From the NCBI GenBank assembly GCA_963665295.1, contig OY762209.1, forward strand, positions 3,552,001-3,616,000: a stretch of DNA of 64,000 bases, written 5' to 3'. Below the pieces are notes generated by a model. The model saw nothing but the letters and a program-made list of their open reading frames with translations. It searched no databases and had not been told where the DNA came from. This DNA is from Syntrophorhabdaceae bacterium (GTDB lineage: Bacteria; Desulfobacterota; Syntrophorhabdia; Syntrophorhabdales; Syntrophorhabdaceae). The position numbers and the translations under genes are program-made. Positions 1 through 64,000 of this stretch are shown here, in pieces (within the stretch, counting starts at the first letter, position 1; each line of letters opens with the position of its first letter).

Positions 1-2082
1 CACCGCAGGGGCTATGGGAGGCGTTCCCGGCTCGCCTACGCCGCTCGGGGGCTCTATGCCGGGGACAATATGGACCTCGACCACGGGCATTTCGTCCATG
101 CGCAGGACCGGGTAGTCGTTGAAATTGCCTTGCTCCACACGGCCGTTTTTCAGCGTGACTGCGCCGTAAAGGGCAGCGGAAAGGCCGAAGACGACGGCGG
201 ACTCCATCTGGGCTTCAACAGTGGCGGGATTGACGGCCCGGCCACAGTCGACGGCGCATACGACCCGATGAACCCGCACTTTCCCTTCAGGGTTCACCGA
301 GACCTCGGCCACCTGGGCGACGACACTGCCAAAGGACTCATGCACGGCGATGCCGCGGCCATGGCCCTGAGGCAACGCGCTGCCCCAACCGGATTTTTTG
401 GCCGCCATTTCAAGTACGTTTCGATGACGCAGGTGACGGGAGAGAAGGGCTCTCCGGAATTCATAGGGATCTTTGCCTGCCTTGTGGGCCGTCTCATCCA
501 GAAATCCGTTAACCACAAACGCCGTGTGGGAGTGGCCTACCGAGCGCCACCAGAGCACGGGCACCCCTGTCTTCGGACTATGCAGGTCAACAAGGATATT
601 GGGGATTTCGTAGGGGATATCCGCCGCCCCTTCCACGGAAGCTTTGTCTACACCGCCCTTTATCATGTGCTCCGCGAAAGGTGTGCCTTCCATGATAGAC
701 TGTCCTGCCATGGTGTGTTGCCATGCAACCAGGTTTCCGCGGGTATCTATTCCTGCCGTCAACCGGTCGTACCACATGGGTCGGTAGTAACCGCCCCGGG
801 TGTCATCCTCGCGGGTCCAGATCACCTTCACCGGTTTCCCTATAGCTTTGGAGACCTGGACGGCCTCGACCACAAAGTCAGAGTACGGGTTTGCGCGCCG
901 TCCGAAGCCGCCGCCCAGGTAGGTAGTGTGGACCTTCACCGTTGCCGGCTTGAGTCCGGTAACCCTTGCCGCCGCGTTGCGGTCGAAGGTTTGGAACTGG
1001 GTACCCGTCCAGATATCGCAGGTCCCTGCACGCAGGTCCACCAAGCAGTTCAGGGGTTCCATGGCGGCGTGGGCGAGGTAGGGGACTTCATACTCGGCAG
1101 TGAGTTGTTGAGCGGCCCCCGCCAAGGCTTTTTGAACGTCGCCCTCTTTTCTGGCTACCATGCCTGGAGTTTTGACGAGGCTGGCGTAGTCGGTTCGCAG
1201 CTTCTCTGTGGAAAGCGTGGCAAGAGTTCCCTCATCCCAGACGATTTCGAGGAGGTCCCGACCTTTCTTGGCCGCCCAGAAGCTTTCCGCGACAATGGCT
1301 ACCCCGGAATCGATCCGGGTTACGTCCCTGACGCCGGGGACGGCCCTCGCCTTCAGGTCGTTGACGCTTCGCGCCTTACCGCCGAAGACAGGCGGGCGGG
1401 CTACCACTGCGATAAGCGCACCCGGGATAGCCGCGTCAATGCCGAAGGCAGCCTTTCCGTTAACCTTCTCCGGTGTGTCGAGACGACGGGTCGGCTTCCC
1501 GATGATCTTGAAGGTCGAAGGGTCTTTCAACGATATGTTCCGGGGCACGGGCATGGCAGCGGCCTTATCCGACAATTCACCGAATGTCAGTTTCTTGCCG
1601 CTCTTGTGATACACTATGCCGTTTTCCGCCCGGCAACTCCTTTTGCTCACCTTCCATGTCCGGGCTGCGGCGCCGAGAAGCATTTCGCGGGCCGCGGCGC
1701 CAACCTTTCGCATCCGCTCCCATTCACTGGCCACGCTCGTGCTGCCCCCGGTCGCCTGCACGCCGAAGGTGGTGTGGTTATAGACGGGGTCCACGGGTGC
1801 TGCCTCCAATCTGATTTTGTTCCATTCACACTCCAGTTCCTCGGCGATCAGCATGGGCAGGGATGTGTAGACCCCCTGTCCCATCTCCGAATGATTGAGC
1901 ACCATGGTGACTGTGCTGTCGGGGCTGATTCGGAGAAAAGCGGAGGGGGTGAAGGGTGCTTCGGCAGGTTGAGCGGCGTGGGCGTATTTGCCGGAAACGG
2001 GTATCCCGAATCCGAGAATCAGAGCCCCGTTGAAGGCTGTTTTCAGGAACCCGCGACGACTGACATTGACGATCTCTCTCAT
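1..2082 (-). CDS. Xanthine dehydrogenase family molybdopterin-binding subunit, isoquinoline 1-oxidoreductase beta (IorB)-like, Tat signal; 3' end runs off the window
   Basis: Not in ORF track (open at window edge). Manual translation from ATG 2082: [26 protein letters not shown]...[36 protein letters not shown]...[15 protein letters not shown] twin-arginine; ATGA overlap with upstream small subunit. Confidence 0.9.
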
Positions 2083-2549
2083 CTTCGTCCCCCTTGGGCC
2101 ATGGCGGCCGCCGCGCGGTGAATGGCGCGCCGGATCCGCTGGTATGTGCCGCAGCGGCAGATATTGCCCGACATGGCATCATCGATATCCGCATCGGTGG
2201 GCCTGGGATTTTCTTTGAGAAGCGCCGCGGCAGACATGATCTGCCCGGAGTGGCAGTACCCGCACTGGGGTACATCCTCGGCGACCCAGGCCTGCTGGAC
2301 GGGATGGCTGCCGTCGGGCGAGAGACCTTCGATGGTCACAATGTCTTTACCCGCGATGGAAGCGACGGGGGTGACACAGGAGCGCACAGCCTCCCCGTTC
2401 ACATGGACCGTGCAGGCGCCGCACTGGGCCATGCCGCAGCCGTATTTGGTACCCGTCAAGCCAAGGTTTTCACGGATCACCCACAAGAGCGGCGTGTCTG
2501 GAGGGACTTCCACATCGTATCTTTTCCCGTTTACTTTGAGCGAAATCAT
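2079..2549 (-). CDS. (2Fe-2S)-binding small subunit (IorA/CoxS-like)
   Basis: [21 protein letters not shown] and GNICRCGTY motifs; AGGAGG RBS before ATG 2549. Confidence 0.93.
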
Positions 2550-2936
2550 AGGCACCTCCTGTGATATCACGCACGGAAGCGTGATTCATATGTCCTTCCC
2601 GCCCCTCTTCGGTAATTGCACGTGAAGCTCCGAGTGTGCCGGTGTTCCCCAAGGGAAATCTATTCACGGGGATATTATTTGTCCAGTGCGGGACGCCGGT
2701 TATTCCGGTCGGTCTGTGGCAGGGTAGGTTGCGGGGATAGGGTCCGGGCCCCGGAAAGGCGGAGTCCGGGCTTCTTTTACCGCATTCTTAGAGGTGGCTG
2801 TCTCTTCTATTTCGCAGCGTATCCCGGTGGGGGGCGATGGATTCTTGAATGGGCCGTGGAGGTGCTAATTTCCGACACAATGCTGGAAAAGCCAATTCGA
2901 CAAGCAGGGAATATCAATTGCCGGCTTGATGTCTCC

Positions 2937-3836
2937 TTACTCTTTTGTCAATTGCACCAAGTATTTGCCGTATTCGTTATTTTGCATCTGTTTTGCGAGA
3001 CCGAGCAGGCCCTCTCTGTCGATATATCCCATTCTATAGGCGATTTCCTCGATGCAGGCGATCTTCAAACCCTGCCGTTGTTCGATGGTGGCGACAAAAG
3101 AGGACGCCTCAAGGAGTGAATCGTGGGTACCGGTATCGAGCCATGCAAAGCCCCTGCTGAAAAGCTGCACCTTGAGCTTACCGGAGAAAAGATAGGTCCT
3201 GTTCAGGTCGGTGATCTCAAACTCTCCGCGAGCTGAAGGTTTGAGGTTCTCTGCGATATCAACGACCGTATTGTCGTAAAAATATAGTCCTGGTACCGCG
3301 TAATTGGATTTCGGTTTGCTCGGTTTTTCCTCGATGCTCAATACCTTGCCGTCTTTATCGAATTCCACTACCCCGTAGCGTTCAGGATCCTTGACCCTGT
3401 AACCGAAAACGAGACCGCCTTCACGCAACTGAATAGCATCGTTGAGGATTTGCTGCATGCCCTGACCATAGAAGATATTGTCGCCCAGAATAAGGCACAC
3501 CTTCGATTGTCCGATAAACTCCCTGCCGATCGTAAAGGCCTGCGCGAGTCCTTCCGGTCGGGGCTGTTCTATGTATGAGAAGGAAACTCCCCATTTCGAT
3601 CCGTCTCCCAAAAGATCCTTGAATCTAGGCAAGTCAACAGGGGTCGAAATGATAAGGATCTCTTTTATGCCGGCAAGCATGAGGACCGATAACGGGTAAT
3701 AGATCATCGGTTTGTCATAGACGGGAAGAAGCTGTTTACTCACAACCTGGGTGATCGGGTACAATCGTGTGCCGGAACCCCCGGCAAGGATTATGCCCTT
3801 CCAGTTGCCGTTACTCTTTCTGATATCTTCATCCAT
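2937..3836 (-). CDS. rfbA: Glucose-1-phosphate thymidylyltransferase
   Basis: [56 protein letters not shown]. Confidence 0.96.
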
Positions 3837-4505
3837 TGCTCAGACTTACTCCCTCAATAATAGTCTATTGAAAATGGGGCCGAACCGGCAGCGAACAGTT
3901 TTCCAACCGCAAGGTAATCGGCCGCATATCGGATAAATTATGTACCAGTTCTTCCGGTAATTACAAGTAAAATTATCCCCCTTGGTCCGGCGGTCGGAGA
4001 GTGTTTGGGATGCAGCACCTTTCTGACGAGGGCAAGGCCACCGACGAAGGGCCTCCCCGTTCAGGGAGAAGCCCGCACATGTTGTCTGCCCGCGTTTTGA
4101 CGTCATAGCGACGGCAAAATCGTCGCCAGGTGGTTGCGTTTTGGCTGCAAAAGGGCGCGAGGAATAGACGACTTTTTCTGATGAGAATCATCGAACCCAA
4201 TTTTGGAATCGACCTGCAGGGATTGAGGGCTGCAGGTTTCACGATCTGCGGCATGCAAGAAATCGGGGGAATCACGAGGAACCGTGGGGCGAGCGAACGC
4301 CGCCACGACAAGCGGATATATCCACGTTTTCTTGATAGGGAGATGGGGATAGGCAACAGGGTAACTGGATGGAAGGAAGACCAAAAAAGATACGCAACGA
4401 CAAGACGGAAGAATGTCTACGTAAAAAAAGTGGTCTGAAAGCACGAAAAACCAACCGTGTACCAGACCATGCAACGCTCATAACCGAAGCGTCTGAAAAA
4501 CAATG

Positions 4506-4579
4506 TGGGCCGTGGAGGATTCGAACCTCCGACCAATTGATTAAGAGTCAACTGCTCTACCGGACTGAGCTAACGGCCC
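4506..4579 (-). tRNA. tRNA-Lys(CTT), CCA not encoded
   Basis: Reverse complement GGGCCGTTAGCTCAGTCCGGTAGAGCAGTTGACTCTTAATCAATTGGTCGGAGGTTCGAATCCTCCACGGCCCA folds as a cloverleaf; anticodon loop CT-CTT-AA; GTTCGAATC T-loop. Confidence 0.96.
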
Positions 4580-5166
4580 AAGATGAGTTTTTATAACACA
4601 GACAAGGGGTTACGTGCAACAGAAATCTCGTTATTTTTGCCGGATTCTGGGTGTGTTGTTCAGCGGGACCGGTGTTGGGACTCCGTGTTACCGTGGGCGG
4701 CGGTGGATGTGCGGGATCAAAATACCCGTAGACTTCTTGAATGATTATCAAGACATCACCGATTATGAGCGGTTCAAGATGATTCCGGTCTCATATACTG
4801 CCTTCAGGTCGGTCCTGCAACAGGCGAGCTTGTGTCTCACGAAATGATACCCACTCAACTCAGACCCTTTCACGCAATCTCCGCACTTGTGCGACGGATG
4901 CAGTGTGGATCGGAAACGTTCCGGACAGAGAGGGCGGAGCTTCAGGTGCTACGGTAAGACTTGAGGAAGATTACACGTTGACTCTCCGCTGGACCTGAGG
5001 CCTTCCGAAGGGACGAGCGCGGTTTCCGGGTATTCTCCGAATGGTTTTCACGGTACATGCTTCGATGCGGGGGACAGAGGGGGTTGGAGAGGGTTTGGCT
5101 CCTTGAGCGCTTTCGCGTCAATCCGCCTTACCCTCTCACGGAAGACTTAGGGCTTGTCCCCGCCGT

Positions 5167-5364
5167 CTATTTCTGACAGTCGGGGCAGAGCGCCGTTCGT
5201 TTATAGACTTCCCAGCTTTCCGGGGTAAACATACCCGGCGATACACAATGGTTGCAACATATGCATTGAAAACGCATATATGCCTTTTCTGTTTTTGAGT
5301 GATGGACGGGACCGTTTTTGCGTGCATTACGCGTTGCCCTTAATCGTGTCCGTTGTGCCTGCAT
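5167..5364 (-). CDS. Small Cys-rich protein (CxCCxxC...CPxC), putative zinc-binding
   Basis: GGAGGAGG RBS 7 nt before ATG; 65 aa ending FQCICCNHC...LCPDCQK. Confidence 0.5.
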   Translation of the reverse strand: MQAQRTRLRATRNARKNGPVHHSKTEKAYMRFQCICCNHCVSPGMFTPESWEVYKRTALCPDCQK

Positions 5365-5812
5365 AGTATATCCTCCTCCGAGAATCCTTTGACGCCGGCC
5401 ATATGGGGTGCTCTTTTCTAATCAGATCCCGGCATATTCCGGCGTACTGCAAGAAATTCTTCGTGGACCGGTACGACAATTCGTCCCGATCAGTAACGGC
5501 GTATGGCGCCATGGCCGGCCCGGGCCCTGTAGGTTTCAGGGTAAGGGTGGACTTCATTTGCGGTCAACGCCCTTTCTTTCAACTCCATGCCGTGCAAGTC
5601 GATATTCATCGACAGCTCCTTGCTTTCGAGTGCCGGTCACTACACTTAATATAATGCCTCATTGAGATTTGACAAGGCCTCGCAAGCGCAAAACCTGAAA
5701 AACTTCGGCCCGGCTTGGGTAAACGGGGGCGCCCTGGCCGAAACGCTGTCTTACGTTGCGTTTCCGGAGGGGGGAGTGACGATATCCGTATGCAGGGTGA
5801 GGGAACGGTCCT

Positions 5813-6838
5813 CTATTTGAAGAGACGGACCATAAGGTCGATGAGATAGTCTATCTCCTCGGCTTTTTCTACCTTGATGTACCGCGCCGGGCGGGCTTGC
5901 ACCCAGAAAATGTTCCGGCCGGGCGGAAGGTGTTTGTCTACCACCCACTCCATATCCTGAGCTTTTCCGAAGTGCTGCTCAACCCGGATCACCGTCTCGG
6001 CAATTTCCATGATTTCCCGATCCTCAAGACAGGGTCTGCACTGAAGGTCCTCTGTCGTCTCCTGGTATAGGGTGCCTGAACGGCCTCTTCGCACCGTGCC
6101 GGTCTTGCAGGCTATCTTCTTTCCCACGATCTCCAGGGTTTTCTTGTCAACAAGGAAGGAATCCGGCGTGATCTCCCCACTCACCACGCTTTCTCCGAAT
6201 CCCCAATTGCCTTCTATGACGACTTTTGTGGTGTCTCCCGTGGTGGGTAAAACCGAGAGCGCCACCCCGGCGGCCTTTGCATCGATCAATTCCATGACCG
6301 CCACCCCTATGGGCGCCCAGTCAAGTGGAAGGCCCCTGTCGAATCTGAAGGTGATGGCGCCGGCTGTGTAGGCGCTTCCCCATACCTTCCTGACGTGGGC
6401 TATGACCGCGTCCTCGCCGGTCACGTTGAGGTAAGAATCCATCTGACCCGGCATGCTGATGGACCCGCTCGACCGGACCGCCACGGGCACGTCTTCCTTT
6501 TCCGTACGACGGCAGAGTTCGCGGTAATACTCCCGAATCTCCTGTTCCATATGGGCGGGAAGGGATTTTGACTCTATGATATCCCGGGCCCTGCAACTGG
6601 TATTGAGACGAGTCTCTACCCGGTTCAGCTCATCTTTTGCCCTGGCGACACATTTCTCGAGATCTTGAGCGGTGCGGGTCAACCTGAGGAACTGTTCGCA
6701 CCCTTTGACGGATATGGCGAAGCCGCGGGGGACCCTGAGTCCCAGTCGAGTCAATTCCCCGAGGTTTGCACATTTCTTGCCCACGAGATCATTTGAGGTT
6801 TGATCGAGTTCTTCAAGCCGGAATATCCACTGTTCCAT
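5813..6838 (-). CDS. Stand-alone PEP/pyruvate-binding (PPDK_N, ATP-binding) domain protein, phenylphosphate synthase beta (PpsB)-like
   Basis: VGKKCANLGEL, VPRGFA, PVAVRSS, GFGESVVSGEITPD, QDMEW, VQARP; no phospho-His domain. Confidence 0.82.
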   Translation of the reverse strand: MEQWIFRLEELDQTSNDLVGKKCANLGELTRLGLRVPRGFAISVKGCEQFLRLTRTAQDLEKCVARAKDELNRVETRLNTSCRARDIIESKSLPAHMEQEIREYYRELCRRTEKEDVPVAVRSSGSISMPGQMDSYLNVTGEDAVIAHVRKVWGSAYTAGAITFRFDRGLPLDWAPIGVAVMELIDAKAAGVALSVLPTTGDTTKVVIEGNWGFGESVVSGEITPDSFLVDKKTLEIVGKKIACKTGTVRRGRSGTLYQETTEDLQCRPCLEDREIMEIAETVIRVEQHFGKAQDMEWVVDKHLPPGRNIFWVQARPARYIKVEKAEEIDYLIDLMVRLFK

Positions 6839-6963
6839 ATCTACTCGCCCCCGGTTGCAGATTTCCTCTCGCTGAATACCTTTGTTGCCTTACCCGGACC
6901 CGTAAGGCCTCGTGTCCCGCCGGTTCGTGTTCCCCTGAAAGGATTTGAAGCAGGAGGGATGGA

Positions 6964-7488
6964 CTATGGGCCGGTTATGGGATCCACGTCCGTGTGATCG
7001 GACTGCTCAAATATCCCTTCCAATAATGGTATGGGAATGGCATCGGTAACTCGTGGGTCACCGAAGACGATTTCAGCGCCCCCCTTTCTGTAAGGCCTCA
7101 TTATGGTAACGGTTCCGGCGGGCGATAGGGCTGCAATGAGGAGTACCCCATTGTACTCGGGGAAAGCGGCGAGTATCTTTGCGTCGTCCCTGATATCCAT
7201 TGCAAGACCCACGGCTTCGGACCCGGTCTTCCTCGCATAGTTCCTGATTGTCTCAGCCTCCTCCTTTCCGTCCTCATCTGTTTCGTGAAAGGCCGGTTCG
7301 TACTGGGATATGACGGGTTCCCGGGCATGGCTGTTGATCCCGTATCCAAAGCTGACCGTTGTTGTTGCTGTCCCTGAGGCGCGCAACTGGTTCTGTGCGG
7401 AGTCAAGGCACGCGGCGGCGAATTCATTCAGGCCGAAATGCCCTGCCGCCCGCATCTTTTCGTGGGCACTATAGTCCTCCTTAACCAT
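6964..7488 (-). CDS. Hypothetical protein
   Basis: 174-aa ORF with GGAGG RBS upstream; no motif recognised. Confidence 0.6.
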   Translation of the reverse strand: MVKEDYSAHEKMRAAGHFGLNEFAAACLDSAQNQLRASGTATTTVSFGYGINSHAREPVISQYEPAFHETDEDGKEEAETIRNYARKTGSEAVGLAMDIRDDAKILAAFPEYNGVLLIAALSPAGTVTIMRPYRKGGAEIVFGDPRVTDAIPIPLLEGIFEQSDHTDVDPITGP

Positions 7489-7643
7489 TACGTCACACCT
7501 CCGTTTGGCCCGTGGACCAGAAAATTCCTGTTTTCATAACCTACCATCGGTGAACCCGCAAATCAAGGGTCGGCGCAGAAACGGGGCCGCGAGTCGCGAT
7601 ATGACTTGACCAACTGTAATTACCGGGCTATTATCTCTCTCAT

Positions 7644-9161
7644 ATGGGTCTTAAGGCGATCCTGACCATTTTTCGCCCACAGATAATAGAGGAGTGGGTG
7701 GACCGTCTCCATAACTCGGTGAGCGAACGGTACCGTCAAAGGCCCGTGGAAGAGCTTTTCATCACCGTTTCCCTTGCGAATGACGCGAGTTTTGCCGTTC
7801 TTGTTCACGACGACTATTCCAGGATAGATGCCCAAATCGAGTTCATTACCAGAATCAGGCTCGAAGGAGGGTTCTCCCTTTCCGAGGTGCAGAACGCATA
7901 CGATCTTTACAGGACGATCCTCACACCGATACTGCTTCGTGAGTTAGAGGGAGATGAACTCCTTGACGCCGTGGAACGTATGAACCGTTATCTTCTCTAC
8001 ACCATAAAGAAATTCAGCAACTCTTTCCAGTCTCTCCACGAACAGCAAATCAGGGATTACGCGGAGAACCTCGAACGGGAGGTGGAGAAGCGCACAGGTG
8101 AACTGGCGGAATCGGAGTCAAAGTACAGGGTACTTGTGGAAGAAATCAACGACGGATATTTTGTGAATCAAGGGGGGTGCATCGTCTTTGCGAATCAGGC
8201 CTTCTGCGATCTGCACGGGTATTCCCCCGAAGAGATGACAGGTAAGCCGTACGTGGAGATCATTGCCTCCAAATCGCTCCCCATGGTCCGGAGGCTTTAC
8301 AAGAGAAGGATTGCCGGCGAGGCCACAGAGGACCTGTACGTCTATTTACGCCGTCATAAGAACGGGAGTATCCTTCCCACGGAGAATAAGGTGAAGAAGA
8401 TACTCTTCCGGGGTGAATCCGCGGTGGCGGGCATTTGCCGGGATATTACCGAGAGAATACAGACGGAGAAACGGATCAGGGAGTCGGAGCGCCTCGCGCA
8501 TATCGGAAAACTGACGACTTCCCTGGCTCACGAGATCAGGAATCCCCTGTCTTCGGTAAAGATGAACAGCCAGATCATCTTGAAAAACGCTGCTTTTGAC
8601 GGAAATGACAAGAGGCGGATCGAAATCGTAGTCCACGAAATATCCCGTCTGGAGAGGATTCTCGATGAAATGCTCGATTTCGCGAGACCGGTGAGGCTGA
8701 ACATTCAACCTCTCCTGATGAACGCGGTCATTGACGCGTCCCTTGATGCCCTGGACGCCAGGATCAGGGAAAAGAATATTGTCGTGACAAAGAGATATGC
8801 GAAGAAACTGCCTCCCATCCCCGCAGACCACGAAAAGATGGAACAGGCGCTCATCAACGTCCTGCTCAATGCCGTGGACGTCCTGCCGGAAGGGGGACGG
8901 ATAGAGATCGTGACGGGAAGGATAAGAGGCGAGGAGAACGCTTTGCGGATAGACATAAGCGACGATGGACCGGGCATCAGCAAAGAAGACCTTCCCTATG
9001 TCTTCAATCCTTTTTTCAGCAACAAGAAAAGAGGTACGGGCCTTGGCCTTTCGAACGTGAAAAGGATCATAGAAGCCCACGGCGGGACAGAGGCGATTAC
9101 TACCCTGAAACCTCACGGAACGCGCGTCAGCTTGTCAATTCCATTGAAGGAGATAACTTGA
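7644..9161 (+). CDS. Cytoplasmic sensor histidine kinase (helical RsbRD_N-like N-terminus, PAS, HisKA, HATPase)
   Basis: LAHEIRNPL H-box, NVLLNA N-box, DDGPGI G1, FNPFF, GTGLGL G2. Confidence 0.92.
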   Translation: MGLKAILTIFRPQIIEEWVDRLHNSVSERYRQRPVEELFITVSLANDASFAVLVHDDYSRIDAQIEFITRIRLEGGFSLSEVQNAYDLYRTILTPILLRELEGDELLDAVERMNRYLLYTIKKFSNSFQSLHEQQIRDYAENLEREVEKRTGELAESESKYRVLVEEINDGYFVNQGGCIVFANQAFCDLHGYSPEEMTGKPYVEIIASKSLPMVRRLYKRRIAGEATEDLYVYLRRHKNGSILPTENKVKKILFRGESAVAGICRDITERIQTEKRIRESERLAHIGKLTTSLAHEIRNPLSSVKMNSQIILKNAAFDGNDKRRIEIVVHEISRLERILDEMLDFARPVRLNIQPLLMNAVIDASLDALDARIREKNIVVTKRYAKKLPPIPADHEKMEQALINVLLNAVDVLPEGGRIEIVTGRIRGEENALRIDISDDGPGISKEDLPYVFNPFFSNKKRGTGLGLSNVKRIIEAHGGTEAITTLKPHGTRVSLSIPLKEIT

Positions 9162-10540
9162 AAAGCAAGAAGATCCTTATCATCGATGATGAACGCGCCC
9201 TCCTTGAATCCCTGGAGATGTTTCTTACTGAAAAGGGCTATGCCGTTGCATGCGCCATGAACGCCGCAGAGGGTCTCAAACAGTGTGAGGTCTTCGACCC
9301 TCATGTCATTATCCTTGACGTCCGTCTTCCCGACATGAACGGCCTCGATGTGCTCCGCCGTCTGGTCGCCGAGGGGAGGAAAAACATCATTATCATAACC
9401 GCGTTCCATGACATGGATATTACCATAAAGACGGTGAAGCTCGGCGCCTTCGACTATATTCCCAAACCCATAGACGTGGAGGAACTTGAAAGGGCCATAG
9501 ACAAGGCCTTGAAGCATATGGGTTCCGGCCGGCCCGAGGATGTCTTTTCCATTGACCGTTCCCTTGAGTATGTCGAGGGAAAGATAGTGGGCAGAAGCAC
9601 ATTGATGAAGGAGATCTTCAAGACCATAGGCATTCTTTCCGAGAACCGGGTGACGATCCTCATCGAGGGGGAGACAGGAACGGGCAAAGAGTTGATCGCA
9701 CGGGCTGTCCATTACAATAGCCCGTACAAGAATGATCCTTTTCAGGCGATAAACTGTTCTACTATCGTGGGACCTCTCCTGGAAAGTGAACTTTTCGGTC
9801 ACGAAAAAGGCTCCTTCACCGGGGCTTTTGCCTCGAAGAAGGGCAAGTTTGAACTTGCGGGAGGGGGGACCATATTTCTCGACGAAATAGGGGAGATACC
9901 TTTCGAACTGCAGGCGAAGTTGCTCCGGTTCCTTCAGGAGAAAGAATTTGAGAGGCTGGGCGGTGAGGGAACGATCAAATCGGAGGCCCGCGTTATCGCC
10001 GCCACCAACAAGGACCTTTGGGATATGTCCCGGAAAGGCACCTTCAGGGAGGACCTTTATTACAGACTTAACGTGGCTACCATCAGGGTCCCGCCGCTCA
10101 GGGACAGATCGGCCGATATCCCCCTTCTTGTGGAGCATATCTTGAGGGGTATCAACAGGGACCTCCACAAGGACATTGCGAAGGTGGAAGAGGGCGCGAT
10201 AACGAGAATGATTGAATACGATTGGCCGGGCAACGTGAGAGAGTTGGAGAATGTGCTCACCCGCGCAGCCATCAACACACGGGGAGAATGCATCCTTGAA
10301 GATGTTGTCGTTCCCTTACTCGGAAAGAAGCAGGCGATCCGTACGAGCCCGAACTTGAGACCCGACCGGGAACAGAGTCTTAACGATGTTGAGAAGGAAT
10401 ATATAATAGGCGTACTCGGCCGTACTCACTGGCACCTCGGGAAGGCATGTGTGCTTCTTGGCATTACGCGCCCTACGCTGCGTCAAAAGATGAGGACATA
10501 CGGCATTTCCAGTCCTGCGCCCGAGAACGGGACCTCCTGA
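9158..10540 (+). CDS. Sigma-54-dependent response regulator (NtrC family)
   Basis: REC (IIDDE, LDVRLPD, KP), GETGTGKE, ELFGHEKGSFTGA, FLDEIGE, WPGNVREL, C-terminal HTH; TTG start overlaps kinase stop. Confidence 0.93.
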   Translation: MKSKKILIIDDERALLESLEMFLTEKGYAVACAMNAAEGLKQCEVFDPHVIILDVRLPDMNGLDVLRRLVAEGRKNIIIITAFHDMDITIKTVKLGAFDYIPKPIDVEELERAIDKALKHMGSGRPEDVFSIDRSLEYVEGKIVGRSTLMKEIFKTIGILSENRVTILIEGETGTGKELIARAVHYNSPYKNDPFQAINCSTIVGPLLESELFGHEKGSFTGAFASKKGKFELAGGGTIFLDEIGEIPFELQAKLLRFLQEKEFERLGGEGTIKSEARVIAATNKDLWDMSRKGTFREDLYYRLNVATIRVPPLRDRSADIPLLVEHILRGINRDLHKDIAKVEEGAITRMIEYDWPGNVRELENVLTRAAINTRGECILEDVVVPLLGKKQAIRTSPNLRPDREQSLNDVEKEYIIGVLGRTHWHLGKACVLLGITRPTLRQKMRTYGISSPAPENGTS

Positions 10541-10588
10541 TCCATAGCCCGTACCGGCGATTGGGTGAAGATGCCCTCAGGAAAAGAA

Positions 10589-10623
10589 GGAAATAGAGGG
10601 AACCTATGGCTCCCTCTATTTCC
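10589..10623. terminator. Hairpin between convergent genes, probable bidirectional terminator
   Basis: 13-bp perfect stem GGAAATAGAGGGA / TCCCTCTATTTCC. Confidence 0.7.
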
Positions 10624-10665
10624 AAGATCGTCTTAAATGACAACAACCGCCCGTGGGCAGTGCCG

Positions 10666-11430
10666 TTAGAATACAAACAGATCGAGTCCGCCCATCATGT
10701 TGACGACGGCGCCGGTCATGTATGCCGCTTTATCGGATACGACGAAGGCGATGGCCTCGCCTATCTCGGCAGGCTCGGCGGGTCTGCGAAGGGCGATCCT
10801 CTTCTCGAATTTCTGACGGGTCTCTTCAGGGATGGGCTCATAGTAGGCCTCCGTATTGGCCGTGCCTATCAAGACCACGTTGGCGGTGATGCCGTGCCGT
10901 GCGCCTTCGAGGGCCGCCGACTTTGCCATGCCTATGAGGCCCGCCTTGGCCGCGCCGTAGCTCGACTGGCCGGAACCACCCATGACGCCCGCTACCGAGG
11001 ACATGTTGACGATGCGTCCCCACTTCTTTGCCGTCATATCGGCCCATGCCTCCTTGATGCAGTAGAAGGCGGAGTTGAGACAGAGCTTCACCTCGTTGTC
11101 CCAGTCTTCCACGTTGGTCTTCGCAATGGTCACCATGCGGCGCATCTGGGCTGCGTTGTTGACAAGGATGTCTACGGGACCCATCTCCGCCTTGATGGCG
11201 GCGAAACCCTTCTGCACGTCCCCATAGTCTCTTCCGTTCATCCTCACTGCCATGGACCTGCGGCCCATGGCGCGGATCTCAGCCGCTACCTTCTCCACGC
11301 CGTCCATGTTGTTGAAGCCTGTTACCACCACATCCGCCCCATCTCTGGCGATGGCCAGGGCTGCGGCCCTCCCGATGCCGTGGGGCATTGACGCGCCTGT
11401 TACGAGTGCAAGCCTACCTTCTGATCCCAT
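10666..11430 (-). CDS. SDR family oxidoreductase (FabG/3-oxoacyl reductase-like)
   Basis: LVTGASMPHGIG, DILVNNA, NMSS, YGAAK catalytic YxxxK. Confidence 0.9.
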   Translation of the reverse strand: MGSEGRLALVTGASMPHGIGRAAALAIARDGADVVVTGFNNMDGVEKVAAEIRAMGRRSMAVRMNGRDYGDVQKGFAAIKAEMGPVDILVNNAAQMRRMVTIAKTNVEDWDNEVKLCLNSAFYCIKEAWADMTAKKWGRIVNMSSVAGVMGGSGQSSYGAAKAGLIGMAKSAALEGARHGITANVVLIGTANTEAYYEPIPEETRQKFEKRIALRRPAEPAEIGEAIAFVVSDKAAYMTGAVVNMMGGLDLFVF

Positions 11431-11702
11431 AATGAACCTCCCTTTTGAAATGTAGTCTGTAATGGTTTATATAAATATCATCATTTAAAGGTCCTGACAA
11501 CACTCTCGTAAAGCCCCGGGAAACGACCGCGGCCGTATGTGCATCGGCGAAATCGCGGGTGCCCGGTTTTGACCCTATGATATGAAAGCGCTCCTTTCTG
11601 TTCGCCTATGTTGAGTTTGAAACCTTTCATCGGTACCCCTGATTCCATGGATTATCGTATACAATAACTATATTAATTGTGGCTGTTCATTGTTGACACG
11701 TC

Positions 11703-11728
11703 AATACAATTAAATTTATAGTTGTATT
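11703..11728. promoter_or_regulatory. AT-rich inverted repeat upstream of lysR, probable regulator binding site
   Basis: AATACAA-N12-TTGTATT in the divergent SDR/lysR intergenic region. Confidence 0.45.
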
Positions 11729-11765
11729 AGAATTCTTAGGTAATCGAGAATAAGAGGGGCGCTGA

Positions 11766-12707
11766 ATGATCAATCTCAATCAGTTGAGGGCATTCTATTC
11801 GGTGGTAAAAACAGGGACATTTTCGAAAGCAGCAACTGAACTTTTCGTTACGGAGCCGGCGGTCTTCATCCAGGTCCGCTCCCTTGAGCGAAGCCTGGGA
11901 TTCAAACTTTTCGACAAGATCGGGAAGGACCTGACCCCTACGGAGACAGGCAAGCTGCTTTACGGGTATGCCGGCAGGATATTCGGTCTTGTGGACGAAG
12001 CGGAGAACGCCATAAAGGACGTAAGGGACCTCAAGGCTGGCGACTTGAGGGTAGGGACGGCCAATGCTCTGGCTCAATATCTTATGCCTATCGTAATCTC
12101 GGCATTCAGGGACAAGCACCCGAAGATACAGGTGCATCTCGATGAAGCCAGTTCCAGCGAACTGGTGAGGGGCGTCGTAGCCCGGGATTATGAAGTAGCC
12201 ATCGTGGCGAGGGTCGCATATCCGGACAGTATAAAGAACATGTCTTTGAGCAGGGAAGAGGTGCTGCTCGTTGCGTCGCCCAGATGTAAGCTTGTATCAA
12301 AACCCGCATGTTCACTGGAGGAATTGAACGGGAGCCCGATGATTTGCAGGGATATCAGGTCGGCGACAAGACAGGCCATCTGGAAGGAGTTCGAGAAGAG
12401 AAGCATTAAGCCCTCGGCGATTATCGAGGCGGGGAACACGGAATTCATAAAGAATCTGGTAGGAAACGACAACGGTGTATCTTTCCTGGCAAAGATATGT
12501 GTGAGAAAAGAGGTGGAGAGGGGTGAACTTGCGGTTATAGCCCTGAAGGAAGGTCCGTTCTTTCTTGACATCGATGTCATCCACTTGAAAGGAAAGACCC
12601 TTTCGTCGGCAGCCACGACATTTCTGCAGTTTCTTGCCCGAACAAGCAGCGCTCCAAATCTGGGCAGTTTTGTCGACGCCATGGAAGAGAAAAAGCCCGC
12701 CGTGTGA
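11766..12707 (+). CDS. LysR family transcriptional regulator
   Basis: NLNQLRAF...GTFSKAATELFVTEPAV..QVRSLE wHTH plus substrate-binding domain. Confidence 0.93.
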   Translation: MINLNQLRAFYSVVKTGTFSKAATELFVTEPAVFIQVRSLERSLGFKLFDKIGKDLTPTETGKLLYGYAGRIFGLVDEAENAIKDVRDLKAGDLRVGTANALAQYLMPIVISAFRDKHPKIQVHLDEASSSELVRGVVARDYEVAIVARVAYPDSIKNMSLSREEVLLVASPRCKLVSKPACSLEELNGSPMICRDIRSATRQAIWKEFEKRSIKPSAIIEAGNTEFIKNLVGNDNGVSFLAKICVRKEVERGELAVIALKEGPFFLDIDVIHLKGKTLSSAATTFLQFLARTSSAPNLGSFVDAMEEKKPAV

Positions 12708-12723
12708 TGGCTTTGCGAGGGAA

Positions 12724-12759
12724 GGGGTTCTTCCCGGACCCGATTAAGGCCCGGGAAGA
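12724..12759 (+). repeat. REP-like intergenic palindrome, copy 1
   Basis: GGGGTTCTTCCCGGACCC...CCGGGAAGA; same element inverted at 27126-27160. Confidence 0.55.
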
Positions 12760-12820
12760 TGGGCGATGACACGAACCTACTGTATCTTTCCCGTACGGCG
12801 TACCGCCGGGACAGAAGTCA

Positions 12821-14152
12821 CTAATTACGTCTGCTTTTGTAAGCCTCCAGCGTTTCTATAAAGGCATCGATCCTGTTATGGGTGTCGGCCTCGTTGTAAG
12901 AACTGATGTCAACGATGTCGCCCTCCATAATGAGTACGGGTATGTCGCCGTAAACCTTTTTGAGGACCTGTGCTTGAAGAACGATTCCCGCGTGCCAGCT
13001 CCGGCATGAAAAAGCGGAGTGGAACACGACGCCGTCGCACTTGTAATCCTCCACATATTCGATGATGCGTTCGACCAGGGGCAGGGACCCGGGGCGTTTG
13101 CGCGCCTTGTCGTACCAGTGGGTATAATACCGTATGAGTCTCCACGCAATGCGCTCCAGAGGATCGTTCGTCTTGGGGAGGTCAAGGCGTTCGATAGGCT
13201 GGGCCACGTGGTACGTGGTTTCCGCGGGGAACACGGCACCTTTGCTGTTGAAATACTGGAAATCACCCAGTGCGAACCAGGAGGGGAGCCCTGCACCCCA
13301 TACCAATCTGTATTTTTCCTCGTCTGCGACCCCCTGTTTATTTGCAACCTTCTCTTTCAATTCATCGTAAAGGCCCTTATAGAAATCATAAGTTTCCTGC
13401 ATACCGAGGTTGAACGTGAGAGGCACCATTGTATTCATGGCATCTCCGGTGTCCATCGGGGTCGGCTGGGCCTTTCTCAACTCATAGGTGTCCACGAAGA
13501 GGTCCCAGGTCCGTTCGGCGAGATCCACCGTAGCGGCAAGCCGGTCCCAGTCCATCTTTTTTCCCGTGACCTTCTCACAGAAGCGGACACATTCACGGAA
13601 TTCATCGGCGGTATACTTGACATAGAACTTCTCCACGTCCCTCCGGTCAATATTCGGATCCCACGGCGGATAGTACATGCCCCCCACGAAGACGGGAATA
13701 TCTTGCAGGTAATGACGGGTGGCTTGTGGCCATTTGAACCGTGGATCGCACAACTGCTGAGCGCTACCGATAATCATATCCGGTCTTCCCATGCCACCCC
13801 AGGGGGCACCGGGAGGCATTTCGCCGCCCAACTCCTCACGCCACATGTCAAATCCGAGGTTACACGTGGCGTAGGTGCAGAGGGAACGGGAGAAGTTTTC
13901 TGCTTCTGCCTTTTCGAGGTACTTGTCCGCATCACGCTTTGCCGCGCATATACCGGAGAAACTTTCTCCCCAGGCGGGTACTATATCCATGGCCCTCATT
14001 ATTTCATCATGGCCATCCATTATGAAGGCGTACGCAACTTTCTTTCCCTCTTCTGCCGCTTTAAGGGTTGCCGCCAGGTTGCCCCGGACAAACTTGGGTA
14101 TCTTTGCTGCCGATTGTGTCGCAAGTGCTCTTGGTTTCTTATCTTCTGCCAT
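12821..14152 (-). CDS. 2-hydroxyacyl-CoA dehydratase / benzoyl-CoA reductase family subunit (HGD-D, HgdA/BzdO-like)
   Basis: FSRSLCTY, PDMIIG...CDPR, DGVVFHSAFSCR, IPVLIMEGD, RIDAFIETL. Confidence 0.85.
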   Translation of the reverse strand: MAEDKKPRALATQSAAKIPKFVRGNLAATLKAAEEGKKVAYAFIMDGHDEIMRAMDIVPAWGESFSGICAAKRDADKYLEKAEAENFSRSLCTYATCNLGFDMWREELGGEMPPGAPWGGMGRPDMIIGSAQQLCDPRFKWPQATRHYLQDIPVFVGGMYYPPWDPNIDRRDVEKFYVKYTADEFRECVRFCEKVTGKKMDWDRLAATVDLAERTWDLFVDTYELRKAQPTPMDTGDAMNTMVPLTFNLGMQETYDFYKGLYDELKEKVANKQGVADEEKYRLVWGAGLPSWFALGDFQYFNSKGAVFPAETTYHVAQPIERLDLPKTNDPLERIAWRLIRYYTHWYDKARKRPGSLPLVERIIEYVEDYKCDGVVFHSAFSCRSWHAGIVLQAQVLKKVYGDIPVLIMEGDIVDISSYNEADTHNRIDAFIETLEAYKSRRN

Positions 14153-14166
14153 GGGCCTAATCCTCC

Positions 14167-15324
14167 TTATGCGATCATTTCCAGGAATGCCTCGACCCTG
14201 GTCTTCACCCTTGGCAAGGTAGAGGTGGAATACTCGTATTCCATGTAGAGCACAGGGGCTCCTGCTGATTCGATATAAGACTTGATTGCGGGTACCTCGA
14301 AGCCGTAAGGGTCACAATATTTGTTGACCAGAAGAATGGCCCCATCAACCTGGAACTCGCTTATGAATTGTTTCATATGGCCGAACCGTAAATCCAGATC
14401 GTCCTGATACGTCCTTCCCGAGCCGACATAGGTGGTGGGGAGCTTCAGCTTTCGCAGATAGTATTCGGCTATTCCCTGAAGGGGATCGGAGGTTACATCG
14501 ACTTCGGGCCAATAGATCTTGCTTCCTATGGAGATGTCATCCATGACCAACCATGCTCCGGCCCCTTCGATGATGTCGGCGATGGCCGGGTTGTCGATCT
14601 GGTCGCCTATAAGCATGATCCTTTTGCCTATGCCCTTCGAGACCGGCGGCCTCTGTTTTACTTCGGCGATCACGCTCTTCACGAGGGCGCTTGACTCGGC
14701 AACAGGCAGGCTCATTGCGGCGACCAGGACCTTTGTCATCTCTTCCCCGGAAATGAGGGGAGGGTTGGTTTTCCTCAAGGCATAGAGGTCTTTGAAGATG
14801 CGCCTGTTTTCGTTGTGGGCCCTGACCGCGAGGACGATGTCCTCATTTGTCACTTTTGTGCCGGTGAACTTTTCGAGGGTAGTGATGAGCAGGCGCAGGA
14901 CCTGTATCATAAACTCTACCGACGGCCCGTCCGTGACGTGGGGCACGTTAAGAAAGTGCCAGTATGACATGTCTGTGTTGTAGCTCCATACATCGTTCGT
15001 CCTGTCCATGCTGTCGCACTGGTGGGGCATGACCATACCATCGAGAAAATCGTACTTTCCTTTGAGGACTGCGTCGAAGAGATTTCTCACAAAGGGACAG
15101 ACGACCGTTTCCATGTGGGCATCCGCCTTTGTAATGGGCTCACTGGGGAAACCCTTCAATCTGAGAGGTACTACGCCTGCGGCTGTCATAATCTCAACGG
15201 GACCGAGGGCGGAAATATACCCGATAATCTTCTTTCCTTCCTTCTTCAGATCCCTCGCCCGGGAGCCGTAATCGGCGTAGCATTCCTCTACCGTTGCCAA
15301 ACCATTTATATTTAGTTGCGTCAT
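14167..15324 (-). CDS. 2-hydroxyacyl-CoA dehydratase / benzoyl-CoA reductase family subunit (HGD-D, HgdB/BzdN-like)
   Basis: PVEIMTAAGVVP, VCPFVR, HQCDSM, VDGAI..KYCDP, TRVEAFLEMI; start chosen at ATG 15324 from RBS. Confidence 0.85.
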   Translation of the reverse strand: MTQLNINGLATVEECYADYGSRARDLKKEGKKIIGYISALGPVEIMTAAGVVPLRLKGFPSEPITKADAHMETVVCPFVRNLFDAVLKGKYDFLDGMVMPHQCDSMDRTNDVWSYNTDMSYWHFLNVPHVTDGPSVEFMIQVLRLLITTLEKFTGTKVTNEDIVLAVRAHNENRRIFKDLYALRKTNPPLISGEEMTKVLVAAMSLPVAESSALVKSVIAEVKQRPPVSKGIGKRIMLIGDQIDNPAIADIIEGAGAWLVMDDISIGSKIYWPEVDVTSDPLQGIAEYYLRKLKLPTTYVGSGRTYQDDLDLRFGHMKQFISEFQVDGAILLVNKYCDPYGFEVPAIKSYIESAGAPVLYMEYEYSTSTLPRVKTRVEAFLEMIA

Positions 15325-15414
15325 AATCCTTCCCCTTATCACCCCGGCCAAGCACCGGGGTAGTGTTCATGGTTTTAGGGCCGGACGAGCCGGCCCTTCC
15401 GGTGAGTTACAGGC

Positions 15415-16992
15415 TTAGTTGTGGTCCTTCCACATTCCGTATCTTTCTCTCAGGATTCTGTGGAGGATTTTTCCGGCGCCTGATCTTGGCATCTCTTCAT
15501 CTTTGATGAAGATGATATTCTTGGGCACTTTGTAACCGGCGATCTTGCCTTTGCAGTACGCTGCCACTTCCTGGGCCGTCGCGGTCTGTCCTTCATGGAG
15601 GACGATGATAGCGGTTACCTGCTCGCCCCACTTCTCGTGAGGCACGCCGATAACTGCCACGTCCTTGATCTTCTCGTGGCCGCCTACGCAGTTCTCGACC
15701 TCTGACGGGAAGATATTTTCGCCGCCGGAGATGATCATGTTGGCCTTCCTGTCAACGAGATATATATAACCGTCCTCGTCCCTCATGCCGAGGTCGCCGG
15801 ACGTGAAGTATTTGCCCTTCATGGACTGCGCCATCTTTTCAGGGGCCTTCCAGTAACCGACGAGAAGCATGGGGCTTCTGGAATAGAGTTCGCCCACTTT
15901 GTTGGGCTCGGTCACGAGGCTGCCGTCATCGTCATAGAGTTGTACGAGGTCGGAGCCGATTACCTCGCGGCCGCAGGAGCCGAGTTTCGTGAGCTGCTCG
16001 TGGGGTTTAAGGACGGTAACGATACCCGCCTCGGTTGACCCGTATGCTTCATAGAGCTCCGAGTTGGGAAACATTTCGAGGATACCGAGCTTCGTATCTC
16101 TCCTCGCGGGAGCGGAGGAGATGAGGAGTTTCTTGATCGTGGTCAGGTCGTACTTCTTTTTGATGTCCTCCGGCAGGGCGAGCATCATGATGTAGTGGGT
16201 GGGTACGAGAGAGGTAAAAGTAACCTTGTGGTCCGAGAAGGTCTTGAGAAGGTCTTCCGGGCTGAAGCTGACCATGTTGTAACACATGACCGTGCCGCCG
16301 ATCCAGGTAACGGGGAAAGAATTGTACACTGAATTGACATGGCAGCAGGGCATGACGAGGAGCACTACGTCGTCGGTCTTGAAGTCATGGTCGAATATTT
16401 CGATGTAGTACTGGGCGAACATATTCTCGTGGGACTTCACCACGCCTTTGGGCAGGCCCGTGGTGCCGCCGGTATACATGATCACCCACGGATCTTCGGG
16501 GTTTACTTCGGTGGCCGGTTCCTCCGGGCTCGCCTTTGCTATTATGTCTTCATAAGACAGGTAACCGTCGAATTTGGGATTGTCCACTGCGAAGGAGATA
16601 TAGTGTTCCACGGTGGTGAGATTTTTCTTCATCCCGTTCGTATGCTCCACCCACTGGTCCTGTACGATGAGGGCTTTTGCCTCACAATGATTCAGGATAT
16701 ATTCCATTTCGGGCCCTGCGAGCCTGAACATGAGAGGTACGCACACAAAGCCTCCCTTTGCGGACGCTCCATAGATCTCCATCCACTCCACTGCATTGTA
16801 GGCGAGGGCGGCGAACCTGTCTCCCTTCTTCAAACCAAGATCGGCAAGGGCATTTGCCAGCCTGCATGATCTTTCGTTCCATTCCTTGAAGGTAAAGGAC
16901 TTGTTGAGGTCCTTTATCCCGACCTTGTCCGCCCACTTGAAGGCATTCACGCGCAGTACATCCTTTGCCGTTAACCAGTTACTTGATAACAT
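15415..16992 (-). CDS. AMP-dependent acyl-CoA synthetase
   Basis: YTGGTTGLPKG, YGSTE, SGDLG, IISGGENIFP, PRSGAGKI. Confidence 0.93.
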   Translation of the reverse strand: MLSSNWLTAKDVLRVNAFKWADKVGIKDLNKSFTFKEWNERSCRLANALADLGLKKGDRFAALAYNAVEWMEIYGASAKGGFVCVPLMFRLAGPEMEYILNHCEAKALIVQDQWVEHTNGMKKNLTTVEHYISFAVDNPKFDGYLSYEDIIAKASPEEPATEVNPEDPWVIMYTGGTTGLPKGVVKSHENMFAQYYIEIFDHDFKTDDVVLLVMPCCHVNSVYNSFPVTWIGGTVMCYNMVSFSPEDLLKTFSDHKVTFTSLVPTHYIMMLALPEDIKKKYDLTTIKKLLISSAPARRDTKLGILEMFPNSELYEAYGSTEAGIVTVLKPHEQLTKLGSCGREVIGSDLVQLYDDDGSLVTEPNKVGELYSRSPMLLVGYWKAPEKMAQSMKGKYFTSGDLGMRDEDGYIYLVDRKANMIISGGENIFPSEVENCVGGHEKIKDVAVIGVPHEKWGEQVTAIIVLHEGQTATAQEVAAYCKGKIAGYKVPKNIIFIKDEEMPRSGAGKILHRILRERYGMWKDHN

Positions 16993-17118
16993 GCTTCCCT
17001 CCAGTTGTGTATTTTAACTCCCCTAATGTCCGGCGGGGACCAACCAGGGATCCCCCCGTGTCAAACTGTGTTATGGCCCGCCTCCCCGGGGGTTTTTGCC
17101 CGGACCCCCGAAGAGTTG

Positions 17119-18669
17119 TTATTGCGTAATATACCGTGCCCTCAGTTTGGGCTTTTCTATCTTGCCGGTCGGACTTCTCGGAACGCTGTCGAAGATGATT
17201 TTGCGTGGTCTCTTGTAGCGCGGGAGATTTTCCTCGCAGTAAAGCTTCATCTCTTCTTCGGTGAGCGCTCCGGGGGAAACGGGTTCGATTACGGCTGTGA
17301 CGATCTCGCCCAACCGCTCGTGGGGGGTGCCGATGACCGCCACATCCCTTACCTTGGGGTGTTTCTGGATTACTTCTTCGACTTCCACAGGGTAAACATT
17401 TTCCCCGCCGCTGATGACGAGGTCTTTGGCCCTGTCTACGAGGTAGATGTACCCATTCTCATCCTGGCGTGCAAGATCACCTGTATAAAGCCAGCCATTG
17501 ACGATGGTCCTTGCGGTAAGCTCGGGGTTTTTGTAATACTCCTTCATGACGCCCATGCCCTTGAGGGCGATCTCGCCTACCGAGCCCCGTGGTACATCTT
17601 CGCCCTGGGAATCGACGATCCGAGCATCCCAGAGGAGGCCGGGTCTGCCTATGGCGCCTATGGTTGCTTCATCCTGTATCCAGTTGTGGATAGTTCCCGG
17701 TCCCGCGCTTTCGCTCAGGCCGTAGGTATTATGACATTTCATCTCAGGGAAATACTCTCTGTATTTCCGTATGAGTGTCGTGGGAATGGGTTGGGCTCCC
17801 ATCTGGAGGATGTGCCAGTGGGTCAGGTCATAGTCTTCCTTCTTGAGCTCTCCTTTGTCGAGGGCTCCAAGGATGTCGAGAGCCCACGGGACGAGGAGAA
17901 AGGCCACGCGCAACTGTTCGCTGCTTATGGCTTCCAGAATGGCCTTGGGGGTAACCGCCTCGGTGAGGAGAACGGTCTTTGCCCCTACGAGCATGGAACC
18001 CAGGAGATGACCCATAGCCACGTGGTACATGGGCGGCATCATGAGGAGGGAATCCTCTCTCGTGAGGGAGAGGCCGGTCACTTCGTTTACTGCCGGGGCG
18101 AAAAGGTTCTTGTGGAGAAGGAGGATAGGCTTGGGTGCCCCTGTGGTGCCCGAGGTAAAATAGAGTCCCGCTTCATCCTCATCCTTTATGTCCACCTTGG
18201 GAGCGAGGGGGGAGTGCTCCGTAATGAGCTTCTCCATGCTCTCCATGTCTCCCACGAGTTTGTCGCCCGTACAGATGAACTTTTTGACCGTAGGCAGGGA
18301 AGAACGGAGGGCGTCGATGCGTTCCGCATATTCTTCCTCGAAAACGAAACAACTCGGTTCGGCCGCCGCCGCACAGTAGAGAATATTCTCATCGGTGAAG
18401 CGGAAATTGAGGGGATTTATCCAGGCGCCCGTTTTTATAATGGAAAAGAAGGCTTCGAGCCAGAGAATGGAATTCTTGCCGAGCCAGAAGACTTTGTCGC
18501 CTTTTTTGACGCCTTTTGCAATAAGGGCGTTGGCAAAACTATTCGTCCTCTCGTCAAACCGCTTCCAGTTGATCTCCAGCCGTGCTTTGGAAACAGGCCT
18601 TATTTCGACAAATGCAGTTTCATCAGGATACAGCCGCGCATTCTTGTATACCAGGTCGACTATGTTCAT
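17119..18669 (-). CDS. AMP-dependent acyl-CoA synthetase
   Basis: FTSGTTGAPK, YGLSE, TGDLA, ISGGENVYP, PRSPTGKI; GGAGG RBS before ATG 18669. Confidence 0.93.
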   Translation of the reverse strand: MNIVDLVYKNARLYPDETAFVEIRPVSKARLEINWKRFDERTNSFANALIAKGVKKGDKVFWLGKNSILWLEAFFSIIKTGAWINPLNFRFTDENILYCAAAAEPSCFVFEEEYAERIDALRSSLPTVKKFICTGDKLVGDMESMEKLITEHSPLAPKVDIKDEDEAGLYFTSGTTGAPKPILLLHKNLFAPAVNEVTGLSLTREDSLLMMPPMYHVAMGHLLGSMLVGAKTVLLTEAVTPKAILEAISSEQLRVAFLLVPWALDILGALDKGELKKEDYDLTHWHILQMGAQPIPTTLIRKYREYFPEMKCHNTYGLSESAGPGTIHNWIQDEATIGAIGRPGLLWDARIVDSQGEDVPRGSVGEIALKGMGVMKEYYKNPELTARTIVNGWLYTGDLARQDENGYIYLVDRAKDLVISGGENVYPVEVEEVIQKHPKVRDVAVIGTPHERLGEIVTAVIEPVSPGALTEEEMKLYCEENLPRYKRPRKIIFDSVPRSPTGKIEKPKLRARYITQ

Positions 18670-18760
18670 TGGTCCCTCCGCGTAGTTATTTTGAGCACTT
18701 TGTATTAATCCCTTGGGGCGGGGCACCCGGAGGACCGGATGCCCCTGCTATTATTCTCGT

Positions 18761-19792
18761 TTAGTGTGCTTTTGCTGTTTTCAGATAATCAAGACAGAAT
18801 TTGACGACTTCGTCTCCAGGTAGGCCTTTTGCCTTGGTGCTCTTTACGTAGTCATCGATGAGCGGTTTCACTTTGGCTGCCCATCTTGCGCTCTCTTCAG
18901 GCGACAGGGCGATGATCTTGTTGCCCCTCTTCAGGGTATAGTCTTTTCCTTCCTGTTCGATCTGGTCCCAGAGGGCACCCGTCTTTTCGATCCATTCCGC
19001 GCTTACCTCACCAAATATTTTCTGAACATCCGGAGGAAGGGCGTTCCATTTGGCCTTATTCATGATAATAAACATACCTGTCGAATATCCGGCGGGGTAG
19101 TCGAGGGTCGTATATTTTATGACCTCGCCCCACTTGAAACCCTGGAGGGCTTCCATGGGTGACATGGCGCCGTCCGCCACACCGGTGCGAAGTGCGTCAT
19201 AAGTCTCAGGCTGTGTGGTCCCCACGGGGGCGCCGCCCAGAGCGATGACAATCTTTGAAGCGAGGCCGGTGGCCCGGATCTTCATGCCCCGCACATCTTC
19301 AAGTTTATTGACCGGTTTCTTTGTATGAAGGAGGCCGGGTCCGTGGGCGTGGAGGTAAAGTACCTTCACGTCATCGAGTTCTTTCGGTTTGAACTTTCCG
19401 TAGTAGGCGTTGATCAATCTCGTCGCCGATATGCCGTTTTTATAGCCGAGAGGCAGGTCGATGGCCTCGGTAAGGGGAAATTTACCTCTCGTATATGCGA
19501 AGCAACTGAAACCGATATCGGCAATACCCTTTACGACGTTGTCATAGGTTTGTGCCGCAGGGGTGAGGGTACCTCCGGGAAAATATGCGATCTTGACTTT
19601 CCCGCCCGTTCTTTTCTCCACCTCTTTGCACCACTGGTCGGCAAGGATACTGTGTTTGTGAGGAGCAGGAAAGAAGTTCGAATAGTTGAGCGAAATAACC
19701 TTTTGGGCCGACGAATAACCTGGAAGCGCTATGATACAGATGCCGAGACACAAGACGATGAAAAATACCTTTGAAGCCGTGAACCTTTTCAT
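18761..19792 (-). CDS. TRAP transporter substrate-binding protein (DctP family)
   Basis: Signal peptide; EVEKRTGGKVKI, KLEDVRGMKIR, YDALRTGVADG. Confidence 0.9.
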   Translation of the reverse strand: MKRFTASKVFFIVLCLGICIIALPGYSSAQKVISLNYSNFFPAPHKHSILADQWCKEVEKRTGGKVKIAYFPGGTLTPAAQTYDNVVKGIADIGFSCFAYTRGKFPLTEAIDLPLGYKNGISATRLINAYYGKFKPKELDDVKVLYLHAHGPGLLHTKKPVNKLEDVRGMKIRATGLASKIVIALGGAPVGTTQPETYDALRTGVADGAMSPMEALQGFKWGEVIKYTTLDYPAGYSTGMFIIMNKAKWNALPPDVQKIFGEVSAEWIEKTGALWDQIEQEGKDYTLKRGNKIIALSPEESARWAAKVKPLIDDYVKSTKAKGLPGDEVVKFCLDYLKTAKAH

Positions 19793-19985
19793 AATGTTGC
19801 CCCCTTTTTAAATTTTGGTTTTTATGTTTCCGTAGCGGAAACATAATCAAGTATCGCTGTGCGGTTCCTCCCTCCGCTCAGCAGATATAATCTATTATCA
19901 CAAACGGAAGGGAAATAAATGATATGAATAAGGCAGACTAATAGCAGCAAAAAAATGCTATTATGTATGATTGAAGAAGGATTGG

Positions 19986-21611
19986 TCAGCTAAGGGACAT
20001 GAGATACGACTTGAGGTTGATTTTGCGTTTATTCAATCCCAGCTTGTCTCTGATGTTCTGGCGGTGGTGGTTTATGGCGTTTTCCGATACCCCCGAGATT
20101 CTGGCGATTTCCTTTATTGTCCTGCCGTCTCTGATAAGGTTGGCAACCATGATCTCCGTGGGGGTAAACTGGGAATAGACGTAGACCATCTTCTGGACAA
20201 AGGGGGATATAATGTTCTTAAGGTTTGTCTCAAGGATATCTACATAGGTCTTCTGCTCGTGATCGAGCCGTTTTTCCTTCAGGCGCTCGAGGTAGGGGAG
20301 GACGAGCTTCTTTACGTTGCTTATGATCTTGTCCTCCATCTCGTCTTTGTCCTGCTCGCGCTGCTTGAGCAAAATCCTCAGGGCGGCGTTGACTTCCTCC
20401 AGGTTAAGGGTCTTAATCCTCAACTCCTCCTCTCCCCTCTTCTGCTCGGTGATATCGCGGACGAACCCCCCGACGCCCTTCGAGTTGTCACTCAAATTCA
20501 CGGGAAACCTGCGTGTTTCGTAAACTCTGTTTCCTATGGTTTCCTCCAGTATGACGATGGACGACGACTTGAGCGATTTCTTGTCGGCCCGTCTCGCCTT
20601 TTCGGCGTCTTTTGACGGCCGGATCTGAAAATCCGTATTGTGGAGGATATCTTCCTCATTTTTCCTGAAGAACTTCCAGAAAGGTTTGTTGACGATTATA
20701 TATTGAAGCTGGCCGTCCTTCAGAAAGACACCATCCGCCGTGGAATCCATAAAGGTCCGATATCGCTCCTCGCTTGCCCTCAACGCGTTTTCCATTTCCT
20801 TGCGGTGAGTAATATCTTCTATGGTTCCTTCGTAGTAGAGGGTCTTGCCGTTGCGGTCCCGCACTGTCCGGGCATTGAGAGAAACCCACGCCTTATTGCC
20901 GTCTTTCTTGTATACCTGTTCCTCGAACCCTTCGACAGAACCCTGTTGCTCACAGAGGGTCTTAAATCTTTCGCGGTCTTCGGGGTTAACATAGAGCTCC
21001 TTCCCTATGTCCGTATAGGATGCCACGAGTTCCTGGGCGGACCTGAACCCGTACATCTTTGCAAAGGTAGTGTTCGCGGTAATGACCTTTCCTGCCGGCG
21101 TGGTCTGGAAGATGCCCTCAATTGCGTTTTCGAAGATACCGCGATATTTTTCTTCACTTACCTTAAGCTTGTTTTCCGCATCCTTTCGTTCGCTCACGTC
21201 CCTGACGATAGCCTGAAGGAGGACTGTATTCTCGTCTATTTCGATCTGGTTGAGGCTTACTTCCGCGTCGAAGGGTGTGCCGTCGTGTCTGCAGTGCTTC
21301 CACTCGAAAAACTGGGGACGGCCAGAAATGGCGGCTTTTCCCAGGGCTATCGCCTTTCCTTTCGACGGCGCTCCGTCGGGTTGAAAGGACGGAGAAAACC
21401 GATAGGGTGTTTGCCCGACACTCTGCTCCCTTGAACAACGGAAGATGGTGAGGAACTTCTGGTTGCAGTCGATGATGATATCTCTTTTCATAAGAAATAT
21501 TGCATCGTTGGCGTTGTCAAAAAGAGTCCTGTACTTGATCTCGCTTTCCCGGAGCTTGTCGAGGGCGAGCTTCCCCTCCATAATTTCATCTGCGGCGGTT
21601 TTGTCATTCAT
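19986..21611 (-). CDS. Multi-PAS LuxR-family one-component regulator
   Basis: Three PAS domains (EDIT/RDVS/RDIT ends) plus C-terminal FTPTEIMVANLIRDGRTIKEIA...HRQNIRDKLGL HTH. Confidence 0.9.
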   Translation of the reverse strand: MNDKTAADEIMEGKLALDKLRESEIKYRTLFDNANDAIFLMKRDIIIDCNQKFLTIFRCSREQSVGQTPYRFSPSFQPDGAPSKGKAIALGKAAISGRPQFFEWKHCRHDGTPFDAEVSLNQIEIDENTVLLQAIVRDVSERKDAENKLKVSEEKYRGIFENAIEGIFQTTPAGKVITANTTFAKMYGFRSAQELVASYTDIGKELYVNPEDRERFKTLCEQQGSVEGFEEQVYKKDGNKAWVSLNARTVRDRNGKTLYYEGTIEDITHRKEMENALRASEERYRTFMDSTADGVFLKDGQLQYIIVNKPFWKFFRKNEEDILHNTDFQIRPSKDAEKARRADKKSLKSSSIVILEETIGNRVYETRRFPVNLSDNSKGVGGFVRDITEQKRGEEELRIKTLNLEEVNAALRILLKQREQDKDEMEDKIISNVKKLVLPYLERLKEKRLDHEQKTYVDILETNLKNIISPFVQKMVYVYSQFTPTEIMVANLIRDGRTIKEIARISGVSENAINHHRQNIRDKLGLNKRKINLKSYLMSLS

Positions 21612-21694
21612 TGCGCGGACTCCCTCTGATGAACTGCCTTATCTGCAACTCTGTTTTAACACAACGGCCGGCCGGTCGCAAGGGGGCTGCAGCC

Positions 21695-23486
21695 CCATAA
21701 TCCACCACCCCTCTCGCCCTTACCGCTGCTTTGCCCTCCATCCGAGCCGTCTTTCCCCACCACCCTTTAAATCGGAATCAAATATGAACCCTTCGTTCCG
21801 TTTCGTCTATCCAGACATGGCACACGCCTCTCTGACGGGTAAGATTTGGGCACACCCCTCCTTTCGCCGTCTCGTTCCACAAAGAGTCTCTTCCCCGCTT
21901 CTCATCATCTATCCCGAAAGTACAAGCTCCATGATGCGTTGCCGTGCTGCGAACAATAATTCCAGGGAGGGGTGTTCTCTCGATATGCGGATCACAAGTT
22001 CCCTCGCGTGGGTCATGACCCTTCCCGGCAGGTTGATGAGGGAAAAGCGGATCGCCTTCATTCTCCTGGTGGCCCATGATCCTTTCAGCACCAGACGTTT
22101 CAATGCCGAATTGATATTAAAGGCGAGGACCATTATCCACCACCAGGCGGCATTCTCTCCGAACTTACCCGTTGGGAGTCTTCCCCCGGCAAGGTCCTCT
22201 TTCATGATAGAGTGGGCCTCCTCCGATTTCCCTGCCCGTTTATAATGCCACCGTATCAGTTCATCTCCTTCCATATCCCTGTTTGTGACGATGCCGAATA
22301 TCCTGTAGCGCTTTTGTGTCATCATCATCGTAGGGAATGAGAGTTGCCCTTCCATGCCGGGAAGGATATCCTGTTTTAAAAGCTCACGGGTAGCGAAGTA
22401 GCGGTATTCCGGATCCTTTTTGCTGTGGCCGACCGCATTGGGTACGTAGCAGACTTCGGTCCACTCCCTTCCCGTCTCCTTTCCTTCTTTATAGAGAGGT
22501 CTCCACTCTTCTGCCTGGGCCACTGCCTTTTTGAACTCAGAGGTCACATCGGCGCCTATGGCAAACTCGATCCTGCCGAAGCGTGTATTTTCGCCATTCT
22601 CGCAGTACTTCAGGAGGTCGTGTTGATACCCTGCGGTATCGGAACGGAGATAGACCTTCTCTACACCGGGAGGAAGCTTTGAGAGGGCTTCCTTGAATAC
22701 TCTTAACTGTTCATGTCCCGCAGGGACATTGCCGTCCCTGAACTCGGTATGAAGAATCAACTCCTGTTCCGCCCACCAGGTATTGAACGGTTGATAGGCC
22801 TTATGGTGTTTATAACTGAAGAGGGCGCTTCTCTTCAACGTCTCTATCAGGGTTGCATCCATATCGAGGGTCGCGACCTTTGGGGAGGCGGACTTCACTA
22901 TGGAGCAGATGAAATCCCGGTGTACCTTCATGAGGTTCATAAGATGCTCGTTCGGGGCGGGAATGAAGGCCTTCCCCTTTTCCCTCTTCTTCTCCTCCCG
23001 CGCATCATGGAAGGCGGAGAGATACCGGAATATCGGGGAAGGGGAAGGGAACGTGCGTTGCCGCTCCCGGGCTTTCCGTTCCTTGCGGGTAAGCCCTTTC
23101 TGTTCTATTCGCCGCACGACTCTGCACAGCCCCTCATCCTTTTCAAGGATAGTTACATCGTCTACGCTGTCTCCTCCGGCAAGGTTCAGAAGAATGAGGG
23201 TGAGGATTATCTGCGTGTCTGTCCAGCCTTCACTCTTTATATGCATGTGAGCACCGATCGAACCGGCGAGGCCCAAGGCCGATGCAAGGTCGAGGTAGAG
23301 GGGGAGCCCTGCGAGGGAGGTCATGCCTGTTTCTCTTTTCTCTTCTTCATACTTGTACGGAAGGAGGCCCTGTGGCATAATTGATTCACCTCGTTGGTGA
23401 TGGAATTTGGTGTGGTGACTACATTCTATCATCCCTATTCGTAGGGGCCAACGGGGTTTTTGATTATTTTTGGTGGGGGATTAAGG
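21695..23486 (-). mobile_element. IS1380-family insertion sequence (1792 bp)
   Basis: Terminal IRs CCATAATCCACCACC (21695-21709) / GGTGGGGGATTAAGG (23472-23486), 13/15 match; 4-bp direct repeat AGCC at 21691-21694 and 23487-23490. Confidence 0.88.
21909..23378 (-). CDS. IS1380-family DDE transposase
   Basis: TLDMDAT, FRDGNVPA, YLRSDTAGY, WHYKRAGKSEE..SIMKEDL, LPTGKFGENAAW. Confidence 0.9.
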   Translation of the reverse strand: MPQGLLPYKYEEEKRETGMTSLAGLPLYLDLASALGLAGSIGAHMHIKSEGWTDTQIILTLILLNLAGGDSVDDVTILEKDEGLCRVVRRIEQKGLTRKERKARERQRTFPSPSPIFRYLSAFHDAREEKKREKGKAFIPAPNEHLMNLMKVHRDFICSIVKSASPKVATLDMDATLIETLKRSALFSYKHHKAYQPFNTWWAEQELILHTEFRDGNVPAGHEQLRVFKEALSKLPPGVEKVYLRSDTAGYQHDLLKYCENGENTRFGRIEFAIGADVTSEFKKAVAQAEEWRPLYKEGKETGREWTEVCYVPNAVGHSKKDPEYRYFATRELLKQDILPGMEGQLSFPTMMMTQKRYRIFGIVTNRDMEGDELIRWHYKRAGKSEEAHSIMKEDLAGGRLPTGKFGENAAWWWIMVLAFNINSALKRLVLKGSWATRRMKAIRFSLINLPGRVMTHARELVIRISREHPSLELLFAARQRIMELVLSG

Positions 23487-23537
23487 AGCCATGGTGTGAC
23501 AGGGAGTTCGGTATGCTATGAGAGGGGGTAATGAGAA

Positions 23538-23562
23538 GCGGCGCCCCTTGGGGGGGCGCCGC
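23538..23562 (-). terminator. GC hairpin downstream of terC-like gene
   Basis: GCGGCGCCCC...GGGGCGCCGC stem. Confidence 0.55.
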
Positions 23563-23595
23563 ACAAGTCTTCAGTATACCCTGTAGCCGGTGTCG

Positions 23596-24321
23596 TCAGG
23601 ACCTGTTTATCCGGTCCAACGCGGGTTCCTGTTTGGGGACCCCCCGTACCTTCACCCACATCTTCGCCGCCACCACGACACCCACGGCAAGGGCAAGCTG
23701 CACCGTATAGTCGAGGAGGTGACCCGGATGTCCGTGGAACACGGAGCGCACCATCCAGGGATCGCTCATGATCATCTCTCCCGCTACCCTGCCCAGTACG
23801 GCGGCGCCCAGGAGGACGATCACCGGGAAGCGATCCATGAGCTTTGTAATGATGTTGCTCGCGAATACCACTATGGGGATGCTCGTGGCAAGTCCGATGA
23901 GGAGAAGAAGAAGGTTCCCGTTCGCGGCTCCCGCCACGCCGAGTACGTTATCGAGACTCATTACGAGGTCTGCCATGAGGATGGTGATGACCGCCTGACG
24001 GAGGCCATGCACCTCTTTTACGTTGTCTCCCTCCGGTTCGGGGAGGAGGAGCTTGAAGGCGATCCAGAGGATGAGAAGACCACCCGCGAGTTTCACGAAG
24101 GAGACTTCAAGGAGCTTTGCCGCCACGAAGGTAAGGGCTATCCGGAGGAGCACCGCCCCTGCGGTACCCAGTATGATGCCCCACTGTCTTTCCTTAGGGG
24201 GAAGGGACCTCACCGCCATGGCGATGACCACTGCGTTGTCTCCTGAAAGGATGATGTTGATGAAGATGATGTTAAGCAGGCCGAAAAAGAAAGGGCCGTT
24301 GAAGATATTTGCCAAATCCAT
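23596..24321 (-). CDS. TerC family integral membrane protein (YjbE-like)
   Basis: ILSGDNAVVIAMAVRSLP and ADLVMSLDNVLGVAGAA signatures. Confidence 0.92.
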   Translation of the reverse strand: MDLANIFNGPFFFGLLNIIFINIILSGDNAVVIAMAVRSLPPKERQWGIILGTAGAVLLRIALTFVAAKLLEVSFVKLAGGLLILWIAFKLLLPEPEGDNVKEVHGLRQAVITILMADLVMSLDNVLGVAGAANGNLLLLLIGLATSIPIVVFASNIITKLMDRFPVIVLLGAAVLGRVAGEMIMSDPWMVRSVFHGHPGHLLDYTVQLALAVGVVVAAKMWVKVRGVPKQEPALDRINRS

Positions 24322-24639
24322 GGTAGAGCACCTCCGGTTAACTTTCCATAATATAACCCGAAAGGAAGCGGATTTCCTATATCAATAATGTACATAATGA
24401 CTATCTATTATAAATAGGTATATACTATTGGAGAACGACGAGAGAACGGACTTTCCTCTTGGTTCGCTGCGACCGGTGTGGTACAATGGTGTCATCCGGT
24501 TTGTCAATCTGTCTTTTTTGAGTAAAAGGGGCCTGGTCCCGTGTCTCGAGGTATGAGGCGGGGATTTCTGCCACGTTGGATTTTTCAGGCAATGACTGAG
24601 GCGGGAAGAGTGGAAGGCGAACATAAGAGAATCGGGAAG

Positions 24640-27012
24640 ATGATAAACGACTCTGAGGAAGCGTTCGGAGGGAGCGGGGCGGGACTTCACCTGCTCTTTG
24701 AGAGATCTGCGGATCCCCTCCTTCTTATGCGGGAAAACAGGTTTATCGCCATCAACGATGCGGCCCTTAAGATGCTCGGGTATCCCGTGAAGACCCTTCT
24801 TCTTGGACTCAGCCCGTCACAGATATCACCCGAGATTCAACCCGATGGCCGGCGTTCGGCTGAGAAAGAGAAAACATGCCTTTCTTTGACGCGGAAACAG
24901 GGTCATAGCCGTTTCGAATGGGTGTTTCGGAAGTTCGATGGGAAGGACATCCGGGTAGAGGTGTCGCTTACTGCAATGCCCATGAAAGGAAAGGAGATCA
25001 TCCATGTCATGTGGCGTGATATCACCGGACAGAAACGGGCTGAAGATGCGTTGCGGCAAGCCGAGGGGAAGTATCGGGGAATCTTTGAAAATGCGGTGAG
25101 TGGTATCTTCCAGACAACGCCGGTCGGCCGTTTTGTAAGTGTCAACCCGGCCCTCGCCGTAATGTACGGTTTTGCCTCACCCCAGGAGATGCTGGCCAGC
25201 ATTAACGACATAGAGGATCAGTATGTCAACCCCGAGGATAGGACCAGATTCAAACTGGTTCTGGAGGAGCAGGGTTCGATATCGAAATTCGAGACACAAT
25301 TGTACCGCAAGGACAGGAGCAGGGTGTGGGTTTCCATGAGCGGCCGGGTGGTGCGGGACGAGACCGGACAGGTAGCTTACTACGAAGGTTTCGTAGAAGA
25401 CATTACCCAGCGGAAAATGGCAGAAGAGGCGTTGCGTAAGGAGAAAGAAACTTTTTTCACAATCCTTGACAATGATCCCATGGGAGTGATACTGAGCGAC
25501 CGGGTCGGAAAGTACCTGTACGTGAACCAGGAGTTCACAAACGTTACAGGTTACACTCGCCAGGACGTGCCTACGGGTAGGGACTGGTTCAGGAAGGCAT
25601 ACCCGGATCCCGCATACAGGCGCAGGGTCATGGCTGTGTGGGAGAATAACACGCTGTCCGAGGCGGGGGAATGGATAGATGTGGAATTTGCAATTACCTG
25701 CAAGGATGGTCAGACCAAGGACATAGAGTTCAGATCTACCTTCCTGAAGGACTATAGTATCACGGTCCTCAAGGACGTCACGAAGCGGAAACAGGCGGAA
25801 ACAGCGCTTCAGGAAAGTGAGGAGAAGTTCCGTCTCCTATTCGAGAAGTCCGCGGATCCCATATTTCTGATTGACGGCAGCAGGATCATGGATTGCAATG
25901 AAGCTGCCATAGGGCTGATGCGTTGTTCAGGCAAGGACCAGCTTATAGGATTGCGTCCGTCGGATATCTCGCCCACCTTGCAGCCCGACGGAGTCGAGTC
26001 CCTGGCAAAAGCCGAAAAAGTAGTGGATGTGGCCCTCAGGGAAGGGACCAGTCATTTTGAATGGATGCTTCGCGGGCTTGACGGAGAGGAGTTTCTCGCC
26101 GACGTTTCATTCACGGTCATCAGGATACATGGAAAGCAGATCATGTATACGGTGTGGAGAGACATAACGAATCGCAAACGAGCGGAAGAGGCCCTGAGAC
26201 AAGCTGAAGAGAAATACCGGAACATCTTCGAGAATGCGACCGAGGGGATCTTTCAGACCACTATCGATGGCGGCGTGCTAAGCGCGAATCCTGCATTCGC
26301 GCATCTTTTCGGATACGAATCGGCTGATGAAATGTTGCAGTCGGTCCAGGACATAACCTATGAAATCTATGCAGACCCGGCGAGAAGGGTAGAATTGAAG
26401 CGTCTTCTCGAAGAACAGGGGTACGTGAGAAACTTCGAGGTGCAATGCCGTCGAAGGGATGGCGAGAGGACGTGGATCAGCGCGAATATGCGGGTAGTTC
26501 GCGACAGCAGAGGCAAGCTCCTTTTTTACGAAGGGACCCTTTCGGACATAACGGAACGGAAGAACATACAGGAAGACCTCGAGAACAAATCACTGAGTCT
26601 GGAAGAGGCGAATGCGGCTCTTAGGGTGCTGTTGAAACACAGGGAGCAGGATGGCCGCGAACTTGAGGAGAAGGTCGTGAGTAATATCAAAGAACTCGTC
26701 CTGCCCTACGTGGAGAGATTGAAAGGAAACAGAGCGGAAAACAGTCGGCCCATAGTAGATATCGTCGAAACGAATCTGGCGGAAATCATGTCGCCTTTTA
26801 TAAGGCGTATGGCGTCGAGGTATGCAAACTTTACCCCCAAAGAAATCCAGATCGCCGATCTCATCAAGAAGGGAAAGACAACCAAGGAGATGTCCCAACT
26901 TCTCCTGCTGTCAACGAGAACCATCGATATACACCGGTACAATATCAGGAGAAAACTGAACCTCAACAAGAAGAAGATAAACCTTCAATCCTACCTCCTG
27001 TCCCTTTCATAA
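24640..27012 (+). CDS. Multi-PAS LuxR-family one-component regulator (paralog of 19986-21611); start uncertain
   Basis: About five PAS domains plus FTPKEIQIADLIKKGKTTKEMS...HRYNIRRKLNL HTH. Confidence 0.88.
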   Translation: MINDSEEAFGGSGAGLHLLFERSADPLLLMRENRFIAINDAALKMLGYPVKTLLLGLSPSQISPEIQPDGRRSAEKEKTCLSLTRKQGHSRFEWVFRKFDGKDIRVEVSLTAMPMKGKEIIHVMWRDITGQKRAEDALRQAEGKYRGIFENAVSGIFQTTPVGRFVSVNPALAVMYGFASPQEMLASINDIEDQYVNPEDRTRFKLVLEEQGSISKFETQLYRKDRSRVWVSMSGRVVRDETGQVAYYEGFVEDITQRKMAEEALRKEKETFFTILDNDPMGVILSDRVGKYLYVNQEFTNVTGYTRQDVPTGRDWFRKAYPDPAYRRRVMAVWENNTLSEAGEWIDVEFAITCKDGQTKDIEFRSTFLKDYSITVLKDVTKRKQAETALQESEEKFRLLFEKSADPIFLIDGSRIMDCNEAAIGLMRCSGKDQLIGLRPSDISPTLQPDGVESLAKAEKVVDVALREGTSHFEWMLRGLDGEEFLADVSFTVIRIHGKQIMYTVWRDITNRKRAEEALRQAEEKYRNIFENATEGIFQTTIDGGVLSANPAFAHLFGYESADEMLQSVQDITYEIYADPARRVELKRLLEEQGYVRNFEVQCRRRDGERTWISANMRVVRDSRGKLLFYEGTLSDITERKNIQEDLENKSLSLEEANAALRVLLKHREQDGRELEEKVVSNIKELVLPYVERLKGNRAENSRPIVDIVETNLAEIMSPFIRRMASRYANFTPKEIQIADLIKKGKTTKEMSQLLLLSTRTIDIHRYNIRRKLNLNKKKINLQSYLLSLS

Positions 27013-27125
27013 CTATTACCTAAATCATATAGGTATTAGCTAAAAGAATAATTGATATAGCAAATTAGACCCGATGCATTTACAATATCCCAAGTAATAT
27101 CTCCTTCCATTGTGTTATGGCACTG

Positions 27126-27160
27126 TCTTCCCGGATCCGGAAGGGTCCGGGAAGAACCCC
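27126..27160 (-). repeat. REP-like intergenic palindrome, copy 2
   Basis: Reverse complement GGGGTTCTTCCCGGACCCTTCCGGATCCGGGAAGA; first 18 nt identical to copy 1. Confidence 0.55.
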
Positions 27161-27385
27161 TGTTTCCCGAAACCCCGCACAAACGTCCCTTTAATGACCG
27201 ATAAGCGTTCGGCGTAGCGAGGGCGACGAAAAAACCCGTTTTGTTCGACGTGATCATTGTGTATACTATCAGCGTAGTACGGCACGGCCCGGAATGCGCA
27301 CGCAAGGACATTATGAGCTTTTGAGACGCGGAAAAGACCGGACCTATGAACCGGCTCGGAAGAGGCGGCATGAGGAGGAGCAAAG

Positions 27386-28858
27386 GTGCAGCCTTGGCCT
27401 AAATGTCCAATTATCTACGAGATAAATGCGTGGGTGTGGCTGGGCGAACTGAGCGAACGATACGGGAGTGCCGTTACTCTCGGCAATATACCGGGCAGGG
27501 AGTGGGATTCCTTAGCCTCCTTCAGGATCGACGCGGTCTGGTTTATGGGCGTGTGGGAGCGCAGCCCCGAGGGCATCAGGATCGCCAATGCCGACGAGAG
27601 CCTGCTTTCCGACTTTCGGACAACCCTTCCCGATTTCAGGACAAGTGACAATATAGGTTCTCCTTACTGCGTGCGCCGGTACGCGGTGGATGAGCGTCTC
27701 GGGGGAAAGGCAGGGCTTGCCTCGGCCCGTGAGGAGCTTTCAAAGCGAGGCATCAGGCTGATCCTCGATTTTGTGCCGAATCAAGTGGCGCCCGATCATG
27801 CCTGGGTAGACCAACACCCCGATTATCTGATGGGGGGAGATACGAGAGACGTCGAACAGAACCGGACCTCATTCATGGAAATTAACGGACGGGTCTTTGC
27901 GTGCGGCAGGGATACTCACCTTCCGCCCTGGCTCGATGTGCTCCAACTCAACGCCTTCAGCCGGGAGACCCGGGAAGGGGCGGTGGAGACCCTGAAAGAC
28001 ATAGCGGACCAATGTGACGGCGTCAGATGTGCCATGGCGGCCCTGCTGTTGAACGACGTTTTTGAGGGGACCTGGAGTGACCGGGCCGGTCCGAAGCCGG
28101 ACGGTGAATACTGGGCCGAGGTAATTGCCGCGGTCCGTGAAGGACGGGGCGACTTTCTGTTTATTGCCGAAGGCTACGGAGACCTCGAGTGGCGACTTCA
28201 GCAGCAGGGGTTTGACTATTGTTGCGATAAATTGCTCTACGAACGGATGGCGCACGGGAGCGCTGAAAGCGTGAAGCTCCATCTCACGGCAGAACCTGCA
28301 TATCAGGAAAAACTTGTCCGTTTTATCGAAAACCACCACGAACCCTGTGCAGCGTCCACATTTACCCCCGAACAGGAGCAGGCAGCGGCGATCGTGATGG
28401 GCACGCTTCCCGGAGCGAAGCTGCTCCATGAGGGCCAGTTCGAGGGGCGCAGGATACGGTTGCCCGTGTTCCTCGGCAGACGTCCTTGTGAAAAGCCGGA
28501 CAGGTACTTATCCGAATTCTATCGAAAGCTCCTTGATTCCGTTAACGTACCCGTCTTCCGGTCGGGTCGTTGGCAGCTTTGTGCTCAAACGGGCTGGCCC
28601 GACAACCAGAGTTACCGGAACATCGCGGCGTGGTGTTGGCAGAGGGAGGAAGAGAGATATCTGACCGTGGTTAATCTTTCCTGCTCCCCCGCACAGAGCC
28701 GTGTCCAGGTCCCCTGGCCCGATATAAAAGGGAAGCACTGGCAGTTGCTCGATGTCTTTGCTGAAGACATATACGAGCGGGATGGCGATGAAATGATCGA
28801 TCCCGGATTATACATCGAACTGGGGCCCTGGGAGTTCCATTTTCTGAGGTTTTTTTAG
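27386..28858 (+). CDS. GH13 alpha-amylase family protein, probably catalytically inactive
   Basis: IYEIN, DAVWFMGVW, GSPYCV, LILDFVPN, DGVRC, FIAE, FIENH; catalytic Asp positions read Ala and His; GGAGG RBS before GTG. Confidence 0.85.
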   Translation: MQPWPKCPIIYEINAWVWLGELSERYGSAVTLGNIPGREWDSLASFRIDAVWFMGVWERSPEGIRIANADESLLSDFRTTLPDFRTSDNIGSPYCVRRYAVDERLGGKAGLASAREELSKRGIRLILDFVPNQVAPDHAWVDQHPDYLMGGDTRDVEQNRTSFMEINGRVFACGRDTHLPPWLDVLQLNAFSRETREGAVETLKDIADQCDGVRCAMAALLLNDVFEGTWSDRAGPKPDGEYWAEVIAAVREGRGDFLFIAEGYGDLEWRLQQQGFDYCCDKLLYERMAHGSAESVKLHLTAEPAYQEKLVRFIENHHEPCAASTFTPEQEQAAAIVMGTLPGAKLLHEGQFEGRRIRLPVFLGRRPCEKPDRYLSEFYRKLLDSVNVPVFRSGRWQLCAQTGWPDNQSYRNIAAWCWQREEERYLTVVNLSCSPAQSRVQVPWPDIKGKHWQLLDVFAEDIYERDGDEMIDPGLYIELGPWEFHFLRFF

Positions 28859-28934
28859 GACAGGGGTATTTGTGAAATTAGGGACAAAAATAGATTGACT
28901 AAAAGTGGCCCTTATGATAAATACAAGAAGCGAA

Positions 28935-29189
28935 ATGATGGTTATGGCGGCCCTGAATAGCAAGAAAGATGTTGTCAAATCTCTTTTTAGCTACAGCTCA
29001 CTTGGCTTGGAGATGGGGCTCTGTGTTGCCGTAGGGTTAACCATCGGTTATTATCTTGACAAGTATTTTCAGACTTACCCTTATCTATCAATTGCGTTTT
29101 TGTTTGTGGGGATTCTGGCTGCTATGAAGACGATATATACCATGGCCAAAAAGATGGAAAAGGATAATGAAAGAAACAACCATAAGTGA
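28935..29189 (+). CDS. AtpZ/AtpI family small membrane protein; start uncertain
   Basis: SSLGLEMG...GYYLDKYFQTYP motif; first gene of Fo cluster. Confidence 0.8.
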   Translation: MMVMAALNSKKDVVKSLFSYSSLGLEMGLCVAVGLTIGYYLDKYFQTYPYLSIAFLFVGILAAMKTIYTMAKKMEKDNERNNHK

Positions 29190-29559
29190 TATCGAGCGTG
29201 TCAACATGTACGTTTTCGTGCTCGGATCGATACTCTCCGCAGTGATTATGAGAGAGTTTAAATATTTCTTCAGTTTTGCCGTTGGAAGTTCCATGATGGT
29301 ACTCAACTTCCGATTCCTTAGGAAGATCGTAGAGGGAGGATTTTCGAACCCGGCTGTCAGTAAGAAAGAGGTTCTTATAAAACTCCCGATAAAATTTCTC
29401 GTTCTCGTGGGACTTGTGGCAGTGGTGGTGATTTTCGGCGATATAAACGTGGCTTTCTTTGTGGCAGGTCTTTCCACCATCTTTATATCCATTGTGATCA
29501 ACCAACTCATGGCTATCTTTATCCCTGCGGGAAAAAGGAGGCAAAAAGATGGAGCATGA
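29167..29559 (+). CDS. atpI: ATP synthase subunit I
   Basis: Four-TM hydrophobic protein (LNFRFL) directly before atpB. Confidence 0.75.
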   Translation: MKETTISDIERVNMYVFVLGSILSAVIMREFKYFFSFAVGSSMMVLNFRFLRKIVEGGFSNPAVSKKEVLIKLPIKFLVLVGLVAVVVIFGDINVAFFVAGLSTIFISIVINQLMAIFIPAGKRRQKDGA

Positions 29560-30247
29560 AGCATTCACGTGGGCCTCTCTAATCCCTTTTCTGAAGGACC
29601 TACCTCCCCACGTATCAAACGGGATCATCGTGTCGGTCATACTTCTCGTGATCGTGATCCTTGGGTACAGGCAGTTGAAGAAAACAGAGGACGAGATTGT
29701 TCCGGCCGCCGGACTCACGTTCAGGAACGTTACGGAGATAATGGCCGAGGGAGTTTCGAACATTATCATCGATACCATGGGGCCAAGAGGAAAAGAGTTT
29801 GTCCTGCTGGTGGGGACGCTGGGATTGTTCATCCTGTTCAATAACCTCTCCGGTCTTATACCCGGCTTTATGCCCGCTACCGATAACGTGAACACTACCT
29901 TCGCCTGTTCTCTTACCGTATTCGTGATGACTCATTATTACGGGGTGCGGGAGCATGGAATTAAATATCTCAAACAGTTTATGGGACCCTTCATATGGCT
30001 CGCGCCGATCATGATTCCCATTGAGCTTGTCGGTCATATCGCACGTCCCCTGTCTCTGGGACTCAGGCTTTTCGGTAACATATTCGGCGACCATCTGACT
30101 ACCGGGATATTCTTCCTGCTTGTTCCTCTCTTGATCCCGCTACCCATGATGCTGCTCGGTCTGTTTGTCGCATTTGTTCAGACCTTTGTGTTTATGATGC
30201 TGGCGATGGCATATTTTTCTGGGGCTATTTCCCATGAAGAACATTAA
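29549..30247 (+). CDS. atpB: Fo ATP synthase subunit a
   Basis: NLSGLIPG, PIELVGHIARPLSLGLRLFGN, FVQTFVF. Confidence 0.96.
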   Translation: MEHEAFTWASLIPFLKDLPPHVSNGIIVSVILLVIVILGYRQLKKTEDEIVPAAGLTFRNVTEIMAEGVSNIIIDTMGPRGKEFVLLVGTLGLFILFNNLSGLIPGFMPATDNVNTTFACSLTVFVMTHYYGVREHGIKYLKQFMGPFIWLAPIMIPIELVGHIARPLSLGLRLFGNIFGDHLTTGIFFLLVPLLIPLPMMLLGLFVAFVQTFVFMMLAMAYFSGAISHEEH

Positions 30248-30274
30248 ATAATAATAGGAAAGGAGTGAGATTCA

Positions 30275-30604
30275 ATGAAAAAAGCTTTATTAGTCATGAT
30301 GCTTCTCGGGATTTTCGTAGGTCTCTCTGTAAGTATGGCAATGGCTGCTGAAGAGGGAAAGGGTCTTGATTCGTCCGTAAAGCAGATGATTGCCCTTGCG
30401 TCAGGCTTAGGCATCGGCATTGCTGCTGCTGGAGGCGCTGTAGGTCAGGGTAAGGCCCTCTCGGGCGCATTGGATGGCATAGCCAGAAATCCCGGCGCCG
30501 CAGGCAAGGTGTTTACGCCGATGATCATCGGTCTGGCAATGATTGAGTCCCTTGTAATATACTCTCTCGTTGTTTCATTACTTCTGTTCTTTAAGCTTGG
30601 TTAA
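30275..30604 (+). CDS. atpE: Fo ATP synthase subunit c with N-terminal extension
   Basis: GIAAAGGAVGQG, IARNP loop, AMIESLVIY. Confidence 0.96.
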   Translation: MKKALLVMMLLGIFVGLSVSMAMAAEEGKGLDSSVKQMIALASGLGIGIAAAGGAVGQGKALSGALDGIARNPGAAGKVFTPMIIGLAMIESLVIYSLVVSLLLFFKLG

Positions 30605-30613
30605 GCAGGACAC

Positions 30614-30638
30614 GGGGGGCGAACCCGGTTCGCCCCCC
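30614..30638 (+). terminator. Hairpin terminator after atpE
   Basis: GGGGGGCGAAC...GTTCGCCCCCC stem. Confidence 0.7.
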
Positions 30639-30939
30639 CGGCTCGTTTTGTCCGGATAGGGATCGTGGGAGATAGCCACAGAACGACCCGAATTTCGGAT
30701 CTTCTCAGAAGGGTTTTTTCCGGTCGTACAGATATTCGCACATAGTTCTTTTTGACCATAGTCGCGGGAGGCCTGTGGTTCGGGTCAAGGGGCGAATCGT
30801 TACATAATCCCATGTCAAAGATCATGAATTTGCGGCATACCTCGGGGGCTTCGTGGTTTTGCGGTCTCCGGTGACTCCTCTACCATCGCTCCCGGTTTTG
30901 AGCGGCGCCCAACGCGCATCCCTCGCTGCCGCGGGCCTT

Positions 30940-30969
30940 TTGACAAACAGTGGTGCGGGCGGTTAGACT
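30940..30969 (+). promoter_or_regulatory. Sigma-70 promoter of uvrB (leaderless arrangement)
   Basis: TTGACA-18nt-TAGACT, 6 nt before ATG, no SD. Confidence 0.6.
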
Positions 30970-30975
30970 ATTCCC

Positions 30976-32964
30976 ATGCCACAATTCAAGATTGCCCGTG
31001 AATATGAACCGAGGGGCGACCAGCCTCAGGCAATAGACAAGCTTTCAAAGGCCATAGAAGCCGGTGCCACCCACCAGGTTCTGCTTGGCGTGACGGGGTC
31101 CGGAAAGACCTTCACTATGGCTAATGTGATCGAGCGTGTGCAAAGACCGACTCTCGTTATTTCCCACAACAAGACTTTGGCTGCCCAACTTTACGGAGAA
31201 TTCAAGGGTCTGTTTCCTGATAACGAAGTGCATTTCTTCGTGAGTTACTACGATTATTATCAGCCGGAGGCGTATCTGCCCCATACGGACACGTATATAG
31301 AGAAGGACGCATCGATCAATGAAGAGATCGATAAACTGAGACTGCTCGCGACCAATTCCCTCTTTGAGAGGGACGATGTCATTATCGTGGCGAGTGTATC
31401 ATGTATATATGGCCTCGGTTCACCGGAGGCGTATTACGGGATGCTTATCTATCTGGAGGAAGGACAGCAGATTGACCGGAGGGCTGTCCTGGACAAACTC
31501 GTACAATGCCAGTATGAAAGGAACGACATAGACTTTTACCGTGGAAGGTTCAGGGTAAGGGGAGAGAATATAGACGTTTTCCCTGCCTACGAAGAGGACA
31601 GGGCATTCAGGATAGTCCTCGATGACGGCGTCGTGTCGGCTTTGTATCATATCGACCCATTGCGGGGGAGTGTAATCGCAAAGCTGAAGCGTTGCACCAT
31701 ATTTCCGACGAGCCATTATGTGACGCCGAAGGAGACCCTTGAAAGAGCGGTGGTGTCTATTGAGGCTGAGTTGGACGATTATGTGAAGACGCTCAAGGGG
31801 CAGAATAAACTCCTCGAGGCTCAGCGCATAGAGATGAGAACAAAATATGATCTGGAAATGCTGCGGGAGATAGGGTATTGCCAGGGCATAGAGAACTATT
31901 CCAGACATCTCACGGGACGAAAGGCAGGAGAGGCGCCTCCGACATTGATGGACTATTTCCCGTCGAATACCATTGTGATGATCGACGAGAGCCATGTGAC
32001 GGTGCCTCAGTTGATCGGGATGTACCGTGGGGACCGGGCGAGAAAGACCACGCTGGTGGAGTATGGGTTCCGTCTGCCCTCAGCCCTTGATAACAGGCCG
32101 CTTATGTTCGAGGAATTCGAGTCGAGGACGAAACAGGTGGTGTACACATCCGCGACTCCGGCGCGATATGAGATGGAAAGGTCACGGGGCCATGTGGTGG
32201 AACAGATCATTCGTCCCACCGGTCTTATGGACCCGTTGATTGAGTTGAAGCCCGCGGCGAACCAGGTCGATACGTTGCTTGCGGAGATAAGGAAGGTCGT
32301 AGGCAATAAAGAGCGGGTACTTGTGACGACTCTGACGAAACGTTTTGCGGAGGATCTGACGGACTACCTCCTGGACAAAGGCGTGAGAACGAAATATCTG
32401 CACTCGGATGTGGATACCCTCGAACGCATCGCGATCGTGAGAGACCTGAGGATGGGGAAGTTCGACGTCCTTGTGGGTGTGAACCTTCTGAGAGAGGGGT
32501 TGGATTTGCCGGAGGTCTCCCTTGTAGCCATTCTCGATGCGGACAAGGAAGGTTTTCTCCGTTCGGAAACGTCGCTCATTCAGACCTGCGGGCGGGCTGC
32601 GAGGAATTTGAACGGAAGGGTTCTCATGTTTGCGGACAAGGTGACAGAGTCCATGGAGCGGGCGATAAGCGAGACGAACCGGCGGCGGAAGGCGCAGTTG
32701 GAGTATAATGAGAAAAACGGGATAACCCCTGAAGGGATCAAGAAAGGGGTCGTGGACATATTGTCCTCCATTTACGAAAAAGACTACTATACTGTGCCTA
32801 CCGACGAACTGGATGAAAAGGGGATCGAGCCGAAGAAGCTGTCGAAGATGGTGAAGAAGCTCAGGAAGGAGATCGGAGAGGCATCAAAGAGATGGGACTT
32901 CGAGAAAGCCGCCCAATTGCGAGACAGGTTGCTGAAACTCGAGCAGATGGAATTGACCCTGTGA
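30976..32964 (+). CDS. uvrB: Excinuclease ABC subunit B
   Basis: [52 protein letters not shown]. Confidence 0.98.
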
Positions 32965-33024
32965 GGCATATGGAGGGGAACTTGGGCCGCTTGGCCCAAC
33001 ATACGCGACGCTTGGTATTATTTG

Positions 33025-34635
33025 ATGGATGAATCGATTATAGATAACCTTCCCGAGTCCTCGGGCGTGTATGTCTTTAGGAACAAAGATCAGCACATTG
33101 TTTACATCGGAAAGGCGAAGAATATAAGGGACAGGGTAAGGAGTTATTTCCGCGAGAGCGGGAGGACCTTGAAGACGGAACGTCTTGCGGGGACTATAGA
33201 ACATGTTGACGTAGTACTTACAGATAACGAAAAAGAAGCCTTTCTTCTCGAAAATAACCTCATCAAGGAACATACCCCCAAGTACAACGTAGTCCTGAAG
33301 GATGATAAGACTTATGTTTCCCTGAAACTCACCTGTCACGAACGATTTCCTGCTTTACAGGTGACCCGCAAGATCGAACCGGACGGCGCATTGTATTTCG
33401 GTCCTTATCCTCATGCGAAGGACGTGAGGGATGTTCTGAAGCTTGTTCAGACCCTGTACCCCGTGAGGAGATGCAGAGACACGGTGTTCCGGAAAAGAAA
33501 AAGGGCCTGCATGCTCTTCGAACTAGGGAAATGCCTCGGTCCCTGCACGGGGAGCGTGAGCGAGGAGGTTTATAAGGAGATCGTGGGTGAACTGAAGGAC
33601 TTTTTGTCGGGCCGGGACGAAAAGGTCTTGAAGGGGCTGGAAGAGCGCATAGGGCGGGCTGCGGCGTCGTGGAATTTTGAAGAGGCCGGGATGCTGAAGG
33701 AACGGTATCAGGCGATCAAGGGGATGATCGAAAAACAGAACGTTCACCAACATTTCGGCAAGAACAGGGATGTGTGGGGCTTTATACAGGAGGGAGAAGG
33801 TTTCAGGACGGCCTTGTTAAATTTCAGGAAGGGACTTCTTATCTCAAAAAGGTCTTTCCCTCAGCAGCCCGTGGTTACTGGAATGAAGGATGCCCTTTTG
33901 TCTTTTCTTTTTCAGTATTATAGTTCGAGGCCTGTCCCCGACGAGGTGATCCTTTCGGAGGAGATAGAGGATGTGCCATATATGGAAAAGTACCTGAGAG
34001 AAAGGAAGGCGGCGCCCGTCAGGGTCTACGGGCCCACGGACCGGTTTTCCCAGGAAATGATATCTCTCGCAGTCGAAAACCTCCATGAGCCGGAACCCGT
34101 GAGGTATGAACTGGCATTCTTGAAAACCCTCCACCTGAAAAAGGAGCCTTGCAGGATCGAAATATATGACATTTCTCACACAGGAGGAAGAAACCCCTCG
34201 GGGGCAATGGTGGTGTTCGAAGGGTTCAAACCGAAGAAGAGTGCGTACCGGGTCTTCCATATCCGTGAGGCGCCGAGCCTGGACGATGTGGCCATGATGA
34301 GTGAAGTGATAGAGCGGAGAATGAGAGATGACAGCCTGGGCGCCCGGCCCGATCTGATGATAATCGACGGGGGAAAAGGCCATCTCCACGCGGTAAGCAG
34401 GCTGCTCGCATCTTTAGGCGTTGACGTAGACGTAATAGGTATTGCGAAGGGCCAGAGGAGAAAAAGGATGGAGGACCTGATCTATCTGCCTCTGAGAAAG
34501 AATCCGCTCCTCATCCCGAAAAATTCGCCCGTCTTCAAAGAGATCGTGAAGATGAGAGACGAGGCGCACAGATTTGCCATATCATCTCACAAAAAGTGGA
34601 AGAGCAAGGAAGACCTCGCATCCGGCGTGCGCTGA
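33025..34635 (+). CDS. uvrC: Excinuclease ABC subunit C (no C-terminal HhH domain)
   Basis: GIY-YIG (GVY...YIGKA), Cys-rich region, UVR domain, RIEIYDISH, IDGGKG, RDEAHRFA. Confidence 0.93.
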   Translation: MDESIIDNLPESSGVYVFRNKDQHIVYIGKAKNIRDRVRSYFRESGRTLKTERLAGTIEHVDVVLTDNEKEAFLLENNLIKEHTPKYNVVLKDDKTYVSLKLTCHERFPALQVTRKIEPDGALYFGPYPHAKDVRDVLKLVQTLYPVRRCRDTVFRKRKRACMLFELGKCLGPCTGSVSEEVYKEIVGELKDFLSGRDEKVLKGLEERIGRAAASWNFEEAGMLKERYQAIKGMIEKQNVHQHFGKNRDVWGFIQEGEGFRTALLNFRKGLLISKRSFPQQPVVTGMKDALLSFLFQYYSSRPVPDEVILSEEIEDVPYMEKYLRERKAAPVRVYGPTDRFSQEMISLAVENLHEPEPVRYELAFLKTLHLKKEPCRIEIYDISHTGGRNPSGAMVVFEGFKPKKSAYRVFHIREAPSLDDVAMMSEVIERRMRDDSLGARPDLMIIDGGKGHLHAVSRLLASLGVDVDVIGIAKGQRRKRMEDLIYLPLRKNPLLIPKNSPVFKEIVKMRDEAHRFAISSHKKWKSKEDLASGVR

Positions 34636-34845
34636 GCGGTATCCCCTCGAAATCACGCTGTAACCTTGCTCAGTACCGTTCCTTGAAGGACGAGGTGGTG
34701 ACCTTTTTTTGGTTTCTTTCGCGCCACGGTTGTTGTAGATTATGTCGGGAAGGGCGAAAGGGCCGGTCAGAAGCGGGAAGGAACCGGGAGGGCCGGAGCC
34801 ATGAAGGGGTTCCCGAAAAATCAGGAGAAACCGGGAGGAAAGAAG

Positions 34846-35634
34846 ATGAGACGTGGAAGAACGCGGCTTTGCAGCTTCTTTGTGTCCGCTGTACTGGTGG
34901 CGTCGTCGTTTATGGCGGCCGGCGCTTTAGGCGAGAGGTGTTCGGCGGAAGCGTTGCCTCCCGGATTTACGGATATAGTACGGGTAGTACCTTCGGTTCC
35001 CCTCGATATCAGATATTTCGGAGCACACAACTTTGTAGGAGAGAGAATAGACGGCTATAACGCGCCGAAATGCATCCTCACGAAGAAGGCCGCGGAGGCG
35101 CTCTCTAAGGTGCAACGCGACTTGGCGGAATTTTCACTATCTCTCAAGATCTATGATTGTTACCGGCCCCAGAGGGGGGTGGACCATTTTGTGAGATGGG
35201 CCTCCGATATAGGCGACACAAAGACGAAAAAGGAGTTCTACCCTCATGTGGACAAGAAGAACCTCTTCAAAGACGGTTATATTGCGCGCAGATCGGGCCA
35301 TAGCAGGGGGAGTACTGTGGATCTTACGATAGTGCCTCTGCCTGTTCCGGAGCAGGAGAAATATGTTCCCGGGCAGAAACTGATGGAATGTTATCTGCCT
35401 GCCCAAATGCGTTTCAAGGATAACAGCGTGGATATGGGGACGGGTTTTGACTGTTTTGATGAGCGCGCTCATCCGATGAACAACCGCGTGGGCCCGGAAC
35501 AGAGGATGGGCAGGCTCTTACTTAAACTGCTAATGGAAAAGCATGGTTTCCAGGGATACGACAAGGAATGGTGGCACTTTACTTTGAATGCGGAGCCGTT
35601 CCCCGATACTTTTTTTGATTTTCCGGTGGAATGA
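34846..35634 (+). CDS. D-alanyl-D-alanine dipeptidase (M15, VanX/DdpX-like) with signal peptide
   Basis: DCYRP, SGHSRGSTVD, DMGTGFD, EWWHF. Confidence 0.92.
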   Translation: MRRGRTRLCSFFVSAVLVASSFMAAGALGERCSAEALPPGFTDIVRVVPSVPLDIRYFGAHNFVGERIDGYNAPKCILTKKAAEALSKVQRDLAEFSLSLKIYDCYRPQRGVDHFVRWASDIGDTKTKKEFYPHVDKKNLFKDGYIARRSGHSRGSTVDLTIVPLPVPEQEKYVPGQKLMECYLPAQMRFKDNSVDMGTGFDCFDERAHPMNNRVGPEQRMGRLLLKLLMEKHGFQGYDKEWWHFTLNAEPFPDTFFDFPVE

Positions 35635-35673
35635 GAGATCAGGGAATATAATACGAACTATTGGAGGCACATT

Positions 35674-36897
35674 ATGATTCGAAAAGATTCACTTCGTCTG
35701 TTGATGGTCGTCTGTGTGTGTTCTGTCTTTTTCTGTTTTGGGAATGGGTCCGCTATCGCGGCGGAGGAAACGGAGTTTACGGTGGGTGGCTTGCTTTCTC
35801 TCACGGGAAATGTGCAAACCCTCGGGAAAAGCAGTAAAGCAGCGATGGAAATCGCGATTTCGGACGCAAACGCTGCGGCCGCCGCCGGTGGCCTTGCGCT
35901 GCGTTTCAAACCAATGATCTATGATACCGCACTTGAGCCGGCCAAAGCAGTTGAAGGATTCAAGATGATGGCCGGGAAAGGTATAAGATTTGTGATCGGT
36001 CCTCAGTCGAGCGCCGAGGTTCAGGCGGTCAAACCGCTGGCCGACTCCAATGGAGTAATTGTAGTGAGTCAGTCGAGTACCGCGCAGAACCTCGCCGTGG
36101 CGGGTGACAACGTTTTTCGGTTCTGCCCTTCCGATGAGCTTGAGGGAGCGGCCGTGGCCACCTTCCTGAGGAGAGACAAGGTGAAGACCGTGGTTCCCGT
36201 GTGGCGTGAGGATGCGGGTAATGAAAGTCTCCGGAAGGCAGTGACAAAGGCGGTAACGGCCGTAGGCGGAAAGGTCCTGGACGGCGTGAAATACCCGTCC
36301 GGTCAACAGGATTTCGCGCCTGTGGTAAAGAACCTCGCAGCGCAAGTCGAGGCTGCAGTGAAACAGTCCGGTGAAGGCTCCGTGGGCGTATATATTACAG
36401 GGTTTGACGAAGTGGCGTCAATCCTTGCCCTGGCTGCGGAAAATCCCCGCCTCGGTACCGTGAAGTGGTATGGAAGTGACGGGACGGCCCTAAGCAAAGC
36501 CTTGGCGGCGAACGTAAAAGCCGCGGCCTTTGCGGAAAAGGTCAGTTATCTCTGCCCTATATTCGGAGTAGAAGAAAACTCCAGAGTTAAGTGGTCCACC
36601 ATCATCTCCAGGGTCGAGGAGCGCGCAGGCGCACAAAGTGATGGATACGCCCTCGCTGCGTATGATGCGGTAAGGGTTGTGGCGCAGACCTATATCGATG
36701 CAGGCGGAAAGGTCGATGATCCGGAGGGTTTAAAGAGGCAGTTTGTCAAAACCGCAAATTCATACCGCGGTGTGACGGGTCGCACCGTGCTGAATGCAGC
36801 GGGTGACAGGAAATACGGGAACTACGATTTTTGGACCCTCCGCAAGACGGGAAGCGTTTATCAGTGGAAACTTGTGGGCAGCTACGAGAGTGAGTGA
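35674..36897 (+). CDS. ABC transporter substrate-binding protein, Liv/type-1 periplasmic fold
   Basis: Signal peptide; VGGLLSLTG, VIGPQSS, VFRFCPSD, AYDAV, YRGVTG. Confidence 0.85.
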   Translation: MIRKDSLRLLMVVCVCSVFFCFGNGSAIAAEETEFTVGGLLSLTGNVQTLGKSSKAAMEIAISDANAAAAAGGLALRFKPMIYDTALEPAKAVEGFKMMAGKGIRFVIGPQSSAEVQAVKPLADSNGVIVVSQSSTAQNLAVAGDNVFRFCPSDELEGAAVATFLRRDKVKTVVPVWREDAGNESLRKAVTKAVTAVGGKVLDGVKYPSGQQDFAPVVKNLAAQVEAAVKQSGEGSVGVYITGFDEVASILALAAENPRLGTVKWYGSDGTALSKALAANVKAAAFAEKVSYLCPIFGVEENSRVKWSTIISRVEERAGAQSDGYALAAYDAVRVVAQTYIDAGGKVDDPEGLKRQFVKTANSYRGVTGRTVLNAAGDRKYGNYDFWTLRKTGSVYQWKLVGSYESE

Positions 36898-37005
36898 GCA
36901 AACCGGGACGGGGAGCGGGATATGGAATCCGCCCCTGGGTGAGAGAGTTTCGGGTGGCATGATGGGGGTTTTGACACGGATAAAAGTCCGTCTCCCATAA
37001 GAATA

Positions 37006-37045
37006 GGGCCTTGCCGGCACAGTTCGCGATGCGGCGGCAAGGCCC
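37006..37045. terminator. Hairpin between convergent genes
   Basis: GGGCCTTGCCG...CGGCAAGGCCC stem. Confidence 0.6.
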
Positions 37046-37063
37046 TGTAACATTAACTTACCG

Positions 37064-37537
37064 TCAATCGATTTTTATCTTGACCTGTTTCTTTTTTGCG
37101 TCCTCGGTCTTGGGCATACGGACCTCGAGGACGCCATCCTTGAACTCTGCTTTCACCTTGTCCTGCCGGATATCGGAAGGCAGACTCATGGTGCGGCAGA
37201 AAGATCCATAGGAACTTTCGTACCTGTAGAAGTTCTTCCTCTCAGTTTTGTGCTCCGCTCTTTTCTCACCCGATATGGTAATGGTATCATCCGTCAGACT
37301 GATGTCAATGTCCTCTTTCTTCATGCCCGGCAGCTCGGCCTTCAGTACCACGTCATTTTCCTCTTCGTAGATATCAATTGCGGGGCTGAACTCTACTTCT
37401 TCTATGGAGAAACGAGGCATCGCTGAAGGAAAAGGTCTGCGGAAGAAGTCTTCGAACCACTTGTCCATGTCCCAACTGACAGGGAACCTCATTGTCGGTT
37501 CGGTCTTCACCAGTTCTCTTGATTCTTTCTTAGCCAT
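37064..37537 (-). CDS. Hsp20/alpha-crystallin small heat shock protein
   Basis: PAIDIYE, AELPGMKKEDI, YGSFCR, AEFKDGVLEVRMPK. Confidence 0.94.
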   Translation of the reverse strand: MAKKESRELVKTEPTMRFPVSWDMDKWFEDFFRRPFPSAMPRFSIEEVEFSPAIDIYEEENDVVLKAELPGMKKEDIDISLTDDTITISGEKRAEHKTERKNFYRYESSYGSFCRTMSLPSDIRQDKVKAEFKDGVLEVRMPKTEDAKKKQVKIKID

Positions 37538-37772
37538 TAAGCACCTCCAAAAGAAAATAGTTGTTCAAATGTCACACTGAAACGTAATCATCCATCTCTC
37601 AGGACGTCAAGACCAGGGCAATAGGCGAATTGTCCGATGATAACGGGCTGGGGAGACTTCAATTGCCGCTTGATCCGTTTTGTGGTAATCTTCAATGAGA
37701 ATAGGCAGTGGGACAGAATGCGAGACGGTTGTGCCGGCGAATGGCACAGAATACCAAACAGAGGGAGCTGGT

Positions 37773-40700
37773 ATGGCCAAAGGGAACAGGGAGAGGGACT
37801 GGAACATAAGAGTGGGGACATCCGGGATTGCCGTCATTGTTCTGACTGTTTTCTTCACCATCGTTTGGGCCGGAGTGGGGTTCGGGAAATCACTCATCCC
37901 GCCGTCGGTGCGCGGGGCGGCTTATGACCCTCTGGACCACTGGCATGCGAGGAGTTCTCCCGCCCAAGGGTATTATTCCATGCATGGTATCGCTCAGAGC
38001 AACGGCATGTTTATCGCTGTAGGCGAACAAGGTACGATCCTCGCCTCAACGGATGGCGTAACGTGGACCAAGAGGTCGTCGGGTACCAGGAACAGGCTTA
38101 ATGACGTGACCTATGGCGGCAATACCTTCATAACAGTCGGGTGGATGGACACGATCCTTGTCTCGGCCGATGGCGTCACGTGGACCGCACAACCGTCGGG
38201 CACAGGTTACGACCTTTACGGAGTCGCTTACGGCAATCATACATTTGTGGCCACGGCGGGATATAAAGGCGTTCTCCTTACCTCCCCTGACGGCCGTATC
38301 TGGACACCTCAATCGTCGGGCAGCGCCTCGGTTCACATCGGCATCGTTTACGCGAATAGCGCCTTTTGGACTGTGGGGACCGATGGGTCCATATTTACCT
38401 CCCCTGACGGCCTTACCTGGACACCTCAATCGTCGGGGACCGAAGCACGCCTTCTCGGCATTGCCTATGGTGACGGCATGTTCGCGGTGGTCGGAGACAT
38501 GGGTACCATTCTCACCTCTCCGGACGGGGCCACATGGGCCGCGCGGGTATCAGGGACCAACCGCAGCCTGAATGGCATTGTGTACGCCGGCGGCATGTTC
38601 GCGGCGGTCGGAGACACGGGTACCATTCTCACCTCCCAAGACGGTGCCACATGGGCCGGGCGGTCATCAGGGACGGATTACAATCTTTACGATATAGGAC
38701 GCGGCAGCTCGACCTTTGTCGCGGTGGGCGCTGCCGGAGCCATCCTCCAATCGGACCCCGCGGGGTTCAGCCTGACGGTCGCAAAGTCAGGCGCCGGTTC
38801 GGGGACTGTAACGAGCTCGCCTTCAGGCTTGGACTGCGGGACTGTTTGTACTGCTGCTTTTGAGGCAGGAGCGGAGGTGACTCTCAGTGCGAACCCCGAG
38901 TCGGGAAGCTCCTTCGGCGGATGGTCGGGGGAATGTTCGGGCACCGGTGAATGTGTGATTACCATGACTGCCGATACGACGGTAATGGCGATCTTCCTGC
39001 CCCCCGGGACCGGGACGCTTACCGTAGGTGGACAAGGGGGTGGTTCCGGCACCATCAGGAGCGCGGACGGGAATATAAGCTGCGGCGCTTTTTGCTCTTA
39101 CACTTATGAGTATGGGTCACAGGTAGTTCTGACTGCCACGGCTGCTTCGGACTCGTTCTTCAACGGGTGGTCGGGCGCGTGCAGCGGGATGGGGGCCTGT
39201 ACACTCACGATGGATATGGATAAGACGGCAACCGCGTTATTCGAGACCTTGAGCCCTGATCCTCTGGATAACTGGTACGTGAGAAGTTTTGAACCAGGAG
39301 AGTACCCCCTTCACGGAATCGTGTATGGAAAGGATAGATTCGTGGCGGTGGGATTTGCGGGCACCATGTTTACTTCGGCTGACGGGAGCTTATGGACCAC
39401 ACGGTCATTGAAGACAGACCAGTATCTTTATGGCATCACCTACGGCAATAATATGTTCGTTGCGGTAGGATGGTCGGATACCATCTTCACTTCCAGGGAC
39501 GGAAATTCCTGGACAAAGAGGTCATCGAAGACAGGCTATGACCTCTATAGCATCGCATACGGCAATAAGACCTTTGTAGCGACTACGGGACATCAGGGAA
39601 CGGTCCTCACCTCTACCGACGGAGCTAAATGGACGAAAAGGTCTTTGGTGACCTACGATGTCTTTATGGCTATCACTTACGCAGACAACCTTTTTGTCGC
39701 AGTGGGGACCAACGGGGCTATTTTTACCTCCCCGGACGGCATCACGTGGACGGCAAAATCATCCGGCACCTCCAATTGGCTCCTGGGTATTACCTACGGC
39801 AACAATATGTTTGTGGCGGTAGGAGAGGCGGGAGTGATCCTTACCTCCCCTGACGGCAGTACATGGTCGGCGGGCAACTCCGGTACCGTCAACGACATAA
39901 ACGGCATCATGTACGGCAACGCCATCTTCGTCGCCGTGGGCAATTCAGGCACGGTACTCATCTCTCAGGACGGCGTAAAATGGGCCGGAAGGTCATCGGG
40001 GACGGAAAACGATCTTTTCAGCGCTGCTTATGGGAACAGCAAGTTTGTGACGGTAGGGTTTCGGGGGTCGATCATCACCTCTTCAGACGGCGCGTCGTGG
40101 ACCGTGCCGCGTTCAGTCAGCGGGATGGTGTCCCTGGCGGATACCATCGTTGCGGTAGGAGACTCCGGCATGATCCTTGTTTCAGGGGGCGGCTCACAAT
40201 GGGCGTGGTTGTCATGGGGAGCAAGCAACCACCTCTACGGTATCGCGTACGGGAACGGATCGTTCGTGGCGGTGGGGGCCTCGGGAGCTGCTCTCAACTC
40301 GACGAATGTAGTGAAATGGACAACGAGAAACTCGGGCGTCAAGACCGATTTGAGAGGCGTCACATACGGCAACAAGATGTTTGTCGCAGTGGGGGCATCC
40401 GGCGTCATCCGTACGTCCGCTCGAGGGGAGTCGTGGTCGAAACGTGCGTCGGGGACGGGCAATCACCTCTATGGCGTCACTTACGGGAATGGAACCTTTG
40501 TCGCAGTGGGGACCTCGGGGGCGGTTGTCACTTCAGTGAACGGAACGAAATGGACGGTGAGAGACTCCGGAACGGAGACCGATTTGAGAGGCGTCACATA
40601 CGGCAACAAGAGGTTCGTCGCAGTGGGGGCTTCCGGCGTCGTCCTGACATCCCCTGACGGAGTCACATGGACCGGACAGTCTTCGGGAACGGAGGCGCTT

Positions 40701-40901
40701 CTCTACGGGATCACCTATGGCCACAGCACCTTCGCGGTATCAGGAAAGGGTGGTGCCATACTGACATCTCCCGACGGCGCCACATGGACTCAGCGGACAT
40801 CTCCGACGAGTGAAGATTTGCTTTGTGTGGCGTCCGGTAACAGCACGTTTGTGGCCGGCGGACACGGAGGGGTAATCCTTCAATCGGACCCCTTGCCTTA
40901 A
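37773..40901 (+). CDS. Secreted/anchored beta-propeller repeat protein with two Cys-containing InlB-B-repeat-like domains
   Basis: N-terminal hydrophobic helix; 21 copies of about 39-aa G(I/V)xYGNxxFVAVGxxGxILTSxDGxTW; two GSGTV..CG..C..LxA..F.GWSG.CSG.G.C domains. Confidence 0.85.
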   Translation: MAKGNRERDWNIRVGTSGIAVIVLTVFFTIVWAGVGFGKSLIPPSVRGAAYDPLDHWHARSSPAQGYYSMHGIAQSNGMFIAVGEQGTILASTDGVTWTKRSSGTRNRLNDVTYGGNTFITVGWMDTILVSADGVTWTAQPSGTGYDLYGVAYGNHTFVATAGYKGVLLTSPDGRIWTPQSSGSASVHIGIVYANSAFWTVGTDGSIFTSPDGLTWTPQSSGTEARLLGIAYGDGMFAVVGDMGTILTSPDGATWAARVSGTNRSLNGIVYAGGMFAAVGDTGTILTSQDGATWAGRSSGTDYNLYDIGRGSSTFVAVGAAGAILQSDPAGFSLTVAKSGAGSGTVTSSPSGLDCGTVCTAAFEAGAEVTLSANPESGSSFGGWSGECSGTGECVITMTADTTVMAIFLPPGTGTLTVGGQGGGSGTIRSADGNISCGAFCSYTYEYGSQVVLTATAASDSFFNGWSGACSGMGACTLTMDMDKTATALFETLSPDPLDNWYVRSFEPGEYPLHGIVYGKDRFVAVGFAGTMFTSADGSLWTTRSLKTDQYLYGITYGNNMFVAVGWSDTIFTSRDGNSWTKRSSKTGYDLYSIAYGNKTFVATTGHQGTVLTSTDGAKWTKRSLVTYDVFMAITYADNLFVAVGTNGAIFTSPDGITWTAKSSGTSNWLLGITYGNNMFVAVGEAGVILTSPDGSTWSAGNSGTVNDINGIMYGNAIFVAVGNSGTVLISQDGVKWAGRSSGTENDLFSAAYGNSKFVTVGFRGSIITSSDGASWTVPRSVSGMVSLADTIVAVGDSGMILVSGGGSQWAWLSWGASNHLYGIAYGNGSFVAVGASGAALNSTNVVKWTTRNSGVKTDLRGVTYGNKMFVAVGASGVIRTSARGESWSKRASGTGNHLYGVTYGNGTFVAVGTSGAVVTSVNGTKWTVRDSGTETDLRGVTYGNKRFVAVGASGVVLTSPDGVTWTGQSSGTEALLYGITYGHSTFAVSGKGGAILTSPDGATWTQRTSPTSEDLLCVASGNSTFVAGGHGGVILQSDPLP

Positions 40902-41245
40902 TCCAATGCGGGAACCGGGCTCAGGTCCGGTTATTGCGGCGATTGCGAGGCGGTAAATAGAGTTCGCTGTCGATCCGGGAGATACCTTCTTCTTTTGCCA
41001 CGGCGATGGCGGCAAGAACCATTATTGCCCGAAGTGCGATCCAGGCCGCATCTCCTGGGACAGACGGCGCATTCACGGAGCATATCGTAGGCACGGCTGA
41101 TGCGTTCCGGAAACAGGCCTTTTGCATAGGTGTCGAGGTAAGCAGGCTGGAAGCATTGTCTGCTTAAAGGCTTTCCGTCAATGATGAGGTGTCTTTGTCC
41201 GGGGCGGAAGGGGTGATCTTTGTGAATGGGGCTTCCCGCGCCATC

Positions 41246-41542
41246 TCAGTGGGAACTTTCGCTTTCCTGGATTTCTATCTGAAGAGCCTTGCCTTCCACT
41301 ATCGCCTCCGCGACCTTACGCCGGGCGGAACCAAGAATTCTTCCGAAGGTGGGCCGGGAGACGCCCATCTTTTTCGCTGCTTCTTCATGGTAAAGACCCT
41401 GATGGTCGGCGAGGTTGATGGCTTCGAACTCATCAGGAGAGAGGGTTACTTCGTCGAGTTCCGTAATAGGGATGCCTCTCGGCTTAAAATACACCGCATT
41501 CGGGCTGCCTACGACACACCTGCATTTTTTTGGCCGAGCCAT
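41246..41542 (-). CDS. DUF134 family HTH protein (putative regulator)
   Basis: MARPKKCRCV...FKPRG...DEFEAINLAD..GL..EEAAKKMGVSRPTF.RIL.SARRKVA. Confidence 0.9.
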   Translation of the reverse strand: MARPKKCRCVVGSPNAVYFKPRGIPITELDEVTLSPDEFEAINLADHQGLYHEEAAKKMGVSRPTFGRILGSARRKVAEAIVEGKALQIEIQESESSH

Positions 41543-41547
41543 ACGTT

Positions 41548-41576
41548 ATGGTAAACATATGTCTGATGCAAGTCAA
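41548..41576 (-). promoter_or_regulatory. Sigma-70 promoter of DUF134 gene with CATATG operator in spacer; leaderless
   Basis: TTGACT-17nt(tgcatcagaCATATGtt)-TACCAT, 5 nt before ATG. Confidence 0.65.
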
Positions 41577-41665
41577 GATCAAATGCCCGGAAAGAGCGCG
41601 TCCCCTGCCCGTGTGCCGTAGAGGCCCGAATCACCTCTGTTTCTCCTGCCCGGGGGAACTTGGAG

Positions 41666-43261
41666 TTAGTGTGCGGCCGTCGAGTGCGCTTCTCCCCGGA
41701 CAGCCTTCAGGAAAAAGGCTGCCCCGTCGGATTTGAGCTTGCGTCGCGAGACCCGGTCCATGTATAACTGGTGACCTCCGTTGTAGTACTCTAGGGTGAC
41801 CCTTGATCTGAGATCCGTATCCGGACCCATGCGATCGAAGGTATACTTTGTGGCGAAATAGGGGGTGACCAGGTCATAGTAGCCGCTTGCCACAAAGACC
41901 TTCAGAAACCTATTCTGGTTGAGAGCCATTGCAAGGCTGGTCGTTACGTTCACATAGCCTCCGGCGGCCGAGCCCCAATTCCATTCATTGAAGGTCTTCT
42001 CGGATAAAAATTCATAGGGGATGTCGCTTTCATATCGCAATTCCCGTCTCAGGTAGTCGTTAAATGCCGATAGCATGGGGGCCGTGACATCAAACATGCT
42101 CGGGTCCTCCATAAAGGTCTCCGCCCTGTAACGACCGGTATACCTCGAATCATAAAGACCCGGGCGAAGGTTGCCTTCTTCGAAGAGCAGCCTTGAAAAT
42201 GACCGCCTGTCGATGCGGAGATTAGAGTTCCTGATGAATTGGGGCTTGAGGCCCGTGTAAGCGGCGAGTTTTTCGACAATGGCTTCCTTTTCCGATGTGG
42301 AGATAGTATATCCCTTGGCAAGGGCTACGAGATAGTCGCTAAGGGCAAAACGTTCAATTTCCTTTCTTGTCCTGTCGGGATCTGCCCCGAGGCCCGGAGA
42401 GAGTCGCTTATGGTACATCGCGGTAAGGGTGTACGAAGGCAGAAAGAGCGCGTAGGCGAGGTCGTTGTCCGGGCCGGGCGCGATAGTCTGAAAGTTGAGG
42501 ATCGAGGAAATGAGGGCCAGGCCGTTGAGGGCCATGCCCACCTTATCCTGGAGATACTTTGAGAGGGCCGCCGCCCTCGTGGTGCCGTAGCTTTCACCGG
42601 CGAGAAACTTGGGGGAAAGCCAGCGTTCATTTCGGGCACAATAAAGCCTGATGAATTGAGCAATTGACTCGACATCCCTCTGAATGCCGTGAAACTCCTC
42701 TCCTTTGACGCCCTCGGCAGGTCTGCTGTAACCGGTGCCCACGGGATCGATAAAGACGAGGTCTGTGAAATCAAGCCACGTCTCTTCGTTGGTTACCCAT
42801 TCGTACGGAGCAGGCAGTCCTTTTCCGTCATCGGAAAGGAGCGCTCTTTTAGGACCGAGGGCACCGATGTGGAGCCATACCGATGCGGCTCCAGGTCCGC
42901 CGTTAAAGGCGAATGTGAGGGGCCTCCCGGTTTTCTCCGGTCCATGTTCCCTGACGTAGGAGGTAAAAAAGACATACGCGGTGGGCTTACCCGACCCGTC
43001 GGTCAAGGGCATATAGCCTGCGGTAGCGGTATATTTGAGAAGCCTGCCGTTGATCATTATGGAATGGTGTGTTACCGAGGGTTTTTGGTCCCAGGGCAGC
43101 TTCTTCTCTTCCTTCCCAACCGAACCGGCGGCCGGCTCCTGCGGTCGTTTTTGCGTCTGCCCCGCGTTCTTCGTTTCCGCGTGAATCATACAAGGCATGA
43201 CAAAGAACATGAGAACCAGCAAGGCTACAGCAATAAGGGTGCGGGAGTATGCCTGCTTCAT
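41666..43261 (-). CDS. S10 family serine carboxypeptidase, exported
   Basis: FNGGPGAAS, FIDPVGTGYS, GESYGT, GYYDL, GGH. Confidence 0.92.
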   Translation of the reverse strand: MKQAYSRTLIAVALLVLMFFVMPCMIHAETKNAGQTQKRPQEPAAGSVGKEEKKLPWDQKPSVTHHSIMINGRLLKYTATAGYMPLTDGSGKPTAYVFFTSYVREHGPEKTGRPLTFAFNGGPGAASVWLHIGALGPKRALLSDDGKGLPAPYEWVTNEETWLDFTDLVFIDPVGTGYSRPAEGVKGEEFHGIQRDVESIAQFIRLYCARNERWLSPKFLAGESYGTTRAAALSKYLQDKVGMALNGLALISSILNFQTIAPGPDNDLAYALFLPSYTLTAMYHKRLSPGLGADPDRTRKEIERFALSDYLVALAKGYTISTSEKEAIVEKLAAYTGLKPQFIRNSNLRIDRRSFSRLLFEEGNLRPGLYDSRYTGRYRAETFMEDPSMFDVTAPMLSAFNDYLRRELRYESDIPYEFLSEKTFNEWNWGSAAGGYVNVTTSLAMALNQNRFLKVFVASGYYDLVTPYFATKYTFDRMGPDTDLRSRVTLEYYNGGHQLYMDRVSRRKLKSDGAAFFLKAVRGEAHSTAAH

Positions 43262-43463
43262 ACTTTTTCTCCTTCCTTCGGGGTCGTCGAAATATTCTCA
43301 CCTTTAAGGTAATACAGAATACCGTCTTCCGGACAATTATTCCAGATGAATCCGCGCACGGGCGATCGCGGGCGGTAAGACGAGGGGGAAGAATAAATGT
43401 ACATATTCCGTGAGAGAGGGACCATTGAAAGAGATGCCGGATAATCGGGCAGGCAGCCTTGGC

Positions 43464-43490
43464 AAAAAAAAGGGGGGGGTAACCCCCCCC
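43464..43490 (-). terminator. Rho-independent terminator
   Basis: G8/C8 stem followed by T run on minus strand. Confidence 0.75.
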
Positions 43491-43499
43491 ATAAATGAA

Positions 43500-43760
43500 C
43501 TACTTCTTTTCCGGGGCAGGGGCGGGCGCTGCTGCCGGTTTCTCTTCCGGTTTCGCATCTTTCTTGTCGGCTTTCTTGTCGGCTTTCTTCTCTGCTTTCT
43601 TCTCAGCCTTCTTCTCAGCTTTCTTGTCGGCTTTCTTCTCAGGTGCTGCTGCTGCGGCTTTGTCGGCAGGTGCTGCTGCGGGCTTGTCCTGCGTGAAACC
43701 GGTTGCTACGAAAACGACGCTGATCATAACTGCGAGTACGAACATTACGACTTTCTTCAT
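43500..43760 (-). CDS. Small exported Lys/Ala-rich low-complexity protein
   Basis: Signal peptide MKKVVMFVLAV..., tandem KKA(D/E) repeats, GAGGTG RBS, own terminator. Confidence 0.8.
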   Translation of the reverse strand: MKKVVMFVLAVMISVVFVATGFTQDKPAAAPADKAAAAAPEKKADKKAEKKAEKKAEKKADKKADKKDAKPEEKPAAAPAPAPEKK

Positions 43761-43811
43761 GCTTCTTCACCTCATTATTTGAATTTTGTTGCGTATACAG
43801 TTTTTGTACTT

Positions 43812-43827
43812 TGCATTTACGGTGCCA
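43812..43827 (-). promoter_or_regulatory. Sigma-54 (-24/-12) promoter
   Basis: TGGCAC-CGTAA-ATGCA about 50 nt upstream of 43760. Confidence 0.7.
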
Positions 43828-44088
43828 AACAGAGCCATCCGTGATAAGGCGCCAATATTACAGGGAGTGTTGTTTGAAGACGGCGTGCGGTTATTCGTGA
43901 AATGACGAAACGAAAGTTCACTATTCGTCAAATAAAGAAAAATGATTTTCATTTCCCGACAGGAAAACCGGAACAGGCAAATCCGGGAAGCGGTAGATGT
44001 GGCAATATCTCACAATCCGTACTACAATTTGGAAGGAAGGACAACTACCTCGGAATGGAGAGGAAAGACGGATCGAGAAGAGGAGACA

Positions 44089-44775
44089 ATGAAAATAATA
44101 AGCATTATAGGCAGTCCGAATGGGATGAGAGGGAATACGGGAGCATTGCTGGAAATCGTTCTTGAAGGAGCGCGAAATCAGGGAGCGGAGACCCGCACTG
44201 TTGCGGTGAAGGCGGGAGAAGTGAAGCCGTGCCTGGGTTGTGATACATGTCATAAAAAAGGCGTTTGCCCGCAGAAGGATGAATTCAACGAAATCAAGGA
44301 AAGGGTTATGGAAGCCGACGGGGTGATTCTCGCGAGCCCGAACTACATATTCCATGTGAGCGCCCAGTTAAAGGCTTTCATCGACCGTTGCTGCGGGGTT
44401 GTTCATTGCCTAGGCTTTGAGGGCAAGTACGGGGCTTCGGTGGTGAGCTCGGGCGGAGGAGAGGAGAGGCCTATTGCCGAGTACATGAACTATTTCCTCG
44501 CAGTCACAGGTGTTATGCCGGTAGGCGCAGTGTGGGCCACAATGTCTCAGATAGAGGGACGGAATTTCCCGGAAGACGTGAGAGAGAAAGCATTCGCCCT
44601 CGGCAAAAGACTGGTAACGGCATGGTCCGCAAGGGAAAGAACTGCTGAATATGCAGACGTGACGTCACGCTTCAGGGAACGCATGCGGTCCCTGGTTCTC
44701 TGGCGCAAGGAGGAATGGCCCCACGAATATGGATACTGGCGGGACCGTGACCTTAAGGGCGGCATGAATCCCTGA
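44089..44775 (+). CDS. Iron-sulfur flavoprotein / flavodoxin family
   Basis: IIGSP..GNT, CLGCDTCHKKGVC, LASPNY, LKAFIDR; AGGAG RBS before ATG 44089. Confidence 0.9.
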   Translation: MKIISIIGSPNGMRGNTGALLEIVLEGARNQGAETRTVAVKAGEVKPCLGCDTCHKKGVCPQKDEFNEIKERVMEADGVILASPNYIFHVSAQLKAFIDRCCGVVHCLGFEGKYGASVVSSGGGEERPIAEYMNYFLAVTGVMPVGAVWATMSQIEGRNFPEDVREKAFALGKRLVTAWSARERTAEYADVTSRFRERMRSLVLWRKEEWPHEYGYWRDRDLKGGMNP

Positions 44776-44811
44776 GAAAGGTCTTCCTCCTTGTTTTGTA
44801 ACTGCCCCTGC

Positions 44812-45045
44812 TCAGCCTCCGCAGCAGCGCCCGGGGGTGTCGCATGAGTTGGGGTCTCCGCAGCAGCCTCCGGGAGGCGGGCTGAAGGAAGGTGTCTGGC
44901 CTCCCATGGAAATATTGGGCGCGGACATCAGCTTCGTGAGGTTGGAACTGCCGCACTCCTTGCAGGAGAACTGTTCATCCTTTCGCAACTGAAGTATCTC
45001 GTTCACTGTTCCGCATTTTTCGCAGCGGTACTCAAAAATGGGCAT
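44812..45045 (-). CDS. FmdB family zinc-ribbon protein with Cys-rich tail
   Basis: MPIFEYRCEKCG...CKECGS..LTKLMS; tail GGCCGDPNSCDTPGRCCGG. Confidence 0.88.
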   Translation of the reverse strand: MPIFEYRCEKCGTVNEILQLRKDEQFSCKECGSSNLTKLMSAPNISMGGQTPSFSPPPGGCCGDPNSCDTPGRCCGG

Positions 45046-45055
45046 TGCCTTCTCC

Positions 45056-45436
45056 TTAGTGGGCGCATCCGTGCTGGTGGTCGTGTCCGCCGCACGCATG
45101 CTGCAGGGTAAGCTCGGGAAGACCGCTCGCGGAAAGGAGGGTCATATTTTCCTTTACGCTGGGAGCTACGGCTCTGTAGACCTTGATTCCCCTGGAATTA
45201 AGGCCCTGTATTGCTCCGGCTCCGATGCCGCCCACAACCACGGCGTCCACGTCTTGCCCTCCCATGGCCATGATGGGATTGCATGCGCCATGTACGTGGT
45301 GGATGTCGGCGTTGCTTACTGTGGTTGTGTTTTGAACTTCCGTATCGACGAGAATAAATGTGGGCGCTGAGCCGAAGTGATTATAGACGATACTATCCAA
45401 GCCGTTATTCTCCTGTACTGGAAAACATACTTTCAT
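45056..45436 (-). CDS. NifB/NifX (FeMo-cofactor-binding-like) family protein
   Basis: HFGSAPTF, HHVHGACNP, VVGGIGAGA; His/Cys tail HACGGHDHQHGCAH. Confidence 0.88.
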   Translation of the reverse strand: MKVCFPVQENNGLDSIVYNHFGSAPTFILVDTEVQNTTTVSNADIHHVHGACNPIMAMGGQDVDAVVVGGIGAGAIQGLNSRGIKVYRAVAPSVKENMTLLSASGLPELTLQHACGGHDHQHGCAH

Positions 45437-45500
45437 GCGCTGCCTCCGATGAGTTGCTTTATTTGGAACGGCCCGGTTTGGCGCGGGGCGTTACATAGAG

Positions 45501-45529
45501 ATTATAATCATATGCTCATAATATGTCAA
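45501..45529 (-). promoter_or_regulatory. Perfect consensus sigma-70 promoter with CATATG operator in spacer
   Basis: TTGACA-tattatgagCATATGat-TATAAT on minus strand. Confidence 0.8.
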
Positions 45530-45547
45530 TAGGGTCCATTTTTGCTG

Positions 45548-45580
45548 TTGACATTTCTTTGTTATAATCATATGTTCAAA
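45548..45580 (+). promoter_or_regulatory. Promoter of YeeE operon overlapped by a second operator copy
   Basis: TTGACA-17nt-TATGTT; TATAATCATATGTTCAAA at 45563-45580. Confidence 0.6.
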
Positions 45581-45603
45581 ATATCAGCAAGAGGAGGGAA
45601 CCT

Positions 45604-46134
45604 ATGGAGGAAAACAGGGAAAAGGGAAAGGCTTGGAATCCTTACGTTGCGGGCGTTTTGACGGGTCTGCTTCTCATCTTCTCCGCGTGGTTCACGGGAA
45701 AATATGTGGGGGCCTCAACAACGTTTGTGCGGACGGCCGGTTTTATCGAGCAGGTTTTTGCGGAAGAGAGGGTGGGCAAAATGGAGTATTTTGTGAAAGA
45801 GATGCCCAAAATTGACTGGCAATGGATGTTTGTGGCAGGCATTTTCTTCGGCGCCCTCGTCGCCTCGGTCACCTCCCGAACTTTCCGGTGGCAGGCCGTA
45901 CCGGTTACATGGAGTGAGCGATTCGGATCGGGAAGAACAAGAAGGGCTCTTACCGCTTTTGCAGGCGGGGCGATAGCGATGTTCGGAGCGCGACTGGCGG
46001 ATGGGTGACCGAGCGGGCATGGGCTGAGCGGTTCGCTTCAGCTGGCGGTGAGTGGTTACATATCCCTGGTCTGCTTCTTTGTAGGCGGTGTTATTGTCGC
46101 CAATTTACTTTACAGGGGAGGTAAAGGACGATGA
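45604..46134 (+). CDS. YeeE/YedE family membrane protein, selenocysteine-containing (UGA 46006-46008)
   Basis: Frame continues past TGA: ARLADG-U-PSGHGLSGSLQLAVSGYISLVCFFVGGVIVANLLYRGGKGR*, matching the family GGC(T/P)SGHG motif; real stop overlaps next ATG (ATGA). Confidence 0.85.
46023..46042 (+). promoter_or_regulatory. Putative bacterial SECIS hairpin
   Basis: GCTGAGCG-GTT-CGC(T)TCAGC stem-loop starting 15 nt after the UGA, G in apical loop, bulged U. Confidence 0.65.
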
Positions 46135-46658
46135 ACGAACTCGTTTACGGGCTCATAACAGGCGTTATTTTCGGACTTCTCCTTCAGAAAGCCCGGGTGA
46201 TCCGATATGACATGCAGCTCGGAGCGCTGCTCCTCAAGGACATGACAATCGTGAAGTTCATGTTTACTACCATCCTTACGGCCATGGTCGGAGTCTACTT
46301 TCTGAAAGACCTCGGTATGGTGAAACTTGCGGTGAAGCCGACCGTTCTGGGCGCGAATATCATAGGGGGTCTTATCTTTGGAGCTGGATGGGCTCTTCTC
46401 GGATATTGTCCGGGCACGTCTCTCGGGGCGCTGGGAGAAGGGCGCTGGGACGCGGTCTGGGGCATCCTCGGGATGCTTGTAGGGGCCGCGGCATTTGCGG
46501 AAGTATATCCGATTATGAAGGGGAGTGTGCTTAAGTGGGGCGTATATGGTAAAATTACCATACCGGGAATAATCGGGATAAACCACTGGATAGTCATTGC
46601 GGCGTTTGTCGTTGTTGGTCTTGTCATGTTCCGGTGGTTCGAAAAGAAAGGGGTCTGA
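46131..46658 (+). CDS. YeeE/YedE family membrane protein (second half-type)
   Basis: GVIFGLLLQK, GGLIFGAGWALLGYCPGT, ALGEGRWDA. Confidence 0.88.
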   Translation: MNELVYGLITGVIFGLLLQKARVIRYDMQLGALLLKDMTIVKFMFTTILTAMVGVYFLKDLGMVKLAVKPTVLGANIIGGLIFGAGWALLGYCPGTSLGALGEGRWDAVWGILGMLVGAAAFAEVYPIMKGSVLKWGVYGKITIPGIIGINHWIVIAAFVVVGLVMFRWFEKKGV

Positions 46659-46706
46659 CAAGGACCGGAGTACGGCAAAAAAATTACAGGAGGTCAAGGG
46701 GTTGAT

Positions 46707-47057
46707 ATGGTAGACGAGTGGATAAAGGAGATAAAGAGAGACTTTCATCCGGATAAGGTGGGCATGATCCTTGTGCACAACGGAGTGGTACGTGGTACGT
46801 CGAAGGAAGGCGGCCTGGTAAAAGGAATGATATTGTCTGTTGACAGGAAGCTGTTGGCGTCCAAGGTAGAGGAGTTGAAGAAAAAAGAGGGTATTGCGGA
46901 GATCAGGGCATGGCTTAACGAAGGAGAGCTGCATGTAGGGGATGACATAATGTATCTTCTTGTGGCAGGGCGGTTCAGGACCGATGTCTTGCCCGTCTTG
47001 CAGGAGTTGCTCACTACGGTGAAGAAGGACGTGGTGAAGGAAAAGGAGATCATGTGA
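46707..47057 (+). CDS. MoaE-family molybdopterin synthase-like protein (short type)
   Basis: GMILVHNGVVRGT, LHVGDDIMYLLVAGRFR, VKKDVVKEKE. Confidence 0.8.
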   Translation: MVDEWIKEIKRDFHPDKVGMILVHNGVVRGTSKEGGLVKGMILSVDRKLLASKVEELKKKEGIAEIRAWLNEGELHVGDDIMYLLVAGRFRTDVLPVLQELLTTVKKDVVKEKEIM

Positions 47058-47740
47058 TGAAGAAGGGTGGCCTTACAAACTGTGCGCAGTGCGATGTGCC
47101 TCTCGGCGAGCGGATTTGCATGACCCCGGAGGGTAGATCGGGAAAGGGATGCCCCACTGGCGGCAAAAGGAAGCTCCTTGGAAAGGCGCTTGCCGAGTAC
47201 AAAGATGAGGGGGTCAGAGAATTTGCAAGGCAATCGTTCCTTCAGGAGGCGGAGTGCTATGCGGGAAGGGAGAAAAGTCCTTATGTAATGCATCCGGTAA
47301 AACCAAGAATGCTGGAGATTATGGAGTTCGCCCGCAGGATGAATTACAGGAAGCTGGGTCTCGTCTTCTGCGCGGGCCTCGCAAAAGAAGGGCGGATAGT
47401 CGGTCAACTTCTCGAGAACTATGGTTTCGAAGTCGTGTCGGTGGCGTGCAAGGCGGGCGGAGTGTCAAAGAAGGAAGTAGGCGTAAAGGATGAGGAGCAG
47501 ATATACAGGGGTAGTCATGAAACCATGTGTAATCCGGTATTTCAGGCTATGATCGTCAATGAAGCCGGGACTGACTTCAACATTCTCCTGGGCCTCTGCG
47601 TAGGTCACGACTCCCTGTACTTCAAGTATGCAACTGCACCTACCACGGTTCTCGCAGTAAAGGACCGCGTAGCCGGACATAACCCCCTGGCGTGTATCAA
47701 CATGATGGAAAACTATTCCGCATGGATAGGGAGCCCTTGA
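47054..47740 (+). CDS. DUF1847 family Cys-rich protein
   Basis: CAQC...C...CP, GLVFCAGL, VSVACK, MCNPVFQA, GLCVGHDSL, KDRVAGHNP. Confidence 0.85.
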   Translation: MMKKGGLTNCAQCDVPLGERICMTPEGRSGKGCPTGGKRKLLGKALAEYKDEGVREFARQSFLQEAECYAGREKSPYVMHPVKPRMLEIMEFARRMNYRKLGLVFCAGLAKEGRIVGQLLENYGFEVVSVACKAGGVSKKEVGVKDEEQIYRGSHETMCNPVFQAMIVNEAGTDFNILLGLCVGHDSLYFKYATAPTTVLAVKDRVAGHNPLACINMMENYSAWIGSP

Positions 47741-48186
47741 TGAACCCCGACGGATTGTCCGGGGAGGTGTTTTTGCGGGCCACAGGTTTTATTGATTCCG
47801 AAAACGACGAAATCAGGAGAGTCGCCCGCGAGATTTGCGAAGGCGCCTCAACGCCGGAACAAAGAGCAGTGAGGCTCTTCACCTTTGTCAGGGACGAGAT
47901 CCGCTATAACGCCTACATGATATCCACCCATCCCGAAGACTTCAAGGCAAGCACGACCTTGGGGAGGCAACAGGGATATTGCGTGCAGAAGGCTATACTG
48001 TTTGCCGCCCTTGGCAGGGCCTCGGGCATACCGACGCGCCTTGTCTTCGCGAAGATAAGGAACCACAGACTTTCCGGTCGTCTGATGCGGGAGATCGGGA
48101 CGAATATGCTGCCCGCCCACGGCTACAACCAACTCTACGTGGGAGAGCGGTGGGTGAGCGTCACTCCATCATTCGAAAGAGCACTA

Positions 48187-49406
48187 TTGTCACATCACAC
48201 TTGTAATGTCGTATAGTATGATATAGAATCTCCTCAAGGGTTAAATTTCACCATGGGGAGGTCCGAATGATAAAATATAGGGTGGTGCTCGAAAAAGAAG
48301 AGCGAAAGGAACTTGAAGGCGTGGTGCAAAAAGGAAATCATAAAGCCCAAAAGGTGCTCAATGCGCTGGTTCTTCTCAATTGCGATCAGGGCCGGTTCCA
48401 GGACCACCCGATGAAGAACGAGGATATATCGGCAGTGTTGCGAATCAGCATGCGTAAGATAGATAGAGTAAAAAAGCGATTCGTGGAAGAAGGACTTGAG
48501 ACTGCCCTTACCGGACACAAAGCAGAGCGAGTCTACGAGAAGAAGGCGGATGGCGATTTCGAGGCCCACCTCATTGCCTTGAGCTGTAGCGAACCACCAG
48601 AAGGTTTTGCGAGGTGGACCTTGCGTATGCTCGCGAACCGGGCCGTAGCGCTCAATTATATCGAGAATATCTCCTATGAAACCGTGCGTCGGGTTTTAAA
48701 AAAACGAAACAAAACCCTGGAAGCAGCAAGGATGGGTCATTCCACCGGAGGGCAATGCTGATTTCGTCGCCGCCATGGAGAACGTACTCGATGTATATAA
48801 ACGCCCGTATGATAAAAGATTCCCGGTGGTCTGTATGGATGAAACCCCAAGACAACTGATCAAAGAAACGCGTACCCCGATTCCCCGCGCTCCGGGACGG
48901 CTCGAGCGTCACGACTACGAATACGAGCGATGTGGCGTCTGTACCGTATTTATGGCCAACGAACCATTGGCGGGCACGCGCCTGACCAAGGTATCGGAAA
49001 GGAGAACGAAGCGCGACTGGGCGGAGTTCATCCGGGAACTTTCAGGACGGTATGGAAAGGCCAAAAGGATCACCCTTGTCATGGATAACCTGAACACCCA
49101 TAAACCCGGCTCTCTTTATGAAGCCTTTTCTCCCGAAGAGGCAAAACGCATCTGGGACCGCTTTGAATTCGTCTATACTCCCAAACATGGAAGCTGGCTC
49201 AATATGGCGGAGATTGAGCTTAACGTGCTCATTCATCAATGCCTGAGTCGCCGGATCGACACTCTCGCCGAGGTCCACTCCGCCGTGTCTGCCTGGCAGG
49301 CCCATCGCGACAATCTCAACGCAAAGGTGAACTGGCAATTTACTACTAAGGATGCGCGGGTGAAACTTAGGCGACTTTATCCGACATTAGATGAGTGACG
49401 TGACAC
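48187..49406 (+). mobile_element. IS630-family insertion sequence (1220 bp)
   Basis: TA duplication at 48185-48186 and 49407-49408; IRs TTGTCACATCAC / GTGACGTGACAC (10/12). Confidence 0.9.
48267..49398 (+). CDS. IS630 transposase, two ORFs joined by -1 frameshift
   Basis: OrfA HTH (RWTLRML); A7 run 48698-48704; -1 frame reads KKNETKPW...CMDE...VMDNLNTH...TPKHGSWLNMAE. Confidence 0.88.
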
Positions 49407-49648
49407 TATGTGAAAAGACAGGAATTCCCGTGGTTGAGTTTGACGGCAGACACGATGCGGTGTTGGCGGCTGCCGACGTCGCGGGAAATCCCTTCGTGGA
49501 GTACGTGGAAAAGTATGGTCCTGAAAGCGATCTCCCTTTCCAATGGCTCAAGGAAAAGGTTTACCCCGTGTGGGGCGACAAGGCATCGTGGTTGAATGAA
49601 AGCGACTCAAGGGGGCACGTAATGCCCTCGGGGTATCGGTTTTAATGG

Positions 49649-50017
49649 TCAGTAAATAGAGCGTATCCTGCCGCTTCTTTTGTCGATGATGAGCCGGTCG
49701 ATGGGCTTGCCTTCGGAGTCGGTTATCTCTGCCTCGAAGTATCTCCTCCGCTCTTCAACTTTTCCCACCTGTACTGTTTTCCCTGAACCGGAAAAGTATT
49801 TCTCCATGGCTTCTTTTGCTTCATCGGCCGTTTTGACGACCCTCCGCGCGCCATAAGGGCCCCACCGGTGGCCCGGGCAGTAACGCCCGTAAGGCATACC
49901 CTCGTAAGAATCGGGGCCTCCCCCGCCGCGCCCCCACCAGGGCTGGGCGTAAGACTCGGCTGAAGCCGACATCATCGCCAGAAAGGCTATAACAAGTATC
50001 ATCCCACGGGCTGCCAT
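49649..50017 (-). CDS. Exported Gly-rich protein, PepSY-like C-terminus
   Basis: Signal peptide; FEAEI..IDKRSGRIRSIY. Confidence 0.7.
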   Translation of the reverse strand: MAARGMILVIAFLAMMSASAESYAQPWWGRGGGGPDSYEGMPYGRYCPGHRWGPYGARRVVKTADEAKEAMEKYFSGSGKTVQVGKVEERRRYFEAEITDSEGKPIDRLIIDKRSGRIRSIY

Positions 50018-50080
50018 CTTGACTCCTGTAATGAACGGACCCCGGACTCACCGGGGTCCGCCTTCAAGGTTCGCTACCTT

Positions 50081-50518
50081 TTACCGCATCGGACAGTTGC
50101 CTGCCCCATAACCGCGGCCTCCCGCCATATGCGGGCCATAACCATGGCCGCGTCCGCCCATTCCCATACCGAAGCCCGCAGGTAATCCCTGTTTCTCGGC
50201 TGCGGTCCGGATCTTAAGGCGAAGATCAATGATCTCCTTCTGGAGCCCGGCTATTTTGGCCTGGTCCGGTTTGTCCTTCAAATACTCGTTCCGGATCTCG
50301 ACGCGCTTTGCCATGGCCTCGTCTCTGAGCGGAAGGGTCTCTTTCTGAAAGGCCCTGAGTGCATTCACATCCACCGGCTTGTTGACCGCAGGTCCGGCGC
50401 CGTACCCTGCTCCGCGAGGACCACCGCCATAACCCATGCCACACCATGCCTGAGCCGAGGCGCCCAAAAGGGCCAATCCAACCACTGCCACTAAAGCCAC
50501 TACCCATATCTTTTTCAT
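50081..50518 (-). CDS. Spy/CpxP/ZraP-like periplasmic protein
   Basis: Signal peptide, Gly/Met-rich ends, ETLPLRDE..KRVEI..PDQAKI..LQKEI helical core. Confidence 0.75.
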   Translation of the reverse strand: MKKIWVVALVAVVGLALLGASAQAWCGMGYGGGPRGAGYGAGPAVNKPVDVNALRAFQKETLPLRDEAMAKRVEIRNEYLKDKPDQAKIAGLQKEIIDLRLKIRTAAEKQGLPAGFGMGMGGRGHGYGPHMAGGRGYGAGNCPMR

Positions 50519-50592
50519 TCCTTTGTCCCTCCTTTATTGGGATTATTTATAGTATGAGTATAAAGGAGGAATGTGAAGGGGTGACGAAGAGA

Positions 50593-51960
50593 TTATGAAG
50601 AATTGTGAATGGAAGCCCCGGGCAGGCGCACGGTAAAAACCGAACCCTGACCGTACACGCTTGTCGCTTCCACTCTCCCTCCGTGTGCCTCTGCCAGTTC
50701 TTTTACAATGGTGAGGCCGATGCCGAGGCCTCCCCCCGGTCCACGATAAAACCTCTCAAAGATGAAGGGTAGGTCCTTTTCCTTAATACCTGTCCCGTTG
50801 TCCTCAACGGAAAGAACTGCGTCTCCGTCTGCCATCGCTGCGGTAAGGAGCACGTGACCGCCGCGGGGGGTCACTTTCAGCGCATTGCTGAGCAGGTTGA
50901 GAATTATCTGACTCAGGCGGTCCGGGTCCGCGTATACTTCGGTCGCATCGCTCAATCTCAGTTCAAGGGCAACGCCTTTTTCGTCGAAGGACCCCCGGTA
51001 CCTTTCCACTATGTGGGTGAGGAAAGTTCTTATGTCGAGGATGCGGCACGCCAGAGAAAGAACGCTAGCCTCGGCCTGATTGAGTTCCTCGATCCCATCG
51101 ACCATGGCTTTGAGCCTGCCTGTCTCATCGTAGAGGGACTGGAGCCTTTCGGGATCGTTTGCGATCAGGCCGTCGATCATACCCTCGATTTCGCCCCGCA
51201 TGACCCCCAGTGGGGTCCTCAGTTCGTGAGCAACGTCGGCGATCAGCTTTCGTCGCAACTGTTCGTGGGTTTCGAGGGCTTTCGCCATCCGGTTGAACGT
51301 TTCGGAAAGGTCCCCCACTTCATCACGTCTGGTGACTGCCACGCGCTTTGTAAAGTCTCCCCGGCTGATAGCGGCGGCAGCGGCGGCAAGTTCCTGGATG
51401 GGGCGGGTCAACCGGCGGGAGAAGAGCACGGAGATAAGGACGGCGAGGCTGCCTATGATGAGCACCGAGGCGAGAAGGAACAGATCGGATCTGCGGATAA
51501 ACAGGGTCTCCTTTGCAGGCTTCAACTCCTTGAGTTCGAGGGTCCCGATCTGGGCGCCCCCCAGAAAAAGAGGGTAAGGCACAAAATCGCCGGAAGCTCC
51601 CGCTGCCCGGTATTCGGAGAGAGACATGAGCCTTCTCTTCACGAGGGGTGTTGCCGCTTCGATTGCCCTCTTCGTATCTATGACCGGGCTGCCCTCCCGG
51701 TCCAGAAGTATCATTTCAAACCCAAGGTTCAAGGCCCATAACGCATCTTCAGCCTGGGCCTCCTTGTTCCAACCGGAGTTGCGCTCGTACGACCCTTCGA
51801 GGTGAGCCAGTATCCAGTAAGCCTTATCTTCGGTTTCACCCTCGAGGTAGGCGCTAAAGTCTTTGAGCATCAGTTCCCGGAGCATCAGCGCCCCTGAGAG
51901 GGAGAGCACCACCACTCCCAGAAGCAGGAGAAGGAACTTGAGCCGCAGACGGCTAGACAT
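50593..51960 (-). CDS. Membrane sensor histidine kinase (BaeS-like, HAMP)
   Basis: Two TM, HAMP, VAHELRTPL, NLLSNA, DNGTGI, GLGIGL. Confidence 0.93.
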   Translation of the reverse strand: MSSRLRLKFLLLLLGVVVLSLSGALMLRELMLKDFSAYLEGETEDKAYWILAHLEGSYERNSGWNKEAQAEDALWALNLGFEMILLDREGSPVIDTKRAIEAATPLVKRRLMSLSEYRAAGASGDFVPYPLFLGGAQIGTLELKELKPAKETLFIRRSDLFLLASVLIIGSLAVLISVLFSRRLTRPIQELAAAAAAISRGDFTKRVAVTRRDEVGDLSETFNRMAKALETHEQLRRKLIADVAHELRTPLGVMRGEIEGMIDGLIANDPERLQSLYDETGRLKAMVDGIEELNQAEASVLSLACRILDIRTFLTHIVERYRGSFDEKGVALELRLSDATEVYADPDRLSQIILNLLSNALKVTPRGGHVLLTAAMADGDAVLSVEDNGTGIKEKDLPFIFERFYRGPGGGLGIGLTIVKELAEAHGGRVEATSVYGQGSVFTVRLPGASIHNSS

Positions 51961-52654
51961 CCCTGCTCACGGAGAAGCGGTAGCCTACACCGTAAATCGT
52001 ATGGATGAAGGAAGGGTTCTGGGGATCATCCTCTATCTTGCGGCGGATGTTCTTGATGTGGGCGTCCACGCTCCTCTCATAGCCCTCAAATTGGTACCCT
52101 AGGGCCTTCTCAACCAGTTCACTCCTTGTGAAAACCCGGTGGGGAGCGTTGGCAAGGCTGAAGAGAAGCTTGAACTCGGTAGGTGTCAACCGTACCGGCT
52201 CGTTTCCTTTTATCACCTTATAGTCCTGACCATCGATAATGAGGGATCCGTGGTTGAAACTCATGGGTTCATTTCCTGCGAGGTCTCCTTTCTCGAAGCG
52301 CTTGAGGACGGCCTTTACTCTGAAGACCAACTCCCGGGGGCTGAAAGGCTTCACCACGTAGTCGTCCGCGCCGAGGGCGAACCCCGCGACTCTTTCCTCC
52401 TCGGATGCCTTGGCGGTGACCATTATTATGGGCACGTCGGCGATCTCCTTGAGCTGAAGGCAGAGTTCCTCGCCGGTGGTATCGGGGAGCATGAGGTCGA
52501 GAATTACGAGCATAGGCTTTTCTTTGTTGGCTGCTTCCAGGGCTTCCTTGCCGCGTTCCGCGTGAACTACCCGAAAACCGGCGCCTTCCAGATAGACCTT
52601 TACGATACGGGCTATTTTCAGATCGTCTTCAACGACAAGTATGGGATAGAGCAT
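51953..52654 (-). CDS. OmpR-family response regulator
   Basis: VVEDD, LDLMLP, GADDYVVKPFS, LTPTEF, DAHIKNIRRK, TIYGVGY; start at ATG 52654. Confidence 0.93.
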   Translation of the reverse strand: MLYPILVVEDDLKIARIVKVYLEGAGFRVVHAERGKEALEAANKEKPMLVILDLMLPDTTGEELCLQLKEIADVPIIMVTAKASEEERVAGFALGADDYVVKPFSPRELVFRVKAVLKRFEKGDLAGNEPMSFNHGSLIIDGQDYKVIKGNEPVRLTPTEFKLLFSLANAPHRVFTRSELVEKALGYQFEGYERSVDAHIKNIRRKIEDDPQNPSFIHTIYGVGYRFSVSRDV

Positions 52655-52888
52655 ACTAAACTCTACACTACAAACAGGGCGAGCGCAATATTCCCGGAGG
52701 TCTTTTGACCTTTCCCGGATGCCCAATCACGGGTTTTACCTGGGTTGTCCATGGACGACGGGACTTTGCCCCACCTGACGGGGACATCTTGGACCTCGTT
52801 ATATCGACCCTCCAGGCAGTCCGAAACAGAGCCGTTGCGCCGGGTCTCATCCCGCAGCAGATGCGGCCATGGAACGGGGCCGTGCATT

Positions 52889-55273
52889 TCAGGACATGAG
52901 GGCCCTCCTTACCAGGGTTTTAGCGATTTCCACCTTGTAGGCATTCATGGCGAGAGGCAGAGCGCCCGCGAGGGCCAGTTCGCCTGCCTTCGCAGCCGTG
53001 TATTCATTCAACACCTTTCCTTTCACAAAATCTTCCGCTTCTCTGGCCCTCAAGGGTTCAGGGGCCACAGCGCCAAGGACGATACGCGCATCCCTGCAGA
53101 CTCCGTCGCTGAAGCTCACGACCGATGCAATGCTTACAATCGCGAAATCGACGGGCTTTCTCAGGGTGAATTTCCGGTATATCTGACGTGTCCCTTTTGC
53201 GGGCTTCGGAATCCGGACCTCCTTTATCAGTTCATTCTTTTCAAGAACAGTCGAGTGGGTGGCGCTTGCGCTGAAGAAGACCTGCGCCGGCAGGCTTCTT
53301 TTCGAGGTGACAATGCGGGCGTCCAGCGCCACGAGGGCCATGGCAATGTCCGACGGTCCCACTGCGAGACATCCGCAGTTGAAGCATCGTCCGGCCTCTG
53401 TCTCGATCTCTCCCATGGTGAGGCCCCGTATATCTTCCACATTGACGGTCTTTATCCGCTCATCCGCGGGCAACTCACCGACCCTCGCCCGGGGTACCTC
53501 CCGGAGAGAGGAGTCTCCGAAAGCCGTGGGCCCCTTCTCCTTTCCTTCCGCCGTCCGACCGGTTCCTATGGCCGATTCGATGCCCCGGACGGCTTCCCGC
53601 GCCGAGGCTACCGCCTGGACTACGGTGGTCGCTCCGGCCACAACATCGCCTCCTGCGAAAACGGAGCTCATGTCCGTCGTCGAATTCTTCGAATCCACGG
53701 AGACTGTGCCTCGCGGGGTGAAAGAAAGCCCGGAAGTGGAGAGAGATTGATCGACGCCCTGGCCTATGGCGACGATGATACTGTCCGCCTGAATGTCCAG
53801 GGCTGTGCATACCGCATCAAACTGAGGGTTGAACGTGCCGTCCCCATCCCGGACCGAGACGCATGTCATGGTTTCGAGACCCGAGGCTCTGCCGTCTTTT
53901 ACGATTATCTCCTTTATGCCGAGAGAAGGGTGGATAATTATTCCTTCCTCTTCCGCCTCGATGATTTCGGCATCGAGGGCAACCATCCTGTCCCGGGAGG
54001 TGAGGTCGCGGCATTCCAGGCAGACGAGGTGTACTTCTCCTGCGCCCGACCTCCTTGCTGTCCTCGCGGCGTCTATGGCCACGCTCCCTCCGCCGATGAT
54101 AATCACTTTCTTGCCGAGGGGAATCTTCTCTCCTGAGTTTATCCTCCTCAGATAGTCCAGGGCGTAATGGATGCCATGGGCGTCCTCGCCCGGCACACCG
54201 AGCTTGAGGCTCCTCCAGGTTCCGCCCGCGACCATTACGGCGTCGAACTCGTTCGCAATCTTTTTCAACGAAATGTCCTTTCCCACATCGACACTCACCC
54301 TGAAGGCGATGCCCATTCGTTCCAGGGCTTTTATCTGCTTCTTCACCACGTCCTTGGGAAGACGGAATGGTGGAATGCTGTAGCGGAGCATGCCGCCGGC
54401 CTCGGGCAGTCTTTCGTACACCGCGACCTTGTGTCCCGCTCTTCTGAGGTAAAAAGCGGCGGCTAGCCCTGCGGGTCCGGAGCCTATTATCGCGACCTTT
54501 TTGCCCGACTCCTTTTCCGGCGGGGCGTAGAACTCTTCAGCCCGTTCAAGAATGTAGTCGCCTATTCCGCGTTCGATGCAGTTGATTGCCACGGACTCGT
54601 CGAATTCGTTGCGGTTGCACTCGGGTTCACAGAAGACGGGACAGACGCGGCCTGTCATGGCCGGGATGGGATTGTAGTCCATCAGTATCCGGGCTGCTTC
54701 CGCGAAATCGCCCTTCCGGACCCTGCTGAGGTACCCGGGTATGTCGGTGCCCACCGGGCAGTGACGTGCGCAAGGATATTCGGCAGGCCGGGCAGCACCG
54801 AAGAGTGAATGGTACCGGTTGTCGCCCGCAAGGGCACTGCATATCTTGCCGCCTTTACGGAGACAGGTGATAGGACCGCCTATCTGCTGCGGATACCGGT
54901 AATACCAGCACCTTACATCCTGGGCCAGGTTGCCGCCGATGGTAGCCATGTTCCTGATATGGGGACTGGCCACGGAATAGGCCGCCTCGGCAAGGAGGGC
55001 ATAATCTTCCTTGACCTCCGGTGAGGCGGCGATGTCCGCCAGTCGGGTGAGGGCGCCTATCTTAAGTACTTTCCGGTCTTTCCTGATGTACTCCAGACCC
55101 TCGATGGTCTTTATATTGATCACCGCCTCGGGGTACTCGGCGAGGCATTTGTCTCTCATGGCGCCCAGGAGGTCGGTGCCTCCCGCATTGACCCGTGCCT
55201 TCCCTTCGTATTCCGTAAGGAGCGACGTCGCTTCTTTGATCGACCGGGCATTATGGTGTCTGAAGGGTTTCAT
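52889..55273 (-). CDS. Molybdoenzyme FAD subunit (HcrB/PaoB-type) with inserted GltD-like NAD(P)H:Fe-S oxidoreductase module
   Basis: AGGTDL, IRNMATIGGNL, RCWYYR..C..C; insert with CxxxCP, GRVCPxxCExxC, GSGPAG, GGGSVAID, EAGRCFNC; then CLAVGPSD, DFAIVS, LGAVAP, NAYKV. Confidence 0.88.
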   Translation of the reverse strand: MKPFRHHNARSIKEATSLLTEYEGKARVNAGGTDLLGAMRDKCLAEYPEAVINIKTIEGLEYIRKDRKVLKIGALTRLADIAASPEVKEDYALLAEAAYSVASPHIRNMATIGGNLAQDVRCWYYRYPQQIGGPITCLRKGGKICSALAGDNRYHSLFGAARPAEYPCARHCPVGTDIPGYLSRVRKGDFAEAARILMDYNPIPAMTGRVCPVFCEPECNRNEFDESVAINCIERGIGDYILERAEEFYAPPEKESGKKVAIIGSGPAGLAAAFYLRRAGHKVAVYERLPEAGGMLRYSIPPFRLPKDVVKKQIKALERMGIAFRVSVDVGKDISLKKIANEFDAVMVAGGTWRSLKLGVPGEDAHGIHYALDYLRRINSGEKIPLGKKVIIIGGGSVAIDAARTARRSGAGEVHLVCLECRDLTSRDRMVALDAEIIEAEEEGIIIHPSLGIKEIIVKDGRASGLETMTCVSVRDGDGTFNPQFDAVCTALDIQADSIIVAIGQGVDQSLSTSGLSFTPRGTVSVDSKNSTTDMSSVFAGGDVVAGATTVVQAVASAREAVRGIESAIGTGRTAEGKEKGPTAFGDSSLREVPRARVGELPADERIKTVNVEDIRGLTMGEIETEAGRCFNCGCLAVGPSDIAMALVALDARIVTSKRSLPAQVFFSASATHSTVLEKNELIKEVRIPKPAKGTRQIYRKFTLRKPVDFAIVSIASVVSFSDGVCRDARIVLGAVAPEPLRAREAEDFVKGKVLNEYTAAKAGELALAGALPLAMNAYKVEIAKTLVRRALMS

Positions 55274-57573
55274 TCTGCACCTCTCTCTTGTGAATCAGTT
55301 ACATTGTTCGAACCCGTCTTTCCAAGGGCCTTCAAGACCCTGTCCGGAGTGGCCGGGTACTCGTAAAGCCACGTGCCGATTGCGTTGGACACCGCCATGA
55401 GCACCGCGGAGGGTCCCGGTGACGTAGATATCTCCCCCACACCCACGGCATGAAAACGGTGGCTGGGGAAGGGTGTTTCAAGGACGACATGGTCGATTAC
55501 AGGCAACTCCAGAAAAGTCCTCCACTTGTAGTCGATCATATTGGCGTTCATGATGTGGCCTGTGCGGCGATCGAGGACCGACTCCTCGAAGATGGCGCTG
55601 TCGATACCCGCTGAGCCGAAACAGCCGTTGAGTTGGCCTTCGAGGCCCTGGGGGTCCATAATCTGCCCCACATCCGTGGCGTTCACTACACGGATGAGGT
55701 CTACCTTTCCCGTTTCCGTATCCACTTCTATTTCCACAAAGCTCATCATGCAGTTGCACATGGTGAAGTCAGGCTCGAACCGTCCGTATCCGAGTATGGT
55801 GCGGTCATTTCCCATGACAGACCATCTTATCCTCTTTTCCGGATGATCCTTCACAAAGACGAAGCCGTCCGCTGTGTCCAGGTCTTCGGGGGCCGCACCG
55901 AGCTTGGGCGCGGCGAGTTCGAAAATCTTCCGCCTCGCGTCCTCCGCGGCGTTGATGACCGCGCTGCCTATAGCATAGGTCCCTCTGGAACCGACCGGTC
56001 CGAACTCGAAGGGGGTGATCAGCGAATCGGCAGGCGTCATGGATATGCGCTCCGGTGGGATCTGGAGCACCTCGGCGACCATCTTCGCATAGTTGCTCTT
56101 CTGTCCTGTTCCGTGTTCCGTCACGCAGAGGAAGATTGTGGCAGTGCCGCTATATCCCAGTTGTACATAGGCCTCGGCTGCATCTTCGCCGATGTCGGCG
56201 TTTCCATGAACGCCGACGCCTATGCCCCGCCTTCTTGCGCCGTTGACGGCGGTGGGTTTCAGCCAGCCTTTCCATTTTTCCTTCCATCCGAACCGCTCCG
56301 CACCTTTGTTCATGGCTTTGGAGAAATCGACGCCCCGGAAGTTGTACCAGCCGCCGTCCCGCCAGAAATATCCGCCGCCGGGCTTGACGAAATTCTTCCT
56401 CAGCACCTCAAAGGGGTCGAGACCGGCCTTTTCCATGGCAAGACTCAAAAGGGGTATGAAGGAACATTTCAATTCCTGTCCTCCGAAGCCTCTTGTGCTC
56501 CCCGAGGCATTCCGGTTGGTGGCCACCACGATGTTCTTGAGGTCCCAGTTGGGACACTGGGCCATGATCATAAGTTCTCCCGATCCTATTGCCACCTGGG
56601 CCTGGGTGGTAAAGGAGTAATACCCCGTGTCGACATACCATGTGCCTTGTATGGCCGTTATGGTGCCGTCCTTCTTCATGCCCACCCTCGCGTGAATGCG
56701 GGAGCCGACTCTCAGGGTGAAGGCGGCCATGTGTTCCTCCTTTGTAAAGAAGACCTTCACCGGGAGCCTGGTGGCCTTGCTCAGGACTATTGCATAAGAC
56801 TGGACCTGCCAGCACATGATTTTCGTGCCGAAGCCTCCTCCGCACTGGGGCCCGATAGTCCTTATATCGAACTTGCGGTTGAAGACGTGGAAGAGGGTGA
56901 CCTTATCCAGGTATGGGGCCTGAGTTGTTCCCCAGACAGTGACTTTGTCGGGCTCCTCCCACTGGGCCACTGCGCCCACGGATTCAGGGGGCAGGGCGTT
57001 CGGTATGTTTTCGTATCCGAAAGTGCCTTCCGTAATGACGTCCGCTTCCGAGAACCCCTTTTCTACATCCCCCATTACCACTCCCTTGAGGCAGTTGGGG
57101 CCGTAAATGATCGTGCCGCCGGGCAGTATGTTGCCGGGGAACTCATCGTATACCAGAGGAGCGTCGGGTTTGAGGGCGGAGTCTATGTCGAAGACCGCGG
57201 GCAGGACCTCATACTCCACGTCGATAAGCTCCAATGCCTGTTCTGCAATGGCCTCGGTGACAGCGGCAACAAGGGCTACCGCATCACCCACATACCGCAC
57301 TTTATTATCAAGTATACGCACGTTTCTGGGCGTGCCGCCTCTGTAATCAGGGATATCTTCCCATGTGAGAACCGTCTTGACACCTTTCAGGGCGAGGGCT
57401 CTGGTTTTGTCGATCTTTGTGATCCGCGCGTGGGCGTATGGGCTTCGGAGCACCTTTCCGTGGAGGAGGTTCCGGAATTTCAGGTCATCCGTGTATTGTG
57501 TCGCTCCGGTTACGATGTCGTGGCCGTCCCTGCGATTTACATGCTTGCCTATATATCTGTAGTTGTTCTCCAT
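55270..57573 (-). CDS. Xanthine dehydrogenase family Mo-binding large subunit
   Basis: LRSPYAHA, GGGFG, RGFGG, EHGTG, VGSRGT, GVGE. Confidence 0.93.
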   Translation of the reverse strand: MENNYRYIGKHVNRRDGHDIVTGATQYTDDLKFRNLLHGKVLRSPYAHARITKIDKTRALALKGVKTVLTWEDIPDYRGGTPRNVRILDNKVRYVGDAVALVAAVTEAIAEQALELIDVEYEVLPAVFDIDSALKPDAPLVYDEFPGNILPGGTIIYGPNCLKGVVMGDVEKGFSEADVITEGTFGYENIPNALPPESVGAVAQWEEPDKVTVWGTTQAPYLDKVTLFHVFNRKFDIRTIGPQCGGGFGTKIMCWQVQSYAIVLSKATRLPVKVFFTKEEHMAAFTLRVGSRIHARVGMKKDGTITAIQGTWYVDTGYYSFTTQAQVAIGSGELMIMAQCPNWDLKNIVVATNRNASGSTRGFGGQELKCSFIPLLSLAMEKAGLDPFEVLRKNFVKPGGGYFWRDGGWYNFRGVDFSKAMNKGAERFGWKEKWKGWLKPTAVNGARRRGIGVGVHGNADIGEDAAEAYVQLGYSGTATIFLCVTEHGTGQKSNYAKMVAEVLQIPPERISMTPADSLITPFEFGPVGSRGTYAIGSAVINAAEDARRKIFELAAPKLGAAPEDLDTADGFVFVKDHPEKRIRWSVMGNDRTILGYGRFEPDFTMCNCMMSFVEIEVDTETGKVDLIRVVNATDVGQIMDPQGLEGQLNGCFGSAGIDSAIFEESVLDRRTGHIMNANMIDYKWRTFLELPVIDHVVLETPFPSHRFHAVGVGEISTSPGPSAVLMAVSNAIGTWLYEYPATPDRVLKALGKTGSNNVTDSQERGAE

Positions 57574-57576
57574 TCT

Positions 57577-58125
57577 TTACCTCCCTCCTGGGCCGACGTT
57601 GCCCGCCACCGACATGACCGCCCTGATTACGTGGTAATGGCTGACACAGCGGCAGAAATTGCCCGAAAGGGCCTCCTTTACCTCTTCCTCGTCAGGGTGA
57701 GGGTTCGTGTTGAGGAGTGCCCTGGCGGTCATAATGATGCCCGGGGTGCAAAACCCGCACTGGAAAGCGGTATGGTCGATAAACGCCTGCTGAAGAGGGT
57801 CGAGTTCACCCGACTCCCTGTCTTGCAGCCCCTCTATAGTGGTGACCGCCTTTCCGTCGCATTCAACCGTGAGTATTTTGCATGAAAGGACCGCCTTTCC
57901 GTCCATGATTACCGTACATGCGCCGCAGGCGCCGTTGTCACAGGAAATTTTAGTTCCCGTGAGGCCGAGGGTCTCCCTGAGGGTGAAGGAGAGCGTGTGA
58001 AAGGGCTCGACTTCACCCGCCCTGTTGCCGACGTCAAGTACGTAATTCTGTCCGTTCACCGTAAGGCTGACAGGCGGGGCATCAACCGGCTCTCTGCCTG
58101 GTCCGTGTTTCCTTTTTGTTGTCAT
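57577..58125 (-). CDS. (2Fe-2S)-binding small subunit
   Basis: GTKISCDNGACGACT, FQCGFCTPG, GNFCRC. Confidence 0.93.
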   Translation of the reverse strand: MTTKRKHGPGREPVDAPPVSLTVNGQNYVLDVGNRAGEVEPFHTLSFTLRETLGLTGTKISCDNGACGACTVIMDGKAVLSCKILTVECDGKAVTTIEGLQDRESGELDPLQQAFIDHTAFQCGFCTPGIIMTARALLNTNPHPDEEEVKEALSGNFCRCVSHYHVIRAVMSVAGNVGPGGR

Positions 58126-58213
58126 ATCTGTTCCTCCATATTCGGATCGATTCCGGTTTCAAGTATCCCAGGGGGAATGACTCTCGTCAGACCTGCCTCT
58201 TTACCATCTGTGG

Positions 58214-58229
58214 TACAAGAAGCATGCCG
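58214..58229 (-). promoter_or_regulatory. Sigma-54 (-24/-12)-like promoter of the molybdoenzyme operon
   Basis: CGGCAT-GCTTC-TTGTA (GG..GT variant), divergent from a sigma-54 activator. Confidence 0.55.
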
Positions 58230-58413
58230 TTCGCATAACAATTGGATATTACGCGTGATAATTTTCTGCGCGGAATGGTGACGCGAAATCACCTCCAATA
58301 TATTGGTGATTGTAACAACATATTGACGTTCACACGGCAGTTTGTTAGAGTGTTCGAAGGGGCTATCGGCACTCGGCCGGCGGTCGGCTCAGGATCCGTT
58401 AAAGGGAGGGTTT

Positions 58414-61400
58414 ATGGCAAAAATGACAAAGTCCGGCACTGATCCCGAAAAGCTGTGGCTGCGCTTTGACCGGCTTCATAGGGACATCGTCCTCTACCTT
58501 GTCTACACAGAACCCCCAGTTTCCATCGATATGCTCACCTCCCTCGTCGGCGGCCCCGCCCTCCGGGTTCTGAACGCAATGGAAGCATTGAGGAAGCGAA
58601 GGCTTGTGACTGAAAGGCGCGGGTACGGAAAAGGATTGTACTTTCTCACTGATTCCGGTCTTCCGGAGTTTGCACGGGAACACCTGCCCGGCGAGGAGAC
58701 GGGTGAAGCCCTGAGAAAGCTTGTCGGTTATTACAAGGGGCAGGAGACGAAAACAGAGGAAGCCCTTCTGGCCTTGTCAAGACTCTATCTTGAACTGGGA
58801 GATATCGGGGCAGGTCTTGAGTACATAAAACAGGCAGCCGATATCCTTTACAGGTCAGGGCAAAGAGAAAAGGCTGTGGTCAATTACGATAATATCCTGC
58901 AGTATTACGGAAAGAACCAGCCCCGGGAGGCGGATGCGGACTGTTTTCTTGACAGCGTTTTCGCTAAGGTCACCATATCGAAGTACCTGATGCCCCTCCA
59001 TGAGCAGGTAGCTCTTCTCAGCAAGGCGGAGAAGGTTGCGGAGCGTCACGAAAGATGGGAGGCCCTGGCGCGGACAAAACTCACCCTGGGGCGGCTCCTG
59101 CAGGCGTCGGGCCGTCACAGGCAGGCAGAAAGATGCATGAACGACTACCGGAACCTCACGAGGGATGTGGGGGATCCCGCGATGCTCAAGATAGCCACCC
59201 TTTTGACAAGTGAATTCCTTTACTGGCAGGGCAGGTTTTCCGAGGCGGCCCGTCGGTACGAGGAGGTTGCGGGGGATCTGGAAGAATTCGGGGACGACAG
59301 GGCAACATTAAAGGCTGGAGCGAGGGTGGGTTTCAGTTATGTTATCTGCGGAAGGATTGCCCGGGGTATGGGTATGATCGACGCGGTAAGGGCAAAAGGC
59401 AATTCGCTGGACCTCCCGTCTGTTGTTGCCGTGGCGGACTTCATGAGCGCCCTTGCCTTGATGGAAATGCGGAAGCTGCCCGAAGCCGAGCTCCAACTCG
59501 ACAGGCTGTCTTCTTTTCCGGACGAGGTGCTCGGTCACTACACGCTCTCGGGCATGAACAGGTGCCGGGCATATATCAGTTGCGCCCGTGAGGATTATTC
59601 AGGGGCTTACGAATACCACAAGCGGGCCATCGAGCATTCCCTATCCCTCGGTTGGAGCCATCATAACGGTCCCTGGAACCTCGAATGTCTCGACATACTC
59701 GAATCAAAAGGCTTTTTCAATAAGGAATGGAACTTCGACGGAGAGGTAAGGAGAATACTCGGCTGGGATGATATTTATATGAAGGGGGTGGCCTACAGGT
59801 ACAGGGCGCTCAGAAATATGAAGTCAGGTCGGCCTCTCGGGAAGATATTGACGGACCTGAAAGGGAGCGAGAAATATCTGAAAGAGGCGGGGGCGGAGAT
59901 AGAGCTTGCCCGAACGTGGGTAGACCTTGGAAACGCCTTTGCGAAAAAGGGAGAGCCCACAGTGGCACGGGCTTACCTGGAAAAGGCGTGGGCCCTCTTT
60001 TCAACGGTGGACAGAAATCTTATCCCCAAGGACCTCCTGGTCATCATGCCCCAGGAAGCGAAGATTGAACTGATGATAGAAAGGATCATGAAGATCAACG
60101 AATCCCTGGGGACGATACAAGACATGTCTTCCTTCCTTGAACGGGTCATCAACGCGGCCATGGATTTCACGATGGCCACGCGAGGGGCTTTCTTCGCCGT
60201 GGGGGCCGGAGGCGAGCCGAAGATCATGGCAAGCAGAAACCTTGACGTTCCGGACGCGAGGCAATCGTCGATCATACATAGCGTAGTGGCCCATGGAGAC
60301 CGCGAGGGCATCGAAGTTGTCGCCCCCGGCATCAAGAAGATAGGCGGTCTTACGGACCAGATCCTTCTGGAGGCGGGCATCTATTCGTTCATCTGCATGC
60401 CCGCCAAACTGGTCGGACAGACACAAGGCTACCTCTACCTCGACAATCGTCTTGGAGGCGAGCCTTTCTCCGGTAACCTCCTTACTTATGTAAGGCTGCT
60501 TTGCAGCCAGATCGCCGTGGGACTTTCCAATATCAAGGTATATGATGAGATGAGGAAGGAGAAGGACCGTCTCGAAGACGAAGCGATCTTTTACAAGCAG
60601 ACCATGGGTATCGCCAACCCGCCGGAAAGGATCATGGGAACGTCCGGGGCCATAAAGACAATTATTGAACAGATACGGCAGGTGGCCCCGACGGACAGCA
60701 CGGTCCTGATCGTGGGCGAAACAGGGGTCGGAAAAGAGCTTGTAGCCAAAGCCATCCATCACCTGAGTGAGCGCCGGGAAGGGCCTTTCATCCCCGTCAA
60801 TCTCGCCGTCCTTCCCCACGATCTCGTGGCGAGTGAGCTTTTCGGCCACGAAAAAGGATCCTTTACCGGGGCAAGTGAAAGGCACAAGGGGAGGTTTGAG
60901 CTTGCGGACGGCGGAACGATCTTTCTCGACGAGATCGGGGACCTGCCGCCCGATGTTCAGGTGAAGCTGCTCCGGGTCCTCCAGGAGAGTAAATTCGAGC
61001 GGCTCGGAAGTGAGAGACAGATCAGGTCGGACTTCAGGGTCGTCGCCGCTACCCACAGAAACCTTCACGCAGAGATCGAAAAGGGCGCATTCCGGCAGGA
61101 CCTCTATTACCGTCTGAACGTCTTCCCCCTCTACATTCCTCCGCTAAGAGACAGAAAGGAGGACATCCCTCTCCTGGCGCACCATTTTCTCGACAAGTTC
61201 GGGAAGAAGATGGGCAAAAGGATAGGGCGCATCCCGGAGGAGGAGCTTGCAAAACTCATAGATTACCATTGGCCCGGGAATGTGCGGGAGCTGGAACATT
61301 TCGTCGAGAGAGCGGTCATAATCTCCGATGGGCACAGAATAAGCTTTTCCGGTCATGAATTCCAATCGCCGTCCATTGGTTTCGGCAAGAACCCCGGTGC

Positions 61401-61560
61401 CACCTTGTTGGCGGACGTGGAGAGGGAACACATAGAGAAGGTCCTGAAGGAAACGCGCGGGAAGGTGGGAGGCCCTGACGGGGCAGCTTCGATCCTGGGA
61501 TTGAAACCGACAACCCTCTTTTTCCGTATGAAGAAACTGGGGATCACGAAACGCTCGTAA
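58414..61560 (+). CDS. Large sigma-54 enhancer-binding protein (helical/TPR-like N-terminus, GAF, AAA+, HTH)
   Basis: GAF (GYLYLDN), GETGVGKE, ELFGHEKGSFTGA, FLDEIGD, WPGNVREL, GAASILGLKPTTL. Confidence 0.9.
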   Translation: MAKMTKSGTDPEKLWLRFDRLHRDIVLYLVYTEPPVSIDMLTSLVGGPALRVLNAMEALRKRRLVTERRGYGKGLYFLTDSGLPEFAREHLPGEETGEALRKLVGYYKGQETKTEEALLALSRLYLELGDIGAGLEYIKQAADILYRSGQREKAVVNYDNILQYYGKNQPREADADCFLDSVFAKVTISKYLMPLHEQVALLSKAEKVAERHERWEALARTKLTLGRLLQASGRHRQAERCMNDYRNLTRDVGDPAMLKIATLLTSEFLYWQGRFSEAARRYEEVAGDLEEFGDDRATLKAGARVGFSYVICGRIARGMGMIDAVRAKGNSLDLPSVVAVADFMSALALMEMRKLPEAELQLDRLSSFPDEVLGHYTLSGMNRCRAYISCAREDYSGAYEYHKRAIEHSLSLGWSHHNGPWNLECLDILESKGFFNKEWNFDGEVRRILGWDDIYMKGVAYRYRALRNMKSGRPLGKILTDLKGSEKYLKEAGAEIELARTWVDLGNAFAKKGEPTVARAYLEKAWALFSTVDRNLIPKDLLVIMPQEAKIELMIERIMKINESLGTIQDMSSFLERVINAAMDFTMATRGAFFAVGAGGEPKIMASRNLDVPDARQSSIIHSVVAHGDREGIEVVAPGIKKIGGLTDQILLEAGIYSFICMPAKLVGQTQGYLYLDNRLGGEPFSGNLLTYVRLLCSQIAVGLSNIKVYDEMRKEKDRLEDEAIFYKQTMGIANPPERIMGTSGAIKTIIEQIRQVAPTDSTVLIVGETGVGKELVAKAIHHLSERREGPFIPVNLAVLPHDLVASELFGHEKGSFTGASERHKGRFELADGGTIFLDEIGDLPPDVQVKLLRVLQESKFERLGSERQIRSDFRVVAATHRNLHAEIEKGAFRQDLYYRLNVFPLYIPPLRDRKEDIPLLAHHFLDKFGKKMGKRIGRIPEEELAKLIDYHWPGNVRELEHFVERAVIISDGHRISFSGHEFQSPSIGFGKNPGATLLADVEREHIEKVLKETRGKVGGPDGAASILGLKPTTLFFRMKKLGITKRS

Positions 61561-61620
61561 GCAAGGGAACGAGCGGAAGCGGACGATGCCATAGAGGGCT
61601 GCCGCTACAGGAGGTCCGTT

Positions 61621-62574
61621 GTGGATGAAATGGAACGAAAAGAGAGAATCCTGGGTGGGTTGTGGGGCGCAATTGTGGGAGATGCCCTTGGTGTACCCGT
61701 GGAGTTCGGAGGCAGGGAGGAGCGAAAAGCCGACCCCGTGACGGACATGCGGGAATTCGGGATTTTCCGTCAGCCTAAAGGCACGTGGTCCGATGATAGT
61801 TCCCTCATGCTCTGCACTGTAGAGGGTCTCATGGACGGATTCGATACTTTGAGGATGGGTGAACTCTTCTCCCGGTGGTTTTACGAGGGGTACTGGACTC
61901 CCTGGGGCAGGACTTTCGGCGTCGGCCTGACCACGAGGTCTGCAATCCGGCGCATGAAGTCGGGTGTACCTCCTGAAATGGCGGGCGGCGCGGAAGAAAA
62001 GGACAATGGAAACGGCTCCCTCATGCGCATCCTGCCCGTGGGAATTTACGCGTCGCGACTGCCTCCGGCGCAGATCCTCGAATATGCGCACCGTGCCTCT
62101 TCGCTCACCCACCGTCACCCGAGGTCCCAAATGGCGTGCGGCTTTTACTGCCTCATGGTTTCCTTTTTGCTTGAAGGAATTGACCCGGATGCAGCTTACA
62201 GGGAGGCAATAAAACACACCCTGCGGTTGTATCGCGACAGGCCGGCCTGCTCAGACGAACTCCCCCATTTTGCCCGCCTCCTCTCCGGTGGGATAGCCGA
62301 CGCCGATGACGGGGAAATCGAATCAGGGGGATATGTGGTCCACACGCTGGAGGCAGCCGTCTGGTGTCTCCTCACTACGCGTACCTTCAGGGAAGCAGTC
62401 CTTAAAGCCGTCAACCTGGGCGCAGACGCAGACACCACCGGCACCGTAACCGGCGGATTGGGAGGGATATGGTACGGGGAAAACTCCATACCGCAGGAAT
62501 GGATGGAGGCTGTCGCACGGAGGAAAGATATGGAGGGGCTTTTTGAGAGGTTTTGGGAGAGGCAGCAAGATTGA
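61621..62574 (+). CDS. ADP-ribosylglycohydrolase family protein
   Basis: GDALGVPVEF, GTWSDDS, GNGSLMR, LTH, VNLGADADT. Confidence 0.92.
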   Translation: MDEMERKERILGGLWGAIVGDALGVPVEFGGREERKADPVTDMREFGIFRQPKGTWSDDSSLMLCTVEGLMDGFDTLRMGELFSRWFYEGYWTPWGRTFGVGLTTRSAIRRMKSGVPPEMAGGAEEKDNGNGSLMRILPVGIYASRLPPAQILEYAHRASSLTHRHPRSQMACGFYCLMVSFLLEGIDPDAAYREAIKHTLRLYRDRPACSDELPHFARLLSGGIADADDGEIESGGYVVHTLEAAVWCLLTTRTFREAVLKAVNLGADADTTGTVTGGLGGIWYGENSIPQEWMEAVARRKDMEGLFERFWERQQD

Positions 62575-62641
62575 CATAGGGGTCTTCATGTTATACAAGA
62601 ATTGAAAGTGGTCTCCAACACTATCCTCGAGGAGGGGTCGC

Positions 62642-64000
62642 ATGGGTAAAGATAATGGCGGGAAAACCGTTACACGACGCGGTTTCATCAAGGGTGCGCT
62701 GGCGGCAGGCGCCGGTGGAGCGGCCCTCGCGGGTCTGATCCCGAACGACGTTTCCGCGGCTTCGGGAGGTGTCCGGCAAAAGTGGGACCATGAAACGGAT
62801 GTGCTTATCCTCGGTTTCGGCGGAGCCGGGGCTGCAGCGGCAATCGAAGCGAAAGACGCGGGCGCCCATGTCCTCATACTGGAGAAACAACCTGAGAACG
62901 CGCATTACTCCAACACCCGGATGGCGGGCGGCATATTCCATAGCCCGGACCCGACAGGAGACAAAGCAGCCCTCAAAGCATATGCCCTCGCCATGTTCAG
63001 TGGCGAGAACCTTCCATGGAAGCTGGAAGGCGAGCAACCGGAGGTCTCTGAGGGCCTGGCTGAAGCTTGGGCCGAGCTTTCCCCTGAGAACGTGTCCTGG
63101 CTCAAGAAACTTGACCCGGAGTTCAGGACGGTTCCCATGTCCGGGTTTTCGGGGGCAGCTTTTCCGAACTTTCCCGGGGCGAAGGAGTCGAAATACAGGG
63201 TCTACGGAAGCACTTTTTCCGGGAGGTCGGACTTCAATGTTCCCACGAAGGACAGTCCGAAACTTCAGAAGATGAACGGGGAGGCGTTCTTTACCGTACT
63301 CCATGACGCAGTGCACAAAAGGGGCATTCCGGTCCTCTATGAGACCGCCGCGGTGAGGCTCCTTATGAATGACCGGGGAGAGGCGATCGGGGCCATGGCG
63401 CGGACCGGAAACGGGAAGGAGGTCGCCTGCAAGGCCCGAAGGGCGGTAGCCATTACCTCGGGCGGCTATGAATACAACAAGGAGATGAGGCGCGCCTTTC
63501 TTGAAGGCCCCGGCGTCGAGGGGTGGGCCTTTTACGGTACACCCGCGAATACCGGTGACGGCATCGAGATGGCCCTGAAGGTCGGGGCGGGCCTCATGAA
63601 GGCAGGCAAAGCCGCGGCGCGCATGATCATGGCCGTGCCCGTCCGCGTGAACGGCATGAAGATGGGTCTCATCACTGATTCGGTGGGACGCCCCAACTCC
63701 ATTGTGGTAGATAACTACGGTAACCGGTACGCAGCCGAAACCCTGATCACCACGGACCCGAGCCGTTACTTCTTTTACAAGGAAGCCGTCAAGTTCGACA
63801 TTACGAAACTCCTCTACCCGCGTTGTCCGAGTTGGATGGTATTTGATCAGACTTTCATGACAGGAACGACCGTCACCTCTCTCGGGATATCCACGGCGGG
63901 TTATGGCTATGTGCCCTGGTCGAAGGACAACATGGATGCGGTGCGGAGGGGTTGGATACTCACTGCGGATACGATCGAAGCCCTCGGCGAGAAAATCAGG
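62642..64000 (+). CDS. Tat-exported FAD-binding oxidoreductase (flavocytochrome c/fumarate reductase-like), 3' partial
   Basis: Not in ORF track. MGKDNGGKTVTRRGFIKGAL...WDHETDVLILGFGGAGAAAAIEA...LEK; NTGDGIEMA; GGAGG RBS. Confidence 0.88.
   Translation, partial: MGKDNGGKTVTRRGFIKGALAAGAGGAALAGLIPNDVSAASGGVRQKWDHETDVLILGFGGAGAAAAIEAKDAGAHVLILEKQPENAHYSNTRMAGGIFHSPDPTGDKAALKAYALAMFSGENLPWKLEGEQPEVSEGLAEAWAELSPENVSWLKKLDPEFRTVPMSGFSGAAFPNFPGAKESKYRVYGSTFSGRSDFNVPTKDSPKLQKMNGEAFFTVLHDAVHKRGIPVLYETAAVRLLMNDRGEAIGAMARTGNGKEVACKARRAVAITSGGYEYNKEMRRAFLEGPGVEGWAFYGTPANTGDGIEMALKVGAGLMKAGKAAARMIMAVPVRVNGMKMGLITDSVGRPNSIVVDNYGNRYAAETLITTDPSRYFFYKEAVKFDITKLLYPRCPSWMVFDQTFMTGTTVTSLGISTAGYGYVPWSKDNMDAVRRGWILTADTIEALGEKIR

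Follow-up and report, generated by a model that had tools for sequence, protein, structure and literature searches.

A conserved palindromic operator, probably read by DUF134 proteins, at the nifX-like/fmdB and Sec-yeeE promoters of a Syntrophorhabdaceae bacterium

Two palindromic sites in the window, the whole 64,000-nucleotide stretch of Syntrophorhabdaceae DNA that was analysed, are high-scoring instances of a 20-bp operator, TTATGAGCATATGCTCATAA, that is widely conserved, and sequence comparison suggests that the DUF134 proteins likely form a repressor family that controls genes for small iron-sulfur or metal-binding proteins by shutting them off. The conserved core is DUF134-nifX-like-fmdB, and the selenocysteine (Sec)-containing YeeE, which belongs to a known selenoprotein family, is a locally added member. 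We give a probability of about 0.7 to the reading as a whole, in which DUF134 represses through the two sites, its gene in the window is a split copy and the yeeE operon has been recruited.

The preliminary description of this DNA had flagged three related sites, all of which were found where it placed them: TATAATCATATGCTCATA at 45503-45520 and TATAATCATATGTTCAAA at 45563-45580, which are indeed identical at 16 of 18 positions and 60 bp apart, and TAAACATATGTCTGA at 41552-41566, upstream of the DUF134 gene. They are called O1, O2 and O3 here (Table 1). It had also placed CATATG at spacer positions 10-15 of both minus-strand promoters, with 17-bp spacers, and had described the nifX-like promoter as a perfect TTGACA/TATAAT, and both statements hold. 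Scored with a matrix derived from other genomes, O1 and O2 rank first and third genome-wide (28.4 and 22.8); column-permuted matrices averaged 0.1 hits above 20. The pattern T[AG]A.CATATG.T[CT]A occurs in the 5.5-Mb genome only at O1 and O2, the two sites of the divergent promoters. The bare CATATG was dropped as evidence by itself, since it is not enriched within the window (14 found vs 9.8 expected). A further strong match, the fourth in the genome (G000 1693592, score 21.3), falls within what appears to be a coding region and was dismissed as a probable chance match. No operator variants are listed in the DNA contigs of sequencing runs X3-X6, which may come from the source strain.

Table 1 Features of the DUF134 and nifX-like/yeeE region, in window coordinates.
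Feature	Position	Strand	Remarks
DUF134 (PF02001) protein, 98 aa	41246..41542	-	sigma-region-4-like HTH predicted; helix SRPTFGR; apart from nifX-fmdB partners
DUF134 promoter	41548..41576	-	weak sigma-70 TTGACT-17-TACCAT; start codon 5 nt past -10
Operator O3	41549..41568		eroded; score -2.8; core ACATATGT and promoter position kept, flanks lost
FmdB-type zinc-ribbon protein, Cys-rich tail, 76 aa	44812..45042	-	
NifX-like IPR003731/PF02579 protein, 126 aa	45056..45436	-	internal HxHGAC, His/Cys tail
nifX-like/fmdB promoter	45501..45529	-	perfect TTGACA-17-TATAAT, 12/12
Operator O1	45502..45521		score 28.4, genome's best; fills spacer and -10 of nifX promoter, the family's canonical position
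yeeE operon promoter	45548..45576	+	TTGACA-17-TATGTT; alternative -10 TGnTATAAT at 45560-45568
Operator O2	45562..45581		score 22.8; overlaps yeeE -10 and likely start site
Half-size YeeE/YedE transporter, 176 aa	45604..46134	+	TGA 46006-46008 read as Sec (predicted); motif GUPSG
Second half-size YeeE/YedE transporter, 175 aa	46131..46658	+	GYCPG
MoaE-like protein, 116 aa	46707..47057	+	
DUF1847 Cys-rich protein, 227 aa	47057..47740	+	
Transglutaminase-like gene, split	47740..49645	+	IS630 (about 48184-49408) inserted; pieces on both sides

The motif is conserved upstream of DUF134 orthologues. Scores above 14 were found upstream of 58 of 80 DUF134 genes, compared with 3 of 441 control windows, with a matrix trained on these same regions. 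As an independent test, a degenerate pattern was found in 68 of the 96 genomes of the order Syntrophorhabdales, 86 of which have DUF134 genes; the control gave 11 matches, spread over 10 genomes. Most of the pattern sites fetched from the order (25/30) sit directly before DUF134, and a pattern-only metagenome scan placed 56 of the 80 loci listed directly before DUF134 and three more before a NifX-like gene. The pairing of palindrome and DUF134 is seen in many phyla and extends to archaea. Further genes led by the operator encode a CoA-disulfide reductase-rhodanese, OsmC, an MBL-fold hydrolase, DUF1847 and DUF5320, and DUF134 operons also contain Mrp/ApbC, Fe-S ATPases and NifU. In the literature searched, we found neither a paper describing the motif nor a function for DUF134, and the motif may already have been predicted in subscription journals, RegPrecise-type databases or supplements. 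The family (DUF134/UPF0251/COG1342/PF02001) appears in a mutation table in the excerpts of PMC5886521.

The window DUF134 scores 86.4 bits against the Pfam family (gathering cut-off 27) and has Asn at position 43, a position held by Arg in 118 of 132 homologues. Its AlphaFold model (pLDDT 86) has helices at 36-47, 52-59 and 63-83, and the top matches of the model were sigma-region-4, DeoR and NarL-type HTH domains, all short and with modest scores (best Foldseek E 0.033, best Z 7.7); a sequence search against the PDB found no relative. The three-helix HTH aligns with sigma-region-4, DeoR(SorC) and NarL-type domains (PDB 2h27, 7bhy and 1je8) at ~1-2 Å rmsd over 40-50 residues, but DUF134 has, in addition, an N-terminal arm and two short strands, and the scores indicate a common fold, not family membership. 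Helix position 63 is Arg in 105 of the 132 proteins, whose genes have 84 CATATG-type sites, 2 mixed sites and no TATATA-type site, the other 19 lacking a site within 110 bp. In the remaining 27 proteins it is Gln, with 25 TATATA-type sites, none of the CATATG type and 2 genes with no site. This genome has both classes, and each goes with its own motif. Because CATATG goes with Arg and TATATA with Gln, so that the centre of the operator follows one residue of the recognition helix, and given the HTH model, DUF134 is very probably the protein that binds the operator. Independent switches are few: four changes of helix and operator fall on a weakly resolved tree (132 proteins, 93 columns), with one independent pair on well-supported branches, and an independent-pairs test on it is unable to reach significance.

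The position of the site also points to repression. In all 51 promoter-like matches, as in O1, CATATG and the -10 that follows it are separated by 2 nt. A predicted dimer of Arg-helix DUF134 would very probably occupy O1 and O2 and, once bound, would keep sigma-70 RNA polymerase from both of the back-to-back promoters, those of nifX-fmdB and of yeeE. For DUF134, we infer that it binds directly, forms a dimer and represses, and the repression mechanism itself is classical, with the selenium part local to this genome.

Gene identities at the locus were confirmed by Pfam, and the NifX-like partners conserve the HxHGAC motif and the His/Cys tail. Among the targets that had been proposed, nifX-like and fmdB stand as the core, and the others fared differently: yeeE is not a conserved member (0/58, below), moaE-like and DUF1847 are common neighbours of DUF134 usually without an operator of their own, and the transglutaminase-like gene is broken by IS630. 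Instead of one conserved eight-gene thiol/selenol-metal system, there is a conserved three-gene core with a local add-on. An atlas look-up of DUF1847 returned DUF1847 clusters only. The IS630 break had not been mentioned in the preliminary description.

The TGA in the first yeeE is very probably read as Sec, as had been proposed: the aligned codon is TGA in 28 of 30 loci and TGC in the other two, and the genome has tRNA-Sec and a selA above cut-off. In a search for a SECIS element after the TGA, a hairpin of -19.3 kcal/mol, calculated without a shuffle or covariation control, forms with 55-60 nt, and other folds appear with shorter lengths. The Sec-containing YeeE/YedE family is described in the excerpts of PMC13188914 and PMC9312934, with the motif GUxSG listed in the former, and the window protein shares its PF04143 domain, the motif in the form GUPSG and a genome with Sec machinery. 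Nothing substantial sets it apart, the one new point being that it lies under a DUF134 operator.

The Sec-yeeE operon is probably under DUF134 control in this genome only. Outside it, none of 58 related yeeE copies has a strong site on its own promoter, and none of the 80 metagenome loci listed has a site directly before yeeE. The yeeE gene at metagenome locus L264 was rejected as a target, as an oppositely oriented gene intervenes between it and the site. An eroded O2 homologue was found in the same-genus genome G056. Since O1 and O2 are direct repeats in the same orientation with similar flanks, O2 may be a duplicate of the nifX promoter/operator; a genus-specific ATCATATG variant is common to O1, O2 and the nifX operator of G055. 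These likenesses, the missing yeeE sites in relatives and metagenomes and the paired sites that we found at other DUF134 loci would also suit a role of O2 as an auxiliary or duplicated operator of the nifX-fmdB promoter, acting by tandem binding or looping, with no meaningful regulation of the yeeE operon by DUF134. We consider this rather unlikely: O2 covers the sole plus-strand promoter-like site before yeeE, the -35/-10 placement of which fits the yeeE promoters of relatives, and a bound protein is expected to obstruct it, whatever the origin of O2.

Under repression by DUF134 through both sites, induction would yield small Fe-S/metal-sulfur-binding proteins together with a transporter of sulfur/selenium compounds. 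As the likeliest inducer we would name, at somewhat less than even odds, sulfide/persulfide or iron-sulfur status, sensed by variable N-terminal or C-terminal Cys clusters. With regard to conserved sensing Cys, as in persulfide-sensing regulators of the BigR/CstR type, Cys occurs at position 7 in 75, at position 9 in 50 and at position 12 in 45 of the 132 DUF134 proteins, and 128 carry an N-terminal Cys or at least two tail Cys. A universal thiol-sensing mechanism is weakened because no single Cys is conserved across the 132 homologues and two of them, L030 and L070, have good sites and zero Cys. The CRC motif, pointed out earlier in the window protein, is present in 38 of 132, which gives little support to it as a family feature. 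Alternatively, the same operator and repressor could answer to a metal ion, be it Zn, Cu, Ni, Co or Mo/W, with the His/Cys-tailed NifX-like and FmdB proteins serving as metal buffers or chaperones. Consistent with this, HxHGAC and the His/Cys tail are conserved among the NifX-like partners, a zinc-ribbon-like motif stands at the C-terminus of 33 of the 132 DUF134 proteins, genes for CDF, chromate and ABC transporters, moaE-like, modA, yqeB and xdhC lie near DUF134 loci, and the orange protein has a Mo-Cu cluster according to reference titles in PMC6345978. However, most of the metal transporters are neighbours without a site of their own, and the operator-led genes that can be named mostly handle sulfur or Fe-S (CoA-disulfide reductase-rhodanese, Mrp, NifU, OsmC), and a metal signal seems rather unlikely.

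The fullest form of the earlier proposal, in which the window DUF134 autoregulates via O3 and runs eight genes as a conserved, CRC-sensed thiol/selenol-metal system, appears quite improbable. O3 does retain the core at the canonical promoter position, the protein has the canonical SRPTFGR helix, and moaE-like, DUF1847 and transglutaminase-like genes recur next to DUF134 operons in the order. However, a strong operator is absent before the window's own DUF134: O3 differs from the consensus at 8 or more of 20 positions, and because it is eroded (-2.8 vs 28.4 and 22.8), autoregulation by this copy is doubtful. Like erosion is seen at the split DUF134 copies of two same-genus genomes, G055 and G056, whose own sites score 14.1 and -3.6. 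The scarcity of CRC, the broken transglutaminase-like gene and the unconserved yeeE link weigh against this form too.

Elsewhere in the genome lies an intact second DUF134-nifX-fmdB operon with a strong site (score 24.9; G000 3274019), whose DUF134 is 68% identical to that of the window. In the reading that we prefer, repression by DUF134 with a split local copy, the ancestral unit in Syntrophorhabdales would have been an autoregulated DUF134-nifX-fmdB operon, likely leaderless. The mRNA of the window DUF134 is likewise likely leaderless, because its start codon follows the -10 by only 5 nt. One copy would have split in this genus, the strong promoter and operator staying with nifX-fmdB and the DUF134 gene, now 3.3 kb away, being left with a weaker promoter and a decayed operator. 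The cell likely makes the window DUF134 at a low, steady level, and this copy likely shares its job with the paralogue that heads the intact operon, and the Sec-yeeE/yeeE/moaE/DUF1847 operon was probably drawn under the same control via O2.

That the palindrome is read by an unlinked transcription factor, or that DUF134 is an activator or sigma-like factor working through its sigma-4-like domain, is very improbable, for although the closest folds are sigma-factor region 4 and DUF134 binding is a prediction, the site stands directly before DUF134 in many phyla and in archaea, which are not known to have sigma factors, the centre of the site varies with the DUF134 helix, also within a single genome, and the site lies over near-consensus -35/-10 promoters, where a repressor usually sits.

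BigR belongs to the ArsR family. In the excerpts of PMC7315123, it controls the yeeE-yedE-pdo2 operon of Acinetobacter baumannii and senses persulfide via a conserved dithiol. A half-size YeeE/YedE pair and a small repressor in a sulfur-handling operon are common to both systems, but DUF134 is another family, without a conserved Cys, and the window operon lacks a persulfide dioxygenase and has Sec in its first YeeE. The orp ('orange protein') system resembles ours in its small regulon of two operons, which is found in anaerobes and centres on IPR003731 proteins, Fe-S ATPases and MrpORP. The NifX-like protein of the window (PF02579) matches the ORP structure 2wfb (E 1.1e-4), and a long DUF134 paralogue of this genome (L087) leads an operon that has two Fe-S ATPase genes and an MrpORP gene scoring above cut-off. 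The window locus itself has no Fe-S ATPase or Mrp genes. According to the excerpts of PMC8359166 and PMC6345978, the regulator OrpR of Desulfovibrio vulgaris Hildenborough is an enhancer-binding activator of the sigma-54 type that carries a [4Fe-4S] PAS domain, whereas the window regulator is a 98-aa PF02001 HTH protein with a site overlapping sigma-70 TTGACA/TATAAT-type promoters. IssA/SipA of Pyrococcus furiosus and Thermococcus onnurineus, which are induced by sulfur and bind both Fe and S (PMC5524996, PMC4463584), share the IPR003731 domain; IssA has a 70-residue cationic Gly/aromatic tail (Gly/Arg/aromatic; PMC5524996) in place of the short His/Cys tail of the window protein, and the excerpts of these two papers mention no DUF134-type regulator.

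More speculatively, DUF134 proteins might be cross-domain sulfur/Fe-S-sensing repressors of anaerobes, in which Arg63 reads GAGCATATGCTC and Gln63 reads GAATATATATTC, paralogues run separate regulons in one cell and genes for IPR003731 metal-sulfur carriers are driven from leaderless promoters, the Sec-YeeE operon being recruited as the local copy loses autoregulation. DUF134 occurs in many anaerobic bacteria and archaea beyond Syntrophorhabdales, and with an exact operator, a list of targets and a residue predicted to set specificity, the family can be tested by one gel shift. These also offer a handle on the role and trigger of stand-alone NifX-like (orange protein/IssA-type) proteins outside Desulfovibrio, and the yeeE link, if real, would give an expression condition for a predicted selenoprotein transporter.

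The three CATATG-cored sites that the preliminary description had proposed as DUF134 operators were found at the positions claimed for them, before the nifX-like gene (O1), the first yeeE gene (O2) and the DUF134 gene (O3), each on a sigma-70-like promoter. The bare CATATG hexamer was not enriched in the window (14 observed, 9.8 expected). The 5.5-Mb genome has just two matches to the longer pattern T[AG]A.CATATG.T[CT]A, the divergent-promoter sites O1 and O2, and only four sites genome-wide scored above 16 with the operator matrix.

Coordinates and particulars of the sites and genes discussed (window positions unless the whole genome, G000, is named)
Feature	Position	Strand	Particulars
O1, nifX-like promoter	45503-45520		TTGACA-17-TATAAT, perfect match to sigma-70-like consensus; matrix score 28.4
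O2, yeeE promoter	45563-45580		TTGACA-17-TATGTT, sigma-70-like; matrix score 22.8
O3, DUF134 promoter	41552-41566		TTGACT-17-TACCAT, sigma-70-like
Promoter of second DUF134-nifX-fmdB operon	G000 3274019		matrix score 24.9
Fourth high-scoring site			matrix score 21.3; within apparent coding region
DUF134-NifX fusion locus L087	G000 3239946-3247670		fusion gene leads Fe-S ATPases, MrpORP, MBL-fold gene, yqeB, xdhC
DUF134-NifX fusion locus L088	G000 31000-38650		L087-like copy, partly degraded, with nifU
DUF134-NifX fusion locus L089	G000 3689770-3691740		
Additional TATATA-type site	G000 3692120		
TGA codon in first yeeE	46006-46008	+	
Secreted protein gene	37695-40901	+	1068 aa; GxILTSxDGxTW repeats, two inserted Cys-containing domains
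Strong terminator	43472-43490		after small secreted repeat protein gene
Small secreted protein gene	43500-43760	-	Ala/Lys-rich, KKADKKAE repeats
IS630-family element	48184-49408		1.2 kb; ORFs split, 48267-48761 and 48775-49398
Two-component system block	49649-52726	-	with two small periplasmic proteins

The motif is kept before DUF134 genes elsewhere. Among the best 80 of at least 169 DUF134 loci in GTDB genomes, 47 carried CATATG at most 90 bp before the start, and the full consensus was a 20-bp palindrome, TTATGAGCATATGCTCATAA. A matrix score above 14 was reached by 58 of these 80 upstream regions, compared with 3 of 441 control windows drawn from those loci, with a matrix trained on the very regions that it scored, and for this reason two extra tests were run starting from DNA. 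Of 96 genomes of the order, 68 contained a degenerate operator pattern, in most cases as a single match (reversed-pattern control: 11 matches in 10 of the 96), and DUF134 lay directly downstream in 25 of the 30 loci returned. In a metagenome scan by pattern alone (at least 120 stretches), the gene directly behind the site was DUF134 in 56 of the 80 stretches listed, NifX-like in three, CoA-disulfide-reductase-like in two and DUF1847 in one; in the other 18 it fell outside all query families, some of these sites preceding a DUF5320, OsmC, methyltransferase or ARMT1-like gene. The distance from the CATATG end to the -10 box was 2 nt in 51/51 promoter-like matches, as in O1. In 40 of 132 DUF134 upstream regions the start codon lies 5-7 nt past the -10 box, suggesting that these mRNAs are leaderless. 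Three loci lacking DUF134 (L241, L249, L301) hold a perfect operator-like palindrome between GGTCAAT/ATTGACC-like inverted arms, which may be an unrelated inverted repeat.

DUF134 is likely the operator binder. Its AlphaFold model (pLDDT 86, 82 sequences) is a three-helix HTH, and the best fold matches, with modest scores (Foldseek E 0.033, Z 7.7), were sigma region 4, DeoR and NarL-type domains. Across 132 distinct DUF134 genes, the first recognition-helix residue predicted the operator centre: the 105 Arg-helix genes had CATATG-type (84), mixed (2) or no (19) sites and never a TATATA-type one, and the 27 Gln-helix genes had TTATGAATATATATTCATAA-type (25) or no (2) sites and never a CATATG-type one. 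Both classes coexist in the window's genome: a TATATA-type site accompanies each of three long DUF134-NifX fusions with a Gln helix, and a CATATG-type site accompanies a second short gene with an Arg helix. The phylogeny calls for caution about this correspondence, as a tree of 109 classified genes (two helix residues masked, 23 genes without a clear site excluded) required four changes per trait and held one independent pair on well-supported branches, concordant and not significant. Further helix variants accompany other upstream palindromes (L081, L082, L084, L072-L074, L058/L062/L064/L085): RHT[LF]GR has TTGCTCAATTGAGCAA-like sites, RQTFGN of Vibrio and Shewanella has TTATTGGCATATGCCAATAA, and RPTVTR has no standard operator site upstream.

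We give a probability of about 0.85 to O1 being a binding site for an Arg-helix DUF134. In the likeliest mechanism DUF134 would act as a dimer, as the palindrome suggests, covering the nifX-fmdB promoter from the spacer to the -10 box and the yeeE promoter at its -10 box and start, and would block sigma-70 polymerase until released by a signal. Repression of yeeE through O2 is somewhat favoured here. As a conserved target yeeE is not supported: O2 is strong, but the promoters of 58 other yeeE copies examined in the order (29 + 29, about six with short upstream sequence) all lack a strong site. The same-genus relative G056 shares the nifX/yeeE divergon; its site on the nifX side is strong, and its homologue of O2 is eroded (14/20 identical). 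A yeeE homologue turned up in none of the 80 GTDB loci (best 80 of at least 169), nor directly behind a site in the 80 metagenome stretches listed.

Autoregulation by the window's DUF134 copy, as first proposed, appears improbable: O3 scores -2.8 versus 28.4 for O1. In two same-genus genomes with DUF134 likewise split from nifX, the DUF134 sites score 14.1 and -3.6 and strong nifX-side sites are retained. An Arg present in 118 of 132 homologues is lost in all three split copies. Identity to the window proteins is 68% for the DUF134 paralogue heading the intact operon and 72% for the NifX-like protein encoded with it. That operon is adjoined by an NHLP-leader RiPP precursor gene, modA, moaA/moaC-like genes and a CoA-disulfide reductase-rhodanese gene (L086:6514-6789 and 854-6414). 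The CRC motif stressed earlier is present in the window protein but is not a family feature (38 of 132 homologues), and no Cys is invariant among the homologues.

Pfam matches bore out the identities of DUF134, the FmdB-type zinc ribbon, PF02579, two half-size PF04143 proteins, MoaE, DUF1847 and the transglutaminase-like core. The last gene is not intact, being split by an IS630-family element with nine further genomic copies at ≥99.5% and two at ~82%. Across the order, moaE-like and DUF1847 genes do recur next to DUF134 operons, frequently in a back-to-back arrangement, but in 16 selected and 30 DUF1847 loci the sole strong nearby site was usually on the DUF134 or nifX promoter. Some operons have DUF1847 behind nifX, and in one metagenome locus an operator directly precedes DUF1847. 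Between fmdB and DUF134 lie an S10 peptidase, a small secreted protein and an FMN reductase, and G056 also has a homologue of the small secreted repeat protein ahead of the S10 peptidase. The two-component block, one of whose periplasmic proteins weakly resembles PF13801 (heavy-metal resistance), recurs next to the yeeE operon in G056.

If the TGA in the first yeeE is read as selenocysteine, the product is 176 aa long, contains GUPSG and ends where the second yeeE starts. At the aligned position 28 of 30 loci have TGA and two relatives, L100 (G066) and L117 (G052), have TGC (Cys), and the genome encodes tRNA-Sec and selA. Folding of the sequence after the TGA in search of a SECIS element gave a hairpin of -19.3 kcal/mol at lengths of 55-60 nt and different structures at shorter lengths. 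Excerpts of PMC13188914 and PMC9312934 already record a YeeE/YedE selenoprotein family with GUxSG.

Because of the target set (Mrp/ApbC, Fe-S ATPases, NifU, CoA-disulfide reductase-rhodanese, OsmC, IPR003731 proteins), sulfide/persulfide or Fe-S status is our tentative first choice of releasing signal; a metal ion comes second and is rather doubtful. IssA/SipA, with the same IPR003731 domain, is described in parts of PMC5524996 and PMC4463584 as binding Fe and S and induced by sulfur, and half-size yeeE pairs of Acinetobacter are, in a portion of PMC7315123, controlled by the persulfide sensor BigR. Functionally, the target set resembles the orp operons of Desulfovibrio, but these are governed, according to sections of PMC8359166 and PMC6345978, by the sigma-54 activator OrpR, which rules out orp membership. 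Membership of the IssA clade was likewise rejected, and a regulon of the BigR/CstR type seems unlikely.

Our search on DUF134, the operator motif and NifX-family regulation found no paper describing a DUF134 regulator. The preliminary observation is confirmed and its interpretation partly supported. The window contributes a two-class helix/operator code in a single genome, a regulator copy split from its partners with its operator eroded, and a probable local capture of a Sec-YeeE operon.
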